The position numbers and the translations under genes are program-made. The notes under the pieces are model-generated. The model saw only the letters and a list, made by a program, of their open reading frames with translations. It searched no databases and was not told the DNA's origin. From positions 177,066-241,065 of the forward strand of contig CALKUP010000002.1 of assembly GCA_937996685.1 (NCBI GenBank): a stretch of 64,000 bases of DNA, in the 5' to 3' direction. This stretch comes from an uncultured bacterium (lineage in GTDB: Bacteria; Patescibacteriota; Patescibacteriia; UBA9570; XYC2-FULL-38-9). Below, in pieces: positions 1-64,000 of the stretch (within the stretch, counting starts at the first letter, position 1; every line of letters starts with the position of its first letter).

Positions 1-1
1 G

Positions 2-193
2 CACATTGGTGCTCAGTTTGAATGCGAGGTGATGATTCGATATCGACAAACACCACAACCGGCAACAGTTACGGTTGAAGAAGGGGGAAGAATTGCAATT
101 GCGTTTCACACGCCAGAACGCGCCGTCACACCCGGTCAATCAGCAGTGTTGTATGACGGAGATGTTGTGCTTGGTGGTGGGATTATTTCGTAG
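2..193 (+). CDS. mnmA: tRNA-specific 2-thiouridylase MnmA, C-terminal fragment (gene begins upstream of window)
   Basis: Frame-2 translation ...ATVTVEEGGRIAIAFHTPERAVTPGQSAVLYDGDVVLGGGIIS* matches the conserved MnmA C-terminal beta-barrel (QRAVTPGQ...YDGD.CLGGG); stop TAG at 191-193. Confidence 0.6.
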   Translation, partial: HIGAQFECEVMIRYRQTPQPATVTVEEGGRIAIAFHTPERAVTPGQSAVLYDGDVVLGGGIIS

Positions 194-327
194 ATTTTTG
201 ATTGGTATTTTTTTGTGTCTTTCGTCCTTTTGGACTCATCAGAAAAGATGCACATCTTTTGAGGCACCATGCGAAAGAATGTGAATTCTTCCGCATGACC
301 GAAGCAGCGGTCTGCGCTGATTCGGAT

Positions 328-528
328 TTATTTTGCCGCGTGTTGTTTGCTTGCGGCTTCCTCCTCGTGTGGTTGGTCATTGGCCGGCCGGAGCTTTGTT
401 GCCGGCCAGACAGTTTTTTTGACAGGGTAGCCTTCGCAGGCTGCCTCGTTTAGTCCACCGGCAGCGCTCGGGTGCGCCTCCGGTGGAACCGGGCGAGCGT
501 CATATCCGCCTTCGTCAAATCCTGCCAT
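328..528 (-). CDS. hypothetical small protein (66 aa), GC-rich
   Basis: ATG preceded by GGAGG 6 nt upstream (plus-strand 529-540); no recognizable domain; a plus-strand terminator lies inside it, so coding status is uncertain. Confidence 0.25.
   Translation of the reverse strand: MAGFDEGGYDARPVPPEAHPSAAGGLNEAACEGYPVKKTVWPATKLRPANDQPHEEEAASKQHAAK
381..420 (+). terminator. rho-independent terminator (TGGCCGGC/GCCGGCCA stem + T7)
   Basis: 8-bp GC stem at 381-388/401-408 followed by TTTTTTT at 414-420; likely terminates the mnmA transcript. Confidence 0.55.
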
Positions 529-554
529 CTCTACCTCCTACAGGCTAGTTATCA

Positions 555-635
555 ACAGGTATGATATTTAATATATAGCCAATATTAGGTAAAAATCATA
601 CTTTAGCTTGTATAGTATGATAAAGTATGATACTT
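555..635. promoter_or_regulatory. operator-like repeat cluster upstream of the GH13 gene
   Basis: Three direct copies of GTATGATA (559-566, 614-621, 625-632) plus a 10-bp inverted repeat TCATACTTTA(596-605)/TAAAGTATGA(621-630) in the AT-rich divergent intergenic region. Confidence 0.4.
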
Positions 636-794
636 TTTTAGCGCATTTATTGTTCTTTGTCAATTAAAAAGAGATGGAGAAATTGATGTTTGTTCATCGG
701 TTTTTTATTTTAAGATCAATTCTTTCTTAAAAACACCGATCGATGAACAAGCATCGAAATCCGCCAAAATTGAGACAACGCCCTTGGAGGCACC

Positions 795-2555
795 ATGTCC
801 GCCCTTCTTCTTGCTCTCTCTTCTGTTGTGTCTTTTTCCTCCCGCGACATTCTCGCGGTTGGGGTTCCTGGTCAGACGACTCCGTTTGGTTTCGGAGCGG
901 GCACCAAGCTCACTCAAGCCCAGGGCGCTGGGCTGGAAGGCTACGCCTGGACCGAGCAGTTGCTCGCCCGGCGTTACCCTGCCGACAGGCTGGCAGTGGC
1001 GCACGCGGCCATCGCGCCGTACACTGCGCCGTTTGTTCCCGGAATCGAGACTCCTCGGCAGCTCCGCGCGAAAGTGCAGGAGCTGCAGACGCAGATCAAG
1101 GCGCCGTCGGACTGGATTCGCTCCGCGCGGATCTACGAGGTGTTGCCGCGCGCGTTCGACCCGACCAGCTTTGCTGCTCGATTCGGCCCCGGCATACCCT
1201 TGCACGGGCAGCAGGAATTGTTCACCCGCTTCATTGAGGGTGGCAACTCCTGGTTGCGAGCCTTCGCTCGAGTCATTCCGATCATCAAGGGATCGGGCTT
1301 TGACACGGTTTGGCTCCAAGAGTTGTGGCCGATGGACGGCTGGGGAGACGACGACGGGTCTCCGTACTCAGTGCGGGACTACGGGTCTATCAACCCGCGC
1401 CTCGGCACCGAAGAGGAGCTGCGTGAGCTGATCACGCTGGCTCGGTACATCGGTGTCAGCTTCATGGCTGACCTGATTCCGAACCACGTCGCGTACGACT
1501 CGTCGTTGGTTTCGGAGCGGCCGGAGATCTTCCGCCGCACCAGCTCAACGACCGCAACGGGCGAGTGCCCTGCCGACCACTTTGTGGTCAAGGACCGAGA
1601 TGACCGCGAGCGCTGGATTCAGCACGGTGGCTACACCGAAGTTGATGGCTCTCGAGTCGTCTGGGAGAAGACCGCGCAGATTGATCACGCCAGTGATCAC
1701 GGCCGCGGCTTCGTGACGGAAGTTGCGCTGCGGCTGGTCGACCTTGGCTTCGAGGCGATCCGTGTTGACATGGGCTACAGGATGCCGGACGGGCTCCTGG
1801 GCTATGTCATTGACGCGGTTCGGGCTGTGAAGCCGCGCGTCGGCTTCCTCGGCGAGTGCTGCAACGACGCGCACCGCGAGCGGCTGTCGGCAGAGGGCTT
1901 CGATGTTCTCTACTTCAAGCCGTGGTTCGATTCGATGCGGCGGCGCCAGGGCAGCCATGCCCAGGCTGCCAAGGCGATCGATCGCGCGGGCTTCCTCGCT
2001 TGGCAGCGAGGTATCGCCAGCAGCTGTGTCTACGTGACGCACCACGACGAAGCCGCGCTCCGTCGAGACTTCAAAGACATCGAGCGGCAGGTCAGCTACC
2101 TCACGCTCTTGCACCCCGGCGCCATGATTTGGTACGGGGGACAAGAGGTTTTGCATGACGCTGGCGAAAACGCTGGCGACATGCTCGACGATCGTCGCAA
2201 GGCGATTCCGTTCGGAGCACATCGAGACGCTGTCCGCATCAATTGGGGCAAATCTCCGGAGTTCGCCGCGTTCTTCAAGAACGCGTGCAACACGGCGAAC
2301 CACATCCGGGCACTCTACGGCCCCGGCTGTCGCGCTGAGCCGCTTCCGGTTCGTGGCGGACACAAGCCTGACCCGGCAGCCGGGTACTACCTCGTCAATG
2401 CGGCAGGAACCCGCGCGGCTGCGGTTCTTGTCAACTTTGACAACGAGAACGACGTGACCTTGGTCCTGGAAGACAAGACGCTGGGAGTTCTCCAGCAGGT
2501 CTACCTGAAGCCAGGTCAGTGTCGATTCGTCGAATTTGAGCTTTCTCCGAGCTGA
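795..2555 (+). CDS. glycoside hydrolase family 13 (alpha-amylase family) protein, high-GC
   Basis: GH13 regions I-IV: DLIPNHVAYDS, AIRVDMGYR, FLGECC, YVTHHDE; GGAGG SD before ATG 795; ~62% GC vs ~45% background. Confidence 0.7.
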   Translation: MSALLLALSSVVSFSSRDILAVGVPGQTTPFGFGAGTKLTQAQGAGLEGYAWTEQLLARRYPADRLAVAHAAIAPYTAPFVPGIETPRQLRAKVQELQTQIKAPSDWIRSARIYEVLPRAFDPTSFAARFGPGIPLHGQQELFTRFIEGGNSWLRAFARVIPIIKGSGFDTVWLQELWPMDGWGDDDGSPYSVRDYGSINPRLGTEEELRELITLARYIGVSFMADLIPNHVAYDSSLVSERPEIFRRTSSTTATGECPADHFVVKDRDDRERWIQHGGYTEVDGSRVVWEKTAQIDHASDHGRGFVTEVALRLVDLGFEAIRVDMGYRMPDGLLGYVIDAVRAVKPRVGFLGECCNDAHRERLSAEGFDVLYFKPWFDSMRRRQGSHAQAAKAIDRAGFLAWQRGIASSCVYVTHHDEAALRRDFKDIERQVSYLTLLHPGAMIWYGGQEVLHDAGENAGDMLDDRRKAIPFGAHRDAVRINWGKSPEFAAFFKNACNTANHIRALYGPGCRAEPLPVRGGHKPDPAAGYYLVNAAGTRAAAVLVNFDNENDVTLVLEDKTLGVLQQVYLKPGQCRFVEFELSPS

Positions 2556-2581
2556 TCGCGAGAAGCGCATATGCGACGACC

Positions 2582-2615
2582 GGGCGGCATCTGAAAAGAT
2601 CGCCGCCCTTTTTCT
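2582..2615 (+). terminator. rho-independent terminator after GH13 gene
   Basis: GGCGGCatctgaaaagatcGCCGCC hairpin followed by CTTTTTCTT. Confidence 0.6.
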
Positions 2616-2675
2616 TAGTTGAATAGATAGTTCAATTTTAGTACTATAGACTAGATAATAAATAATCTTCCTACT

Positions 2676-4982
2676 ATGTCCCAATTTTACAAATACCCAC
2701 TCCCACGAAACTTTGACTATTTACAATCGTTTACTGATCGAGACTATCAGCTATCAACAGACTTTTTAGAAAATGATATTTTATCTTTGACATTGAACTA
2801 CACAGACAAGCGTTTGCCGAACCATTCGATTTTTAAAAATTCAGTATCTTCTCAAGCGGTGAAACAAGAGGGTGATGTAGTAGTCTATAAAAACGGAAAT
2901 ACAGAATATCGCATTACACAACATCCAGTCATGCTGACAGTTGTGCAAGACGGAAAAGAGGTGCTGCAGTCTCGCGATGTCTTTGTTGGATTGAACGGTG
3001 AGCATACTATTTTTCAATTCAAGAAAGAGAGCAATGAACAACCATTTTGGGGCTTTGGGAGTAAAACTGGAGTACTGAATCAAAAAAATCGGGCGATGAA
3101 AATGTGGAACAACGATGTTCTTGGTGAGCATCCACATTCTTGGACACGTGATGATTATGATCCAACATATGCGTCAGTGAATTTTTTCATTACATATTCC
3201 AATGGAACGTACATTGGTTTATTTCTTGATAACTCAGATGAAACATTTTACAACACCGGGAAGAGTACGCATCTAGTTCCAAACGAAGTGCCTCAAGAAA
3301 CAACAGATGAATGGCAACCGCGATTTTATTGTGGTGCATACGCCGGTGAGTCAACGTTATATGTGATGACTGGTAATACGCTTGGAGAGGTTGTGCAAAA
3401 GTACGCGAAGCTCACGGGCGTTCATGAGTTGCCGCCTGTCTGGGCACTTGGTAAGCATCAGTGTAAGTTTTCGTATCTTGATGAACAAGCAATTCGTGAT
3501 GTGATTGAAGGGTATGAAAAAAATGAGCTACCACTTGATTGTGTTTGGTTCGACATTGATTACATGGAAAAGTTTAAGGTCTTTACATGGAACAACACGA
3601 CCTTTTCAGATCCAGCTCAATTAATTAAATGGATTCATGACAAAGGAGTGAATGCTGTGACAATTATTGATCCGGGTGTACGAGAAGAAGAAGGGTATGA
3701 TGTGTATGAGTCTGGTGTTTCAAAAAATGTGTTTACAAAAACACATAACGGTCAACGCTATATCGCGCAAGTATGGCCGGGAGATACGGTGATGCCAGAT
3801 TTTTCTCTAGAAGAAACAAAGGAATGGTGGAGTGATCACGTTAAACAATTTATTGATACCTACAAAATAGATGGTGCGTGGCTTGATATGAATGACCCAT
3901 CGACTGGTCCGTCAGAGCGGAATGACATGCTATTTCAAAATGGCACAGTGCCGCATCATTCGTACCATAATATCTATGGAGATATGATGAGCATCGCGAC
4001 AAAGCGAGGCTTGGAAAAAGCAGACGCAGAGAAGCGCTCATTTATTTTAACTCGATCAGGTTCTGCTGGAATTCAACAGCACGCAGCCGTCTGGACTGGA
4101 GACAACTTTAGTTCATGGGAGCATTTACAAATGTCAATTCCACAGTCTGTAAACTTGTCATTATCTGGCGTGTCTTTCAATGGCCCAGATGTTGGCGGCT
4201 TTATGGGAGAGACAAATGAACAGTTGTTAACACGTTGGTATCAAGCTGGTTTCCTGTTTCCGTTTTTCCGTAACCACAATACAAAGACTGGCCATGGTGG
4301 CGGCGCGCATCAAGAGCCGTATGCGTTTTCAAAAGATACATTGGATGCGGTTCGTTCAATGATCAATACACGGTATAAATTTTTGCCATACTTGTACACT
4401 GTTTTTCATGAGCATTATACAATCGGCAGTTCTGTCATGCGTCCGTTATTTTATGAATTTAATAACCCGGAGTATTTTAGTGTGAGTGACCAATTTATGA
4501 CTGGTCCAGCGATTATGCAAGCGCCAATTCTCACAGAAGAGAACAAGCGTTCAGTATTGTTGCCAGAAGGAAAGTGGTATGAATGGTTTGGAAAAGAGTG
4601 GCTTGATGGAGGAAAAGCAGTTGATGTTGAATTACCACTCGAGCAAACAACGCTCTATTTGCGTGATGGATACGTTATCCCTGTGTTAGCAGGTGAGGTG
4701 TTTCATGAAAAAGAATCACGAGATTTTGCAAACGTTGAATTCATTGCGCTCTTGAATGATGTCGCAGAGGTGTCATATACATACTACGAAGATGATGGCG
4801 CGACGCAGCAATATAAAAACGGGGCGTACAACACGATTGAAATCACAGTTAAACAAGATGGTGCGCTCTCAGCTCGCGGAACACAGCATGGATATCCAAA
4901 CGGAATTCAAGAAGTGCGCGTGCATGTTATTACTGCAACTGGAGTGCAAGAGGTCTCTTGCCCAGTTTCATACGATATGTGA
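2676..4982 (+). CDS. glycoside hydrolase family 31 alpha-glucosidase
   Basis: GH31 motifs WFDIDYM and catalytic-nucleophile region GAWLDMNDPS; 768 aa. Confidence 0.75.
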   Translation: MSQFYKYPLPRNFDYLQSFTDRDYQLSTDFLENDILSLTLNYTDKRLPNHSIFKNSVSSQAVKQEGDVVVYKNGNTEYRITQHPVMLTVVQDGKEVLQSRDVFVGLNGEHTIFQFKKESNEQPFWGFGSKTGVLNQKNRAMKMWNNDVLGEHPHSWTRDDYDPTYASVNFFITYSNGTYIGLFLDNSDETFYNTGKSTHLVPNEVPQETTDEWQPRFYCGAYAGESTLYVMTGNTLGEVVQKYAKLTGVHELPPVWALGKHQCKFSYLDEQAIRDVIEGYEKNELPLDCVWFDIDYMEKFKVFTWNNTTFSDPAQLIKWIHDKGVNAVTIIDPGVREEEGYDVYESGVSKNVFTKTHNGQRYIAQVWPGDTVMPDFSLEETKEWWSDHVKQFIDTYKIDGAWLDMNDPSTGPSERNDMLFQNGTVPHHSYHNIYGDMMSIATKRGLEKADAEKRSFILTRSGSAGIQQHAAVWTGDNFSSWEHLQMSIPQSVNLSLSGVSFNGPDVGGFMGETNEQLLTRWYQAGFLFPFFRNHNTKTGHGGGAHQEPYAFSKDTLDAVRSMINTRYKFLPYLYTVFHEHYTIGSSVMRPLFYEFNNPEYFSVSDQFMTGPAIMQAPILTEENKRSVLLPEGKWYEWFGKEWLDGGKAVDVELPLEQTTLYLRDGYVIPVLAGEVFHEKESRDFANVEFIALLNDVAEVSYTYYEDDGATQQYKNGAYNTIEITVKQDGALSARGTQHGYPNGIQEVRVHVITATGVQEVSCPVSYDM

Positions 4983-4994
4983 TAATTTGATTCT

Positions 4995-6353
4995 ATGAAT
5001 CAATCACAACCCGGACAACACGAGTTTGTTCTCAATCAAGCAATAAAAGAGCGATTTGATGACATGCGTTTTCGGTGGTTTTCACACCAGGAAATTCGTG
5101 ATATCGCAAATCGATTATCAACAGCAATTCAAATCGGTATTGACCGACAAGGCATCCCGACGCGGGCTGATGGCGGTGTATTGGCAATTCCGTCTCACGT
5201 TACTGCGATTTCACAGTCACAGATTGCGCAGCTTCCGGAAGATGCTGTTGCGATTACTGCAGCATGCGGCGGAACAAATTGGATCTTCACCTTGGCGCGA
5301 AAGCAGGCTGACGGAACAGTGATTCTTGAAGAGGCAAGTTCTGATGAGATGCCAGAAGGCGAGCGGACACACACCTTTGATTCGTTGATGGATTTAATCG
5401 CCGGGAATGTCGCGCGAGTTGCGAAACAATACGGAGTTGAAGCGCATCCACATCTTGCGATTGGTATTTCTTTTGGTTTTCCGCAAACAAATCTCAAGCA
5501 AGAGAATGGCGATATTGATTGTCGTATCACGATGTCTCATTTGCCGAAAAAATGGATTGTGACAGATTGTGATGATTCAGTGCCTGCTGAACAACAACCA
5601 TCATTGTCTGACTTATTGCGCACGAAACTCACCGCACTCGGGATCACATCTCCTGGTGCCATTACCATCATCAACGATACAGTTGCGGTTAGTCTTGATG
5701 TACAACATGTAGACGATCTACCTGTTGGGTTTGTCTTTGGAACAGGAACAAATGCGGCGTTATTTGTTGATAGCACGAAAGGCATTTTAAATTTAGAGTC
5801 TGGACACATGCCGATGGAGCCCGACGCTGTGTGGGAGGAAATGAAACGGCGCGGGTATATCACAGAAGAGCGTCCGGTAATGGAGCATTGGATGGGCGGT
5901 GGAAATTTGCCATACCGCATCGCAGCGGCTCTGTATTTAGTTGAAGATATGGTTCCAAATGCTGCTCGATTTGCTGAGATGTTTATCAATACAGAAAATC
6001 AAGCGTTGATATCTCATTTAGCAAGTAGTGATTTTTCTGATTTGCAATTTGCTGGTGTAACCCCAGAAGAAGAGGATGTGTTGCGCAGTGTGTGTCGTCG
6101 TGTTCTCACTCAAGCTGGCCAAGTGATTGGTATTATGTCTGCCGTAGTTGCGGAGCACGCAGGGTACAAGCAAGGATCCGCGCATTTCCCGTTTGAAGGA
6201 TCGTTGATGAAGAAGGGATATAATGTACAACGAACCGCGCTTGATACAGCAGAGCTTCTTATTCCAGGTCATCAGTTGCAACCATATGTTGCAACTGGCA
6301 TGATTGGTGTCGCGAAACTTGCTATGGTGCAGACCGCGGAGTACTATACGTAA
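4995..6353 (+). CDS. hexokinase-family sugar kinase (eukaryote-type hexokinase fold)
   Basis: Hexokinase signature blocks: AACGGTNW (phosphate-1), IGISFGFP (LGFTFSFP), INDTVAV (NDTVGT), GTGTNAAL (GTGTNACY). Confidence 0.65.
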   Translation: MNQSQPGQHEFVLNQAIKERFDDMRFRWFSHQEIRDIANRLSTAIQIGIDRQGIPTRADGGVLAIPSHVTAISQSQIAQLPEDAVAITAACGGTNWIFTLARKQADGTVILEEASSDEMPEGERTHTFDSLMDLIAGNVARVAKQYGVEAHPHLAIGISFGFPQTNLKQENGDIDCRITMSHLPKKWIVTDCDDSVPAEQQPSLSDLLRTKLTALGITSPGAITIINDTVAVSLDVQHVDDLPVGFVFGTGTNAALFVDSTKGILNLESGHMPMEPDAVWEEMKRRGYITEERPVMEHWMGGGNLPYRIAAALYLVEDMVPNAARFAEMFINTENQALISHLASSDFSDLQFAGVTPEEEDVLRSVCRRVLTQAGQVIGIMSAVVAEHAGYKQGSAHFPFEGSLMKKGYNVQRTALDTAELLIPGHQLQPYVATGMIGVAKLAMVQTAEYYT

Positions 6354-6986
6354 ATGATAGAGAAGATTATTCGTCGAATTGCAGGCCCGCTGACAGTTGT
6401 TGCGACGGTGATTTTTCTTGGGGCCATGCCGTTTTTGTATCAAGAGAATCATGATAATCACATTTTTCGCACGGTGATTTCTTTTTTGTGCGCGTTCTCA
6501 ATCGCCGGTTTGTGGATTGCGCTGACGTGGTCCATTAAAAAAGACCGTGTCGCATTTCAAGATGCTGCGAGCATGCAGTTGATTTGGATTTTCGCGCTCG
6601 CGAGTAATGGCTTTGGTGCAATTGGGTTGTATTATATTTGGTTTTATTATGACTTGGTCATACATTTTATTAATCCGTTGCTTGCGACCGAATTTTTGTT
6701 TTTCTTATTTCATTATTGGTGGAAGCAGGAGCCAGATTTTTGGCAAATGATTCGGTTTATTTTTATTGCGATTGGCTTGGTGTTGTTATGGGAGTGGTAT
6801 GAAGCAATTTTGGATTTTCTTCTTGGAACGTCAATGGTTGGGCAGGCAGGCGAGGCGAATGATACGCTAACAGACATTATGGCAGGGATTCTAGGTGTGT
6901 TGGTTGGGGTTGTGTTATACAACCGCCCAAAATGGTTCTGGTTTTCATATCAGCAGTCTGAGCCAAAAAAAGACCTCTCAGTTTGA
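6354..6986 (+). CDS. hypothetical polytopic membrane protein
   Basis: 210 aa, 5-6 hydrophobic helices, W/F-rich; start adjacent to hexokinase stop. Confidence 0.45.
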   Translation: MIEKIIRRIAGPLTVVATVIFLGAMPFLYQENHDNHIFRTVISFLCAFSIAGLWIALTWSIKKDRVAFQDAASMQLIWIFALASNGFGAIGLYYIWFYYDLVIHFINPLLATEFLFFLFHYWWKQEPDFWQMIRFIFIAIGLVLLWEWYEAILDFLLGTSMVGQAGEANDTLTDIMAGILGVLVGVVLYNRPKWFWFSYQQSEPKKDLSV

Positions 6987-7039
6987 CCAGGTCGGCTATT
7001 TTTGGCATACTAGACGGGTAATTTTATCCTATTTTTATT

Positions 7040-8341
7040 ATGAATATTGTTGTTGTTGGCACCGGCTATGTCGGCCTCGTGTCTGGGGCGTGTCTCGCTG
7101 AAATCAATCATACTGTCACTTGTATTGATATTGATGAACAAAAAATTGAACGGTTGCGGCAAGGGATTATTCCAATCTATGAACCAGGCCTCGACACTGT
7201 TGTGAAAACAAATGTTGCAGCTGGTCGTTTGCAATTTTCAACAGACCTCACAGCCGTGCTTGATGACGCTGATGCTGTGTTCATTGCTGTTGGGACGCCG
7301 CCAAAAGAAGATGGGAGCGCTGACTTGCGATTTGTGTATCAAGTGGCAGAAACGCTTGGTGCGAACCTCAAAAAATATACAGTCATTGTGAACAAATCAA
7401 CTGTTCCAGTTGGAACTGGCCGGGAAGTTGAGGAGATTATTCGCAAAACCTACAGCGGCGAATTTGATGTTGTGTCATGTCCAGAATTTTTACGTGAAGG
7501 TTCAGCGGTGAAGGATTTTATGAATCCAGACAGAATCGTTATTGGTGCTCGAAATGATCGAGCGGCAAAAGTAATCTTAGATGTCTTCGCGCCAACAAAA
7601 GGCGAAAAGGTTGTGACATCTGTTGAAAGTGCTGAGCTGATTAAATATGCATCGAATGCATTTTTGGCAACGAAGATTTCTTTCATTAATGAGATCGCGC
7701 AAATCTGTGAACGCACGGGCGCGGATATTGAAGAAGTGGCGTATGGCGTCGGACTTGATGGTCGCATTGGACCGCGTTTCTTGCACGCTGGTATCGGCTG
7801 GGGCGGTTCGTGCTTTCCGAAAGATGTGCACGCCCTTGATCAAATTGGTGGTGAGCATGGCTACGATTTCAAATTATTGAAAGCGGTGATTGAAGTAAAT
7901 AATTTTCAACGAGAGCACATGGTGCAACGCATGAAAGATCATTTTGGCGGAAACTTGCACGGCAAAAAGATTGGTGTCTTGGGTCTCGCGTTTAAAGCCA
8001 ATACGGATGATGTTCGCGAATCAGCCGCTATTGATATTGTGAAGTTATTAGCAGCTGCTGGAGCTGATGTGACAGCCTTTGATTATCACGCAACAAATAA
8101 TGCAAAAGCGGAATTGAAAGATGTTGCTCTTGCATACGCAGAAGATGTGTATGATGTTGCAACAGGCGCTGACGCTGTGATTATTGCGGCTGAGTGGCCA
8201 GAATTCCGTGAGCTTGATTGGAGTCAGATTAAACAAACTATGAATACACCCGTGGTATTTGATGGTCGTAACTTATTAAAACCGTCTCGAATGCGTGATG
8301 AACTTGGGTTTACGTATATCGCTGTTGGTCGTCCTGAATAA
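7040..8341 (+). CDS. ugd: UDP-glucose 6-dehydrogenase
   Basis: N-terminal Rossmann VVVGTGYVGLVSGACLAE, catalytic GGSCFPKDV; 433 aa. Confidence 0.8.
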   Translation: MNIVVVGTGYVGLVSGACLAEINHTVTCIDIDEQKIERLRQGIIPIYEPGLDTVVKTNVAAGRLQFSTDLTAVLDDADAVFIAVGTPPKEDGSADLRFVYQVAETLGANLKKYTVIVNKSTVPVGTGREVEEIIRKTYSGEFDVVSCPEFLREGSAVKDFMNPDRIVIGARNDRAAKVILDVFAPTKGEKVVTSVESAELIKYASNAFLATKISFINEIAQICERTGADIEEVAYGVGLDGRIGPRFLHAGIGWGGSCFPKDVHALDQIGGEHGYDFKLLKAVIEVNNFQREHMVQRMKDHFGGNLHGKKIGVLGLAFKANTDDVRESAAIDIVKLLAAAGADVTAFDYHATNNAKAELKDVALAYAEDVYDVATGADAVIIAAEWPEFRELDWSQIKQTMNTPVVFDGRNLLKPSRMRDELGFTYIAVGRPE

Positions 8342-8347
8342 ATTCCT

Positions 8348-9292
8348 ATGAAATTAATTGTTACTATCCCGTGTTATAACGAAGAGGAAAACCTCGCTGA
8401 TGTCATTGCGGAAATTCCGCGAACGATTCCAGGCATTGATCAAGTTGAAGTATTGATTTTAGATGACGGGTCAACAGACCGAACAGTCGAAATCGCGCGC
8501 GAGTCAGGCGCTGATTATATTATTCAAAACGAAGGCAATAAAGGTCTTGCGACAACCTTCAAGCGAGCGTTGTGGGAAGCGGTGTCACGCGGGGCAGATA
8601 TTGTTGTGAATACAGATGGTGATAATCATTACAATCAATCAAAAATTCCAGAACTTATTGCGCCACTGCTTGAAAAACGAGCTGAAATTAGTATTGGCTC
8701 TCGCAAAGTAGAAGAGCTCAAAGATATGCCATTTTTGAATAAATACTTGAACCAATTGGGAAGTTTTATTATGACCTCATGGGTTGGGATGCCGCGATAT
8801 GATGTTTCAACTGGTTTTCGTGCCTATTCACGAGAGGCGGCCTTGAAGCTTGGTGTTTATTCATTGCATACATATGTGCATACAACATTGATGTCTGCGC
8901 AAGATTTGCATTTAACAATTACAGAAGTGCCAATTTTAGCGCGAAAAGTGACGCGTAAATCTCGCTTGATTAAAAATATTCCAGACCACATGTGGAAAGC
9001 GGGAACAAATATTTTGCGCAATGTCGTTATTTTCCGTCCAATGCGATTTTTTGGGTGGATTGCGCTGGCTCTTGCGATTGTTGGTGTGATTCCAGTTGTG
9101 CGCTTTTTATATTTCCTTGCAATTGGAGAAGGGGATGGTCATGTGCAGTCATTAATTTTATCTGGAGTGGTGATTATCTTGAGTTTCAATAGCTTGATGC
9201 TTGGGCTTCTTGGAACAACACTTGGCTGGATTCGTAAAATTCAAGAAGATCAATTGTATCTGACAAAAAAACAATTTTTAAACGATAAATAA
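8348..9292 (+). CDS. family 2 glycosyltransferase, DPM1/ArnC/GtrB-like polyprenyl-phosphate sugar synthase with C-terminal TM helices
   Basis: IPCYNEEENL...LDDGSTDRT GT2 motifs, DGD, two C-terminal hydrophobic helices. Confidence 0.7.
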   Translation: MKLIVTIPCYNEEENLADVIAEIPRTIPGIDQVEVLILDDGSTDRTVEIARESGADYIIQNEGNKGLATTFKRALWEAVSRGADIVVNTDGDNHYNQSKIPELIAPLLEKRAEISIGSRKVEELKDMPFLNKYLNQLGSFIMTSWVGMPRYDVSTGFRAYSREAALKLGVYSLHTYVHTTLMSAQDLHLTITEVPILARKVTRKSRLIKNIPDHMWKAGTNILRNVVIFRPMRFFGWIALALAIVGVIPVVRFLYFLAIGEGDGHVQSLILSGVVIILSFNSLMLGLLGTTLGWIRKIQEDQLYLTKKQFLNDK

Positions 9293-9297
9293 AAACC

Positions 9298-11109
9298 ATG
9301 TTCTCCCGCCCATTGGCACAAGTAGCGCTGACTGTTTTCTTTTTAGTGTGTATTATCGTGTCTTCTGTCTGGGCGTTTGGTGATCATTTGGCATTTGGTG
9401 CAACCGGAGACGATTCACCTGGGTATATTTATCTTGGTTCGTTAATTGCGCGTGGACAACCGATCGTGTGGCACGACGCGCTCGGAAAGCAAGCTTTGGA
9501 TTTTTTCGGTGATTATCGAATTGCGAGTTGGGTGTTGCCAACGCATCATGAGTTTATCCACCCTGATGGCATTATTGCATCAAAGTATCCAGTAGGCGCA
9601 TCACTGTTACTCGCACTTGGTGCATTCCTTTCATTACATCTTGGCGATGGTTCAACGCTTGGTATGTATGTTGTCCAGCCGGTGCTTGGTGGTCTCGTTG
9701 TGTTATTGACCTATCTGTTTGCAGTGATTGCATTGCCGCGTTTACCGCTTGCGCGACACGGCGTTGGTTTAGTGGCCGCTGGAATGCTGGCGACAACGGA
9801 TATTTTTTATGACACAGTGATCAGTTACCCGATGCGTGAATTGCCATCGATGGTGTTTTTGTTGTTGTCGGCAATTGTCTACATTCCGACAATTCGAGTA
9901 ATTAGCCGATCACGCGCTCAGGGCACCCCTGTGCTCACGTGGGGATATGCGGGACTTTTGTTGTTTGGTGTGCTGTTTGGTTTTGCCTGCACTGTGCGAG
10001 AAACATCGATTGTTATTTTGCCAGCATATATCGTATATGGGGTTGCGTTGACGTGGAGTGGTTCAGCTTCTGTAAAAGCACTTCTTGCATACGTGAAAAA
10101 ACAATGGGTGATTATCGCGTGTGTGTTGCTTGGTTGTATTATTGGAGTCTTGCCAATTGTGTGGGATTCAGTGCAAATTAGTACACAAAATGAACCGTTT
10201 AAAGAGCGCGACACCGGAAGTGTTGTCTTGTTGTCAAACATGAATCATTTGCAGACGGTGAGCTTAAAAAACATGTTTGAAAGCACTGGGCGATATCGTC
10301 CAGCAAATGGATCACTTGGTCAATATTGGAATGTGTTGTCTGATGTCTCATCAATTCCGTTTTTGCCAGTTTTGGTGTTTGTGATGACTGCCGGGGCTTT
10401 CTGGTTCGGCAATCGAGAAGAGCGCGCGGTCGCTGCATTGTGGGGGTTGTGGTTTGCCGGAACGCTGACAATGTTCGCGTTATGGATCAATCCGTATTCT
10501 CGGTATATCTTGCCGTTGCTGCCACCGTACTTTTTGCTATTTGCGACAGGTTTTGTGTTGTCTGTTCAAGGGCTCTATAAACAGGCGAGTGTGCAATTTC
10601 AATGCGCGCTGCTCATGCTTGGTCTCTTGGTTGTCGTTGGTTCACTCGTTGAGCCATTGCGATTGATGAAAATTGATCACGCCGTTGATGAATATCCGTC
10701 TCGAACAATTACGTATAATGACAGTGTATTGCTACAACAGATTGCTGACACTGTCACGCATGACAATACTGGACAGAAGGAGCCAATTGCGCTCTTTGCA
10801 GGTCCTGTGCGATTCGGTTTGTCAGAGGTTTTTATGGCGCAAACCGGCATTCGCAGTATGCGCTTGCCATTTGAAGAGGAAAAAGATCAACCAAATCCAG
10901 TACAAGTCCGGGATTTCCTTCGTCTATTATTGAATGATTCGCATTCATTATATGTTGTGTTGCCGGTCAATCAAACTACTGAGATTGTTCAGTTCCAAAA
11001 AGATTGGATTGCAGAAGGTGGTCGCTTGGAGGTATTGCAAGTTGGCGAGAAAAATGATATTGATTTTTCATTTGCCGAAGACACGACATTGATCCGTTTG
11101 AGTAATTAA
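9298..11109 (+). CDS. large polytopic membrane protein, putative GT-C-fold (ArnT/PMT-like) glycosyltransferase
   Basis: 603 aa, more than 10 TM helices, acidic first-loop motif TGDDSPGY, large C-terminal soluble domain; sits downstream of a DPM1-like GT2. Confidence 0.4.
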   Translation: MFSRPLAQVALTVFFLVCIIVSSVWAFGDHLAFGATGDDSPGYIYLGSLIARGQPIVWHDALGKQALDFFGDYRIASWVLPTHHEFIHPDGIIASKYPVGASLLLALGAFLSLHLGDGSTLGMYVVQPVLGGLVVLLTYLFAVIALPRLPLARHGVGLVAAGMLATTDIFYDTVISYPMRELPSMVFLLLSAIVYIPTIRVISRSRAQGTPVLTWGYAGLLLFGVLFGFACTVRETSIVILPAYIVYGVALTWSGSASVKALLAYVKKQWVIIACVLLGCIIGVLPIVWDSVQISTQNEPFKERDTGSVVLLSNMNHLQTVSLKNMFESTGRYRPANGSLGQYWNVLSDVSSIPFLPVLVFVMTAGAFWFGNREERAVAALWGLWFAGTLTMFALWINPYSRYILPLLPPYFLLFATGFVLSVQGLYKQASVQFQCALLMLGLLVVVGSLVEPLRLMKIDHAVDEYPSRTITYNDSVLLQQIADTVTHDNTGQKEPIALFAGPVRFGLSEVFMAQTGIRSMRLPFEEEKDQPNPVQVRDFLRLLLNDSHSLYVVLPVNQTTEIVQFQKDWIAEGGRLEVLQVGEKNDIDFSFAEDTTLIRLSN

Positions 11110-11118
11110 CATTTTTTT

Positions 11119-11787
11119 ATGACTCCCATTCATTCCGTTGCTGACATTATTCCATTTCAAAAAGCGCAAGATTCTGTTTTTGCAAAACTGATTAATCGTC
11201 GATTGTCTCGCGTCTTTTCATTTTGGTTATTAAAAGTTCGACCAACAATTTCACCATCAACCGTCAGTACATTGTCATTTATTGTGAGTGTTGCTGGGAT
11301 TGCGTTGTTTCTCTTACCGAATTATTATTGGCGACTTGTTGGGGTTGTGTTATTGCAGTCTGGTTTTGCACTTGATTGTTCAGATGGGGAAATTGCTCGA
11401 ATTCAAAACTCAATGAGTGCTTTTGGGGCGTGGCTCGATTCTGTATTTGATCGTTTCAAGGAAGTACTCATGATCGCAGCGCTCACGGCACAATGGTATT
11501 GGTATCACACGGAAGCAGTGTGGGTGATTGTGTTAGGCGCAGGCGCAATTATTTCATGGCAAGTGATCGGGTATTTGCGAGAGGCGAAAAAAAGCTCTTG
11601 GCCAACCAGTCGAACAGCTGAGTTGTTCATTAGTAAAAATATGTACGTCGGAACTGTTGATACAACGATTTACTTGGTGTGTTTCGCGGTTGTTATTCAA
11701 TATGAAGTGTTCGCTCTCTGGGTCTTTTTGCTCCTCGGTTTTCCATTGATTGCAAAACAATTACGTTCGGCATACCGAATGAAATAA
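11119..11787 (+). CDS. CDP-alcohol phosphatidyltransferase family protein
   Basis: Signature D-x2-DG-x2-AR...G-x3-D-x3-D: LDCSDGEIAR...GAWLDSVFD; membrane protein. Confidence 0.55.
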   Translation: MTPIHSVADIIPFQKAQDSVFAKLINRRLSRVFSFWLLKVRPTISPSTVSTLSFIVSVAGIALFLLPNYYWRLVGVVLLQSGFALDCSDGEIARIQNSMSAFGAWLDSVFDRFKEVLMIAALTAQWYWYHTEAVWVIVLGAGAIISWQVIGYLREAKKSSWPTSRTAELFISKNMYVGTVDTTIYLVCFAVVIQYEVFALWVFLLLGFPLIAKQLRSAYRMK

Positions 11788-11814
11788 TGTGCGACTTCTT
11801 ATAAAGAAGACGTG

Positions 11815-12354
11815 CTATTGAATGATGTATTCGTAAATCGGGACTTGCGTGTCGGTGTCTCGATGTCTGACTGTGTGTTGTAGTCCAGGCATATGAAAGG
11901 TGTATGAAATAATGCGCGTGCCTGGCTTGCATTCCTTTTGTAATTTTGCGACAACCTTTCCATTTTTATTCGGCATGCCGTAAATGTAAATCACTGTCGC
12001 GTCAGATAGGTTTGTTGTATACAAATTCTTTAACCAAAAACGAGCACCGTGTGATTGTTTGATATATTTTTTCAGAACAGAGTAGCAAAACAAGACCGGT
12101 GAAATTTCAATTCCAGTTGCTGTCACGCCGTAAATGAGTCCAGCATTGGTTGTGACGATTCCTGTACCAGAGCCAAGTTCATAGAGAATATCACCTGATT
12201 TCAGATTAAGGATGTCCATGACGCGTTTGTGGTCTGATGGATACAACGGAACCCAGGGCGCGAGCGAAAGTCCGCCGATGCCAAAAAATCCTAATAATAT
12301 TACTAAAAGTGAAAAGCCGACGAGTAAGAGTATTGAAAGAAGTAGTGGATTCAT
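11815..12354 (-). CDS. class I SAM-dependent methyltransferase (membrane-anchored)
   Basis: LELGSGTG SAM-binding motif; N-terminal TM helix; start taken at ATG 12354 (MNPLLL) because the longer track ORF overlaps the neighbouring gene. Confidence 0.5.
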   Translation of the reverse strand: MNPLLLSILLLVGFSLLVILLGFFGIGGLSLAPWVPLYPSDHKRVMDILNLKSGDILYELGSGTGIVTTNAGLIYGVTATGIEISPVLFCYSVLKKYIKQSHGARFWLKNLYTTNLSDATVIYIYGMPNKNGKVVAKLQKECKPGTRIISYTFHMPGLQHTVRHRDTDTQVPIYEYIIQ

Positions 12355-12415
12355 ATATACTTCAGTGTACCATATTTCAGTATTAAATCTATCAGAAGTA
12401 TCTGAATCTATCCTT

Positions 12416-13474
12416 ATGAATCGCGAAATTATTTCAACTCTTGACTCACAAAACATGCTCGGCTCTATTGAGGTGTTTGAAAAACAATGTCTTGAAGCGT
12501 GGGAATCAACAAAAAATACAGAACTACCAGACAGTTACAAGTCCGTAAAAAACATTGTGTTTGTTGGCATGGGAGGTAGTGCGCTTGGTATTGATGTTAT
12601 TCAAAAAGCGTTTGCTGATCAATTGCAGATTCCAATTACAGTGGTGAATGATTACCAGCTTCCAGCGTCAGTGAATGAAGATTCGCTTGTGATATTTTCG
12701 AGTTATTCCGGAACAACAGAAGAGGTGTTGCATGCATTTGATGAGCTTCGTGGTCGAACAAAGAATGTCTTTATTATTACAACCGGTGGTGATTTAGAAA
12801 AAATTGCCGCAGAGCAATCAATTCCGGCGTATATTTTTCACCCAACCTACAATCCAAGTAATCAGCCACGTATGGCGTCTGGATATTCTATCGCAGGCAC
12901 ATTAGGATTATTTGTGTCACTTGGTTTATTAAAAATCACTAATGCTGAAATGAATGATGTCGCGGCTTTTATTACGAGTCTTCACGGTCTGTTTGGCGCA
13001 GATGTTGCTAATGAAGAGAATGTTGCAAAGCAAACTGCAAAAAAACTCGTTGGCTCATTTCCGCTTTTTATTAGTTCTGAGTTTTTAGAAGGGGCTGTCC
13101 ATGTCGCGACAAATCAAATGAATGAAAATAGTAAAACAGCTGCCTTTCGTTTGCCTGTCCCAGAAATGAACCACCATTTTATTGAGGCATTTGTATTTCC
13201 AAAAGAACTATTGTCAAAAGTGCATGTGTTATTTTTTGAAAGTGCGTTGTATCACGACCGTATTCAAAAACGATATGCGGTCACCTCAGCGCTCGCACAA
13301 GACAAGGGTTTGCAGGTGAGTCATATTCAAATGCATGGAAGTACTCGTTTAATGCAGGTGTTTGAAGCCATTGTCTTTGGAAGTTATTTGTCATTTTATC
13401 TTGCAATGGAACTTGGTATCGATCCATCTCCGATTCCAAATGTCGATCATTTGAAAGATGCTTTAGCTGCATAA
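12416..13474 (+). CDS. bifunctional phosphoglucose/phosphomannose isomerase (SIS domain, archaeal type)
   Basis: SIS motif VFVGMGGSALGIDVI, second SIS half; start at ATG 12416 (MNREII) to avoid overlap with the divergent gene. Confidence 0.5.
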   Translation: MNREIISTLDSQNMLGSIEVFEKQCLEAWESTKNTELPDSYKSVKNIVFVGMGGSALGIDVIQKAFADQLQIPITVVNDYQLPASVNEDSLVIFSSYSGTTEEVLHAFDELRGRTKNVFIITTGGDLEKIAAEQSIPAYIFHPTYNPSNQPRMASGYSIAGTLGLFVSLGLLKITNAEMNDVAAFITSLHGLFGADVANEENVAKQTAKKLVGSFPLFISSEFLEGAVHVATNQMNENSKTAAFRLPVPEMNHHFIEAFVFPKELLSKVHVLFFESALYHDRIQKRYAVTSALAQDKGLQVSHIQMHGSTRLMQVFEAIVFGSYLSFYLAMELGIDPSPIPNVDHLKDALAA

Positions 13475-13500
13475 TAGTCGCCTCTACAATAGGCGAATTC

Positions 13501-13540
13501 AGCGCCGTCAAAATTTTTCTCCACAGACGGCGCTTTTTTG
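13501..13540 (+). terminator. rho-independent terminator
   Basis: AGCGCCGTC...GACGGCGCT 9-bp stem followed by TTTTTT. Confidence 0.6.
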
Positions 13541-13747
13541 CCATAGACGGCATCTCTCTTCGTGAGAGATAATTGTTTATAGAAACAACGCGTTTTTGTT
13601 TTATTGAAAATAGGTCATTCATTAGGCGCAGCGCCGTGGTCCACCCTCGACTGTGATTGCCTGATGAATGTCAGGTGTCATGAAGCGTGTAGGCGAATCG
13701 TCGCTTGTATTGCTGAATGGCAACACCGATGCAGAAAGTGGTGCTTC

Positions 13748-14761
13748 ATGCGATTCATGTGGCATGTGCTGGGATTTCTGCTGCTGTTCTCCGGCTGTTA
13801 CCATCCGCCGGATTTGCAGCTCGAAGAGGTTCCTGCTGGAGTTGAAGGAGCGGTCGAAGACGACACGGGTCAGGTCTATGACCAGGTGCCGCCGCCGATC
13901 ACCTACAACCTCCCGTTCATGAGCGGCGAGAGCTTTGTTGCTGGAACGTACGCCGGGCACGTTGCCTGGGACTTCAACAAGGCGGGAACGACTGGGAATC
14001 AGGATTGCGGTGAGCCGGTGATTGCGGTTGCGACTGGACGAGTCGAAGCGGTGAATACCGGTTGTCCGAATATCGCGGCTGGCTCTCCTGGTGCGAATAC
14101 CGGGTGTGGCGGCGGCCTCGGCAACTACGTGCGCGTTGATCACGACAGCGACAACGACGATATGATCTACGCGCATCTTCAGCAACTGAACGTCGTCAAC
14201 GGTCAGTGGATTGAAGAAGGGCAGGTGCTTGGGTTGCTCGGGACGTCCGGCAATTCATCTGCGTGCCACCTTCACTTCGAGATGCGCAACGGCAGCAACC
14301 AGGCGTACTTGCCACTGTTCATCTGGGACGGCGGTTCTGGCGGTTTGACTGACGGCGTGACGCGTCGCAGTATCAACCACCACGAAATTGACCTGGCGAA
14401 GGTGCGGCTTGGCATCGCCAATGTCGCGAACCAGACGACCACGACGGCAACGCGACTCAACAACGGCTTGGGGTACAAGCTCGAGTATCGCGGTGGCGCG
14501 TTTGGTGATTGTGCGATCTACTACGAAGCGTTGGGTTGTGTAGGCGGCAACTTCTGCCCGAGCTACAACAATACTAACTTTGCGTGGTTGACGCGCGGCG
14601 CCATTCGAGCGACGTACAATGCGATGGGTGCGACCGGTAGCTGGCTCGGATTTCCGACTGGAAACGAGTATGCGTGGAGCAATGGGCAGCGCCAGAACTT
14701 CCGCAACGGCTATCTGTACTGGAATCGTGGCACCGGCGTGACCACGGCTTTCAGTTACTGA
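13748..14761 (+). CDS. M23 family metallopeptidase (lipoprotein), high-GC
   Basis: HxxxD (GHVAWDF) and HLHFE (HxH) LytM motifs; lipobox-like LLLFSGC after ATG 13748; ~60% GC. Confidence 0.65.
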   Translation: MRFMWHVLGFLLLFSGCYHPPDLQLEEVPAGVEGAVEDDTGQVYDQVPPPITYNLPFMSGESFVAGTYAGHVAWDFNKAGTTGNQDCGEPVIAVATGRVEAVNTGCPNIAAGSPGANTGCGGGLGNYVRVDHDSDNDDMIYAHLQQLNVVNGQWIEEGQVLGLLGTSGNSSACHLHFEMRNGSNQAYLPLFIWDGGSGGLTDGVTRRSINHHEIDLAKVRLGIANVANQTTTTATRLNNGLGYKLEYRGGAFGDCAIYYEALGCVGGNFCPSYNNTNFAWLTRGAIRATYNAMGATGSWLGFPTGNEYAWSNGQRQNFRNGYLYWNRGTGVTTAFSY

Positions 14762-14869
14762 GCATCGGTGTGCTTGTGGTGGCAGGGAAGAGGATTTCTT
14801 TTCTGTCACCACTCTATTTTCTTTGGTGTATTATTGATATAATCATTCTATTATTTTTTATTTTCTTTT

Positions 14870-15547
14870 ATGAAAAAACAAACAGGAGGAGCGCTATTTA
14901 TTGGTATGATGAGCGCGGTTATTCTGACTGGAGCTACATGCACAGGTCCGGTTCATACAACCGGGTCATCAAGCTCTACGATAAAAAACACAGCTGTTGT
15001 TGAAGATGCTGCAGTAAAAACAGTGAAAACAACTTCAGGGAAGCTCACAATGAAGATTCCGAAAGAATGGACAGAAACAATAACGCAAAATGCTGTATCT
15101 ATTGTTGATTCAGATAACGAGGCCGTGAAACAGGGTAGCAGTGCAATTGATCCAAATGGTGTGACATTCACTGCGTCTATTCTTGATGTGTCTTCATCTG
15201 ATTATGCGCTTGGTGTGCAGAGGGCTCAAGGGGTGTATGCAACAGATCAACAGAAAGCAGATGATGAAAAAGCAGCCACAGATAGCGCAATGCCGCGACC
15301 AGTTGTGAAGAGTCTAGAAATTGCAACTATTGGGGGAAGTAAAGGATATGCATACCGTGTATACATTGAACCGAAAGAAACACCAGTGAATGAACTAAGT
15401 GATTATTTTGATGCAGTGGAGTATTATATTGAGTTGCCAGGAAAAAAGGTTTTGACGGTTTCTCAAAAAATTGGATACGGTACAGAGCATGATGTTTTGC
15501 AAACAAGATTAAAAACAGTAGTAGATTCAATTGCGGTTTCTCAGTAG
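14870..15547 (+). CDS. hypothetical lipoprotein
   Basis: Signal peptide plus lipobox LTGATC; no known domain. Confidence 0.4.
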   Translation: MKKQTGGALFIGMMSAVILTGATCTGPVHTTGSSSSTIKNTAVVEDAAVKTVKTTSGKLTMKIPKEWTETITQNAVSIVDSDNEAVKQGSSAIDPNGVTFTASILDVSSSDYALGVQRAQGVYATDQQKADDEKAATDSAMPRPVVKSLEIATIGGSKGYAYRVYIEPKETPVNELSDYFDAVEYYIELPGKKVLTVSQKIGYGTEHDVLQTRLKTVVDSIAVSQ

Positions 15548-15614
15548 TGTTGTTATTGCGTTGGATTTCGTATGCGGTTATACTAAGTCCATATTTTACA
15601 ATTTCATATTTCGT

Positions 15615-17045
15615 ATGACAAAACGTTCACTTCTTGTCGCGCTGGTATTTGCTGCGTGGCTTATTTTCCCGATGAGTACTTTTGCTGCCACTGATTCGCG
15701 CTTACCTGATTTAAATGTCTTTGATATGCGAGGCCACGGACGCACTACTGTACGACAAGAATCGTTTCGTGTCATGGATGGCAAGACAACGAATGGCGCG
15801 TCTGTTGCAATTGGAAATGTGACCGGTGATTCAAAAGAAGAAATTATCGTTGGAGCCGGTCCTGGTTCTGAGCCGTATGTGCAGGTCTATACCGCAAGCG
15901 GGAAGCGGATCGCGCAGTTTTTGGCATATGACCGTTCAATGAAAAAAGGTGTGCATGTGGCGGTTGGAAATGTGAATGCGAAAGGGTACGACGAAATCGT
16001 CACTGTTCCAGGAGAAGGCGCAGCGAGCTTGGTTCGGGTGTTTACAAGTCGTGGCAAAAAAACCATTACGAATGGATTTTATGCATTTCCGAAGACATTT
16101 ACTGGTGGCGCAACAATTGCTGTTGGAAATGTGACAGGGAGTACAAAAGCGGAAATTGTTGTCGGTAGCGGAATTGGAACAGAAGCGATTGTGCGGATTT
16201 TAAATGAAAAAGGAAAAACAGCGTATCGTACGCTCCATCCATTTGAGTCAACACATAAAGGAGGAGTGAGTGTTGCTGTAGCAAATATTGATGGTGGAGA
16301 GCAGGCAGAAATTGCGGTTGCAAAACGCTCTTTTGGTTCGCCTCAAGTGAAGACATATCGAGTGCATAAAAAAGAAGAAATTGCCGGTGACTTTTTCGCG
16401 TTTCCGCAAAGTTATCGAGGAGGTCTCAATCTTGCTGCTGCGGATGTTGACGATAATGGCTCTGAGGAGTTGATTGTGTTACCACGTCAAGACCGCACAG
16501 TATCCGCCCGTCTGTTTCGTGGAAACGGTAAAGCGGTAGGAAAAGGCTTTCAGGTCTATGAAAAACAATTTATTGGCGGTGGAATGGTTGCGGCTGGTAA
16601 TGTGGACGACGACGAAAAAATGGAAATTGTGACCGTCCCAGAAAAACGATTAGTGACTGGTCGTAGTGATTATTATAAATATATTGATGTTGATTTATCT
16701 GAGCAAAAATTACGCGCGTATCGTAATGGTGTGTTGGAAAAAGAATTCTTGGTTTCTACAGGCATCGATCGATACCCAACGCCAACTGGAACCTACCCAA
16801 TTCGTCGTAAGTTATTAAACAAAGACTATGAGTGGTCGTATGGTGAAAATCATCCAGATAATTATGACATCAAGGATGTTCCGTATAATTTGCAGTTTTT
16901 GCCAACATACTATCTCCATAATGCGTACTGGCATAATAATTTTGGACACAAAATGAGTCACGGATGCGTGAATATCAACCTAGAAAATTCAAAGTGGATT
17001 TATGAATGGGCAAATGTCGGTGATCCGGTCATTATCCATCAATAA
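15615..17045 (+). CDS. L,D-transpeptidase (YkuD domain) with about six N-terminal FG-GAP/beta-propeller-like repeats
   Basis: C-terminal catalytic motif HNAYWHNNFGHKMSHGCVN (His...Ser-x-Gly-Cys); ~50-aa repeats VAVGNV..G...EIVV; signal peptide from ATG 15615. Confidence 0.65.
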   Translation: MTKRSLLVALVFAAWLIFPMSTFAATDSRLPDLNVFDMRGHGRTTVRQESFRVMDGKTTNGASVAIGNVTGDSKEEIIVGAGPGSEPYVQVYTASGKRIAQFLAYDRSMKKGVHVAVGNVNAKGYDEIVTVPGEGAASLVRVFTSRGKKTITNGFYAFPKTFTGGATIAVGNVTGSTKAEIVVGSGIGTEAIVRILNEKGKTAYRTLHPFESTHKGGVSVAVANIDGGEQAEIAVAKRSFGSPQVKTYRVHKKEEIAGDFFAFPQSYRGGLNLAAADVDDNGSEELIVLPRQDRTVSARLFRGNGKAVGKGFQVYEKQFIGGGMVAAGNVDDDEKMEIVTVPEKRLVTGRSDYYKYIDVDLSEQKLRAYRNGVLEKEFLVSTGIDRYPTPTGTYPIRRKLLNKDYEWSYGENHPDNYDIKDVPYNLQFLPTYYLHNAYWHNNFGHKMSHGCVNINLENSKWIYEWANVGDPVIIHQ

Positions 17046-17102
17046 TCCAAATTATTTAGGTATTGTTTCAAAAATAAGCGATTTGCTGTATACTCTTGGG
17101 AT

Positions 17103-18812
17103 ATGACAAAAAAGACGAAATTGCGTATTACCGCACTATCCATTCTGCTGCTCGCTATTGGGGCTGGTTATCTAGCGTATCCAAAGGGACCTGCAATTAG
17201 CCTTGGTTCATTTCAACGCTCCGGAAATGTTCAACTTGGCCTTGATTTACAAGGTGGGGCGCAGTTGCTCTATCAAGCTGACATGTCAAATGTTCCAGAA
17301 GCTGATCGTACTGATTCATTAAATGGTGTGCGTGATGTTATTGAACAGCGCATTAATGCATTTGGTGTCGGCGAACCTGTAATTCAAACAGTTCGCTCGG
17401 GTAATGATTATCGCTTAAATGTTGAGCTGCCGGGTATTACAGATGTGACTGCTGCGGCGAAAAAAATTGGAGAAACCCCATTACTCGAATTTAAAACAGA
17501 AGGACCAGAAGTGGTGTATACAGAAGAGCAAAAAGCTGCAATTCGTAAACAAAACGATGAAAATAAAAAAACAGCCGAAGACGTATTAAAGCGTGTTCGT
17601 TCCGGTGAGTCATTTGATGATTTAGCGAAGCAATATTCACAAGACCCGGGATCAAAGGATGCGGGTGGTGATTTAGGTGAGGCACAAGAAGGAACCTATG
17701 TTGAGCCATTTAATGAAGTTGTTTTTAGTAAAGCAACCCCAGGCGAGGTCTATCCAGAGCTGGTTGAAACAACCTTTGGATATCATATTGTTCGGGTTGA
17801 TGAGCGCACTGAAGCTGCGACAAATGAAGTAGCTCCAGGAACTGACGCAACAAACACAGCGACAACCGAAGGAAAAAAAGCCAAGGTACATCACATTTTA
17901 CTGACAAAACAGTCTGAAGAGCCGGTGAGTACTGGTCCGAATTATGTTGCGACCAACTTGACTGGCAAACAACTTGATCGAGCATCGGTAGTTCTTGATC
18001 AAACAACAGGATTGCCAACAGTCTCATTGAATTTTGATTCAGAAGGTAAAGAGTTGTTTGCAAAAATTACAAAAGAAAACGTGAACAAAACAATTGCTAT
18101 TTACCTCGATGGGCAAATTTTGTCCGCGCCAACAGTGCAGCAAGAAATCTCAACGGGGCAGGCGATTATTTCTGGTAGCTTCTCACTTGATGAAGCCAAG
18201 CAATTAACACAGCGCTTGAATGCTGGTGCGCTACCTGTGCCAGTGTCGCTGATTAGTCAGCAGCAAGTCGGGCCAACACTGGGTCAAGAATCGATTGAAC
18301 GAAGCTTATTTGCTGGGGTTGTTGGTTTAATCGCGCTCGGTATTTTTATGATCGTCTATTATCGATTGCCAGGGCTTATTGCGATGGTTGCGTTAGTGTT
18401 GTATTCCATTCTTGTGCTTGTGGTGTTTAAATTAGTTCCAGTGACTCTCACCCTTGCTGGTATTGCTGGTTTTGTCTTGTCTATCGGAATGGCGGTTGAT
18501 GCCAATGTCTTGATTTTTGAGCGCATGAAAGAAGAGTTGCATCGCGGTAAAACAGTCAAGCAAGCAATTGACGACGGATTTGATCGAGCATGGCTGTCTA
18601 TTCGTGATTCCAATGCATCTTCTTTAATGACCTGCTTGATTTTATACTGGTTCGGTTCATCGATTATTCGCGGCTTTGCGATCACTCTTGCAATTGGTGT
18701 CCTTGTCTCAATGTTTACAGCAGTGAATATTTCTCGAACTCTCTTAAAATTATTGCCAGTGAAAAATTCTTGGTGGTTTGGTGTCGCTCCTTTCAATAAC
18801 GAAAATGACTAA
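17103..18812 (+). CDS. secD: protein translocase subunit SecD with embedded parvulin-type (PpiC) PPIase domain
   Basis: SecD N-terminal TM and LDLQGG, C-terminal 6-TM block (AVDANVLIFERMKEE); internal parvulin signature SFDDLAKQYSQDPGSKDAGGDLGE...TTFGYHIVRV. Confidence 0.75.
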   Translation: MTKKTKLRITALSILLLAIGAGYLAYPKGPAISLGSFQRSGNVQLGLDLQGGAQLLYQADMSNVPEADRTDSLNGVRDVIEQRINAFGVGEPVIQTVRSGNDYRLNVELPGITDVTAAAKKIGETPLLEFKTEGPEVVYTEEQKAAIRKQNDENKKTAEDVLKRVRSGESFDDLAKQYSQDPGSKDAGGDLGEAQEGTYVEPFNEVVFSKATPGEVYPELVETTFGYHIVRVDERTEAATNEVAPGTDATNTATTEGKKAKVHHILLTKQSEEPVSTGPNYVATNLTGKQLDRASVVLDQTTGLPTVSLNFDSEGKELFAKITKENVNKTIAIYLDGQILSAPTVQQEISTGQAIISGSFSLDEAKQLTQRLNAGALPVPVSLISQQQVGPTLGQESIERSLFAGVVGLIALGIFMIVYYRLPGLIAMVALVLYSILVLVVFKLVPVTLTLAGIAGFVLSIGMAVDANVLIFERMKEELHRGKTVKQAIDDGFDRAWLSIRDSNASSLMTCLILYWFGSSIIRGFAITLAIGVLVSMFTAVNISRTLLKLLPVKNSWWFGVAPFNNEND

Positions 18813-19761
18813 TATGAACATGTACCGATTTATCGATAAAGCAAAATATATTACAACTGTTTCGTTAATTTTGGTTGTCGCGTCATTTGGTATTTGGGGA
18901 TACAACTACGCTTCTCAAGTGCGCTCTGGTGTGACAAATCAATACGGATTTTCATTAGGGATTGATTTTACTGGAGGGTCAGTCTTGGAGCTTTCTTTTC
19001 CTGAAGGTAAGCAGCCGTCTTTAGATCAAGCGACAACGGTTCTTGAGTCGCAGGGATTAAAGGGGACAACGCAGTCTGTGAACACAAACGGACTATTGGT
19101 GCGTACATCATACATCTCTCAAGATCAACACAATGCGCTGCTGCAAGGTTTTCAAGCGCAATATGGAGCGACAGAGCAGTCATTTTCAAGCGTTGGGCCA
19201 ACACTTGGTCAAGAATTACAACGAAAAGCCTTTTTAGCAACCGGACTCGTGTTGCTCGCGATTATTTTGTATGTATCATATGCGTTTCGTGGTATTTCAT
19301 ATGGCCCAGTAAAATCATGGGTGTTCGGTTTAGGTGCAATTGTGGCGTTGATACATGATATCGTCCTTGTTCTTGGGGTCTTTGTGGTTCTTGGGATGGT
19401 CTCCGGAGTGCAAATTGATTCCTTGTTTGTGACAGCACTGCTCACTGTTCTCGGCTTTTCTGTCCATGACACCATTGTTGTGTATGATCGTATTCGTGAG
19501 AATTTAAAGCAGAAAAATAAGTATACATTTGCTGAAATTATCGATAAAAGTATCAATAGCACTTTGGCGCGCTCTCTTAACACCTCATTTACAACTTTAT
19601 TTGTCTTAACAGCCTTGTATTTCTTCGGTGGAGAGACAATTCAGCATTTCGTCCTTGCATTAATCATTGGTATTATCATTGGAACCTATTCATCAATTTT
19701 TATCGCAAGCCCTGTATTGATTCTTGGTGAGCGTATTGGAAAACGCCTCCAAAATCGATAA
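18805..19761 (+). CDS. secF: protein translocase subunit SecF
   Basis: Immediately downstream of and overlapping secD; 6 TM helices with SecF motif DTIVVYDRIREN; ATG 18805 chosen (track start is TTG 18778). Confidence 0.75.
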   Translation: MTNMNMYRFIDKAKYITTVSLILVVASFGIWGYNYASQVRSGVTNQYGFSLGIDFTGGSVLELSFPEGKQPSLDQATTVLESQGLKGTTQSVNTNGLLVRTSYISQDQHNALLQGFQAQYGATEQSFSSVGPTLGQELQRKAFLATGLVLLAIILYVSYAFRGISYGPVKSWVFGLGAIVALIHDIVLVLGVFVVLGMVSGVQIDSLFVTALLTVLGFSVHDTIVVYDRIRENLKQKNKYTFAEIIDKSINSTLARSLNTSFTTLFVLTALYFFGGETIQHFVLALIIGIIIGTYSSIFIASPVLILGERIGKRLQNR

Positions 19762-19808
19762 AAATAGCTATTATTAGCTATAAATCCAACTTTTACTACG
19801 CATAAAAG

Positions 19809-19837
19809 TTGACATATTTTCAAATAAATGTCATTAT
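19809..19837 (+). promoter_or_regulatory. sigma70-like promoter TTGACA-N17-CATTAT
   Basis: -35 TTGACA 19809-14, 17-nt spacer, -10 CATTAT 19832-37, ~18 nt before ATG 19856. Confidence 0.45.
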
Positions 19838-19855
19838 GTGTCTATCGTGAATTGA

Positions 19856-20971
19856 ATGACACATATGAGTAACTCTATTTTAGACACAGTCTTATCGCGC
19901 AGAGACGTCGTGGAACGACAGTCTTTTGATGCCTTGCAGCTCACTGAGCAACTTTTGGCCGTATTACCTGAAAAAGAAGCAGGTATTTTGCGGCGTCGTT
20001 ATGGATTAACTGGTGAGCGAAAACAGACTCTTGAAATGATTGGAAAAGAGTACGCTGTAACACGTGAACGGATTCGTCAGATCGAGCGTCAGTCAATTGC
20101 TGCAATTAAAGATAGTAGCGTGTTTCGTGAATCCATTCGTCCGTTTGAACACGTTGTCATGGCTGTTATTCATGAACACGGTGGCATTATGACAATGGAA
20201 ATGATTAGCCGGGAATTACTTGGCGTCCATCATTCAGACGTTAAGCATCATGCAGCGCTTCATTTTCTATTGTCTGAATTATTGAAAGATAAAATTGAAC
20301 ACGTTCGTGCGAATAAGCAGTTTTCACAAAGTTGGAAAACAAAAACAGTTTCTTTGTCACTAGTGGAACGTGCTGTCGCTGAATTACAGCGTATTATTGA
20401 AGGTCTCGAAAAACCTCATAGCTTCGAGCGTATTTTTGGCGAGTTTCAGGAGACAGATTTATATAAAGAAAACACTGATCATTTTACAGAGCAGGTGTTA
20501 ACGTCGTATTTAGACGTTGCTGGCGCTGTCGGCAAAAATCCGTTTGATGAATACGGTCTTGCGCATTGGGGCTTGGTGAATCCGAAGCGTATGCATGATC
20601 GTGTCTATTTGATTTTACAAAAAGAAGGAAAGCCGTTGCATTTTGAAGAAATTAGTCAAAAGATCACAGAGATTTTTGGCAAAAAAGCGTATCCACCAAC
20701 AGTGCATAATGAGTTGATTTTGAACGATGAGTATGTCTTGGTTGGTCGTGGTTTGTATGCCTTGAAAGAATGGGGCTATCAAGAAGGAGTTGTTTCAGAT
20801 GTCATTAGCCAAGTGCTAGAAGATGCAGCAGAGTCAATGCACCGCGATGAAATTGTAGACAAGGTGTTAGAGCAGCGCATGGTAAAAAAGAACACAATTT
20901 ATTTAGCGTTAACCGACAAAGAAGTGTTTCGTAAACACGAGGACGGTCGTTACTCACACCAGGTAGCGTAA
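19856..20971 (+). CDS. sigma-70 region-4 (HTH) domain protein with uncharacterized ~280-aa C-terminal domain
   Basis: N-terminal LPEKEAGILRRRYGL..KQTLEMIGKEYAVTRERIRQIERQSIAAIKD closely matches sigma70 region 4.2; no region 2 or 3. Confidence 0.6.
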   Translation: MTHMSNSILDTVLSRRDVVERQSFDALQLTEQLLAVLPEKEAGILRRRYGLTGERKQTLEMIGKEYAVTRERIRQIERQSIAAIKDSSVFRESIRPFEHVVMAVIHEHGGIMTMEMISRELLGVHHSDVKHHAALHFLLSELLKDKIEHVRANKQFSQSWKTKTVSLSLVERAVAELQRIIEGLEKPHSFERIFGEFQETDLYKENTDHFTEQVLTSYLDVAGAVGKNPFDEYGLAHWGLVNPKRMHDRVYLILQKEGKPLHFEEISQKITEIFGKKAYPPTVHNELILNDEYVLVGRGLYALKEWGYQEGVVSDVISQVLEDAAESMHRDEIVDKVLEQRMVKKNTIYLALTDKEVFRKHEDGRYSHQVA

Positions 20972-21020
20972 ATACTATTCGTTTGTCTGATCATTTGGTA
21001 TACTATAGACAAGTGACTTG

Positions 21021-23198
21021 ATGTCTATTCTTATGTTTGCGCAAATACAAAATTTTTTTATCACGTTTGGAAAGGAGTTGCTTGCTGCTGCGGGGCAAAG
21101 TCCGTTTTCAGCACTTGGATACATCATGACACATGGTGGTCTTGTGGTCTTTTTTCCAATGCTTGTGTGGATGTTGTGGGTGACGTGGATTTTTTATGTT
21201 ATTGGCTGGTATGTAAAAAAACAAAAATACAAGTTATTTGCAGTCGATGTTCCAAGTGTGAATGAGCAGAGCATGGCAGCTGTTGAGCAAGTGATTGTTG
21301 CATTGCACGGGACATTTTTTAATTACAATAAAAAAGATCAGTATTGGCATGGTATGCTCGTTGAGCCGTACTCGTTAGAAATTGTCAGTATTGATGGATA
21401 CATTCAATACTTTGTCTGGTGTAATGCGCGTTTTGAAAATGTTTTGAAGTCGGCAATTTATGCGCAATACCCAGATGCCGAAATTACAGAGGTTGAGGAT
21501 TACACAAAGAATGTGCCGAATGAATTTCCAAGTGATGAGTATAAAATTTGGGGAACGCAATTAGTGTTTGAAAAACCAGATGTCTACCCGATTAAGACGT
21601 ATGAATATTTTGAGCATTCATTGACTGGCACTTTTGCAGACCCACTTGCGTCGATTTTGGAGCAGATGAGCCGACTTCATGAAGGAGAGCAAGTGTGGTT
21701 GCAGTTGGTCATCACCCCAACAGACGGTGGTATCCGCAGTAGTGGTATTTCAGAGGTGGATGCATTAATTGGAAAAGATTCTGGTTATAGTCCAAAAGGA
21801 TTTGAAAAATTTATTTTTTCAACACTTGGGCGTTTGTTTAACGCAGGAAAGCCAGTGCATTTTGAAGCAGTGGAGGATACTGGCTTTGGTCGAGAGGGAA
21901 GTGATGGAAACTTCATGAGTGTTACAACTGGTGAAAAGGTTGTTATTGAAGAAATTCAAAAGAAAATTACCCGCATGCAATTTTCGGTGAAATTTCGTAT
22001 TGTCTATCTTGCAAAAACTGCGTTGTATGATCGGTATCGTGTCCCTGGCGCAATTTTTGGTGCAATTAAACAGTTCAATTCACTTGATTTAAATAGTTTC
22101 AAAGGTGGAAAACTCACGACAACTTCTGGTCCGGCGTATTTGTTTTGGCAACGCCGTCGACATATTCGAGAAACAAAATTAGTACAAGCCTATCAAGGAC
22201 GCTCCAACTGGGCGGGGAGTGACGCAATTACAATGTCGAGTGCTGAAATTGCAACATTGTTTCATTTCCCTTTAGAGTCTGCGCAAGCGCCGCTGCTTTC
22301 TACAACCGAATCGAAAAAAGCCGAACCACCAACGCGGTTGCCGCAGTCTCAGGTGTCCGATTCAATTATCGCAACAGCCAGTATGCCTGGTGATAACGAC
22401 CCTGTTGTTCCAGAAAATTTACCAATGCAAACACCAACCAAAATGCGTATCCCGCAACCCGGCGAACAACTACCACGTGCTGCGAGTATTCCAGTTGGTC
22501 CAATTGAGGAAAACTTTGTTGGTACAACTGGTCAACAGCCAGGCACAATTTCATCGCAGCTCACAAATGCGGCTGGTGAAGTGCCTCTGCATTCAATGCC
22601 AGGCCTCCCGCCGGGTGTTCGTCCGATCACTGATTCAGCGTTGCCAACGCCTGTTGCAAAGCCGGTTTCTATTCCGACTCCCGCAACAGCTCCTGCGCAA
22701 CCGCAATTTCAACCGCAGCAATGGTCTCTGAATAGTCGTGCGCAAATGGAGGTTGGTGTGAATCCAAAATCAATTATGCCGACACCGGAAGAAATTACAG
22801 ATACCGTGACGCAAGTGGCGAACGTTATTCCAGCTGTCGCCAAAAAAGTGACCCCAGAGGCTGTTATGCCGATGATTCATGCGATTACAGATCCAATTCA
22901 GCAGGCAGCGCAAGCGATTCCTGGTATTGCGCGGTCGATGTCGCCACAGCAATGGGGTGCTAGTGAGTCGCAGTCACCGCAACCGCCACAGCCTCAATTG
23001 GTGCAACAACCACAATTTCAAACAGCAATGCAACCTCAGTCAGTGCAGCAGCCACCTGAAAACACAGCAAACCGTCCAATCCCAAAACCAGTGCAACATC
23101 CAGGCATGCAAGCGCCGCCAGCACCAAATAATCCACCATCCGCTCCGCAAGCAAGTAGTAGTTCAGCTGGCGCTCCGCCGCAAAATCTGCCAATATAA
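21021..23198 (+). CDS. membrane-anchored hypothetical protein with long P/Q-rich disordered C-terminal tail
   Basis: Two N-terminal TM helices, ~400-aa globular region, then ~300 aa low-complexity P/Q/A-rich; ATG 21021 (track start TTG 21018). Confidence 0.5.
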   Translation: MSILMFAQIQNFFITFGKELLAAAGQSPFSALGYIMTHGGLVVFFPMLVWMLWVTWIFYVIGWYVKKQKYKLFAVDVPSVNEQSMAAVEQVIVALHGTFFNYNKKDQYWHGMLVEPYSLEIVSIDGYIQYFVWCNARFENVLKSAIYAQYPDAEITEVEDYTKNVPNEFPSDEYKIWGTQLVFEKPDVYPIKTYEYFEHSLTGTFADPLASILEQMSRLHEGEQVWLQLVITPTDGGIRSSGISEVDALIGKDSGYSPKGFEKFIFSTLGRLFNAGKPVHFEAVEDTGFGREGSDGNFMSVTTGEKVVIEEIQKKITRMQFSVKFRIVYLAKTALYDRYRVPGAIFGAIKQFNSLDLNSFKGGKLTTTSGPAYLFWQRRRHIRETKLVQAYQGRSNWAGSDAITMSSAEIATLFHFPLESAQAPLLSTTESKKAEPPTRLPQSQVSDSIIATASMPGDNDPVVPENLPMQTPTKMRIPQPGEQLPRAASIPVGPIEENFVGTTGQQPGTISSQLTNAAGEVPLHSMPGLPPGVRPITDSALPTPVAKPVSIPTPATAPAQPQFQPQQWSLNSRAQMEVGVNPKSIMPTPEEITDTVTQVANVIPAVAKKVTPEAVMPMIHAITDPIQQAAQAIPGIARSMSPQQWGASESQSPQPPQPQLVQQPQFQTAMQPQSVQQPPENTANRPIPKPVQHPGMQAPPAPNNPPSAPQASSSSAGAPPQNLPI

Positions 23199-23218
23199 AG
23201 GAAGTGATACATTGATGT

Positions 23219-25921
23219 ATGCAAGACGAACAACAAACAAACACAAACACCAATCCACCTATTCCAGAAATGCCCTCAACGGTGAACTGGAATGAAATGC
23301 CAAATACGGTTACGTATTTTGCGCAAACAAATTTTCGTGGGGAAGCGCGTAAATTTGGAATCAAGCGTGATGATCGCCGCCGCCACATGTATGTGATCGG
23401 TAAAACTGGTATGGGGAAATCCACCATGCTTGAAAACATGATCATTCAAGATATTGAAAATGGTGAAGGGCTCGCAGTGATTGATCCGCATGGAGATCTT
23501 ATTGAAAAGGTGATTGACTTTGTTCCTGAGCATCGTATTAAAGATGTTATTTATTTTAACCCAGCCGATTTTCATTTTCCGATTGCGTTTAATATTGTCG
23601 AGCAAGTTGATGATGAATATAAAAATTTAATCGCTAATGGTTTGGTTGGTGTCTTTAAAAAGATTTGGGCAGATTCTTGGGGACCACGGTTGGAGTATAT
23701 TTTGATCAATTGTATTTTGTCTTTGTTGGATTATCCGGGCGCAACACTCCTTGATGTGAATCGTATTTTAGTTGATCCAGCGTATCGAAAAAAGGTGATC
23801 AAAAAAATCAAAGACCCGATTGTGCGGCAATTTTGGGTGAATGAATATAATAATTACAGTGAAAAATTTCGCAGTGAAGCGATTGCTCCAATTCAAAATA
23901 AGGTTGGACAATTTTTAAGTTCTTCATTGATTCGTAATATTGTTGGGCAAGAGCGATCAACCATTGATGTGCGTAAAGAAATGGACGCCGGTAAAATCAT
24001 TTTGATGAATTTATCAAAAGGTCGTATTGGTGAAGAAAATGCAGCTTTGCTTGGTGCGATGATGATTACGCGTATTCAACTTGCTGCGATGAGTCGGGTT
24101 GATATTCCAGAATCGCAACGTCGTGATTTCTTTTTGTATGTTGATGAGTTTCAAAACTTTTCAACGGAATCATTTGCGTCGATTTTATCTGAGGCACGTA
24201 AATATCGTTTAAATATCACAATGGCTCACCAATATATTGAGCAGTTGTCAGATGAGGTAAAGGCTGCGGTATTCGGAAACGTTGGAACAATGGTGTCGTT
24301 CCGCGTGGGAAGCGTTGACGCAGAAGAGTTGGAAAAAGAATTTCAACCAACCTTCATGCAAGAAGATATTGTGAAGTTGCCGTCGTTCCATGTTTATATG
24401 CGCTTGATGATTGACGGTGTGGCGAGTGATCCGTTTTCCGCAACAACGCTTGCGCCAATTTCAAACCCATCGCATTTAAAAGATGTGATTATTGAAAATT
24501 CCCGAAACACATATGCATCAGACCGCAAAGAAGTGGAATATGCAATTAATTTGTGGGCCGCGGTTGATGACGAGCAAACCCAAAAAATTAAAGCAGATAA
24601 AGAAAAAGCAGACGCGCGCGCAAGTGAGCCTGAGGTAGAAGAGGTCACGCAAGAATTAGACGAAGATGGTATTGTGCAAAAACCAAAAAATGGCATTCCA
24701 CTTCCAGCGGCAGCTGCTGCGCCAGCAACGACAGATTGGGGATTTGGTGGTTCTGTTCAAGGTGTGTCTCCGATACGGCCACTTGAAGAGGCGCCGGCTC
24801 CAGTCGCAGATGCAGAGCCAGTAATGCGATGGACTGTTGAAGAGTCGAATGAAGATGCTTCGGTTGTTGAAACAGCGCCTGTAAACGTGTTGAATGATGT
24901 CGCGCCCGCTTCTGTTGATGCTGACGATGTGTTTACGGGTGTTGACTTTTTGAGTGCGTTGCAAGGTGCGGAAGAGGTTCTTGATATGCCAACGCCTCCT
25001 CCAGTTGTTGCTCCTCAGTCATTACCTGTTGCTCAAAAACAAGAAGCGATGCCAACAGCATTTGATGATATATTGCGTGATGCATTTTCAGATGTTCCAG
25101 TTGAGCGTGAATCTCTGGCAGCAGAAAAGACTCCTGCCGCTCCTGTGAGTTCACAGCCACGGGCTGCAACCCCAAAACCACGAACAGTGACAGAGGCACC
25201 TCAAAAATCAGACGCAGCGCCAAGAGAACCGCGCTTTGTTCCAAATCATGCGGAAGACAAAGCTGACACCCGAAGACCGGATCAACGACCACAACCAGGA
25301 CAACGAGCGGGGTCTGCTTCAGGTTCGAGTTCAAGAAGTGCGCAAGGAACAGCTACTGCTCCAACGCAAGCAACTTCAGCCGGACCTGCTGGGCAAGTTG
25401 TTTCAAGTGAAGAAAAGCGTAAGCGCAAACGTAAGCGCAAGCGAAAACCAGACGACACTCGAACACCAGATCAACGACCGCCTCAGTCACAAGGTGGTGG
25501 AAGTGGGTCAGGTGCGGGAGGTTCTCGATCAACAATGCCGAGCGAGCCTCGTCAATCAAATAATACAAATACTCCCGCTGCACAAAAACCAGCTGTGCAT
25601 CAACCATTTAAAGATGCGTTTGCGAGCTTGAAAAAAGAGTTGCCTGAAGCAAACTCTGTTGCAAGTCCAGCTACTGCAGCGCCGGCGCGTGCGCAAACAC
25701 CTCGTGCAGATGACGATGGTCCAATTGGATTAGATCCTGTTGTTGTAAAAGCCGCTCCTGTTCAGCGGGTAGTCCAAACCTCTCCTGCGCAGCTACGTCC
25801 GATTCAGCCTGTAGAGCGGCCTGTGTCGCGGCCACAACAGCCGATGCAACCGCAGCCTGTGACACGACAACAGCAAGCACCGCAAACAATGCAGCCAGGT
25901 CAGCCAGTGACATTTGAATAA
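23219..25921 (+). CDS. type IV coupling protein-like P-loop ATPase (TraD/TraG/VirD4 family, TraG-D_C motif) with ~400-aa disordered tail
   Basis: Walker A VIGKTGMGKST, Walker B FFLYVDEFQNF, TraG-D_C-like ITMAHQYIEQL...GNVGTMVSFRVGS; no TM segment; C-terminal P/A/Q-rich region contains KRKRKRKRKRKRKP. Confidence 0.55.
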   Translation: MQDEQQTNTNTNPPIPEMPSTVNWNEMPNTVTYFAQTNFRGEARKFGIKRDDRRRHMYVIGKTGMGKSTMLENMIIQDIENGEGLAVIDPHGDLIEKVIDFVPEHRIKDVIYFNPADFHFPIAFNIVEQVDDEYKNLIANGLVGVFKKIWADSWGPRLEYILINCILSLLDYPGATLLDVNRILVDPAYRKKVIKKIKDPIVRQFWVNEYNNYSEKFRSEAIAPIQNKVGQFLSSSLIRNIVGQERSTIDVRKEMDAGKIILMNLSKGRIGEENAALLGAMMITRIQLAAMSRVDIPESQRRDFFLYVDEFQNFSTESFASILSEARKYRLNITMAHQYIEQLSDEVKAAVFGNVGTMVSFRVGSVDAEELEKEFQPTFMQEDIVKLPSFHVYMRLMIDGVASDPFSATTLAPISNPSHLKDVIIENSRNTYASDRKEVEYAINLWAAVDDEQTQKIKADKEKADARASEPEVEEVTQELDEDGIVQKPKNGIPLPAAAAAPATTDWGFGGSVQGVSPIRPLEEAPAPVADAEPVMRWTVEESNEDASVVETAPVNVLNDVAPASVDADDVFTGVDFLSALQGAEEVLDMPTPPPVVAPQSLPVAQKQEAMPTAFDDILRDAFSDVPVERESLAAEKTPAAPVSSQPRAATPKPRTVTEAPQKSDAAPREPRFVPNHAEDKADTRRPDQRPQPGQRAGSASGSSSRSAQGTATAPTQATSAGPAGQVVSSEEKRKRKRKRKRKPDDTRTPDQRPPQSQGGGSGSGAGGSRSTMPSEPRQSNNTNTPAAQKPAVHQPFKDAFASLKKELPEANSVASPATAAPARAQTPRADDDGPIGLDPVVVKAAPVQRVVQTSPAQLRPIQPVERPVSRPQQPMQPQPVTRQQQAPQTMQPGQPVTFE

Positions 25922-25950
25922 CAGCGAAGATCTTCGCTGTTATTTTTTTG
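25922..25950. terminator. bidirectional rho-independent terminator between convergent genes
   Basis: CAGCGAAGATCTTCGCTG hairpin followed by TTATTTTTTT. Confidence 0.55.
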
Positions 25951-26809
25951 GGGTAATAATTGCAAAGCGGTCCTCGTTTCCAAAATCTTGAATAATAGTA
26001 ACAGCGTGTTCTGGAAGAGTGTCTGCGACAGCAGCTGTGATGCGCGGTGCGTGATGTGATCCAATTTCTAACAAGAGTGAGCCATATGGCAATAACCACT
26101 GTGTGGCGCCTTGGATAATATCTGCGATAATAGCAAAGCCATCATCTTGCGCGACAAGTGCGTGTTCTGGCTCATATCGAAGTCCTACTGATTGGACTGT
26201 TGAGCCTTCTGCTTCAGTTAGTGTGAGGTATGGCGGGTTGCTGATGATTAAATCAAACTGCGCGATGCCTTCAGGAAGTGGTTCGTAGACAGATCCGTGC
26301 AACAGTTCAACGTCAACACCAATGCGTTTCATGTTTTCATACGCAACAGCCAAGCTGTCAGATGAGATGTCAGTCGCGATTACTTGTGCTTGTTTATCAA
26401 GAATTTTTGCGAGCGTGAGACCGATCGCGCCAGAGCCTGTACCAATATCTAAAATGCGGACACGCTCTGATGTGCCGTAGCGTGTGGTGATGAGTTTTTG
26501 GGCTTCATCAATGAGGCGTTCTGTTTCAGGACGGGGAACAAGGACGGCTTCGTCGACTTCAAAATCAATGCCATAAAATTCCTTATGACCGGTTAGATAT
26601 GCCATTGGTTCTCCGGCAGCACGGCGACCAATAAGATTATTGTATTGACGTTCCTGTTCAATTGAAATAATATCGCTGCCATGTGCGATAATATAGGCTC
26701 GGTTTTTTTCAAGTAAATGAGCGAGCAGAACTTCCGCATCCAAGAAGGGAAGCGTCACTGCGTCTTGCAAGGCCTCCCCGCCATGAATAATAAGTTCGTT
26801 GATTGTCAT
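25940..26809 (-). CDS. prmC: release factor glutamine N5-methyltransferase PrmC/HemK
   Basis: NPPY motif (LIISNPPYL), SAM-binding ILDIGTGSGAIG; ATG 26809 is 1 nt after the prfA stop (translationally coupled); track N-extension rejected. Confidence 0.75.
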   Translation of the reverse strand: MTINELIIHGGEALQDAVTLPFLDAEVLLAHLLEKNRAYIIAHGSDIISIEQERQYNNLIGRRAAGEPMAYLTGHKEFYGIDFEVDEAVLVPRPETERLIDEAQKLITTRYGTSERVRILDIGTGSGAIGLTLAKILDKQAQVIATDISSDSLAVAYENMKRIGVDVELLHGSVYEPLPEGIAQFDLIISNPPYLTLTEAEGSTVQSVGLRYEPEHALVAQDDGFAIIADIIQGATQWLLPYGSLLLEIGSHHAPRITAAVADTLPEHAVTIIQDFGNEDRFAIITPKK

Positions 26810-26810
26810 G

Positions 26811-27896
26811 TTAGTGTGTTGTTGGTTGGATATTTTGGAGACGTGCGATTTGGTCAGCTTCTTGGAGGGCTTCGATGATATCAGAGAGTTCGCCTTCCAT
26901 GTGCTTCGGAACGTTTGACCAGTTGTGTTTAATGCGGTGGTCAGTGATGCGGTCTTGTGGGAAATTGTACGTGCGGATTTTTTCACTACGGTCACCGGTG
27001 CCGACTTGTGAGCGACGTTCATCGCCACGTTTTTTTGCTTCCTCGTCTTCCATGTGTTGCAAGAGGCGAGAGCGCAAGACTGTTAAGGCTTTGGCTTTAT
27101 TTTTATGTTGTGATTTTTCATCCTGACAAACCACAACCATACCACTTGGAATATGAGTGATGCGAACTGCAGAGTCGGTTGTATTTACACTTTGTCCGCC
27201 GTTGCCGCCAGAGCGGAACACGTCAATGCGTAAATCATTCGGGCTAATTTCAAGGTCAGTTTCTTCAGCTTCAGGGAGAATTGCAACAGTAATTGTTGAT
27301 GTGTGAACGCGGCCTTGTTTTTCTGTTTCTGGAACGCGTTGCACACGATGCACGCCACTTTCGTATTTAAATGCAGAGTATGCGCCAATTCCTTCAATTT
27401 TAGCAATGACTTCTTTGTAACCATCAACGCCGTTTTGGCTGGTTGCGAGGAGTTCAACATTCCAATTGCGTGACTCTGCGTATTTAATGTATGAACGAAA
27501 TAGCTCAGCAGCAAACAGAGCGGATTCGTCACCGCCAGCGCCGGCTCGGATTTCCATGATGATATTTTTTTGATCGTTCGGATCTTTTGGCAGGAGTTGT
27601 CGTTGCAAGGCTTCTTCAATCTCAGTGCGTTGCGCTGTAAGACTTTTGAGTTCTTCCTTCGCGAGTTCGACAAAGTCAGGGTCAGATCCTTCATCAATTG
27701 TTGCTTGCGCTTCTGTGAGGGCGCTGCCGACAGATTCTAAACGGTGAATCAATTCAACAGTGACTTTGAGTTCGTTGTATTCAATCGACACGCGTTCAAA
27801 AGCTTTGCGATCTTGCACTAATTCACCCGATTGTAATTGGGCTTCAAGGCGAGCAAAATGTTCAAGGATTGGTCCGGTGAGTGCTGAATCGATCAT
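26811..27896 (-). CDS. prfA: peptide chain release factor 1
   Basis: GGQ motif ([24 protein letters not shown]) and RF1-type tripeptide region [15 protein letters not shown]. Confidence 0.85.
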
Positions 27897-27929
27897 AGTG
27901 TTGGTATCATATCATAGAATAGGGCAAAC

Positions 27930-27957
27930 AAAAAAACGGGAGAATATCCCGTTTTTT
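27930..27957. terminator. bidirectional rho-independent terminator (A-run, ACGGGA/TCCCGT hairpin, T-run)
   Basis: AAAAAAACGGGAgaataTCCCGTTTTTT; serves rpmE on the minus strand. Confidence 0.6.
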
Positions 27958-27968
27958 CAAACGTGTCG

Positions 27969-28313
27969 CTATAAATCCGCGAGAGCGTTTTTTGCTGCTT
28001 TCAAGGCTTCTTTGGCAGAATTTTTGACATCGTCTCCACCAGTTGAGCGTTTTGCTTTTCGAGCTGCTTCTTTTTCTTTCTTTGAGCGGAGACCGCCAGA
28101 AGCAACAATGGCTTCTTTTTGCGCTTCTTTCGCTTTGAATTTTTCCAAACGTTGAGCAGTGTCTAAAAACTTTTGCTTACCAGTAAAGAATGGATGGCAT
28201 TGTGAGCACACTTCAGTGGCTACGTCTTTTTTTGTAGACAATGTATCAAAAGAGGCTCCGCAAGCGCAGGCGAGCGTCACACGATGCATTGTTGGGTGGA
28301 TATCGCTTTTCAT
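27969..28313 (-). CDS. rpmE: 50S ribosomal protein L31 (zinc-ribbon type) with lysine-rich C-terminal extension
   Basis: DIHP...CxCG...CSQCHPFFTGKQ L31 signature; ATG at 28313. Confidence 0.8.
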   Translation of the reverse strand: MKSDIHPTMHRVTLACACGASFDTLSTKKDVATEVCSQCHPFFTGKQKFLDTAQRLEKFKAKEAQKEAIVASGGLRSKKEKEAARKAKRSTGGDDVKNSAKEALKAAKNALADL

Positions 28314-28322
28314 AACCAAAAA

Positions 28323-28352
28323 ACTATACTATAGAACGATTTTTCTGTCAAA
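28323..28352 (-). promoter_or_regulatory. putative rpmE promoter TTGACA-N18-TATAGT (minus strand)
   Basis: Reverse complement of 28323-28352 reads TTGACAgaaaaatcgttctatagTATAGT. Confidence 0.4.
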
Positions 28353-28436
28353 TAAGATAAAAAGTGAGGGGTGCAGGCTCGCGAGAGAGATGTTTCACTC
28401 TTCCAAGAGCCCGCGTTTGTCTGAATGTGGTCAGAT

Positions 28437-28769
28437 CTAGCTGCGGATACGCGGCAATCCGCTATCAATCAGCCACTGATCAGGATCTGCCCCCTCCGGG
28501 CAGCTTGCAAGCGCGAGTCGCGCGGTGAGCGCGTGCGGGTCATCTGCTGGGTCGGGTCTCCAATCCGGGCCCGGAAGAACGGCCAACAGGTCTTCCGGAT
28601 GCACCTCGTCGAACGTCGTGTGGTGAGGCAGCGCCTGGCGGTGGGATCCGTCCGGGAGCAGATTCCCAGGGGTTACAACCGAACCCCCGATCCTGCGTAC
28701 TTCACGTTGTCTCTCTGCCAAAGGACACCTCCTGCCGAAAATAGTACTGATTCTTGCCAAAAAAGGCAA
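28437..28769 (-). CDS. hypothetical protein in ~65% GC island (TTG start; coding status uncertain)
   Basis: 110-aa ORF, D/P/A-rich, no ATG start or SD; island sits between divergent rpmE and rpsB promoters. Confidence 0.2.
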   Translation of the reverse strand: MPFLARISTIFGRRCPLAERQREVRRIGGSVVTPGNLLPDGSHRQALPHHTTFDEVHPEDLLAVLPGPDWRPDPADDPHALTARLALASCPEGADPDQWLIDSGLPRIRS

Positions 28770-28782
28770 GGAATGGTATAGT
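28754..28782 (+). promoter_or_regulatory. near-consensus sigma70 promoter TTGCCA-N17-TATAGT for the rpsB-tsf operon
   Basis: -35 28754-59, 17-nt spacer, -10 28777-82; implies ~115-nt 5' leader before rpsB ATG 28906. Confidence 0.5.
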
Positions 28783-28905
28783 CTGTGAGCTGTTTACAGC
28801 ATATTTTAACCCGTACGACAGATACCTGGAGTGAATTCCTGCCGCCCGATGTAAATCGTCGGCCCTCACGCCCACTGTCGGAGATAATCAATAAGGAACA
28901 TATAT

Positions 28906-29631
28906 ATGAATATGCCAACTCTTTCGGAATTGCTCCGAGCTGGTGTCCATTTTGGCCATCAAAAAAGCAAACGTCATCCAGGAATGACATCAAATATTTA
29001 TGCAACACGTGAAGGCGTGAGCATTATTAATTTGGAAGAAACACAAAAACAATTAGAATCTGCCGCAAAAGCTGTTCAATCAATGGCTGCAAAGGGCAAG
29101 ACTATTTTGTTTATCGGTACAAAAAGCCAAGCGTCAGCACTTGTGAAACAATATGCTGAAAGTTGCGGAATGCCATATATGCATAACCGTTGGCTCGGTG
29201 GTTTGCTCACAAACTTTAAGAATGTGATCGAAGTACCAAAAAAACTCGTTGATTTGAAAATGAAACGAGATAACGGTGACTTGAAGAAGTACACAAAGAA
29301 AGAACAATTGGAATTTGATCGTGAAATCGAACGCCTGACACAATCAGTTGAAGGTTTGCAGAATCTAACAAAACTTCCAGATGCAGTATGTATCGTTGAT
29401 TTGAAAGAAGAAAAAACTGCGTTGACAGAAGCGTTGCAATTAAACATCCCGGTTATCGCGCTGTGTGATACAAATGTGAACCCACGTGAAATTACACATC
29501 CAATTCCAGCAAATGATGATGCTGTGAAATCAATCGACTTGGTGTTGTCTGTTCTTGCGACAGCGATCAATGAAGGCAAAAAACAAGTTGTTGCTGATGC
29601 TGCAAAAGCAGAAGTTGCTGCGAAAGCCTAA
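28906..29631 (+). CDS. rpsB: 30S ribosomal protein S2
   Basis: LLRAGVHFGHQKSKRHPGM... S2 signature; AAGGAA SD 8 nt upstream. Confidence 0.9.
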   Translation: MNMPTLSELLRAGVHFGHQKSKRHPGMTSNIYATREGVSIINLEETQKQLESAAKAVQSMAAKGKTILFIGTKSQASALVKQYAESCGMPYMHNRWLGGLLTNFKNVIEVPKKLVDLKMKRDNGDLKKYTKKEQLEFDREIERLTQSVEGLQNLTKLPDAVCIVDLKEEKTALTEALQLNIPVIALCDTNVNPREITHPIPANDDAVKSIDLVLSVLATAINEGKKQVVADAAKAEVAAKA

Positions 29632-29655
29632 ATCAATTCATTAACACAAAAGAAT

Positions 29656-30261
29656 ATGTCAATGGAAACAATTCAACAACTCCGTGCAGAAACAGGTGCT
29701 GGCATCATGGATGTCAAAGGTGCGCTTGATGAAGCGGGCGGAGATGCTACAAAAGCATTAGAAATTTTACGAAAACGTGGCGCTGCTGTTGCGCAAAAGA
29801 AAGCTGGTCGTGATGCTGGCGAAGGTGTTGTGATGAGTTATGTACACATGGGCCGCATTGGTGTTTTGGTTGAAGTGAACTGTGAAACAGACTTTGTTGC
29901 TCGCACAGATGATTTTCAAAATCTTGCAAAAGATATCGCAATGCAAGTTGCGTCAATGAACCCGCAATATTTGACTGCGGATAGTATCCCAGCTGAAGTG
30001 CTCGACAAAGAACGTGAAATCGCTCTCGCACAAATCGAAGGAGATAAGCCAGAAGAGGTGAAGACAAAAATTGTTGAAGGAAAAGTAAATAAATTTGCGT
30101 CAGAAGTGTCTTTGATGGAACAAAAATTCTTCCGTGATGATTCAATGACGATTCGTGAATTGGTTGAACAATCAATTGGAAAAGTCGGAGAAAACATTCA
30201 AGTGCGTCGATTCGTTCGCATGAGTCTTGACGACGCTGGCAAAACAACCAACGCGTGCTAA
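29656..30261 (+). CDS. tsf: elongation factor Ts (short form)
   Basis: ETGAGIMDVKGALDEAGGDATKALEILRKRGAAVAQKKAGR EF-Ts N-terminal UBA-like signature; downstream of rpsB. Confidence 0.85.
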   Translation: MSMETIQQLRAETGAGIMDVKGALDEAGGDATKALEILRKRGAAVAQKKAGRDAGEGVVMSYVHMGRIGVLVEVNCETDFVARTDDFQNLAKDIAMQVASMNPQYLTADSIPAEVLDKEREIALAQIEGDKPEEVKTKIVEGKVNKFASEVSLMEQKFFRDDSMTIRELVEQSIGKVGENIQVRRFVRMSLDDAGKTTNAC

Positions 30262-30270
30262 AATAAAGAT

Positions 30271-31092
30271 ATGCAAATAATCGATTGGGTTATTCTTGGA
30301 ACAATTATCGCAGCAATGGTATTACTTGCGGTTTTGGTGCGACGTAAATGGAAACAGTTGCTGCTGTTAGATCTTGCGGCAATGCCAAAAGCGAAGCTTC
30401 GTTCAAAGAAATACCAATTGATTCAAGGTCGGCTTGAGCGTCGCGCAACATCAATTCTTGGTGTCGCGTCTGGCGCTCTTGCTCCGATTGGGAAACAGAT
30501 TGCTGAGCAAGTGAAACGGTTGTATGAAGCTGTGGTTGCTCTTGAGCGGAAATACAATCTTGATCAACTGATGCCACAAAATCAGAAAGACAAGGAAAAG
30601 ACTCGTCAAAAAATTGTACAAATGCTCGAAGAAGGGGCGAGTTTGTTTCGTGATGAAAAATATACTGATGCCGAACAATTGTTTTTGGATGTGATTCGCG
30701 TGAATGATCGCGAAGTGCAAGCCTATGAATATCTTGGTGAAATTTATATGCAACGTCGTGAGTTTGAACATGCTATTGAAACATTGGAATTTGCAAAAAC
30801 ACTGTCTCCAGAAGATGATCGCATTCCATTTGATTTAGCGTCTATTTATCAAACACGAGGGGAATTAGAGCGCGCAAAGCGTTATTTAACGGAGTCGATT
30901 GAGCTTGCGCCAACGAATCCAAAAAATATTGACGCCTTACTTCGTCTCGCGATTGATATGAAAGATTTGCCAGTAGCTCGTGATGTGTTGAAACGGATGA
31001 AAGAGGTGAATCCGGAAAATCAGAAAATTGAAGAGCTGCAAGCAACTATTAAACAAATTGAAAAAGATTTGTTAGTGAATCCTGGAAAATAA
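30271..31092 (+). CDS. TPR-repeat protein with N-terminal TM anchor
   Basis: N-terminal hydrophobic helix; 3-4 TPR-like repeats (AYEYLGEIYMQRREFEHAIETLEFA...). Confidence 0.5.
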   Translation: MQIIDWVILGTIIAAMVLLAVLVRRKWKQLLLLDLAAMPKAKLRSKKYQLIQGRLERRATSILGVASGALAPIGKQIAEQVKRLYEAVVALERKYNLDQLMPQNQKDKEKTRQKIVQMLEEGASLFRDEKYTDAEQLFLDVIRVNDREVQAYEYLGEIYMQRREFEHAIETLEFAKTLSPEDDRIPFDLASIYQTRGELERAKRYLTESIELAPTNPKNIDALLRLAIDMKDLPVARDVLKRMKEVNPENQKIEELQATIKQIEKDLLVNPGK

Positions 31093-31093
31093 A

Positions 31094-31408
31094 TTAGGCA
31101 AGGTGAAGTCGTTTCGATAGTCGTTGATAATTTGCTGTGTTTGCGGCAATTTCAGCATCATGTCGATCGACTTTTTTTGCGATCCCTTCCATTGTATCGA
31201 GCATTTGCGCTTGTTGACCTTCAACAGCGGTGAGTCGAGTGTCGATATTTTTTGTTGTGTCTTGCAGGTCTAAAATCATCAGTGTGTGTTGTTGTTGCAC
31301 CTCTTTTATTTCCTGAATTTCTTCTCTTACGATTTTTCGTGTCTCCGTTTGTACAATAGTTGTAATAGCGGATAATAGTTCGGTGTCGAGTGATTTTTTC
31401 TTTTGCAT
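31094..31408 (-). CDS. hypothetical coiled-coil protein
   Basis: 104 aa, heptad-rich, convergent with the TPR gene; no known domain. Confidence 0.3.
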   Translation of the reverse strand: MQKKKSLDTELLSAITTIVQTETRKIVREEIQEIKEVQQQHTLMILDLQDTTKNIDTRLTAVEGQQAQMLDTMEGIAKKVDRHDAEIAANTANYQRLSKRLHLA

Positions 31409-31604
31409 AAAACGGTCATAGATTGCTTATGATAGCAAGGGTGGTGACAGAAATCGTATCACATGAGCGGGGGAAAGAATAGAGGGCAAAAAAGCGCCGT
31501 CTGGGGAGAAAAATTTTGACGGCGCATAATGTGCCTTGTTTATCGAATGCTTGAAATATTCGCGGTTATTCGCTACACTATTGAAGCTGTATTTTGCAGC
31601 ATAG

Positions 31605-31680
31605 GCCGTTTTAGCTCAGTCGGTAGAGCGTCACCATGGTAAGGTGGAGGTCTCGGGTTCGATCCCCGAAAACGGCTCCA
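31605..31680 (+). tRNA. tRNA-Thr (anticodon GGU)
   Basis: Cloverleaf: acceptor GCCGTTT/AAACGGC, D-arm GCTCagtcggtaGAGC, anticodon stem TCACC/GGTGG with loop AUGGUAA, T-arm TCGGG-TTCGATC-CCCGA, encoded CCA end. Confidence 0.85.
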
Positions 31681-31718
31681 ATTTTTTGAATAATGATTAA
31701 TTATTTTTCGGTTTTTAG

Positions 31719-31747
31719 TTGACAGAATATTGAAAATATGTTATTTT
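31719..31747 (+). promoter_or_regulatory. putative promoter TTGACA-N17-TATTTT driving the GC-rich unit downstream of tRNA-Thr
   Basis: -35 31719-24, -10 31742-47. Confidence 0.35.
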
Positions 31748-31885
31748 ATCACGTCAATCTGTTTTAGATTGACCGTGCAAAAAAAGGGGTGTCTTCATGC
31801 TGATTTCTTTACTGATCCTTCTTCTGGTTCAAGTCGAGCTGGGCTTGGGGTCCCGAAGGGTCCGGAAGCGATAGTGGGGCTGTGC

Positions 31886-32266
31886 ATGAACGGCGTCGTG
31901 GTGACGGCAAATAACGGAATGATGCCGCACGTGCCGATAGTTGACACTCCTCTGAACATCGACCTCATTGTGCCGGACGCAGTGTGTCCGTACGTGCTTC
32001 CTGTTGGCTATGCTATAGCCAAGTCAGAGGAGGAGGTTCCACGGCCTAGAATGGAAGCGCAAGAAGCGCGTCTCTGGTGGCTGGGGGACATCTTCCCTGT
32101 GAGTCTTTGCATGAGTCGGAAGGAGTCCTACACGCTTACGTGGAGCGCTGGAGACATCGTTGCGTTAAGTGGCCTCCTTGTCATTTGCGGCTACGGTTTC
32201 ATAGAGATTGTACGTCGCGTGAGAAGTGTGTGGCAGGTCATTCGTCACAGGCTCTCGAAAGCCTGA
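31886..32266 (+). CDS. hypothetical GC-rich protein (~126 aa), preceded by a 25-codon hydrophobic mini-ORF (31797-31874)
   Basis: Elevated GC3 in this frame (ccg/gtg/gac codons), GGGG SD-like run before ATG 31886, strong terminator 25 nt downstream; no domain recognised. Confidence 0.3.
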   Translation: MNGVVVTANNGMMPHVPIVDTPLNIDLIVPDAVCPYVLPVGYAIAKSEEEVPRPRMEAQEARLWWLGDIFPVSLCMSRKESYTLTWSAGDIVALSGLLVICGYGFIEIVRRVRSVWQVIRHRLSKA

Positions 32267-32290
32267 CGTATTCGCCGTGCACCCCCTCGT

Positions 32291-32331
32291 CCCCGTTTAG
32301 CGTCTTCATCGATGCGACGGGGCCTTTTTTT
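32291..32331 (+). terminator. rho-independent terminator (CCCCGT...ACGGGG + T7)
   Basis: CCCCGTttagcgtcttcatcgatgcgACGGGGCCTTTTTTT. Confidence 0.65.
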
Positions 32332-32526
32332 AATATTTATATATATGGATATAATTCAGCTCGCGCCAGACGCTGTTGCGAAATAACGCGCTAGTAATTT
32401 GTGCAATCGATATATATTTATTATACTTCTTTTATGAAATTCCTTTCAGCAGCTCAATCTACAACGACTACCGCCATTCATCTCATGGTTGGGTAGTTTT
32501 GTTTTGAACTTCGTTGAAAGTAAACT

Positions 32527-32552
32527 CGCCCCAATCATGGGGCGTTTTTGTT
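32527..32552 (+). terminator. rho-independent terminator (CGCCCC aatcat GGGGCG TTTTT)
   Basis: 6-bp GC stem followed by T-run; closes a ~120-nt unit that starts after the putative promoter TTGTGC-N17-TATACT (32393-32421). Confidence 0.5.
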
Positions 32553-32596
32553 GCCGTGAAAGTGGTAATAAAAAATCACAGGATAAGGAGTAGACA

Positions 32597-33094
32597 ATGT
32601 CTACTATTCCGTTGGCTTGTCTTGATCCGCAACGGTCGGATCGTGACGGTGTGATGGTGTCGATTCAATTTCAGCCGATGGGAGTGACCCTCAACGGCTG
32701 GAATTCACGCGGTTCTTACGTGGCGTACATCTTCGAAGATAATGAGTGGAATCCGATTCTGGCGCCTGTTCCGGATGGGTCTGGGCGTTATGCTGTCATC
32801 GGCGGGATGAGCTGGTTCGACGAAGACATGATCGCACTCGCGAACGGCAAAATGACTCAGGCGATTCCGCGTTCGCGTGCGTGGACCTTCTCTCATCAGT
32901 CGCCGTCGGAGATGTGTGAGTTGATGCGAGTCTACTTCCAGCGTCGCATTCTGCAGGCCGCGTCTGTGCGTCCGGGACTGCTTCCGTCGTACGCCGACAA
33001 CCGGCTGGCGAATCTGGACTACGCCGCCTTCATGAATGAGGCAAGCCGCTACCATGAGGCGGTGTACGCTTTCTGGAAGCAGTTCGAGGCGTGA
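32597..33094 (+). CDS. hypothetical protein (165 aa), GC-rich
   Basis: Strong SD AAGGAG 7 nt upstream of ATG; ~58% GC; no recognised domain. Confidence 0.45.
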   Translation: MSTIPLACLDPQRSDRDGVMVSIQFQPMGVTLNGWNSRGSYVAYIFEDNEWNPILAPVPDGSGRYAVIGGMSWFDEDMIALANGKMTQAIPRSRAWTFSHQSPSEMCELMRVYFQRRILQAASVRPGLLPSYADNRLANLDYAAFMNEASRYHEAVYAFWKQFEA

Positions 33095-33231
33095 TCCGTG
33101 ATTGAGAGGTGAGGAGGGAACGAGTTTGCTTGTGGTGATGAAAGTTGCCTTGAGTAAGCTCGTATTTTTTTATTTGATTTTTGGATAATCAAAACAGCTG
33201 AGAAGGTGAGCGCGAAATAAATATGAAGGGA

Positions 33232-34417
33232 TTATTGCGGCTTTTGAATATATTGATTTCGCATTTTAATAAATGCCGTGAACATTAAAATAAAGAGCGT
33301 GATGGTTGCTATCTGGAATGCGAGTTGTAGACCTCCTTTGTCTGCAATTCGACTAAAGATAAGAATGAGTACAGTTTCTGTAATGCTGACTGCAAAATTT
33401 TGAAGTGATATAACAGTCGTACGCTGTTCTGATGTGATGTGTGCATTCAGTTCATCGTTCAGTGTTACTCTCAACATCCAGTAGCCAATCTATAATAATC
33501 ATACTTATCGGCAGCCATACACCCTTTCCTATGCTCACAGTTATAAATCCAATAAGTATGATACACAGCATGCCGGCAATACTTTGCATGATTGTAAAAT
33601 ACCCATCAAGCCAATGTGCTATCTCTGAGGCGAGTCCAGACAATACACGAAGTACGGTATAAAAAAGACCGAAATATATAATATTTAGACCAGATAATTG
33701 AAGTAGTGGTTGCGCGTAGTCCCCAAAGATATACCAAAAGATTGTCACTACTGTGAATAAGAGAATTATTGAAGATACATACGGGATAGATCTGATCTGT
33801 CGAAAAGCTTCTCCAAGATGTCTGGAGAATTGTAGTTGAGGAGCAATAATAGTTTCTTCGGCTGTTTTTGGTGGCTCGGTGGTGAGGTATGCGGCAACGA
33901 ATGATATAGCAAAAAAAGCAACAGAAATAATAAATGGGAGCTTTTGATTATACTCATAGACAAGCGGAGTTATTGAAAGCACCGCAGCGCTTGTGAGCAG
34001 TGTTAGGAATGAGAGACGTCCACTTACTTTTTTGTATTCTTTTTTTCTATGAAGGTCAGTAAGTGTGTCATATAGCATTGCTTCTGTTGTGCCGGATAAA
34101 AACGCACCCCCAATGCCATAAAAGATTGCTGCAACCAAAAAGGGGACAAAGCCGTTGCCTATTGTTAATAATATGCCATAAATAATAGCAAAGGTTGATG
34201 CAAGGATGAGTGATAGGCGTTTCCCATATTTATCCGCAAAGATGCCTCCGGGAATTTCTGTGAGAATTGATGCTATGGTAGCTGCGGCTGCTATACATCC
34301 CAATTGAGTAAAGGAAATACTGTACGAAAGGATATACAGTGTGATAACCGGAAAAGCAAACCGCTTAATAAAAAAGCCGTGTAAAAAAAGGAGGGTGATG
34401 TTGCGTTGTAGTTTCAT
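33232..34417 (-). pseudogene. MFS transporter interrupted by a frameshift near 33452-33477
   Basis: 339-aa N-terminal part (10 TM, MFS-like) ends at 33452; an overlapping 81-aa ORF in another frame (33232-33477) encodes the last two TM helices. Confidence 0.5.
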
Positions 34418-34421
34418 TGGT

Positions 34422-35357
34422 TTATTGCAGTCCCGCTGTTGTATTTGTAATAATATCAAGCGAATCCGCAACGCCTCCCAATAACGGCTCTTTCATGTGT
34501 AGAGCAAGAATCGTTTTTGAATCGTGATCATCTCTCGTGATATCTGCAGTGAAGTCTTTTGTCCTCGCTTGGCCGTTCTGCGGCACAACGACAATTGCCG
34601 CTTCTTTCATTGAACCGTGATCACCTGGAGAGTCGCCAAAGTAAATCATTGCAGCATCTGTGCCAATTGCATCATGCAGCGCCGCTTCCTTTCCGCCGCC
34701 TTTTGGAAATATGTCAATTGAAGATGGTGCTTTTATCACAACAAAATCACCAGCCATGCCGCGGTCTTGTAGATATGACTCGACTTGTTCAAGGGCCGTA
34801 TCCGGATTGTGTCCTTCCGGCCACACCAATCCAATGCAGTGATGCAGTTTATATGCGCGCCAACCGTTTTCTATAAAACGCGTTTCAATGTCAGGCTTAA
34901 TCTGTAATAACGCTTCAGCATCTGTTGGTGTAATAGTGGAGGGAAATGTCTCGGCGTCTCCACGGACAATACTAAAACCACTTTCTGCAATAATGACCTC
35001 TGGTTCAATAGAAGGAAATAGGGTTTTTACTAAAGCGCGGACAAATTCGACGCTGCGTCCAGTGCTGAGCCCGAAATGAAAGCCTTGTGCGAGTGCTTTT
35101 TGAATGGCTGCTTGAATGCGGAGTACTGCTTCTTTGTTTTCTTCAAAATGCGCAGCGATGTTTTCCGGGGTGTGTTTGTGTTCAATAAAAATCCCATCAA
35201 CATCAAACAGCAGCCATGCGGGCTTTCCGTCTCTATTTTCCGGAGAAAGGCTTGTTTCGTGAAATAGCGCTTGCAGTGCTGCGGGAATTTGCCCAAGTTC
35301 ATCTTCAGGGATCGAGGGTTCAATACGTTTGCCTCGAAAATAGCTGTTTTCTATCAT
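34422..35357 (-). CDS. HAD-IIB (Cof/sucrose-phosphatase-like) hydrolase
   Basis: Motif I LLFDVDGIF, motif IV GDSPGDHGSMKEA; 311 aa. Confidence 0.55.
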   Translation of the reverse strand: MIENSYFRGKRIEPSIPEDELGQIPAALQALFHETSLSPENRDGKPAWLLFDVDGIFIEHKHTPENIAAHFEENKEAVLRIQAAIQKALAQGFHFGLSTGRSVEFVRALVKTLFPSIEPEVIIAESGFSIVRGDAETFPSTITPTDAEALLQIKPDIETRFIENGWRAYKLHHCIGLVWPEGHNPDTALEQVESYLQDRGMAGDFVVIKAPSSIDIFPKGGGKEAALHDAIGTDAAMIYFGDSPGDHGSMKEAAIVVVPQNGQARTKDFTADITRDDHDSKTILALHMKEPLLGGVADSLDIITNTTAGLQ

Positions 35358-35410
35358 GGTGTCAGTGTAGCATAATATCTAAATCATGATAAAATACTAA
35401 GATAAGAAAA

Positions 35411-35443
35411 GGGTTCCAGGTTCGAATCCCGACAACGGCTCCA
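35411..35443 (+). other. tRNA 3'-end fragment (T-loop plus acceptor 3' strand plus CCA), partial duplicate of the tRNA-Thr 3' end
   Basis: GGTTCGAATCCCGACAACGGCTCCA vs tRNA-Thr 3' end GGTTCGATCCCCGAAAACGGCTCCA (22/25 identical); no 5' half present. Confidence 0.6.
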
Positions 35444-35444
35444 T

Positions 35445-35870
35445 ATGAACACACGAGAAGAGATTAAGCGTTATATTGATAGTCAGCCCGACGCAAAGCG
35501 CGACGACATGCAAGCCCTGGATCGGATGATTCGAAAGCTGCTCCCAAAATGCAAGCTCTGGTTTTTGGACGGCAAAAACAGCGAAGGGAAAATCGTTTCT
35601 AATCCGAATATTGGATATGGATTGCAGACCATGAAGTTAGCCGGTGGGAAAACGAGGGAGTTTTATCAAATTGGTTTGAGTGCAAACACTACTGGTATTT
35701 CCGTGTATATTCTTGGTATTGAAGACAAGAAATATTTGGCGAACACATACGGCAAAACAATCGGCAAGGCGAGTGTGAGCGGGTATTGCATTAAGTTTAA
35801 AACACTGAAAGATATTGACGTTGACGTGCTTGGAAAGGCGATTTTGGATGGGGTTAACGCGGTGCTATAA
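35445..35870 (+). CDS. DUF1801 (YdhG-like) domain protein
   Basis: 141 aa with YdhG-like pattern; ATG immediately after the tRNA fragment. Confidence 0.4.
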   Translation: MNTREEIKRYIDSQPDAKRDDMQALDRMIRKLLPKCKLWFLDGKNSEGKIVSNPNIGYGLQTMKLAGGKTREFYQIGLSANTTGISVYILGIEDKKYLANTYGKTIGKASVSGYCIKFKTLKDIDVDVLGKAILDGVNAVL

Positions 35871-35956
35871 GTTTTTGGACAGAGGCATGTGAGCTTTAAT
35901 AATGCTTTTTTGTTATACTCAATTATATGTTATAGCATCGTTAAATATGTAGTTAT

Positions 35957-36700
35957 ATGACCAAGCCAGATTACGCAGAATTTGATAACCCACGCCTTGC
36001 AAGAGTATATGATAGTTTTAATTCTTTGACTGATGACCGGGTATTTTGGTTGGATAAGCTCAAAGAGCTGGGAGTGCAACGCATAATAGACGTAGGATGT
36101 GGAACAGGCTTGCTAACATGCGAATTAGCACAACTTGGCTATACAGTAGTTGGTGTAGAGCCCGCGCAGGCGATGCTTAAGCTTGCTCAAGAAAAAGAAG
36201 GAGCGAAGAAGGTTATGTGGTTACTAGGCAGTACCGAGCAGCTTCAAGGTCAAAAAGCAGATATGGTTATTATGACAAGTCATGTCGCACAGTTTTTTGT
36301 TAGCACTGAAGAATGGCATAAGGCATTGGCAAATATCTATGAAGCGTTGGAAAAAAGAGGGGTGATTCTTTTTGACAGCAAAAATCCATTGAGTGCGCCA
36401 TGGAAAAATTGGAGCAAAGAGAATACACAACGAACAAAAACTACACCAGAAGGAGAAGTTGTATTTTGGATTGACGCGCCTGTTGTTAGTGGGAATCAAG
36501 TGGAATATGAATTGCATTATCTGTTCTCAAAAGATTCAGAAGAGCTTGTTTCAAAAAATGCACTAGCATATCGCCCCAAGGATCAAATAATGGAAGACTT
36601 GAAAACAGCGGGCTTTCAGGTTGAAAATGTATACGGGAATTGGAACGGGGATGAGTACAGCGAAGACAGTGAGGAAATAATTTTTTTAGCGAAGAAATAG
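35957..36700 (+). CDS. class I SAM-dependent methyltransferase
   Basis: VIDVGCGTGLLTCELAQLGYTVVGVEP SAM-binding motif. Confidence 0.6.
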   Translation: MTKPDYAEFDNPRLARVYDSFNSLTDDRVFWLDKLKELGVQRIIDVGCGTGLLTCELAQLGYTVVGVEPAQAMLKLAQEKEGAKKVMWLLGSTEQLQGQKADMVIMTSHVAQFFVSTEEWHKALANIYEALEKRGVILFDSKNPLSAPWKNWSKENTQRTKTTPEGEVVFWIDAPVVSGNQVEYELHYLFSKDSEELVSKNALAYRPKDQIMEDLKTAGFQVENVYGNWNGDEYSEDSEEIIFLAKK

Positions 36701-36777
36701 GAGAAAGTGGCTTGAGTTTATATTTAACTCATGACAATCAAAAATATTATAAAAAATAATTCTTTAAATCGTTTATT

Positions 36778-37155
36778 TTATTTAACGTACATGAAAGATT
36801 GCGGTGGGTGTTGAATTTGAAAGTCTTGCTTTAAGCACAGGGGTTTATTATACCGTTCCACAAATTTTATTTTAATTGCATGTCCCTGGGACTTGCCTAA
36901 AAAATAACTATCAAAAAAACTTTTTGTAATACCAGAGTCTTCTTTGGTTTGTCTCCAAAGTTTCGTAGGCGATTCTGATATGACATTTTCAATTTCAAAT
37001 TCACCTATAACTTTTTGTACTGGATAAGATGCATACACTATCACCCTAGTTATTTCAGGATTTTTAAATAAAATTTTTCTAAACTCATATTTTTTTGACC
37101 CCTCAAAAATCTTTTCCGCGTATTCGGGTTTAATCGACAATAATACTTTCATCAC
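36778..37155 (-). CDS. ASCH (PUA-like) domain protein
   Basis: MMKVLLSIKPEYAEKIFEGSKKYEFRK start typical of the ASCH beta-barrel; ~30% GC; 5' end overlaps the 3' end of the upstream PIN-fusion gene by 26 nt. Confidence 0.55.
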   Translation of the reverse strand: MMKVLLSIKPEYAEKIFEGSKKYEFRKILFKNPEITRVIVYASYPVQKVIGEFEIENVISESPTKLWRQTKEDSGITKSFFDSYFLGKSQGHAIKIKFVERYNKPLCLKQDFQIQHPPQSFMYVK

Positions 37156-38653
37156 TTTTGGATTCTTTTATTATTTTCATGAAATGATCCCAAGGAATTT
37201 TTTGAAAACCCCTTGGCATATTTGTGACACTTTGTATTATACCTAAATCAATTAATTTAGCTAGATTGATTCGTCTAGGTAAAGAGTACGCGTATAGAAA
37301 ATTTAATACAAATGGTCTATATTTTGGATTTTTATTCCACATTTTTACTAGTCCTGCTTGATCAAAAACTGAGCGTTTTCTGCAGGCACGTATAAATTCA
37401 ACAGGGTCTTTAATGTTGTCGATGACAGAGTCTACGATTCCAATCGTGGTTACGACACCGTCTCTAAAGCCACCATTTCTATAGAAGACAATAATATCAC
37501 CGGGCTTCATAGTTCGCGTTGGAGCGTGTGATATATAAGGCTTACTAATGGCGTTTCTATGTGGTTGTTGTTCAATAAAACCAAGGGGGGACTCGGTCTT
37601 TAAAATTGAATCGGGAAAAAATTCTGTATGATAGACCTGATTTATGCAGGTAAAGTATACATCGGCATTCTTTTTAACGAAGGGGTAGCTAGATTTTGGT
37701 TCGTCTAGAGATGGTTGAGTATTTATGAATTTTCTAACATATACTCGTTCATCACCATTGGTGGTTTTTTTTATTCCCCAGAACTTAAAGCCGTACTGTT
37801 CTAGTAAGAAGATAAGACTCCCGTGGGCATGTGTTTTTTCAAATATAGTCACATAAATCTCATCCACTTTATATTGTAACGCATTATCAAAAATAATTTT
37901 AATGAATCGTTCTCCAATTTTTAAACCGGTAACTTGTACTTTTAAAGTGCCGATCTTTAGTCTTTTTTTTGGTAAAAATACAGGTGTTATATTGTGATAA
38001 CTTTCGGATTGAGATTCTAGTTTTATATAAAGAAAGGCCTCAAGGTTCCCGTCATCTTCATATACATACGCTGTTTCTTCAGACTTCGAGTTAAACCATT
38101 CGTCAAACTCCTCGTAATCTGCTCTAAAACTATCAAAAAAAGTATCTTGTAGATTGATCTCTCCAAATAATTTCTTTTGTACAGATTTTACTCTGTAATC
38201 AACTAGACTAGGATTTTCCGTTATTATTTTTTCAAGTAGTTTTTCGACAGTGTAAATTTTATCATCGATATTCAAGAGTGCGGCTTTTTTGTGTATCTTT
38301 AGGTCATCCGTAATCAAGCAATCAACGCGATTGCTGTAGACCTCATTTAGAAGGGTTGAGTCATTGATGTCATTTTGATTTTTGTCATGTTCAGCAGAGA
38401 TTTTTTGCACTTCTGGGCTAATCTGCGCTGGCGACTGAATCGTATAATAATTATCAGACTTGACTTGCATTGCCTGCACGACCTTGGGGTCAGCATGGTT
38501 TGATAATTCAGACCTAGTTATTGGATGGATGCACTTTTTATAGCCAAGTTGGTCGAGCCAATAAAAAAGACGGCCAATATCTTCATGTCTCACATATCTA
38601 CCCTCGCGACTCACAATAACATTTGTATCAAGTAATATCTTTATATTTGTCAT
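37130..38653 (-). CDS. PIN-domain protein fused to a GNAT-like central region and a C-terminal EVE/PUA-like domain
   Basis: N-terminal PIN (ILLDTNVIV...DCLITDDLKIHKKA acidic residues); central LKIGERFIKIIFDNA...LLEQYGFKFWG resembles a GNAT fold; C-terminal KPGDIIVFYRNGG...GVVTTIGIVDSV resembles EVE/PUA; ~30% GC. Confidence 0.45.
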   Translation of the reverse strand: MTNIKILLDTNVIVSREGRYVRHEDIGRLFYWLDQLGYKKCIHPITRSELSNHADPKVVQAMQVKSDNYYTIQSPAQISPEVQKISAEHDKNQNDINDSTLLNEVYSNRVDCLITDDLKIHKKAALLNIDDKIYTVEKLLEKIITENPSLVDYRVKSVQKKLFGEINLQDTFFDSFRADYEEFDEWFNSKSEETAYVYEDDGNLEAFLYIKLESQSESYHNITPVFLPKKRLKIGTLKVQVTGLKIGERFIKIIFDNALQYKVDEIYVTIFEKTHAHGSLIFLLEQYGFKFWGIKKTTNGDERVYVRKFINTQPSLDEPKSSYPFVKKNADVYFTCINQVYHTEFFPDSILKTESPLGFIEQQPHRNAISKPYISHAPTRTMKPGDIIVFYRNGGFRDGVVTTIGIVDSVIDNIKDPVEFIRACRKRSVFDQAGLVKMWNKNPKYRPFVLNFLYAYSLPRRINLAKLIDLGIIQSVTNMPRGFQKIPWDHFMKIIKESKSDESIIVD

Positions 38654-38827
38654 ATATCAAACACTAGCAAAAAAAGAATATAATTCCTAGTTATGGCATG
38701 GAATATCCCATATAATTGGGTCAGTAGTATATCATTTTAACTATTATAAAAGTATCGGAACTTTTTCTATTATATATATTCAAATACGCCTCTTATAATT
38801 CCCAAGAGAATAGTGTAGTCTATAGAC

Positions 38828-39460
38828 ATGCAAATACTCCTCATAGCACTCATCATTCTCATTGCCGCGATCAGCATTTGGACAGCGTTCGGCTATTTCA
38901 GCGTCAAAAACCTTGAAGAGCCGGCATATACCGTTATCGATACAAAAAAGGGATATGAAATTCGGAAATACGAATCTTATCTCGTTGCGGAAACAACCGT
39001 CTCCGGAGATTACGACGCCGCGCTGAACACCGGCTTTTCGCGCATCGCAAATTACATCTTTGGAAACAATACAAGTCAGACGAAACTAGAAGGTGAAGGC
39101 GCGCGTGGTGAAACAACATCGGAAAAAATTGCAATGACAATCCCTGTCGCGCAAACACGCACTGGAGACAATGAGCGCGTTGTCTATTTTGTGTTACCGA
39201 GTAAATATTCAATCGACACAATTCCACAACCAAACACACACAATGTTCGTGTGCGAGAAGTGAGTTCGTTTACAGCGGCAGTGTTACGATTTTCATGGTA
39301 TGCAACAGAGCGTCGCATTGAACACAAACAACAAGAGTTGTTCGACGCATTGAAACGCGATGGTGTGCAGGTTTCTGGCAAGCCAACAACTGCGCTTTAC
39401 AACCCGCCAATCTCTCCACCATATCTGTTGCGGAATGAAATTATTATTCCGATAAAATAA
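38828..39460 (+). CDS. SOUL/HBP heme-binding family protein with N-terminal TM anchor
   Basis: EEPAYTVIDTKKGYEIRKYESYLVAET... SOUL signature. Confidence 0.6.
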   Translation: MQILLIALIILIAAISIWTAFGYFSVKNLEEPAYTVIDTKKGYEIRKYESYLVAETTVSGDYDAALNTGFSRIANYIFGNNTSQTKLEGEGARGETTSEKIAMTIPVAQTRTGDNERVVYFVLPSKYSIDTIPQPNTHNVRVREVSSFTAAVLRFSWYATERRIEHKQQELFDALKRDGVQVSGKPTTALYNPPISPPYLLRNEIIIPIK

Positions 39461-39502
39461 TAGATCTTGCTAAATCAAAGAAATGCACTATTATAAAAAC
39501 CT

Positions 39503-39946
39503 ATGACAGATCTATACCATCAACTAGGCAAAAATTTTAAGGGTGAAGATATTTTTGTTACAATCGCTTCTGGTCCAGTAATTGTAAATGAGGACAAGAA
39601 ATTCCTGCTACATATTTCTGAAAGCACTGAAAAGTACCAATTTACTGGCGGTCGCTTGAATGATTCGCAGTCACCACAACAAAACGCAATCAATCGACCA
39701 TTTGAAGATCTGGGATTACAAGTCATGCTAACAGAAGGAGTTGATCCGCTTATTGTTACTGATGAAATTGAGCGCGATGGGAAAGTAGAGCGTCTCGTTT
39801 TAATGCATTATGTTGCTATCATTCCAGTTGATGCTGAGATTGGTGAGTGCCAGTGGTTTTCTATTGATGAAATCCGTGAGCTTGAAAAACAAGGCCAGTT
39901 ATCATCTCTAAACGTTCGAATTGCTTGTGAGCATTTTTTAAAATAA
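39503..39946 (+). CDS. hypothetical protein (degenerate Nudix-like)
   Basis: GGRLNDSQSPQQNAINRPFEDLGL weakly resembles a Nudix box; low confidence. Confidence 0.25.
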   Translation: MTDLYHQLGKNFKGEDIFVTIASGPVIVNEDKKFLLHISESTEKYQFTGGRLNDSQSPQQNAINRPFEDLGLQVMLTEGVDPLIVTDEIERDGKVERLVLMHYVAIIPVDAEIGECQWFSIDEIRELEKQGQLSSLNVRIACEHFLK

Positions 39947-39986
39947 TACAGTCTAAATAAGTTTGTGTTCAATAATGTAAACGAGT

Positions 39987-40355
39987 ATGAGTAAAGATCA
40001 TGTCAGTAGTGATAAAATTAGCGGGGATCATACAACGTTTATTGAGCCCGCAGCTGCTCTTGTTGAATATGTTGTAAGGTTAGATTCTGTGCGGAGAGTC
40101 ACCCCAGGTTTTATTGAGGCTGGTTTAAAGGGTGGGCAATCTGGACCGCCAAGAATAAAAATCACAATGGGGGATGGATGTGTAAAATTAGCAGTTCGTC
40201 AAAACAAGTCCCTGCAAACAGTTTTTATTTACACCAGCGATGTTCAGGCGACAACAGAATTTACCGCGCGTTCCGCACGTGATTTAGGGTATGATATTCA
40301 TTTTGATACTCGTGAAGAAAATGATCTGACGCTCCGAACTCGTCGACCAAAATAA
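39987..40355 (+). CDS. hypothetical protein
   Basis: 122-aa ORF with no recognised domain. Confidence 0.25.
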   Translation: MSKDHVSSDKISGDHTTFIEPAAALVEYVVRLDSVRRVTPGFIEAGLKGGQSGPPRIKITMGDGCVKLAVRQNKSLQTVFIYTSDVQATTEFTARSARDLGYDIHFDTREENDLTLRTRRPK

Positions 40356-40428
40356 TCAATACAAAAAAGCTAGTCGGCAGTAAGACTAGCGTGTTTTGTT
40401 TGTTATACGACCACTAAAAAGATATGTA

Positions 40429-40824
40429 TTATATCTTCTTCAACTTGCCTTTATTCTTCACAATATTTTTGTAATCCCATTGAACAGTTTTGGATTCTTT
40501 GAGCCATTTGCGCAGGTCGCTGAGTTTTATGTCAGTGAGTGATTCATATCGTTTCTCCGCGGCTTTAAATGAGCCTTCTTTTGTGAGACCTGGATGGGTG
40601 AATGATTGACCGCTCCAAAACAGGAGAGACACGCCAGTTTTTTGCACGCTGTAGCCAGCAACTGGATTTTCATCAATAAACCAAACAGGTGCGCCGTGCC
40701 AGACTTTACTCGTCGCTTTCGGAAGAGCTTTCTCGATTTCCGCGCGCAGAAGGACGCAGATTTTTTTCGTTTCACCTTTTTGCAAGGTGTTGTATTTTGG
40801 GATTGTTGATGCGATTGTTTTCAT
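40429..40824 (-). CDS. DUF1801 (YdhG/YdeI-like) domain protein
   Basis: Second DUF1801-like ORF in the region (...VWHGAPVWFIDENPVAGYSVQKTGVSLLFWSG). Confidence 0.4.
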   Translation of the reverse strand: MKTIASTIPKYNTLQKGETKKICVLLRAEIEKALPKATSKVWHGAPVWFIDENPVAGYSVQKTGVSLLFWSGQSFTHPGLTKEGSFKAAEKRYESLTDIKLSDLRKWLKESKTVQWDYKNIVKNKGKLKKI

Positions 40825-40899
40825 ATACGTACAGTATAGCAGGGTATTGTAAAAATTGCCTACTGCTGTTAAGATGCTCCCGCTTTAAAGGAAAGGCTC

Positions 40900-41169
40900 A
40901 TGACCAACCGAGATTGCCCGCCGCATCTTGGCACTGGAGTCACTCCAAAAGACTCGACGTGTCATGATCATGCGAGCGCTGCTCAACAGGGCTTTCATAA
41001 CCTGCATTGCCGGCTCATCGGCTGTCCGTACGCAAAACCAGGTCTTGAGCGTCACGGAGACACCCTGATTATCAAGCCGCGGAATTGGTTAGAGGACTTG
41101 CTGTTGAAGCTTGATCCTTTGATCAATGCCGCCCGTCGTTTCCACGTGTTCATTCGGAGGAAGTCATGA
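40900..41169 (+). CDS. hypothetical Cys/His-rich small protein, GC-rich
   Basis: GGAAAGG SD before ATG; stop overlaps next gene start (ATGA); ~58% GC. Confidence 0.35.
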   Translation: MTNRDCPPHLGTGVTPKDSTCHDHASAAQQGFHNLHCRLIGCPYAKPGLERHGDTLIIKPRNWLEDLLLKLDPLINAARRFHVFIRRKS

Positions 41170-41462
41170 AGATAGCGGAGATTGCGGCGCTTCTGAGCGA
41201 TCCTGCCACCCGCCGGTTGCTGGCAGAGGGCATTGGGATCATCAAGATCTTGAAGGACAACAAACGCCTCACACCAGAGGCTGTGCAAGCCGTGGTTGAC
41301 GGCATTGAGCCGCTCAAGAGGCTTGCGGCGTCTCAGGTGCATGCACGAGAGATCATGGAGAGCATCGACCTCCTTGTGAAGCTCTTGATGAAGCCTGGAG
41401 GACTTGCAGCCTTGCGGCACTTCGCGAGGTCTTTCGTCGATCTCATCGAAAACCCTCTGTGA
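41166..41462 (+). CDS. hypothetical small helical protein, GC-rich
   Basis: Translationally coupled (ATGA overlap) to the 40900 ORF. Confidence 0.35.
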   Translation: MKIAEIAALLSDPATRRLLAEGIGIIKILKDNKRLTPEAVQAVVDGIEPLKRLAASQVHAREIMESIDLLVKLLMKPGGLAALRHFARSFVDLIENPL

Positions 41463-41515
41463 TGAACACGTTCGTCTGAGGGTTCGTTTTTTTATCAGAA
41501 AGAAATGAGGCAAAT

Positions 41516-41545
41516 AAAAAACCCGCATTGCTGCGGATTTTTTAT
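41516..41545. terminator. bidirectional rho-independent terminator
   Basis: AAAAAACCCGCattgcTGCGGATTTTTTAT; lies between cspA (minus) and the GC-rich pair (plus). Confidence 0.6.
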
Positions 41546-41569
41546 AATCAAGTGTTGAATGAACGTTGC

Positions 41570-41770
41570 TTATGCAGCAAGTTGTACGTCAACGGCGCGT
41601 GGTCCTTTGTCTGATTGTTCTACTTCGAATGAAACAGTGTCTCCGATGTTGAGTTCATTATATGATACGCCAACGAGTGCAGAAGAATGGAAAAAGATTT
41701 CTTTTTCTTGACCTTCAGCTGCGATAAAGCCGAAGCCCTTATCTGTCATGTTTTTGATAGTTCCTACCAT
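41570..41770 (-). CDS. cspA: cold-shock protein (CspA family)
   Basis: GTIKNMTDKGFGFIAAEGQEKEIFFHSSAL RNP1/RNP2 motifs; 66 aa. Confidence 0.9.
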   Translation of the reverse strand: MVGTIKNMTDKGFGFIAAEGQEKEIFFHSSALVGVSYNELNIGDTVSFEVEQSDKGPRAVDVQLAA

Positions 41771-41952
41771 AGTGTTTACGTTATATTCTGACTAAATTAT
41801 ACAAAAAGTTGAGTTTGAAGTTTGATTACGCTTCGCAGATCTCCTTATTGACCCGACCATTATTACATATTTTTTTAAAATTGTCAAATGCATTGCACTG
41901 TCGCCCTGTGTAAAATCCCGTATATACGAAAAGTCTGCTATACTCACTGTCT

Positions 41953-43206
41953 ATGACACAAGACAGAGCTCTAGAATTATTACGGGAAGGACACAATGTA
42001 TTGTTGACAGGGCCGGCCGGTTCAGGGAAGACATATGTGTTAAATGAGTTTATTGCGTGGGCAAAAAAGGAAGGAAAGAAGGTTGCGGTGACTGCGTCGA
42101 CGGGAATTGCCGCAACTCATTTGAATGGAGTGACGATCCATTCATGGGCAGGTATTGGGATTAAAGATGCGTTGTCCGAACAAGATATTGGCGGAATGAT
42201 GCAAAAAGAGTTTTTGAAGAAGCGGTTTCTCGGGACTGATATTTTGATTATTGATGAAATTTCGATGTTGCACTCCTATCGCTTAGATATGGTTGATCAA
42301 ATTTTGCGGTTAATTCGGGATCGTCGCGATGTGCCGTTTGGTGGAATCCAGATTGTATTGTCTGGTGATTTCTTTCAGTTGCCGCCGATTGAAAAAAATA
42401 GCAGCAAGACACATTTTGCGTTTGAAGCAGCAGTGTGGGAGGAAGCGCGTCTCGCAGTGTGCTATTTAGACACGGTGTATCGTCAGGCGAATGATCCGTT
42501 GTTGCAAATTTTACAAGAGATTCGCAATGGAGAGGTAAGCGAGGCGCTTGGGGAATCGCTCATGGAGCGGGCTGATGTCACGCCGCCGGACACGATCACG
42601 CCGACACGTTTGTATACGCATAACATTGATGTTGATAAACAAAACGCGCAAGAGCTCGCGGCAATTGTTGAACCAGTCAGACAATTTCAAATGACGAGTT
42701 TTGGAAAAAAGCAAGATGTTGCAACATTGAAAAAATATTGTTTGGCTCCAGAAATGCTGGAATTGAAAATTGGCGCGCAAGTGATGTTCGTGAAGAATAA
42801 TTTTTCCGCTGGGTACGCGAATGGAACACTCGGCACAGTTGTGGATTTTGTGAGTGATGCGCCAGTGGTGCAAACAGCTGACGGTGAAGAGATTGTGGTT
42901 CCGGTTGAAAGTTGGGTCATGGAAATCGCTGGGGCAATCATTGCGCAGGTCTCGCAGTTTCCGTTGCGGCTCGCGTGGGCAATCACAGTCCACAAAAGCC
43001 AAGGGATGACGCTCGATGCCGTGTCTGTTGATTTGAGTAAATCGTTTGTAGCTGGAATGGGGTATGTCGCGCTCTCGCGTGTCCGTTCGCTTGATGGGTT
43101 GTATATTGTTGGTTTGAATCGGATGGCGCTCAGTGTTGACCCGCTGGTTCAGCATTTTGATGGGCAATTTCAAAAACAGTCTGAATTGATCGCTGAAAAA
43201 AATTGA
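41953..43206 (+). CDS. PIF1/RecD-family ATP-dependent DNA helicase
   Basis: Walker A LLTGPAGSGKTYVL, Walker B ILIIDEISML, motif IV VLSGDFFQLPPI, motif V ITVHKSQGMTLD. Confidence 0.7.
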   Translation: MTQDRALELLREGHNVLLTGPAGSGKTYVLNEFIAWAKKEGKKVAVTASTGIAATHLNGVTIHSWAGIGIKDALSEQDIGGMMQKEFLKKRFLGTDILIIDEISMLHSYRLDMVDQILRLIRDRRDVPFGGIQIVLSGDFFQLPPIEKNSSKTHFAFEAAVWEEARLAVCYLDTVYRQANDPLLQILQEIRNGEVSEALGESLMERADVTPPDTITPTRLYTHNIDVDKQNAQELAAIVEPVRQFQMTSFGKKQDVATLKKYCLAPEMLELKIGAQVMFVKNNFSAGYANGTLGTVVDFVSDAPVVQTADGEEIVVPVESWVMEIAGAIIAQVSQFPLRLAWAITVHKSQGMTLDAVSVDLSKSFVAGMGYVALSRVRSLDGLYIVGLNRMALSVDPLVQHFDGQFQKQSELIAEKN

Positions 43207-43367
43207 CAAGCAGGGGAGTAATACAAAAGTTGTTCACACGGATATTTGACGAGGTTTCTGTCTGTATGCATCGAAAGATATGAGGCTGTCATATCTTTAT
43301 TTGCGTGATTTTTTACTGTCTGTATACTGCTGCTACCTTACAACACAAGACAACATGAGGCATACAA

Positions 43368-44045
43368 ATGGCACTGAATCATCTCGCGATCATTGCGGAT
43401 GGCAATAGGCGCTTTGGAAGGGCTCGGGGAGGCACCGGTTCTGACGGACATCAAAAAGGCGCAGACAATACGGATGTCATTTTGCGCTGGTGTCGAAACA
43501 ACGAGGTGTCGTATCTGACGCTGTACTTGTTCTCGCTCTATAATTGGGAGCGACCGCCTGACGAAGTGGCGTTTCTCATGCGGCTCATCAAGCACTTTTG
43601 CGAAAGCAAAAAAGCGGAGTTGCTACAAGACAACGTGCGGGTGTGCGTCATCGGGAATCTCGCTGACCCACGGTTTCCGGACGAAACCCGCGCAGCAGTC
43701 GAGTGTCTGGTCGCGGCGACAGCAGGTTGCACAGGCTTGACCCTCATTCTCGCGCTGTCATACGACGGTGTTGACGAAGTGCGACGCGCCGGGAAGCGCT
43801 GGCAGGCGAGCGACTGCTCTGGGGAAGTGACGGATTTTCTCGACACAGCATTGCTCGGCATTCCAGATCCCGACCTCGTTCTCCGGACAAGCGGTGAGCA
43901 GCGCCTGAGTGGCTTCTTGTCACTCCAGGCGAGTTACGCAGAGCTCATGTTCGTGGATGCGGCATATCCCGAGCTGAGTGTCGAAGTGCTCGACAGTGTC
44001 ATGGCGGCTTTTCAGCAGCGCGATCGACGCTTCGGAAAACGGTAA
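43368..44045 (+). CDS. uppS: undecaprenyl diphosphate synthase (cis-prenyltransferase), high-GC
   Basis: HLAIIADGNRRFGR, LTLYLFSLYNWERP, RTSGEQRLSGFL, FQQRDRRFG; ~60% GC. Confidence 0.8.
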   Translation: MALNHLAIIADGNRRFGRARGGTGSDGHQKGADNTDVILRWCRNNEVSYLTLYLFSLYNWERPPDEVAFLMRLIKHFCESKKAELLQDNVRVCVIGNLADPRFPDETRAAVECLVAATAGCTGLTLILALSYDGVDEVRRAGKRWQASDCSGEVTDFLDTALLGIPDPDLVLRTSGEQRLSGFLSLQASYAELMFVDAAYPELSVEVLDSVMAAFQQRDRRFGKR

Positions 44046-44121
44046 GGACTCGACTCGTTTCGCCTGGTTGTAACAGCCACGCAAGCGAGTCATTTTTTCT
44101 ATTTTATGGTATAATCATTTT

Positions 44122-45927
44122 ATGAAATATACGACATTATACCCATTATTGTGGCGCCCAATTTTCGTGCTTGTGAGCATTATTGTTGCGGTTGTCTTTC
44201 AATTTTCTTTTGATCAAGCGCTCATTGCGAATATCATCTGGATTGCCGCTGTCTTTATTGGTGCATGGCGCTTTCTGTCTGATACCATTACAGATATTCT
44301 GCATGGTCAATTTGGTCTTGATTATATCGCGCTGACTGCTATTGTCGTGGCATTCGTCACTGGCGATTATTTAGTTGGTGCAGTGATTGTTTTCATGTTA
44401 ACAACCGGCGAGGCGCTTGAGGAATATGCATCATTGCGCGCAAAGCAGTCTCTCACATCCTTGATTGATCGTATTCCAAAAAATGTGACAGTACTCGCGC
44501 AGGCAAATCCGGAAGCGGACCGTTCAGAAAAACAGATTGAGCAAGTGCAGATTGGGGAGTATATTCTTGTGCGTCGCGGTGAAGTCATCCCGCTTGACGG
44601 TGTCTTGGAAACAGCAACAGCCCAGACTGACGAATCATCGCTGACTGGCGAACCGTTTTATATTGACAAAGAACAAGGTGACGCGATTCGCAGTGGAACG
44701 ATTAATGTTGGTGATGTGATGGTTGTGCGTGTTACTACAGCGGACAGTGAATCGACCTATCGAAAAATCATCCGCCTTGTTGAAGGTGCGCAAGAATCGA
44801 AAGCGCCGCTGGTGCGACTCGCTGATCGTTATAGTTTGATTTTTACCGTTGTGACTGCAGTGATTTCTATCGGAGCCTATGCAATGACACAAGATATGAA
44901 TATTGTGCTCGCAGTTTTGGTTGTTGCAACACCGTGCCCGTTGTTGATTGCAACTCCAATTGCACTGATTGGTGGAATGTCTGCCTCTGCGAAACAAAAA
45001 ATCATTTTGAAGAATCTTGCCAGCATCGAAGTATTGTCACGCGTGAATCACATTGTGTTTGATAAAACCGGAACAATCACGCTTGGTGAGCCGGCTGTGA
45101 CACGTGTTGAATTGCGTGATACACCGCTCACGGAAATGGAAATTCTTGGGATTGCATCAAGTATTGAACATAACTCACTGCATCCGATTGCAAAAGCGAT
45201 TGTGATGCACGCAAAACAGGTCAATGCACCGGCGGTTCATGCGAGTGATATTCAAGAGGTGATTGGGCAAGGTATTTCTGGTGTGGTTGATGGTGTGCGA
45301 TATACGCTTGCGAAATATGATGATTCAAATCATTTTGTGATCGCTGTGAAAAAAGACGATGCTGTTATTGCACTTCTTGAAATGGAAGATCAAGTCAAGC
45401 AAGGTTCAAAAAAACAAATGCAGCAGTTGGTTGATAGTGGATTTACGATTGAAATGTTAACAGGGGACAAGAAAACCGTTGCTGAACAAATTGCCGCGAC
45501 TATTGGTGTGCCGATGACCGTTCATGCTGAATGTAGCCCCGCGCAGAAGCTGGAGCGGATTAGCGCTTTGCAAGCTGAAGGAAAAATTGTCGCAATGATT
45601 GGCGACGGGATTAATGATGCGCCGGCGCTGGCTGCGGCAAATGTCGGCATTGTGTTTTCGAATGAAGAAAATACCGCGGCTTCTGAAGCGGCGGATATTG
45701 TCTTGCTTGGCGGCGAATTAACGCAAGTTTTGGCAGTCTTCCACATTGCAAAACGTTCTATTCGCATTGCCTTGCAAAGTATTTGGGTTGGTATCGGATT
45801 GAGTGTTCTGTGCATGCTCGCAGCGGCAGGTGGGTTTATTCCGCCGGTGATTGGGGCAATGTTGCAAGAAGGAATTGATATTATTGTGATTATTAATGCA
45901 TTACGCGCAACGCGGGCCGTTGTGTAA
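44122..45927 (+). CDS. P1B-type heavy-metal-translocating P-type ATPase (CPC motif, no N-terminal HMA domain)
   Basis: TM6 CPC (ATPCPLLIATP), phosphorylation site DKTGTIT, hinge GDGINDAPAL. Confidence 0.75.
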   Translation: MKYTTLYPLLWRPIFVLVSIIVAVVFQFSFDQALIANIIWIAAVFIGAWRFLSDTITDILHGQFGLDYIALTAIVVAFVTGDYLVGAVIVFMLTTGEALEEYASLRAKQSLTSLIDRIPKNVTVLAQANPEADRSEKQIEQVQIGEYILVRRGEVIPLDGVLETATAQTDESSLTGEPFYIDKEQGDAIRSGTINVGDVMVVRVTTADSESTYRKIIRLVEGAQESKAPLVRLADRYSLIFTVVTAVISIGAYAMTQDMNIVLAVLVVATPCPLLIATPIALIGGMSASAKQKIILKNLASIEVLSRVNHIVFDKTGTITLGEPAVTRVELRDTPLTEMEILGIASSIEHNSLHPIAKAIVMHAKQVNAPAVHASDIQEVIGQGISGVVDGVRYTLAKYDDSNHFVIAVKKDDAVIALLEMEDQVKQGSKKQMQQLVDSGFTIEMLTGDKKTVAEQIAATIGVPMTVHAECSPAQKLERISALQAEGKIVAMIGDGINDAPALAAANVGIVFSNEENTAASEAADIVLLGGELTQVLAVFHIAKRSIRIALQSIWVGIGLSVLCMLAAAGGFIPPVIGAMLQEGIDIIVIINALRATRAVV

Positions 45928-45937
45928 GAAATAGTGT

Positions 45938-47617
45938 ATGCAAACAGGAAATAACCAATCAGCAACACTCTTCGGTTTCGACGTTCGGGAATCGTTATTT
46001 GCGTTTGCGTTGTTTTTTGTGCTCGGGTTGATTGCGTACGTGCTGCGAGACACGATTACGGTGATACAAGCCGGAACGCTTGTGTTGCTTGCTGGTCTCT
46101 GGTGGCTTGGGATGCGTCATATGCATGTTGCGGTTGTCGCGCTGCTTGTCTGGCTCGTGTTCGAATCTGTGTTATTGCGATTTATTCCGGATCAAAGTTT
46201 TTTGTATATCCGATTTTTCCCTGAAGTGATGACCTATTCAATATTTGTTCGGGTGATATTTGATCGCTTCTTTTTGCCGTTGATTCAACAAGATGCGCAG
46301 CATTTGAGCTCTGCGTTGCTTGGGGTTGGCGCCTTTGAGCGGTTTGATCGTTTGCGTGGCCGATTGCTGTTATCATTAGCGGCGTTATTTTTTATCGCGG
46401 TTTTTTCAATGATCGCAAATGGCGTTGATCCACTCATTGGACTGCTTGGGATTCGCCAAGTTGTTCGTTTTTTGTTCCTGGCGATTATCTTGTTGTATAT
46501 CGATATCCCTACACCATTTTTTGCAAAAGCAGTGCGCGTCTTGTGTATTCTATTCGGAGTGCAAATTGCAATTGGTTTGATTCAATATGCAACTGCTGGA
46601 GCTCTTGACCCGTATTTGATCCCTGCGAAAACGGTTGAATATGGCGGACGTTTTTCTTATGGAGGCGTTGATCAATTTTGGCAACTTGGAACTCGCGTCT
46701 TCGCAACTCTCGGTCGATATGATCGCTTCGGGGCTTTCGCGGGTATTTTTACAACTATTGTTGCTGCAGTTGGTTTGTCTGGCATGTTTTCATTGCGGTA
46801 TGACTTTCCGCTTGCAAAAGAGCGCTATCGTTTCTATCTCGCGCTGACAATTCTCGGTGGTATCGCTGTCTTTTTGTCATCAAGTCGCGCTGCGCTGCTG
46901 GCGTTAATCATTGCGTTGATTTGGCTTGTTGGGGTTGTCTGGCGTCGCAGAGCAGTGCTCTTGTTGAGTGTGATTGGGTTTTTCTCGGTTGTGATCGGAG
47001 CATTTGTCTATGCGCAAATTATCGGAATTGATATTCGCTACGTTGTCGACTCTCCAGATGCGACTGTGTTTGAACGTCTTGTTGAGCCGCTCTCGCAATC
47101 AAGTTTGCAAGGAAATTATGATCACTATGGTCGCACATTTTGGCTTGTTGAAGTGCCGCGAGTGGTGGTTGCGAGTAGTCCAATCTATGGCGTGGGTCCT
47201 GGCATGTTTGGGTCAGGAACGGTTGCGCAGTTTGTGAACAAGGAGGTGTATAATCGATTAGGTTTGCCATACGGCGCGAGCGGCGACATTGGGATTATCG
47301 ATAACAGTTGGTTCGCGTTGTGGGGCGAGCTTGGAACACTTGGCTTGCTTGCGATGATTGCGTTCCTGTGGACTCTGTATCAGCTTTTCGGGCTTGTTCC
47401 GCGCAATACACATGGAACAGGGGAGCAAGGGCGTTTTCTCTATAATGAATATGTATTACTGAGCTCAGGGGCGCAGGCAGCAGTTGTGTATGTCGCGGTT
47501 GTGGCGCTGTTTGCGAATCACTTTGAGTTTCGAACAACTATGCCAGCCTTGTTGGTATTTGGAACGTTATTGTTGCGTGCAAAAATTCAACACGCCTCAG
47601 GTCGGTCAGTGTCGTAA
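45938..47617 (+). CDS. polytopic membrane protein, O-antigen ligase/Wzy_C-like
   Basis: More than 10 TM helices; FLSSSRAALLALIIALIWL resembles the Wzy_C core. Confidence 0.35.
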   Translation: MQTGNNQSATLFGFDVRESLFAFALFFVLGLIAYVLRDTITVIQAGTLVLLAGLWWLGMRHMHVAVVALLVWLVFESVLLRFIPDQSFLYIRFFPEVMTYSIFVRVIFDRFFLPLIQQDAQHLSSALLGVGAFERFDRLRGRLLLSLAALFFIAVFSMIANGVDPLIGLLGIRQVVRFLFLAIILLYIDIPTPFFAKAVRVLCILFGVQIAIGLIQYATAGALDPYLIPAKTVEYGGRFSYGGVDQFWQLGTRVFATLGRYDRFGAFAGIFTTIVAAVGLSGMFSLRYDFPLAKERYRFYLALTILGGIAVFLSSSRAALLALIIALIWLVGVVWRRRAVLLLSVIGFFSVVIGAFVYAQIIGIDIRYVVDSPDATVFERLVEPLSQSSLQGNYDHYGRTFWLVEVPRVVVASSPIYGVGPGMFGSGTVAQFVNKEVYNRLGLPYGASGDIGIIDNSWFALWGELGTLGLLAMIAFLWTLYQLFGLVPRNTHGTGEQGRFLYNEYVLLSSGAQAAVVYVAVVALFANHFEFRTTMPALLVFGTLLLRAKIQHASGRSVS

Positions 47618-47635
47618 GTCTTTTTATTTCTTCTC

Positions 47636-48436
47636 TTATTGATATTCCTTAAACTCTACGCAACCTTTTGATACAAGGTTTTTTGCAACGTCGTATTTAT
47701 ATTTTTTGCCCCAATCAGCAAAGCGATCATTCAAGAGTTTGTCGCGTAGATCAGCGTTATAGGCAGCGCCAATTTCCGCAGCAAACACTGTGCCGCGCTC
47801 ACTGTCTGACAAGGTTTGTTTACTGAAACGATGAGCGACGTAGTCAATGGATGTCACAGATCGGTTTTTCACAATATCTTTATTGAATACTGTCCCGGTA
47901 TATCCAATCAGTTTTTCTTTGCGACTCTCATCACCAAAAATAGTGACAGCGTCATAGTCAATGCCTTTGTCTTTCACAATCGCATAACTGTTATCGATAT
48001 TTTGCCACGTGGTAATCGCGCATTCTTCTTTGTAGAATTTCACACCCTTTTTTTGGAGAGATGCAATATCTGCATATTCATCATAGCCACGATAGAGACT
48101 TTCGGCTTCTGAGAGGTCTTTGTTGTTTGTGTATGAGCCGGTGAAGATAACCGCGACTACATGGTTATTTGTATCGTTGACATACGCGACAGCTTTTTTG
48201 ATATAGTCTTCGTATGATTCGTTTCCAAGAACAGGTGTGCCATAGCCAGGGATAATAACAATGCGTTGTCCGTTTTTATTGAACCGTTTATCAATCTTAT
48301 GCAGTGTGGCTTTTGCTGTATTTTTAATGTCTGCTTTGGAATTCAGACTTTCCGGCAAAATGTCTTTTGCTGTGCAGCCTGAAAGAGTCGCAACAGCGGA
48401 GCAGAAAAAGAGGGCCGTAAGAATGCGGGTTTTCAT
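47636..48436 (-). CDS. DUF218 (YdcF/ElyC-like) lipoprotein
   Basis: Lipobox LSGC; RIVIIPGYGTP...VIFTGSYTN typical of DUF218. Confidence 0.4.
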   Translation of the reverse strand: MKTRILTALFFCSAVATLSGCTAKDILPESLNSKADIKNTAKATLHKIDKRFNKNGQRIVIIPGYGTPVLGNESYEDYIKKAVAYVNDTNNHVVAVIFTGSYTNNKDLSEAESLYRGYDEYADIASLQKKGVKFYKEECAITTWQNIDNSYAIVKDKGIDYDAVTIFGDESRKEKLIGYTGTVFNKDIVKNRSVTSIDYVAHRFSKQTLSDSERGTVFAAEIGAAYNADLRDKLLNDRFADWGKKYKYDVAKNLVSKGCVEFKEYQ

Positions 48437-48445
48437 ACAAGAAGA

Positions 48446-50809
48446 TTAGAGGCCGATTTGGAAAACGTTACCGTTGTCTGTGAGAACAAAGAGTTTTTTG
48501 CCAGCTTCGTCTGCAACGATATCAACAATATTTTCGAATGATTCAGATGTATATTGATTGACGAGTGTGCCTTTTTTATCGAAGACAACGACGCGTTTTT
48601 GTGATGCATCAGCGATGTAGATGTTGCTACTGTTTTCATCTGTTGCGATGCTGACGCCAGAGGTGAGAGCAGGATCAACGGTTCCAAGTGTAAAGTCGGC
48701 TTTTTTACCACCTTCTAATTTTGTGACACTACCATTTTTATTCAAGACATAGACTGCGCCATCAATCGCCATTGCAACGCCATCACGCACAGAAACAGAA
48801 GAGTCAGTGAGCCAGTTTTCGCCACCTTGGAAAACATCGCCGTTTTTACGGTTACGGATAATTTGATTTGCCGCAGCGTCGAGAGTGTAGACACGTGTGC
48901 CACTGAAGACAGTCACGTCAACAATTGATTGTGGAGGAGTTGCGAATGACAGGTTTGCATTTGCGACGGTTGCAGAAACTGGATTGAATGTGCTGACCGT
49001 GTTGTTTGAAACAACGAGTCCAGTTCCAGGAGATGCTTTACTCGCAGCGGTAATAGGCGCGCCGTTATCTGAAATAGTGACACTCACTTCATTGTTTTCT
49101 AGATTGCCACGATAGACAGAGCTGTTGTTTGCATCAAACGCGTAGATAGAAGCGCCGAGCAGCATCATTTGTTTGACGGCAATAGCGCTGCTGATATCAG
49201 AAAATTTGATAGCTGGAGATAACGCACCGAGATCGTTTACTTTATTGCTTTTTTTCAATTCGTCATTCAAGACCTTTTCAATTTCTGCGCCACGTTCTTT
49301 ATATGCTTTTGAGTCTTTTGGAATAGTTGCAAGGAGTGATTTTGCCTCACTGTATTTTGTTTGACTGTCGCCGTTCACTAATTCAGCAGCTTTGCCTTCA
49401 TTGATTTTGACATCAATTTTATTTAAAACTTCAGCGTATTGATCTTGGGTTGAGTCACTTTCATTTGAAAGACTTTTTTTCAAAACAGATTGAGAGAAGA
49501 TGACCAAGACAATCACGGCCATGACAACAAATATTTTTTGCAAGAGAGTGAGTTTTGAGAACCAACGCATTACTGCACTGAAAAAACGAGTAGCAGTTGA
49601 TCGAATTGCCGCACCGTTGATATTTTTCAACGCAGATGCGCCTCCAGTACGATATGAAGAGTTCGGTGTTTTGCCACGTAATCGTTGAATCAGTTTGACG
49701 ATGACTTGCCACGCGCCTTTTCCGAATTGGACAAGGAGGTTCAAGGCACTTGCGCCGATGACGCCAGCTTGTTTTGCAATATTTGCAACAGGAGACTGCG
49801 CAGGACCTTGAGGTTGCAATCGAGTGTTGCTTGCTGCAACGCGATTCATTGGAGCTGCTGATTCTTCTGAAGGTCGCAGAGTTTGCGCAGGCTGAGTGCG
49901 TGGTTTTTCAGGAATGGTATTTTTCCCACCCATCATTGATTGTGCGTATTCAAGAGCTGATTTACGCAGTGTTGGCCAGACAGAAGAGGTCAGAAGCTCA
50001 GCAGTTTCTTGTTCTTTGTTCATTAATGAAGCCATGGAGTCAGTGTCGTGGAGTGTGGGTGAATGAACGGCGCGCTCTGTGTCAGTCGCAATAGAATCTG
50101 GTGTGACAAAGGCTGGTCGTTTTGATTCTGTGCGTTTTAATAAGATCCCGATGAAATTCCGATCGTTTGTATCAATCGAGAGCATGGTTTCAAACTCTGT
50201 TAATGCAGCGATTGAATTGTCTTCACTTAAAATACGACGCACTGTTTCACGACTGAGGTAATCCATCATTCCGTCAGTTGCGAAAAAAATCGAACCCGTT
50301 TCAGGAAGTTGACCTGCGACAACGTTTGTAAAAAATTTCAATGGGTTGAGTTCTGAGACGCGCGCATCTGGTTCAATGATGTCGATCAATTGATCTTTCA
50401 TTGTGAGAAGGCCGAGGACGCTGCCAGAATGTGCAAAGACGAGTTCTGTTCCATGGACAACACCAAAGACCGCGTGACAGTGAGTGAGCCATTCGCTGCC
50501 AACCTCAGAGACGATGGTTGCGATTTGTTCATTCATGCGATGGAGCGCATGTTCGAAAGCGGCTTCTGTTTCAAATTGCTCTGATGCGTAATAGGCGTCA
50601 GAGAGTGCGGCGATTAACAAATCGATAATATGATCATTGTTTTGGCCGGGGAGACCGAGCTCAATAATCGCAAACAGTTTCCCGAGATTTTTTTCTTCCA
50701 GCGGAGTCGGTGTCGCTGTATATAAACGAACACAATTGCGCGAGTCTGCTTTGACAACGCGGAGAAAAAGGGTTTCTGTACTGTTGTTATTCATACCCCC
50801 TTTATACAA
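48446..50809 (-). CDS. PP2C-family Ser/Thr phosphatase - TM - extracytoplasmic NHL/beta-propeller repeat protein
   Basis: N-terminal PPM-like region (..HCHAVFGVVHGTELVFAHSGSVLG...FATDGMMDY); central TM helix (IFVVMAVIVLVIF); C-terminal repeated VY.LD..N / IYIADASQKRVVVFDKKG NHL-like blades. Confidence 0.5.
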   Translation of the reverse strand: MYKGGMNNNSTETLFLRVVKADSRNCVRLYTATPTPLEEKNLGKLFAIIELGLPGQNNDHIIDLLIAALSDAYYASEQFETEAAFEHALHRMNEQIATIVSEVGSEWLTHCHAVFGVVHGTELVFAHSGSVLGLLTMKDQLIDIIEPDARVSELNPLKFFTNVVAGQLPETGSIFFATDGMMDYLSRETVRRILSEDNSIAALTEFETMLSIDTNDRNFIGILLKRTESKRPAFVTPDSIATDTERAVHSPTLHDTDSMASLMNKEQETAELLTSSVWPTLRKSALEYAQSMMGGKNTIPEKPRTQPAQTLRPSEESAAPMNRVAASNTRLQPQGPAQSPVANIAKQAGVIGASALNLLVQFGKGAWQVIVKLIQRLRGKTPNSSYRTGGASALKNINGAAIRSTATRFFSAVMRWFSKLTLLQKIFVVMAVIVLVIFSQSVLKKSLSNESDSTQDQYAEVLNKIDVKINEGKAAELVNGDSQTKYSEAKSLLATIPKDSKAYKERGAEIEKVLNDELKKSNKVNDLGALSPAIKFSDISSAIAVKQMMLLGASIYAFDANNSSVYRGNLENNEVSVTISDNGAPITAASKASPGTGLVVSNNTVSTFNPVSATVANANLSFATPPQSIVDVTVFSGTRVYTLDAAANQIIRNRKNGDVFQGGENWLTDSSVSVRDGVAMAIDGAVYVLNKNGSVTKLEGGKKADFTLGTVDPALTSGVSIATDENSSNIYIADASQKRVVVFDKKGTLVNQYTSESFENIVDIVADEAGKKLFVLTDNGNVFQIGL

Positions 50810-50849
50810 TATTTGAAGGAAAACGACAAGCCGTGTATACTGCTTTTAT

Positions 50850-51485
50850 ATGTTAGAACAACTCTTTGGGTCACGGACCCGCGTGAAACTCCTCCGCTTG
50901 TTTTTTACTCAGCCAGAAGAACGTTATTTTGTGCGTGAACTGACACGGGTGATTGATGAGCAAATTAATTCCGTTCGTCGAGAGCTCCAAAATTTAGAAA
51001 CCATCGGTTTGGTTGTTTCTGATATTGTTGAAAAGAAGAAATATTACACATTAAATCCGGAGTTCCCATTGTTGCATGAATTGCAAGCAGTGATTATGAA
51101 AACTCGCCTTGTCACAGAACAGGCATTCGTGCAGTCTATTCGTGGGCTTGGACCAATTGAATATTTTTCATTGCTTGGGCATTTTGTGCAAGATGATGAC
51201 GCGCCAATTGATTTGTTTATCATCGGGACTGTGAGCAAGACGCGTTTGCAAAAACTGCTCCAACAATTTGAAGAGTTGTTTGGGAAGCAATTGCGCTACA
51301 CCGCACTCTCAAAAGAGGAGTATGAATATCGTGAAGATGTGGCAGATCGTTTCTTGGCTGACATCTTTAATCGTCGCAAAATGGTTGTTGTTGATAAAAT
51401 TAATAGTGGGATGCCAGATAAAGCCGTTGCGACAATGAGTCGTCAATTTGAAGAAGAACAAAATCAACAAAACGAACAATTATAA
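50850..51485 (+). CDS. winged-helix transcriptional regulator-like protein
   Basis: N-terminal wHTH (SRTRVKLLRLFFTQPEERYFVRELTRVIDEQINSVRRELQNLETIGLV). Confidence 0.4.
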   Translation: MLEQLFGSRTRVKLLRLFFTQPEERYFVRELTRVIDEQINSVRRELQNLETIGLVVSDIVEKKKYYTLNPEFPLLHELQAVIMKTRLVTEQAFVQSIRGLGPIEYFSLLGHFVQDDDAPIDLFIIGTVSKTRLQKLLQQFEELFGKQLRYTALSKEEYEYREDVADRFLADIFNRRKMVVVDKINSGMPDKAVATMSRQFEEEQNQQNEQL

Positions 51486-51497
51486 ATCTTACGTACT

Positions 51498-51971
51498 ATG
51501 AAAGAGGAATCAAATACAGAAATAAAAAGTGTTCATCATCATTTAGCGATGGTTTCCCGCGTGAATATGATTTTGAGTATCATTTCATTTGTATTAGTGC
51601 TGTTGTTTGGGGTGTGGTATCTCATGACAAGTGATGATGTGTCTGTGTCACGTTTGTTTGATCGAGCGCGCGGTGCAAGTGAAGCGGTGAGTGATCGCCC
51701 GGCAGTCACAAATACAGCGCCGAGTGCGGACGAGCTGCAAGCAACCTATCGCGCGGATTTGAAAAAAGCCCTCAGTGGATACGGTTTTGATGACAGCGCT
51801 GAGGCTGAAAAACGCTTATATACGGTATTAGAATTGCGTGCACCAGCAGAATTGAAAAATGTGCAACTCGACGTTGTTGTGGCGTTAAATAGTGCAAAAT
51901 CTGGAAATTACGACGACGCGAAAAAACGTATTGCAGACCTGCGCAATAGTTACGCGTGGCTTGCTGAGTAA
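51498..51971 (+). CDS. hypothetical membrane-anchored protein
   Basis: One TM helix; no known domain. Confidence 0.3.
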   Translation: MKEESNTEIKSVHHHLAMVSRVNMILSIISFVLVLLFGVWYLMTSDDVSVSRLFDRARGASEAVSDRPAVTNTAPSADELQATYRADLKKALSGYGFDDSAEAEKRLYTVLELRAPAELKNVQLDVVVALNSAKSGNYDDAKKRIADLRNSYAWLAE

Positions 51972-51977
51972 TTTGCT

Positions 51978-53111
51978 ATGAAAAATGTTACGTTCGTTGC
52001 CCTTGTTATTATTTGTATTGCGACATTTGGTGGCATATTTTTCTTAAATCAACGTCAACCTGCTGTTGTGATTCCAAAAACAACAACAGAGACAGGAGCG
52101 GTTGCGGTCAACACCCCGTCTGGTCAGATTTCGGCGCCACTCAGTGGTCGTGAAATTGCAGCAGTCACTACAACCGGAATAACGCTTCTCGCACCGAATA
52201 CAGAGAAAGTGTCATCTGCAGACGCGCCGTTGTCATATCAAACAATTGGCCATATCGATATCAGTCACACTGTTTCAGCAATTGCATGGAGCGGGGACAC
52301 GTTGTATTGGACAGAGGAGCGGGCAGTGAGCGATAGCGCGAGTGCACAGGGTTCAACGGCATTTGTGTTGGTTGCATGTCGCTTTGAACAACTGAATTGT
52401 TCACCGGTTGATCAAACAATCGTGAAGCATGCGATCGTTCGGATTATTCCTGACACAACAAATACCTTTCTCGGATTACTCGATGACGCGAATGACTTTT
52501 TTGTCTATACAATTGCCCAAGGTGAGATCAAGCGGATTTCACAAGATGTTGTTGGCGCAACATTTTTGCCTGGAAAATTATCAGTCGTTGTCGCGGCAGA
52601 GCAAGAGCCGCAGCCAGTGACAACCTATTATGAGTTATCAAAAACTGCGGAAGTAAAATCAACAACGGTTGTTCCTGGAACATTCGGAGGCTTTGGTGTG
52701 ACTGCGCTCAATGAAGCTGAGGTGCTTGGAGTGTCTTGGGGCAAGGGAGCCGAAGGAGTGGTGCAGCGCTTGCGATTAAGCACGAACACCGTGACTGATA
52801 TTGGATCAGTGACATTCTTGAAAGATGGCGCGACACTGCCGTCTGGTGTGTCTCCATTGCCACAGTTGATTGTGAATCCAAAAAAGACCGATGTACTCGT
52901 TCGGTTACCACGACTCGCGCAAGTGATTTTCACTCTTGAAAGCGCAACAGCGCGTGGCATGACCGAGACAGAGGATTTTGTCGATTTTATTGATGATTCG
53001 TCATACGCAACAATTATTGATAGCACCCTCTTTTCAGTTGGTGTACAATCTGGTATACAAACCCGACTCGCTGGCGATGTTGTCCTCTCAGCCGTGCGAG
53101 CAACCAAATAA
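51978..53111 (+). CDS. hypothetical secreted protein
   Basis: Signal-anchor then Thr/Val-rich beta-rich sequence. Confidence 0.3.
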   Translation: MKNVTFVALVIICIATFGGIFFLNQRQPAVVIPKTTTETGAVAVNTPSGQISAPLSGREIAAVTTTGITLLAPNTEKVSSADAPLSYQTIGHIDISHTVSAIAWSGDTLYWTEERAVSDSASAQGSTAFVLVACRFEQLNCSPVDQTIVKHAIVRIIPDTTNTFLGLLDDANDFFVYTIAQGEIKRISQDVVGATFLPGKLSVVVAAEQEPQPVTTYYELSKTAEVKSTTVVPGTFGGFGVTALNEAEVLGVSWGKGAEGVVQRLRLSTNTVTDIGSVTFLKDGATLPSGVSPLPQLIVNPKKTDVLVRLPRLAQVIFTLESATARGMTETEDFVDFIDDSSYATIIDSTLFSVGVQSGIQTRLAGDVVLSAVRATK

Positions 53112-53113
53112 CT

Positions 53114-53878
53114 ATGATTTTATTCAAACGTCTCATTCCATTTTTTGTCCCAGTTATCTTGATTTATTGCGGGGCACAGCTCACTGCATCTGTTGAACAA
53201 TGGCAAAAATTCCTCTTTATTGGCGCTATTGTCAGTATTTTCGCTGTTTGGCACTTATTGCAATGGCAATTATTGTCACTCGATCGCTGGTGGCAAGCCA
53301 TTCCAGCCTTTTTATGGCTGATTAGTGGCTATGCATTCTTCATTTTTATGGATCAAGGACTATATCAATGGATTTTGATTATTGGACTGCCGATTGTGTT
53401 TGGTCTGTATTTGGAGACATTATTCACATATCTGTATCAACCACATAAATATACCAATTTATTATTGCCAAAATTCTCACAATATTTGATTATTTTGAGT
53501 AGTTTTTTCTCATTTTCTTCAGTATTTGCACTGGTATTGATTAACAAATTCCGCTTGTGGGAGATGTTTTTAGCGGCATTTTTGTATGGTTTACTGACAT
53601 TTGCCCATGTCTTGCGTGGTTTTCACTTATTAGAGCGTAAATATGTGATGCTGATTCTGTGGTTTGGGTTGGTTGTGCTGCAATTAACTGCGGTGATGTA
53701 CTTACTGCCGACCAATTATATCGTTGCCGGCGGGGTATTTGGAGTCTTTTTCTATTCGGTTCCAAGTATCATTGTCATGCAACTCCGTGACGCGGTGGAC
53801 AAAAAGCAGATTTTTCAGTATACTCTTGTAGCTTTTGGAGCGCTTATTGTCACGCTTGTCACAGCTCAATGGCTTTAA
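53114..53878 (+). CDS. hypothetical polytopic membrane protein
   Basis: 7-8 hydrophobic helices. Confidence 0.35.
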   Translation: MILFKRLIPFFVPVILIYCGAQLTASVEQWQKFLFIGAIVSIFAVWHLLQWQLLSLDRWWQAIPAFLWLISGYAFFIFMDQGLYQWILIIGLPIVFGLYLETLFTYLYQPHKYTNLLLPKFSQYLIILSSFFSFSSVFALVLINKFRLWEMFLAAFLYGLLTFAHVLRGFHLLERKYVMLILWFGLVVLQLTAVMYLLPTNYIVAGGVFGVFFYSVPSIIVMQLRDAVDKKQIFQYTLVAFGALIVTLVTAQWL

Positions 53879-53901
53879 AAAACATTTAGATTCCTGATTT
53901 T

Positions 53902-55047
53902 ATGAAACAAGAAGTTGTCCCTACATCACCAAAATCGCAGCATCGTATGAATGCTGATAGTGAACGTCGCACGCGTTCAAGTTCGCCATTATTTCTCACA
54001 ATCCTCTTGAGCGTGGTTGTCAGTTTTGGTGCTGGTATGACTGGTTTTTTTGTGACAACGCTGATTCCGTCAGATACTCCAGTGATTGGTGGGTTGAACT
54101 TGATTGCTACATTGCAAAAAGAGCGGACTGATATCATTCTCTCAACACGAGGCAACGAGCAGTCATTGTTGCAGGAATCTCCAAGTGTGTTGTCTGAAAT
54201 TGCTGGTGTGTATTCCGCGTCTCCAGATATTGAAAAGGCTTCAAACTTTGTTGGGAATAGTGTCGTCGCAACAACAGACGGTTGGTTGGTGATCGCGACA
54301 AGTCTCTTGCCGCAAGATCCTTCCGTCGATGTTCTGAAAGAGTATCGCGTTATTGTAGGTTCCGGTGAAAGTTACACTATCGATAAGCGTATTGACGATG
54401 CATTTTCTGGCGTGTCATTTATTCATATCCCAGCGCAAAATTTGGATGTTGCGACATTCTCAAGTAGTACAACAATTTCCGTTGGTCAGCTCTTGAGTGT
54501 TATTGAAAAACAACTTGGTTCATATGTTGTCTATGAGCGTCGAGCAGCAGGCGAGCTCACACGAGCAAACACAATTCGTTCAACACAAAAATTAGACCAA
54601 TACACAGTGATTGATCCGCAAGATGTTGCGACCACTCGTTCAAGTAGCCCGGTTTATGGCAGTAACGCAGATTTGCTTGGCATCACATTGCAACAAGGCG
54701 TTGTTGTTCCAGCGTCAATTATCTACGGTGGTTTACAATCTGTTGTGTTAAACGGTGAATTAAAACGCCCACAAGCCTCATTCTCATACATCAATAGTAG
54801 TCGGCTGACAGATGCGCAACGTTTGGCGTATACAATCGCACAGCAAGGCATTTACATGTATGACGTGAAACAAGATGGTGGTTCTGGTTTGCAAAAACAA
54901 GATTTTATCACAGCAATCAACGGTGTGAATGTCACAGAAACAACCGATCTCACAACAATGATTCATAGTAAACCAATTGGTACAGAGTTTATCTTTACAG
55001 TATTGCGCGGTGGGCAAACAGTCACTGTCACTTGGAAATCACAATAA
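53902..55047 (+). CDS. membrane-anchored protein with C-terminal PDZ domain
   Basis: TM anchor; C-terminal FITAINGVNVTETTDLTTMIHSKPIGTEFIFTVLRGGQTVTV PDZ-like; no Ser-protease GDSGGP motif found. Confidence 0.35.
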   Translation: MKQEVVPTSPKSQHRMNADSERRTRSSSPLFLTILLSVVVSFGAGMTGFFVTTLIPSDTPVIGGLNLIATLQKERTDIILSTRGNEQSLLQESPSVLSEIAGVYSASPDIEKASNFVGNSVVATTDGWLVIATSLLPQDPSVDVLKEYRVIVGSGESYTIDKRIDDAFSGVSFIHIPAQNLDVATFSSSTTISVGQLLSVIEKQLGSYVVYERRAAGELTRANTIRSTQKLDQYTVIDPQDVATTRSSSPVYGSNADLLGITLQQGVVVPASIIYGGLQSVVLNGELKRPQASFSYINSSRLTDAQRLAYTIAQQGIYMYDVKQDGGSGLQKQDFITAINGVNVTETTDLTTMIHSKPIGTEFIFTVLRGGQTVTVTWKSQ

Positions 55048-55053
55048 GAACGT

Positions 55054-56367
55054 ATGCAGTATTGGTTGATTCCACTTGGCTGCGCGACGAATAAAGCGGA
55101 TGCCGAGCGCATTGCCGCGATGTTAGAGCGTGCTGGTTGCACACCAGCTGCTTCTGAAGACGACGCTGATGTTGTTGGTGTCATTGCGTGTTCGATTCGT
55201 CAAAGCGCGATTGATCGCATTTACAGCAAGATTCATAAGTGGAATAAACGGAAGGCTGAGAAGTCCTTGATTACAATCGTGTCTGGTTGTGTGTTAGATG
55301 CAGACAAAAAAAAGTTTTTGAAATTATTTGATATTGTCTTGCCACTTGAGGAAGTGCCGAAGCTTCCGGAATTGTTGCAAGAATATGGAGCGATGCCAGC
55401 CAGTAGTTTTTGGGATATTACACCAAAGCGTGGTTCACAATTTAAAGCGTTGGTTCCGATTCAAAATGGGTGCGATAAGTTTTGTACGTATTGCGCAGTG
55501 CCGTATACGCGTGGGCGAGAAGTGTCGCGGGCATCTGCAGAAATTTTAGCTGAAGTGCAAGAGTTGGTAGATAGCGGGTATCAGCAGATCACGCTGCTCG
55601 GGCAGAACGTGAATTCATATGGTTTAGATAAGCCGGGGAAAGATGAGCCCGGAAAAGAAGCAGAAGAGCGTGAATTGTCGTTCGCAGAGCTCTTAGATGC
55701 TGTTGGTGAGATTTGCGATGGAGCTGGCCGGCGTGTCTGGGTGCATTATACCTCGCCACATCCGAGAGATATGACCGAAGAGGTGTATCAAGTGCAAGCG
55801 AAACACCCATCACTCGCGAAATATTTGAATTTGCCGATGCAGTCTGGAGATTCAGAAGTATTGAAGCGGATGAATCGTCGGTATTCGATTGAGACGTATA
55901 TGGAAAAGCTCGACATGGCGCGGCGGATTATGCCGGAGATTACCGTGTCGACGGATATTATTGTTGGCTTTTGTGGTGAAACAGAAGAAGAGTTTGAGCA
56001 TACGCGGCAGGCCGTTGCGCGTGGGAAGTTTGATTTGGCGTTTATCGCGCAATATTCACCGCGTCCAGGAGCGGTTGCGGAAAAGCGGTTTGAAGACACT
56101 GTTCCGAAAGCGACAAAGAAAGAGCGACATTTGATTTTGACAGATGATTTAGCGGTTGTTGCGCTGGAGAACAATCAGAAACTGGTTGGAAAGGTGATTC
56201 CCGTGTTGGTTGATAGCAGCTCGCGCAAGAGCGGGAAGATGCTCGGGCGAACGGAAGGGTTGAAGTCTGTGGAATTTGAAAGTTCAGATGAGTCGCTGAT
56301 CGGGCAATTTATTGATATTGAAATTACAGAGTGTGACGCTTGGCGGTTTAAAGGTGTGTTGCGATAA
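55054..56367 (+). CDS. radical-SAM methylthiotransferase (MiaB/RimO/MtaB family)
   Basis: N-terminal MTTase Cys triad, radical-SAM CDKFCTYCAVP, C-terminal TRAM. Confidence 0.7.
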   Translation: MQYWLIPLGCATNKADAERIAAMLERAGCTPAASEDDADVVGVIACSIRQSAIDRIYSKIHKWNKRKAEKSLITIVSGCVLDADKKKFLKLFDIVLPLEEVPKLPELLQEYGAMPASSFWDITPKRGSQFKALVPIQNGCDKFCTYCAVPYTRGREVSRASAEILAEVQELVDSGYQQITLLGQNVNSYGLDKPGKDEPGKEAEERELSFAELLDAVGEICDGAGRRVWVHYTSPHPRDMTEEVYQVQAKHPSLAKYLNLPMQSGDSEVLKRMNRRYSIETYMEKLDMARRIMPEITVSTDIIVGFCGETEEEFEHTRQAVARGKFDLAFIAQYSPRPGAVAEKRFEDTVPKATKKERHLILTDDLAVVALENNQKLVGKVIPVLVDSSSRKSGKMLGRTEGLKSVEFESSDESLIGQFIDIEITECDAWRFKGVLR

Positions 56368-56809
56368 AGCGCAGATATTGACTATCAGGTGATTTTCCAG
56401 TTAGATGTGTACGCGACGTATACCGCAGGAGGTTGTCGTGGACCAATGGGTTGAAATTGAGTGCGTGGTCGGCAATCGCAGGCACCCTATTCGAGGAATC
56501 CTCGAGGAGCAGGATTTGTACATGGTGCGGATCAGGAGTCCTATGATTCTGATCCATTCCAGCTCCTCGGGGTCCAGGTGGTGTTCAATTCCAGGAGTCA
56601 GAAGAAAAACCCTGAATATGAGGTTTGTTGCGTCGGTAGATGAACTCTTGGAAGGTCCGTCTCCGGCAGTGCACGCCCAAGAAGAGGGCTGAAGCTCAGC
56701 TTCGTTCTCGGCAAGGGTTGGCGGTTATTCGAAAGAGTAACTCCCGGCCCGATTTTTGTATTAGACATGTTTCTTTTTGTGCTCTAAAATAGGAGTGAAG
56801 ATACATCTT

Positions 56810-57568
56810 ATGAATTTACGATATAGTCCATTAAAGCGTTTTGCAAAGAAAATCTATCGGCAGTTTTTTCCGATTCCGAAATCGCCGTACACCGTTGGTG
56901 CGGTTGAAGATATTTGTGCAGTCAATTTAGTTCCGCCGGCGGCGCTCGATGAATTTTTTGAACATGCAATTACGTTGCTGCAAAAAGAAAAGGGGAATGA
57001 TATTGGTGATTATTTAGAGTTCGGTGTGTTTAATGGAACATCGCTGATGAGCATGCAGCGTTCATGCACGAAACACGGTGTTGAATCGACCCGGTTTATT
57101 GGCTTTGATTCATTTGAAGGTTTGCCAGCGGGAGCGACGGCTGAAGATGACGGTGTGTGGAGTAAAGGAATGTACAGTTGTTCATTTGATGACTTACAAG
57201 GTTGTTTGCAGCGCGGTGGAGTTGCACTAGAGGACGTGACGTTTGTGAAAGGTTGGTATAACGAAACTCTGAATCAGGAGACGCGCGAAAAATTGCATCT
57301 TCAGAATATCAGCATTATTTTTATTGATTGCGATACGTATTCATCATCGAAAGCAGTGCTCGATTTTATTGAACCGTTGTTGAATCAGCCGTTGATTTTA
57401 TGTTTTGATGATTGGGAGCTGAATGATTTAGATGTGAAGGGAATGGGTGAGTACAAGTCATTTAATGAGTTTTTGGATCGGCATCCCGAGTTACAGCTTG
57501 AGGAAATTAAATCGTATAATCGTAAATCACGATCGTTTCTTGTGAAAGGGGAAAAACATGTCACTTAA
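56810..57568 (+). CDS. TylF/MycF-family class I SAM-dependent O-methyltransferase
   Basis: GDYLEFGVFNGTS, IFIDCDTYSS, LILCFDDWE motifs; ATG 56810 chosen (track start is TTG 56777). Confidence 0.55.
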   Translation: MNLRYSPLKRFAKKIYRQFFPIPKSPYTVGAVEDICAVNLVPPAALDEFFEHAITLLQKEKGNDIGDYLEFGVFNGTSLMSMQRSCTKHGVESTRFIGFDSFEGLPAGATAEDDGVWSKGMYSCSFDDLQGCLQRGGVALEDVTFVKGWYNETLNQETREKLHLQNISIIFIDCDTYSSSKAVLDFIEPLLNQPLILCFDDWELNDLDVKGMGEYKSFNEFLDRHPELQLEEIKSYNRKSRSFLVKGEKHVT

Positions 57569-57998
57569 CTATATTCTCCGAAAAGCAACAGAAAGCGATT
57601 TTCAGTTTTTATTTGATTTACTCAAGCAGACAATGTTTAATCATGTTGTTGCGACATGGGGTGAGTGGGATGAAGATTTTCAAGTGGAGTATTTTCGCAA
57701 AAAGTTTGACCCAGAAAAAAATTGGGTGATTGTGATTGATGGAAAAGATGCAGGCGGATATATGGTCACAGAAGATGCAGGGACAGTGAAGCTCGATCGA
57801 ATGTTTTTATTACCGGAATATCAAGGAAAGGGAATTGGCTCGCACATTGTGCAAAATATACTGGAAGAGGTGGCTGCGAAAGGCAAAAAGCTGACATTAA
57901 CTGTGATTAAGCATAATGCTCGAGTATTGCCATTTTATGAGCGATTAGGCTTGCGTGTTGTTGGGGAGAATGAAGAGCGGTTTGTGTTGTCTAGTTGA
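57558..57998 (+). CDS. GNAT family N-acetyltransferase
   Basis: 146 aa; motif A QGKGIGSHIV; overlaps upstream gene by 11 nt. Confidence 0.6.
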   Translation: MSLNYILRKATESDFQFLFDLLKQTMFNHVVATWGEWDEDFQVEYFRKKFDPEKNWVIVIDGKDAGGYMVTEDAGTVKLDRMFLLPEYQGKGIGSHIVQNILEEVAAKGKKLTLTVIKHNARVLPFYERLGLRVVGENEERFVLSS

Positions 57999-58068
57999 GG
58001 AGCTAAAATAGCCACACATTAAAGGCGTTGACCCGGATTGACATTCGGTTTTTATTCGGTTATGATAA

Positions 58069-58917
58069 TTGTATATGAAAAAAGAAATTATAGAATCTCT
58101 TACAAATAACTTTGAATCGTACGCTAATAAAACTGATGAAGGCGTTGAATTTTGGTTGGCTCGAGATTTACAACAGTTATTAGGATATGGTAAATGGGAT
58201 AACTTTTTGAAAGTCATCGCTAAGGCAAAGATAGCCTGCGAAACAACAGGTCATGTAGTTGCCGATCATTTTGCCGACGCCGGGAAAACGATCGGCATGC
58301 CTAAAGGTGCTCAAAAAGAGATATTAGATATAATGCTTACTCGATATGCGTGCTATTTGATCGCTCAAAATGGTGATCCGCGTAAAGAAGAGGTTTCGTT
58401 CGCACAAAACTATTTTGCACTCCAAACAAGGAAGTTAGAAATCATTGAAAAAAGAATTCAGGATTCCGAGAGATTGTTAGCGCGCCATAAGTTAGTTGAA
58501 ACCGAGAAAATGCTTTCCAGTGTTATTTTTCAACAAACAGGAAGTAATAAAAATTTTGGTTTAATACGAAGTAAGGGTGATAAGGCATTATTTGGTTACA
58601 GTACAGTACAAATGAAAAATAAGCTTGGTGTTCCAAAAACAAGACCGTTGTCAGATTTTCAGCCAACAATTATTTTAAAAGCTAAAGATTTTGCGACTGA
58701 AATTACAATTTTTAATACAAAAGAAAAGGGCTTGGCCACCGAGGAAGGAATTTCTGAAGAGCATGTCACGAACAACAGAAGTGTCAGAAAAACCCTCATA
58801 TCACGTGGTATTTACCCTGAAAATCTGCCCCCAGAAGAGGACATTAAAAAGCTTGAGCGCAAAATGAAGTCTGAGGAGAAAAAGGGATTAAAGAAACCAG
58901 AGACGCTTGATGTGTAA
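58069..58917 (+). CDS. DNA-damage-inducible protein D-like (Bro-N domain) protein
   Basis: GVEFWLARDLQQLLGYGKWDNFLKVIAKAKIACE matches the DinD/Bro-N N-terminal signature. Confidence 0.5.
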   Translation: MYMKKEIIESLTNNFESYANKTDEGVEFWLARDLQQLLGYGKWDNFLKVIAKAKIACETTGHVVADHFADAGKTIGMPKGAQKEILDIMLTRYACYLIAQNGDPRKEEVSFAQNYFALQTRKLEIIEKRIQDSERLLARHKLVETEKMLSSVIFQQTGSNKNFGLIRSKGDKALFGYSTVQMKNKLGVPKTRPLSDFQPTIILKAKDFATEITIFNTKEKGLATEEGISEEHVTNNRSVRKTLISRGIYPENLPPEEDIKKLERKMKSEEKKGLKKPETLDV

Positions 58918-58950
58918 GTGTTAATTTTGAATAAGTAAAAAGATTAGATT

Positions 58951-60350
58951 ATGACAGCCCAAGAAACACAAATAATTACCTTTGATTGTAAAAACTTATT
59001 CCCAGTTTTTGAAGAGCATTTAAAAATTGAAAATAATTCACGGGTATTTTTTTTCCGCAAAATATGGGACAGGGAAAACATATTTTTTAAACCAGTTTTT
59101 TCAAGACAGTGAAGACTATGAGGTTTTTCATCTATATCCGGTAGATTACCAGATCGCATCAAATGAAAATATTATTGATTTTTTAAAAGCTGATATTTTA
59201 GTTGAGCTTCAGAAAAAACACAACGGGATTATTGAGCCTAATGATTATAGTAACTTTCTCGATCTTCAAAGGCTTTTATATGTCTGGAGCAAAGACCATG
59301 TTGTTGATATTTCCAAATTTATTGGGAGTCATGTGTCACGATTAGCATTATTAGGCAAGCCATTTAAAGATGTTGTAGATTTAACAGAGAGTTTTTTGAG
59401 CTTTAAAAAACAAATTGAATCTGGAGACAAAGGCCGTGTTGAGAATTTTTTAAAGGATTTAAAAAACAAAAAGATTTCTGAAGCTGATCCAATGAGTGAT
59501 TTGTTAAAAAGCAAAATTGAATTGGTTAAAGAAAATAAAAAAAGTGTTTTAGTACTAGATGATTTAGACAGAATAGACCCACAACATGTTTTTCGTATGC
59601 TCAACTGTTTTTCTGCTCATTTTGACTCAAGCAATAATGAGCTCCCAAATAAGTTTGGTTTTGATGTTATTGTTTTGGTTGGCGATTTTGCAAACTTAAA
59701 ATCTATTTTTCACCATATGTATGGTAGTGAAACTGATTTTAATGGTTATTTTAATAAATTCTTCTCACGTGAAATTTTTCAGTTTAATAATAATCAGATA
59801 ATTTTCGATAGCTTAAGTCAAGTTATTTCAGCTTTTCCACACCACTCAACTTACAATGATGGCTTTATTAAAAAATGGATTTATTTTTATTTTAGCAGAA
59901 CTTTTATTAAAAAATGGCTTAGATTTAAATATTATTAGCACTAGACAAATTTTAAAAGGGGTCGGCTTTAAAATTCCCAGACTTTTAAGAACGTATAATT
60001 ATCCTCAAAGTGAACGACGAGTGTTAGATATTGACATGGTTCTTGATATTTTGGAAATAATATGCGGAGGTCTAAAGATAGACCTAATTGACTTTTTAGG
60101 TAAAATAAAAAATGCACATTTCAATAATGATGATATTCGTCGATTGCGTGAGTATTATATTAAGCCACTATTAAAAAAAGCAATAAAAAATTTAACAACT
60201 CATTCAAATGTCCCAACTCGTTGGCAAGGGTATGTTATTTATTTTAATGATCAAGGTGATTTACAAAGCGTCACGCAATCTAATTCGGGATCAAAATACG
60301 AGCATTTATTCCTTGACTTGCTCATCGATCATATTAAACAAAATCGTTAA
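58951..60350 (+). pseudogene. KAP-family P-loop NTPase disrupted by two homopolymer frameshifts
   Basis: Walker A SAKYGTGKTYFL and KAP-type Walker B VLVLDDLDRIDP; reading frame shifts at T8 run (59046-59053) and at an A/T run near 59870-59900, splitting the gene into three ORFs; ~28% GC. Confidence 0.55.
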
Positions 60351-60373
60351 ATAAATATAGTAAATACTGCTTT

Positions 60374-60637
60374 TTAATTAACCATTTTAACAACTTGCTT
60401 TAGTTTTCGATATAAAAACCAGGAAATACAAAGCCAAATAAAGGATAGATTTAAAATTGTAGACGCAATAGCTGTTGTTATTGCTCCTGTGCTTGTTCCA
60501 AAAAATAAACCAAAGGCAAGGCCGACGATTGTTGACAAAATCCCTTTTGAAGCAATTTCTACGACTCCTGACATCCCGATAAAAAGAAATATACGAGCAT
60601 ATAGCAATAACTTGTTTTTTGTATTTTCTTTTTCCAT
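60374..60637 (-). CDS. hypothetical small membrane protein
   Basis: 87 aa, 2-3 TM helices, AT-rich. Confidence 0.3.
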   Translation of the reverse strand: MEKENTKNKLLLYARIFLFIGMSGVVEIASKGILSTIVGLAFGLFFGTSTGAITTAIASTILNLSFIWLCISWFLYRKLKQVVKMVN

Positions 60638-60648
60638 TTTAATCTTAC

Positions 60649-62409
60649 TTACAACCCAATCTCTCGTTTCGCTATCTTTTCTTTCAGTTCCGCAATAAAC
60701 TGCTCTTTTGGAATTGAAACAGCATCTTGTTCGCCGCGCTTGCGAACCATCAAATCATCAGATTCCATTTCTTTATCACCAATAACCAACATATACGGCA
60801 CTTTTTTCATAACAGCTGTTCGAATCTTCTTGCCAACACCTTGATCGGAATGATCAGCTGCTGCGCGGATGCCAGAGGCTTGGAGTTCTGCAACGAGCTT
60901 GTCGACATGATCTCGATGTGTTTCACCAACAGAAATCAGCTGCACTTGAACAGGGGAGAGCCACACAGGGAAGCTGCCCGCAAAATGCTCAATAATAAAC
61001 GCCATGAACCGTTCATGTGTCGACAGTGGCGCACGATGAATAACATACACCTCATTATTCGCAGTGCCTGTTGAATCTGTGTAATGCAAATTGAATCGAG
61101 TCTTCGCAATGAAATCCAGTTGAATCGTTGACATCGTTTCTTCGCGACCAATCACAGAACGAAACTGTACATCAATCTTCGGGCCATAGAACGCAGCTTC
61201 ATCTGCTACTTCAACAAATTTCACGCCAGACAATTCCAACTCTTCACGCAACACACCTTCTGCAAATTCCCAATTTTCTGGTTCTTGTAAATATTTTTCT
61301 GTTTTCTCTGGATCCCATTTACTGAGACGGAACCAATAATCGTTTAAGCCAAATAATGTGAAGTAATATTGAGTCAGTTCAATCACTTTGCGAATTTCTT
61401 CTCGAATTTGATCTCGAGTCGCATAAATATGCGCATCGTTTTGTTCAAGCGCGCGCACACGAAGCAGTCCCGCAAGCGTTCCAGATAATTCATTGCGATA
61501 CACCATGCCATATTCCGCAAAGCGCAACGGCAATTCACGGAAACTGCGTGGACGATGGTTATACATCACATGATGCAATGGGCAGTTCATCGCTTTTAAA
61601 TAATACGTCCCGTCATCGATTTCCATTCCAGGATACATTGAATCAGCGTAGTAGGGCAGATGGCCAGATTGTTCAAAGAGTTCCTTCTTTGCCATATGTG
61701 GTGTTGAAACGCGGACGTAGCCATAAGCCTCTTCGGTTTCAACCGCAAGTCGTTCAATTTCATTGCGCATGATTGTGCCGTTTGGCAACCACAATGGAAG
61801 ACCTTTGCCGATTGTTTCATCAATAAAAAACAGCTCTTGTTCGCGGCCAATCTTTCGATGATCTCGCAATTTCGCTTGTTCAAGCATTTCTAAATGCGCT
61901 GCCAGCTCTTCAGCTGTTGCAAACAGGAAGCCATAAATGCGAGTCAGCATCGGATTTTTTTCATCACCTTTCCAATATGCTCCAGCAACACGATCGAGTT
62001 TTAATCCAAGAGCGGGTACTTCTTTTGAAGACTGCGAGTGACCACCACGACACAAGTCAGTGAATGCACCGATTGTGTAGAGAGACAACTCTTCGCCGCC
62101 GGCTTCTAATTCATCAATGAGTTGCAGCTTGAGTGGTTGTCCGGCCATTGCTGCGCGAGCTTCAGCAGCAGATACAACTGCGCCAGTCATTTCTAAATTC
62201 TGGGCAATCAATTTCTTCATCTGCTTTTCAAGCTTTGGCAGCATTGAATCAGAAAAAGCGACATCTTCTGGAAACAGAAAGTCATAATAAAAACCGTGTT
62301 CAATCGTTGGACCAATGCCAAGTTGCACTCCAGGAAATTGTGTGACAACAGCGCTAGCGAGAAGGTGAGCGGCAGTGTGTCGGGCGTTTGTGAGTTGTTC
62401 AGGTGTCAT
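60649..62409 (-). CDS. thrS: threonine--tRNA ligase (lacks N-terminal TGS domain)
   Basis: tRNA_SAD HTAAHLLA motif, class II core and anticodon-binding domain; ATG 62409 is 1 nt after the upstream gene stop. Confidence 0.85.
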   Translation of the reverse strand: MTPEQLTNARHTAAHLLASAVVTQFPGVQLGIGPTIEHGFYYDFLFPEDVAFSDSMLPKLEKQMKKLIAQNLEMTGAVVSAAEARAAMAGQPLKLQLIDELEAGGEELSLYTIGAFTDLCRGGHSQSSKEVPALGLKLDRVAGAYWKGDEKNPMLTRIYGFLFATAEELAAHLEMLEQAKLRDHRKIGREQELFFIDETIGKGLPLWLPNGTIMRNEIERLAVETEEAYGYVRVSTPHMAKKELFEQSGHLPYYADSMYPGMEIDDGTYYLKAMNCPLHHVMYNHRPRSFRELPLRFAEYGMVYRNELSGTLAGLLRVRALEQNDAHIYATRDQIREEIRKVIELTQYYFTLFGLNDYWFRLSKWDPEKTEKYLQEPENWEFAEGVLREELELSGVKFVEVADEAAFYGPKIDVQFRSVIGREETMSTIQLDFIAKTRFNLHYTDSTGTANNEVYVIHRAPLSTHERFMAFIIEHFAGSFPVWLSPVQVQLISVGETHRDHVDKLVAELQASGIRAAADHSDQGVGKKIRTAVMKKVPYMLVIGDKEMESDDLMVRKRGEQDAVSIPKEQFIAELKEKIAKREIGL

Positions 62410-62410
62410 G

Positions 62411-63727
62411 TTATTCGTTGGTTGTTTGATCAGTTGTTGCGTCTGCATTGGTGTTCGTTGTTGGAGATGGAGCGGCTGTGACAGTGACGGTAATATTTGA
62501 CGTTAAGCCAGGAGTACGCGCTGCCCAGAATGGTGATAGTTTTACATCAACCGTTTTCACTTCGTCAAATGAGAGGAGGTAGTCTTGGACTTCTTCTGGG
62601 GTTTTGTTTGTCAGCTTTTCCGGAGCGAGTTTGCTGTCTTTTGCGTCGAGTGTGTGTTTGAGAGTGATTGCAATTTCCAGTGAGCCGTCTGTTCCGGTTT
62701 CATTCAAGTTGCTCAATGTGATGGTTGTTGCGGAGAGAAGCTCATCATCACTCAAGACATTGCTCGCACCGTTTTGTTCTAATTGTTTTTTAATGAAGGT
62801 TTTCAATTTTTCTTGGTCGAGCGCAGCGGAGCCGACGGTCATTTTTTGTGTGACAGTGATTGTTGACGCAGAATCACCAGCCTCTGCTGTGCGTTCGTCT
62901 TTACTTGTTTTGACAAGAATTGGTTCTGCAACAAGATAGCCAAGTGATTTCAATTCATCTTTTTCTGTCATTTCTTTTGTGAAACGTTCTGCTGCAGTTG
63001 GGAATAATTCTGCTTGTAATTTCTTTTTTGCGTTTGCGATATCATTTTGTGTGACAGTCGCAGTTGCAGTTGCAGTAGTTGTTGTGTCGGTGCTTGTTTC
63101 CTCTGAAGCAGTCGTGGTTGTTTGGCCTGCGTCCGCGCCGCCAGTTGTTGCAGCGCTTGATGTCGCGTAAATCTTATCTTTCAATCCAGACCAGAGCGCG
63201 ACGACTTCGAAGGTTGTTGCATCGAGGTTTCCTTTGTTGCCAGCTTCATCCGCGAGAATGTCGACAGTGACTTCGCCGCCCGCTGGAACAGTAACCGTTT
63301 TTTGGGTGCGGAATAATACGCCGCTTTTTGAAAGCAGGCGAGTATTTGTGATCAATGGTTGATCTTTTGTGTATTTATTTGTGATGACAACTGTGCCTTT
63401 GGCTTTTGTCGCTTCAGTTGCAGTTGTGGTTTCTTTTTTCGGAGCAGGAGCAGCTGGCTTTGCTGTTTCGGTTGTGGCAGCGTCCGTTGCGATTGGATAA
63501 TCCGTGCTGCCTTCGACATCCGTTAATAATACAACGCCGGATAATTCAGCGACGGTGGTGTCGGCAGTGATTGTTTTGTCGACTGTTTCAGCCGTGACAG
63601 TGATCACTGTTTTTGTGAACGACACATAAATAATAACACCAACGAGCACGACTGCGATCAAGACAAAAATTTTTACCAGAACGCCGTACCATGATTCAAC
63701 TCGTGATTGTGAAAGAGTATTTTTCAT
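62411..63727 (-). CDS. membrane-anchored Thr/Ala-rich surface protein
   Basis: N-terminal TM anchor; long T/A-rich low-complexity linkers between beta-rich segments. Confidence 0.4.
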   Translation of the reverse strand: MKNTLSQSRVESWYGVLVKIFVLIAVVLVGVIIYVSFTKTVITVTAETVDKTITADTTVAELSGVVLLTDVEGSTDYPIATDAATTETAKPAAPAPKKETTTATEATKAKGTVVITNKYTKDQPLITNTRLLSKSGVLFRTQKTVTVPAGGEVTVDILADEAGNKGNLDATTFEVVALWSGLKDKIYATSSAATTGGADAGQTTTTASEETSTDTTTTATATATVTQNDIANAKKKLQAELFPTAAERFTKEMTEKDELKSLGYLVAEPILVKTSKDERTAEAGDSASTITVTQKMTVGSAALDQEKLKTFIKKQLEQNGASNVLSDDELLSATTITLSNLNETGTDGSLEIAITLKHTLDAKDSKLAPEKLTNKTPEEVQDYLLSFDEVKTVDVKLSPFWAARTPGLTSNITVTVTAAPSPTTNTNADATTDQTTNE

Positions 63728-63778
63728 ATCATTTTTTGACGCAAAAAAGAAGCCTTATTTGCCAAATTATTATATATA

Positions 63779-63982
63779 CTAGGCTGATTTTATCACATTG
63801 ACAGAGCCTTGTCCAAATAATGCTTCGATTTTTGGGACAGCCTCTTCGCTGATCATTTTTTGAGTGAAGAGTTCGCGGCCATCAGCGTATAAATAGGCGC
63901 CAAATTGCCCTGGAGTTGTGTCGAAAATGTCTTTTAGCGCCAAAAAGGTTTGTTTTTGGATTTTTGGTGGGGTCGTGATCAT
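63779..63982 (-). CDS. hypothetical protein (small)
   Basis: 67-aa ORF, no domain recognised. Confidence 0.2.
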   Translation of the reverse strand: MITTPPKIQKQTFLALKDIFDTTPGQFGAYLYADGRELFTQKMISEEAVPKIEALFGQGSVNVIKSA

Positions 63983-64000
63983 GATTCGGCCCTTTTCAAT

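Follow-up and report, generated by a model that had tools for sequence, protein, structure and literature searches.

The two-gene cassette at 36778-38653 of the window (the whole stretch of DNA analysed here, 64,000 nucleotides) is, with essential certainty, a member of the (PIN)-GNAT-EVE + ASCH family, catalogued by PADLOC as the candidate PDC-M11, in the PIN-fused long form of GevT/GevA. It is horizontally acquired cargo occupying a variable slot in a Patescibacteria (CPR) chromosome. We assign this identity because the PADLOC profiles match at full length, all three folds of the large protein are recovered, both proteins share sequence identity with GevT/GevA, and the same operon has been described before. 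The cassette is thus a new copy of a catalogued, widespread candidate toxin-antitoxin or anti-phage module; the window itself is unexceptional, and serves to draw attention to a family that has had little study and to show a candidate immune or toxin-antitoxin module carried by a Patescibacteria genome of reduced size. What is new here is an enzyme-like ASCH pocket kept in every genome examined, ASCH-effector fusions in some lineages, placement of the partner in the clade of ZmASCH (the sole ASCH protein with published RNase and tRNA-deacetylase activity), and the exchange of the cassette for a Ppl-like defence gene in one fixed slot of the chromosome, which together make the mechanism directly testable.

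A swapped segment between conserved genes

Aligned by blastn to the relative L084, the window retains homology as far as 36703 (87%) and again from about 38782-38790 (80%), and between these points L084 carries a different segment of 2.85 kb that holds a PHP-ABC-ATPase gene resembling Ppl (PADLOC Ppl, E 4.5e-28). The slot lies between conserved methyltransferase and SOUL genes, in flanks 80-87% identical to L084, and the foreign segment in the window consists of the two-gene cassette with its own 5' and 3' untranslated DNA and nothing else. Its features are as follows.

36704..38785, no strand: replaced (foreign) segment, 2,082 bp, GC 0.333, delimited by blastn synteny with L084
38654..38785, minus strand: cargo-borne 5' region, presumed promoter, within the non-syntenic segment
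37130..38653, minus strand: PIN-GNAT-EVE gene, 507 aa, PADLOC PDC-M11A, long (PIN-fused) GevT form, from ORF and profile match
38204..38653, minus strand: PIN (VapC-like) nuclease domain, residues 1-150
37721..38188, minus strand: GNAT acetyltransferase domain, residues 156-311
37559..37720, minus strand: conserved linker, residues 312-365, from invariant columns
37133..37558, minus strand: EVE / PUA-like barrel, residues 366-507, predicted modified-base reader
37130..37152, minus strand: dual-coding overlap, 23 nt, both frames read
36778..37152, minus strand: ASCH partner gene, 124 aa, PADLOC PDC-M11B, GevA homolog, from profile and Pfam matches
36704..36777, minus strand: cargo-borne 3' region past the ASCH stop, with a short GAGTT...AACTC hairpin, within the non-syntenic segment

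The initial annotation had proposed a horizontally acquired toxin or defence module lying in a region of other accessory genes. Fold, family and synteny all support the first part of that proposal, and the flanking genes were named correctly (two DUF1801 genes, methyltransferase, SOUL, PIF1); the accessory surroundings do not hold up, as methyltransferase, SOUL, DUF1801 and Pif1 are syntenic in the nearest relative and nothing but the two-gene block is exchanged. L085, a more distant relative whose Pif1 is 67% identical, shows no synteny upstream of Pif1. The tRNA-fragment boundary noted nearby is real, a degenerate copy of a tRNA-Thr 3' end at 35419-35443, and the cassette sits outside the insertion it bounds. 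Membership of the cassette in a tRNA-Thr-linked insertion was ruled out: the repeat delimits a separate upstream insertion (31681-35418), and the DUF1801 and methyltransferase genes between repeat and cassette are syntenic in the relative. No terminal direct or inverted repeats were found at the segment edges, where only short AT-rich chance matches occur.

Base composition separates the segment from its surroundings less sharply than the ~30% against ~45% GC first estimated, the values being 0.333 for the segment, 0.42 for the 2-kb flanks and 0.439 for the window. Across windows of 2,082 bp the standard deviation of GC is 0.041, and 1.8% of such windows are as low as the segment. Composition alone is weak evidence of acquisition because some neighbouring genes have equally low GC3. 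No known defence gene adjoins the cassette in the window and no RM genes lie nearby; a PADLOC scan of 10 other large ORFs of the window returned only generic methyltransferase and ATPase similarities.

Both ORFs are real and on the minus strand, the larger at 37130-38653 (507 aa, ATG) and the smaller as first read at 36778-37155 (125 aa from GTG). The overlapping start of the ASCH gene stands, while its reported length of 125 aa and overlap of 26 nt give way to the public gene call of 124 aa and 23 nt; a protein in the public collection (P0121) matches the 124-aa product exactly, with ATG at 37152. The GTG at 37155 is an alternative ASCH start that would yield 125 aa. The overlap, ...GATGAAAGTATTATTGTCGATTAA, reads as DESIIVD followed by the stop codon in the large gene and as MKVLLSIK in ASCH, an arrangement that implies probable translational coupling of the two genes. 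Promoter and terminator scans of the cassette did not rise above shuffled controls, and no terminator was called.

Domain structure of the two proteins

The predicted fold of the 507-aa protein (AF2 model, pLDDT 82.7) bears out all three domains of the original PIN, GNAT and EVE reading. Fold searches were needed because a profile search of the 33-member family alignment against all PDB sequences gave no match at E up to 10. The N-terminal domain has a VapC-like PIN fold whose acidic site, named earlier as a point to check, is complete, with its residues invariant across the family alignment; its structural neighbours in the fold search are VapC tRNases and RNases, not DNA nucleases. The glycine-rich beta4/alpha3 motif of the GNAT domain is invariant in the same alignment, and the fold neighbours of this domain are N-alpha-acetyltransferases, although fold neighbours do not separate protein, aminoacyl-tRNA and base amines as acceptors. 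Acetylation of the aminoacyl-tRNA alpha-amine is the chemistry of the toxins TacT and AtaT. The analogy with TmcA drawn in the initial annotation is weak, the window GNAT having N-alpha-acetyltransferase neighbours and no helicase/ATPase context; the ac4C writers TmcA/NAT10 share with it the GNAT superfamily fold, but their helicase/ATPase and tRNA-binding modules are absent here.

The linker carries the invariant residues Y341-H-T, P347-D-S and E354-S, and its residues 349-365 have pLDDT <50 in both models. For residues 312-507 the top Foldseek matches are EVE structures, and Pfam EVE is detected in 22 of the 33 family members. An assembly or fusion artefact was ruled out as the source of the three-domain protein, the architecture being present at full length in hundreds of clusters from unrelated phyla.

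The partner scores 22.8 against Pfam ASCH, above the gathering score of 21.2. It had been likened to YqfB, which is not borne out: its octapeptide is GxKxxExR (Glu type, K20/E23/R25), with Glu and not Thr, and there is no YqfB sequence match. YqfB, an ac4C amidohydrolase, has the ASCH superfamily fold in common with the partner and an octapeptide of Lys21/Thr24/Arg26, and in this comparison the PUA-like models match the fold of 9KYF with an E of only about 2. Searched by phmmer against the PDB, the partner finds ZmASCH as its sole match at E up to 10 (E 4.5e-9), making this Zymomonas mobilis protein (PDB 5GUQ, about 30% identity) its closest solved relative. The two have in common the GxKxxEFR motif, Tyr47 (partner Y40) and Ser128 (partner S119); ZmASCH Lys53 falls one position off in the alignment to the window protein (Q46-K47). 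Among 78 ASCH partners, K20, E23, R25 and Y40 are invariant in all and S119 is kept in 74, a conserved pocket such as one would look for in an enzyme, not in a repressor. An origin of the partner by recent duplication of the fused PUA-like domain, or as a decoy of it, was ruled out (hhalign probability <1%).

On sequence grounds ZmASCH belongs to the partner clade, because its nearest plasmid homologs abut (PIN-)GNAT-EVE genes in the same records. It is a Mg-dependent ssRNA nuclease (PMC5615036). A 2026 preprint (10.64898/2026.02.27.708502) reports in vitro deacetylation of tRNA ac4C by ASCH proteins of the Glu type, ZmASCH among them, the octapeptide Lys and Glu being required for deacetylation in TthASCH and EOLA1; ZmASCH is inactive on free ac4C and produces no significant ac4C drop in vivo. 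The window partner, a candidate for such activity, has both residues (K20 and E23) of this Glu ('GKER') type.

Family distribution and catalogued relatives

The 507-aa protein has >4,500 homologs, the nearest 54-56% identical and the best among GTDB species representatives 54% identical. The family comprises 2,438 clusters at 50% identity from bacteria, archaea, phages and plasmids, and its members come in two lengths, about 350 aa and about 500 aa. Conserved pairing with ASCH, which the initial annotation had set as a check, is evident across 80 genomes drawn from many bacterial phyla and 10 archaeal MAGs: in 79 of them the ASCH gene lies downstream on the same strand. The overlap measures 23 nt in 49 of 77 genome loci and 4 nt in a further 14, and 23 nt is also its size in GevT/GevA of phage PhiR47_2 and in ORFD/ORF5 of the archaeal prophage psiM100. 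Among the top 150 cluster representatives, 13 have ASCH and the large protein joined in a single chain, and P0367 carries ASCH C-terminally; such forms argue against a classical labile antitoxin. Phage homologs occur in the lambda immunity region and in the psiM100 'inserted fragment IFa', plasmid-borne homologs include one adjoining cas3'', and PHROG families exist for both proteins. An AAA_17-type P-loop ATPase gene is present in 23 of the 80 relatives; the window holds no homolog of it.

The combination had been taken to be undescribed as a system, which proves not to be so: it appears as an operon in two published surveys, as PADLOC PDC-M11 and as GevT/GevA. Bell et al. 2020 (PMC7641849), crediting Iyer et al. 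2013, described the (PIN)-GNAT-EVE + ASCH operon and stated that none of the modules had been characterised at that date, and Matelska et al. 2017 (PMC5499597) defined PIN_15/PIN_17 around it. The operons of both surveys have the same PIN, GNAT, EVE order and an adjacent ASCH, and are sporadic in bacteria and archaea. The window locus has the PIN domain with its acidic residues, the central GNAT, the C-terminal EVE/PUA-like domain and the separate ASCH gene of the Bell/Iyer operons, and differs from them in that its ASCH is stand-alone and not HTH-fused and its host is a CPR bacterium; the ATPase and type I RM neighbourhood that is frequent (optional) among them is absent here.

The PADLOC PDCs are 145 untested candidates, of which PDC-M11 was nominated by 'guilt-by-embedding' in RM/BREX/DISARM systems. 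Its two profiles match the adjacent, same-strand genes of the cassette, PDC-M11A the large protein (PDLC04422, E 2.1e-198, residues 5-506 aligned to positions 2-500 of the 501-position profile) and PDC-M11B the ASCH protein (PDLC04425, E 1.7e-52). We see no structural difference from PDC-M11; the window copy lies outside any RM/BREX/DISARM system. GevT/GevA of Escherichia phage PhiR47_2 (PV340567.1) agrees with the cassette in gene order and in its 23-nt overlap. The ASCH partner and GevA are 50% identical (E 3e-49), and GevT, which at 357 aa is without PIN and is phage-borne between cI and kil, is 39% identical over residues 163-506, the GNAT-EVE part (E 5e-59). The toxin and antitoxin labels of that record are GenBank annotation alone. 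Searches for literature on GevT/GevA/GevTA and for post-2020 experiments on GNAT-EVE proteins found nothing relevant, and no published experiment on the family was found, though comparative genomics has flagged it four times.

Two domains of the effector recall toxins of known type, through a VapC-like PIN with a complete acidic site and a GNAT with N-alpha-acetyltransferase-like neighbours. The surroundings differ from those of the corresponding systems. The small upstream DNA-binding antitoxin of VapBC is absent, its place being taken by 132 bp of non-coding cargo DNA and then a divergent SOUL gene; the adjacent RHH-type antitoxin of TacAT and AtaRT is absent too, ASCH being the sole partner. 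In the cassette the two toxin-type domains instead form a single chain together with a modified-base reader, and the partner is a downstream, enzyme-like ASCH protein and not an upstream RHH/AbrB-type antitoxin. A toxin gene in first position is atypical for type II toxin-antitoxin systems.

Proposed function and competing explanations

The cassette is likely a conflict module of toxin-antitoxin or abortive-infection type, and we give somewhat better than even weight to a horizontally acquired RNA- or tRNA-directed toxin countered by ASCH as the best explanation of the whole. The large protein would be an RNA-directed, most plausibly tRNA-directed, effector whose EVE barrel docks on a modified nucleotide, whose GNAT domain acetylates an amine of the bound substrate (the aminoacyl-tRNA alpha-amine or an exocyclic base amine) and whose VapC-like PIN domain cuts RNA. 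ASCH, made in fixed ratio through translational coupling, would restrain the effector as long as the cell is free of phage, most probably through an RNA-directed hydrolase activity of its own (removal of the acetyl mark, or RNA processing) and not by serving as a passive, labile plug. An infecting phage would then upset the balance and translation would stop. We favour an RNA or tRNA target because of the VapC RNase neighbours, the N-alpha-acetyltransferase neighbours and the RNA activities of ZmASCH, and active enzymes because the motif residues of PIN, GNAT and ASCH are invariant or nearly so. A mobile conflict role is favoured because of the slot swap with Ppl, the AT-richness of the segment, the phage and plasmid homologs, the embedding that nominated PDC-M11, and the proximity of HsdM, which in 8 of 80 loci lies no more than 6 kb away, as a rule upstream; the same figure counts against a conflict role, in that only about 10% of relatives adjoin type I RM genes. 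Also weighing against the proposal are the lack of a known defence gene beside the cassette in the window, the toxin-first gene order, the ASCH-fused forms, and the failure of ZmASCH to act on free ac4C or to lower ac4C significantly in vivo.

A variant that we hold tentatively, as a lesser possibility, casts the cassette as an acetylation writer/eraser immune module, in which an EVE-guided GNAT would mark tRNA or other RNA, PIN would exploit or accompany the mark, and the GevA-type ASCH protein, as its dedicated eraser, would let cells survive until a phage infects them. Of the writer/eraser idea in the initial annotation, the YqfB and TmcA analogies fall away, and the logic itself may hold by way of tRNA deacetylation by Glu-type ASCH proteins. 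DarT/DarG is a writer toxin with an eraser antitoxin that acts in phage defence. The cassette would share with it, by analogy, only the proposed logic of a nucleic-acid-modifying toxin with a mark-removing enzyme; folds and chemistry are unrelated (ADP-ribosylation of DNA and a macrodomain eraser) and there is no homology. If true, the writer/eraser scheme would give ZmASCH-type ASCH enzymes their first natural biological role and would be the first RNA-acetylation-based defence system.

Several features of the locus would equally suit a selfish addiction module, a toxin-antitoxin pair stabilising itself or mobile DNA with no anti-phage role: the compact, translationally coupled two-gene unit, copies on plasmids and prophages, frequent isolation among housekeeping genes without defence neighbours, and the toxin/antitoxin labels of PV340567.1. 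We consider this unlikely, given that the sister genome has a Ppl-like defence gene in this very slot and that PDC-M11 was nominated through its embedding in RM/BREX/DISARM systems. In lambdoid phages, moreover, the copy lies within the immunity region, flanked by cI and kil, at the place of rexAB in lambda. Many toxin-antitoxin systems prove to be defensive, and the two readings are not exclusive. The DNA-base-acetylation proposal of Iyer et al. 2013, as reported in PMC7641849, would have GNAT write a self mark, EVE and ASCH read it and PIN restrict unmarked or marked DNA, in the manner of RM systems; ASCH fusions to HTH or HsdS and the presence of type I RM genes nearby, both noted by Bell et al. 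(PMC7641849), speak for it, as do the 8 of 80 loci with HsdM nearby and the DNA readers among the EVE fold neighbours (THYN1-5mC DNA, McrB-N, VcaM4I). It appears quite unlikely, however, in view of a PIN domain whose VapC-like neighbours are RNases and tRNases and not DNA nucleases, a partner clade in which ZmASCH cuts ssRNA and acts on tRNA, and the absence of RM genes from most loci. Counting further against it, prokaryotes are not known to have a GNAT dedicated to writing an acetylated DNA base.

The counter-toxin scheme of Bell et al. 2020, in which a phage GNAT-EVE protein would poison the host through acetylation of aminoacyl-tRNA, a host PIN-GNAT-EVE protein would recognise and degrade the acetylated tRNA, and ASCH would be only a DNA-binding regulator of expression, draws on the observation that prophages typically have the form without PIN and cellular loci the form with it (PMC7641849); our coliphage matches without PIN and the two length classes fit. 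Yet one prophage, psiM100, has a PIN-bearing form (ORFD), the form without PIN bears a toxin annotation of its own with ASCH as its antitoxin, and the retention of one ASCH partner and overlap by long and short forms alike suggests a common mechanism; the window ASCH, moreover, is without HTH and its pocket is invariant across 78 partners, and we regard the scheme as very unlikely. Least probable of all is a housekeeping RNA-modification pair, an acetyl writer and eraser tuning tRNA or rRNA without any conflict, even though ASCH proteins are reported as tRNA ac4C erasers and GNAT + PUA-like fusions occur among RNA-modification enzymes (Bell et al., PMC7641849). A distribution that is patchy, with at least 50% identity across bacteria and archaea, indicates horizontal transfer, and the cassette is polymorphic for presence between sister genomes, is carried by phages and plasmids, includes a fused VapC-like nuclease with an intact active site, and is AT-rich relative to its host.

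The cassette and the domains of its larger protein

Reading of the open reading frames confirmed two overlapping minus-strand genes at exactly the positions reported in the initial annotation:

37130-38653, minus strand: large gene (PIN-GNAT-EVE), an open reading frame of 507 aa with an ATG start
36778-37155, minus strand: small ASCH gene as an open reading frame; its start at ATG 37152 gives the 124-aa product in the public protein collection

Because that public product begins at ATG 37152, the genes overlap by 23 nt; the 26 nt given previously presupposes a GTG one codon upstream. The overlap, GATGAAAGTATTATTGTCGATTAA, is dual-coding: the large gene reads it as DESIIVD-stop, the small gene as MKVLLSIK. 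The pair had also been described as an island of ~30% GC in ~45% surroundings: it is AT-rich, but its GC is 0.333, the 2-kb flanks having 0.42 and the whole window 0.439; just 1.8% of windows of equal length fall that low. Two neighbouring genes have GC3 as low as the cassette's, and composition alone is therefore not decisive.

Against Pfam the small protein gave a just significant ASCH match, while the PIN_3 and EVE matches of the large protein were both sub-threshold, for which reason its folds were tested. An AlphaFold2 model built on a 33-sequence alignment (mean pLDDT 82.7) has three folded blocks with low-confidence linkers between them. The top 50 Foldseek matches of the central block in the PDB are exclusively GNAT acetyltransferases; residues 312-507, modelled separately (pTM 0.80), best match EVE proteins (2ar1, THYN1 with 5mC DNA, 1zce), followed at lower rank by McrB-N, ASCH and YTH domains. 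Pfam PIN_3 is found in 31 of the 33 homologs and Pfam EVE in 22. Invariant across all 33 are the PIN acidic residues D9, E49, D98 and D117 and a glycine-rich stretch of GNAT beta4/alpha3 (R231, K233, G235, ..., G243, G247, E248, R249). The PIN / GNAT / EVE reading of the initial annotation was correct; the recurrence of the same domains across homologs rules out an assembly artefact as source of the three-domain gene. The GNAT-EVE linker (residues 312-365, 37559-37720) carries invariant Y341-H342-T343, P347-D348-S349 and E354-S355, followed by R366-N367, and its residues 349-365 have low model confidence despite these invariant positions; it is a conserved element and a candidate substrate-binding or regulatory loop.

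The ASCH partner and the wider family

Homologs of the large protein are numerous, with more than 4,500 matches in a word-index search and 2,438 clusters at 50% identity in an exhaustive profile search (806 with E < 1e-30). Even its nearest relatives share just 54-56% identity with the window protein; they reside in Bacteroidota, Planctomycetota, Verrucomicrobiota, Desulfobacterota, Bacillota and ten archaeal MAGs, a distribution that reflects wide horizontal spread. Pairing with ASCH is obligate: in a neighbourhood survey of 80 genome loci, the large gene was followed on its own strand by an ASCH homolog in 79, in one case with ~1 kb between the genes, and in the sole remaining locus the contig ends 387 nt after the large gene. 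Among 77 loci, 49 have an overlap of 23 nt and 14 one of 4 nt. The 23-nt overlap recurs in the Methanothermobacter prophage psiM100 (NC_002628.3 8233-10078), where ORFD, a 492-aa PIN-GNAT-EVE protein, overlaps the 129-aa ORF5, annotated as similar to psiM2 ORF5. ORFD starts within the annotated 'inserted fragment IFa', whose end falls inside ORFD; an archaeal virus seems to have taken up all or part of the module.

The exhaustive search resolves three length classes: GNAT-EVE (~350 aa), PIN-GNAT-EVE (~500 aa) and a ~620-aa class in which a divergent N-terminal ASCH precedes PIN-GNAT-EVE in one polypeptide. This last form accounts for 13 of the top 150 cluster representatives, among them the ~620-aa proteins P0381, P0386, P0398 and P0409. 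One representative, P0367 (632 aa), instead carries a GevA-type ASCH at its C-terminus, possibly by read-through of the gene overlap. All three fused sequences that were read (P0381, P0386, P0367) show the GxKxxExR motif, and the fusions are an independent tie of ASCH to the effector. Immediately upstream of the PIN-GNAT-EVE gene, 23 of the 80 loci encode a ~177-aa P-loop protein (Walker A GGIHGVGKST), absent from the window and named 'AAA family ATPase' by RefSeq in Mesorhizobium; it probably corresponds to the AAA_17 ATPase described by Bell et al. (PMC7641849).

Among 78 ASCH partners the octapeptide residues K20, E23 and R25 are invariant, as are Y40, P44, G50, W66, Y83, P117 and Q118; S119 is retained in 74. 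By sequence the partner matches no solved structures other than those of ZmASCH from Zymomonas mobilis (E 4.5e-9), whose functional Tyr47 and Ser128 correspond to Y40 and S119. ZmASCH has Mg-dependent nuclease activity on single-stranded RNA (PMC5615036). A 2026 preprint (10.64898/2026.02.27.708502) reports that it also removes ac4C from E. coli tRNA in vitro but does not act on free ac4C nucleoside and does not change ac4C significantly in vivo, and that in other ASCH proteins the octapeptide Lys and Glu/Thr are essential. In plasmid records from, for example, Ensifer, two Sinorhizobium species, Mesorhizobium, Paracoccus and E. coli, the closest plasmid-borne relatives of ZmASCH directly adjoin (PIN-)GNAT-EVE genes, which places ZmASCH in the partner clade. 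The partner itself looks, from its sequence, like an RNA-acting enzyme. That it arose by recent duplication of the PUA-like domain in the large protein was rejected (hhalign probability <1%).

The statement that such a combination had not been described as a system was wrong. Both proteins match components of PDC-M11, a PADLOC phage defence candidate, over their full length (E 2e-198 for the large protein, 1.7e-52 for ASCH). The PDCs are 145 untested candidates nominated because homologs are embedded in BREX, DISARM or type I RM loci (Payne et al., 10.1101/2024.01.29.577857). Bell et al. (PMC7641849), giving credit to Iyer et al. 2013, noted an ASCH protein in almost all such operons and often an AAA_17 ATPase, no module having been characterised at that date; Matelska et al. 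2017 (PMC5499597) defined the PIN_15/PIN_17 families around the same fusions. In Escherichia phage PhiR47_2 (PV340567.1) a homolog labelled 'GevT toxin' and its ASCH partner, 'GevA antitoxin', lie between cI and kil. They share the 23-nt overlap of the cassette, whereas GevT, unlike the window protein, lacks the PIN domain; GevA is 50% identical to the window ASCH (E 3e-49) and GevT 39% identical to residues 163-506 of the large protein. A literature search found neither a paper behind the GevT/GevA names nor an experiment on the (PIN-)GNAT-EVE plus ASCH family. The cassette is thus a new member, in a CPR host, of a known, experimentally unexplored candidate system, and experiments are worthwhile on the family rather than on this window.

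Proposed function and its alternatives

The fold neighbours of the GNAT domain are alpha-amine acetyltransferases, and alpha-amine acetylation is the chemistry of aa-tRNA-acetylating toxins. All four domains point to RNA, most plausibly tRNA: because a VapC-like PIN, a GNAT with alpha-amine neighbours and a modified-base reader are joined to a partner from an RNase/tRNA-deacetylase clade, we favour a model in which the large protein would act as an RNA-directed effector. The ASCH protein would be produced in fixed ratio by translational coupling and would enzymatically counteract it, the pair working as a toxin-antitoxin or abortive-infection module. The analysis itself demonstrates the folds, intact active-site residues, pairing with ASCH, the gene fusions, the cassette's mobility and the swap at its slot; toxicity, substrate, a role for acetylation, an antidote function and an anti-phage effect of the cassette are predictions of this model.

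There are four rivals to this model. The pair may be a toxin-antitoxin system for addiction alone, or a counter-toxin against phage GNAT-EVE proteins (Bell). A third is an RM-like system using DNA acetylation (Iyer); in 8 of the 80 loci HsdM is encoded at most 6 kb from the cassette, and the window has none. A housekeeping writer/eraser pair is the remaining rival. The initial annotation had compared the partner with YqfB, a likeness that did not hold up: YqfB has Thr in the ASCH motif whereas the window partner has Glu, and there is no sequence match to YqfB. A writer/eraser logic for the cassette as a toxin-antitoxin module is a live hypothesis, of fairly low probability.

Genomic slot and surrounding window

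The window's ThrRS is ~60% identical to Magasanikbacteria, Komeilibacteria and Uhrbacteria sequences and its Pif1 62-63% identical to Kerfeldbacteria sequences; by these identities the markers place the window in Patescibacteria, and Pif1, previously listed as accessory, is instead a conserved gene of the lineage. The closest available relative (L084, GCA_964492735.1; Pif1 80% identical) has the syntenic order DUF1801, methyltransferase, [cargo], SOUL, ..., DUF1801, Pif1. DNA identity between the two is 87% up to 36703, three bases beyond the methyltransferase stop codon, and homology restarts at 80% at ~38785, just upstream of SOUL. Between these edges the window holds the 2.08-kb minus-strand cassette and L084 a 2.85-kb segment with one gene:

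4780-7452 of CAZBLE010000013.1, plus strand: 890-aa PHP + ABC-ATPase (AAA_15/AAA_21) protein

In PADLOC this protein has a match to Ppl (E 4.5e-28) and weaker ones to PDC-M49A and AriA. Two unlike defence-type cargos in one fixed slot with conserved flanks are the signature of a variable defence hotspot, which the methyltransferase-SOUL junction looks like in this Patescibacteria lineage. The swap supports the proposed horizontal acquisition of the cassette and is stronger evidence for it than the GC dip; a search for terminal repeats at the edges of the swapped segment found none.

The tRNA fragment reported as a nearby boundary is real, a degenerate 25-nt copy of a tRNA-Thr 3' end (35419-35443), but it is not the boundary of the cassette; a tRNA-bounded insertion was rejected as the cassette's carrier, since the repeat bounds a separate upstream insertion (31681-35418). 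This ~3.7-kb insertion lies beside the tRNA-Thr at 31605-31680 and carries two small ORFs (31730-32266, 32597-33094; GC ~0.53), an MFS transporter and a HAD hydrolase; no integrase was seen in 31605-35443. The equivalent spot in L084 has an exact 49-nt tRNA 3' fragment without an intact tRNA.

A local GC peak (0.54) at 41000-41530, between DUF1801 and cold-shock genes, contains only ORFs without Pfam match (41052-41528 minus, 41166-41462 plus) and no Rfam family. The most AT-rich stretch of the window (58069-60350, GC ~0.31), next to thrS, may be another mobile or defence-related cargo piece:

58069-58917: Bro-N domain protein
59027-59938: KAP-family P-loop NTPase

A 900-aa protein (23219-25921) with a TrwB/VirD4-type coupling-protein domain (Pfam TrwB_AAD_bind, E 5e-12), surrounded by genes without family matches, may belong to a machinery for type IV secretion or DNA uptake. 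At 17103-18812 a SecD homolog has an inserted PpiC/PrsA-type peptidyl-prolyl isomerase segment at residues ~140-260 (NCBIfam matches).
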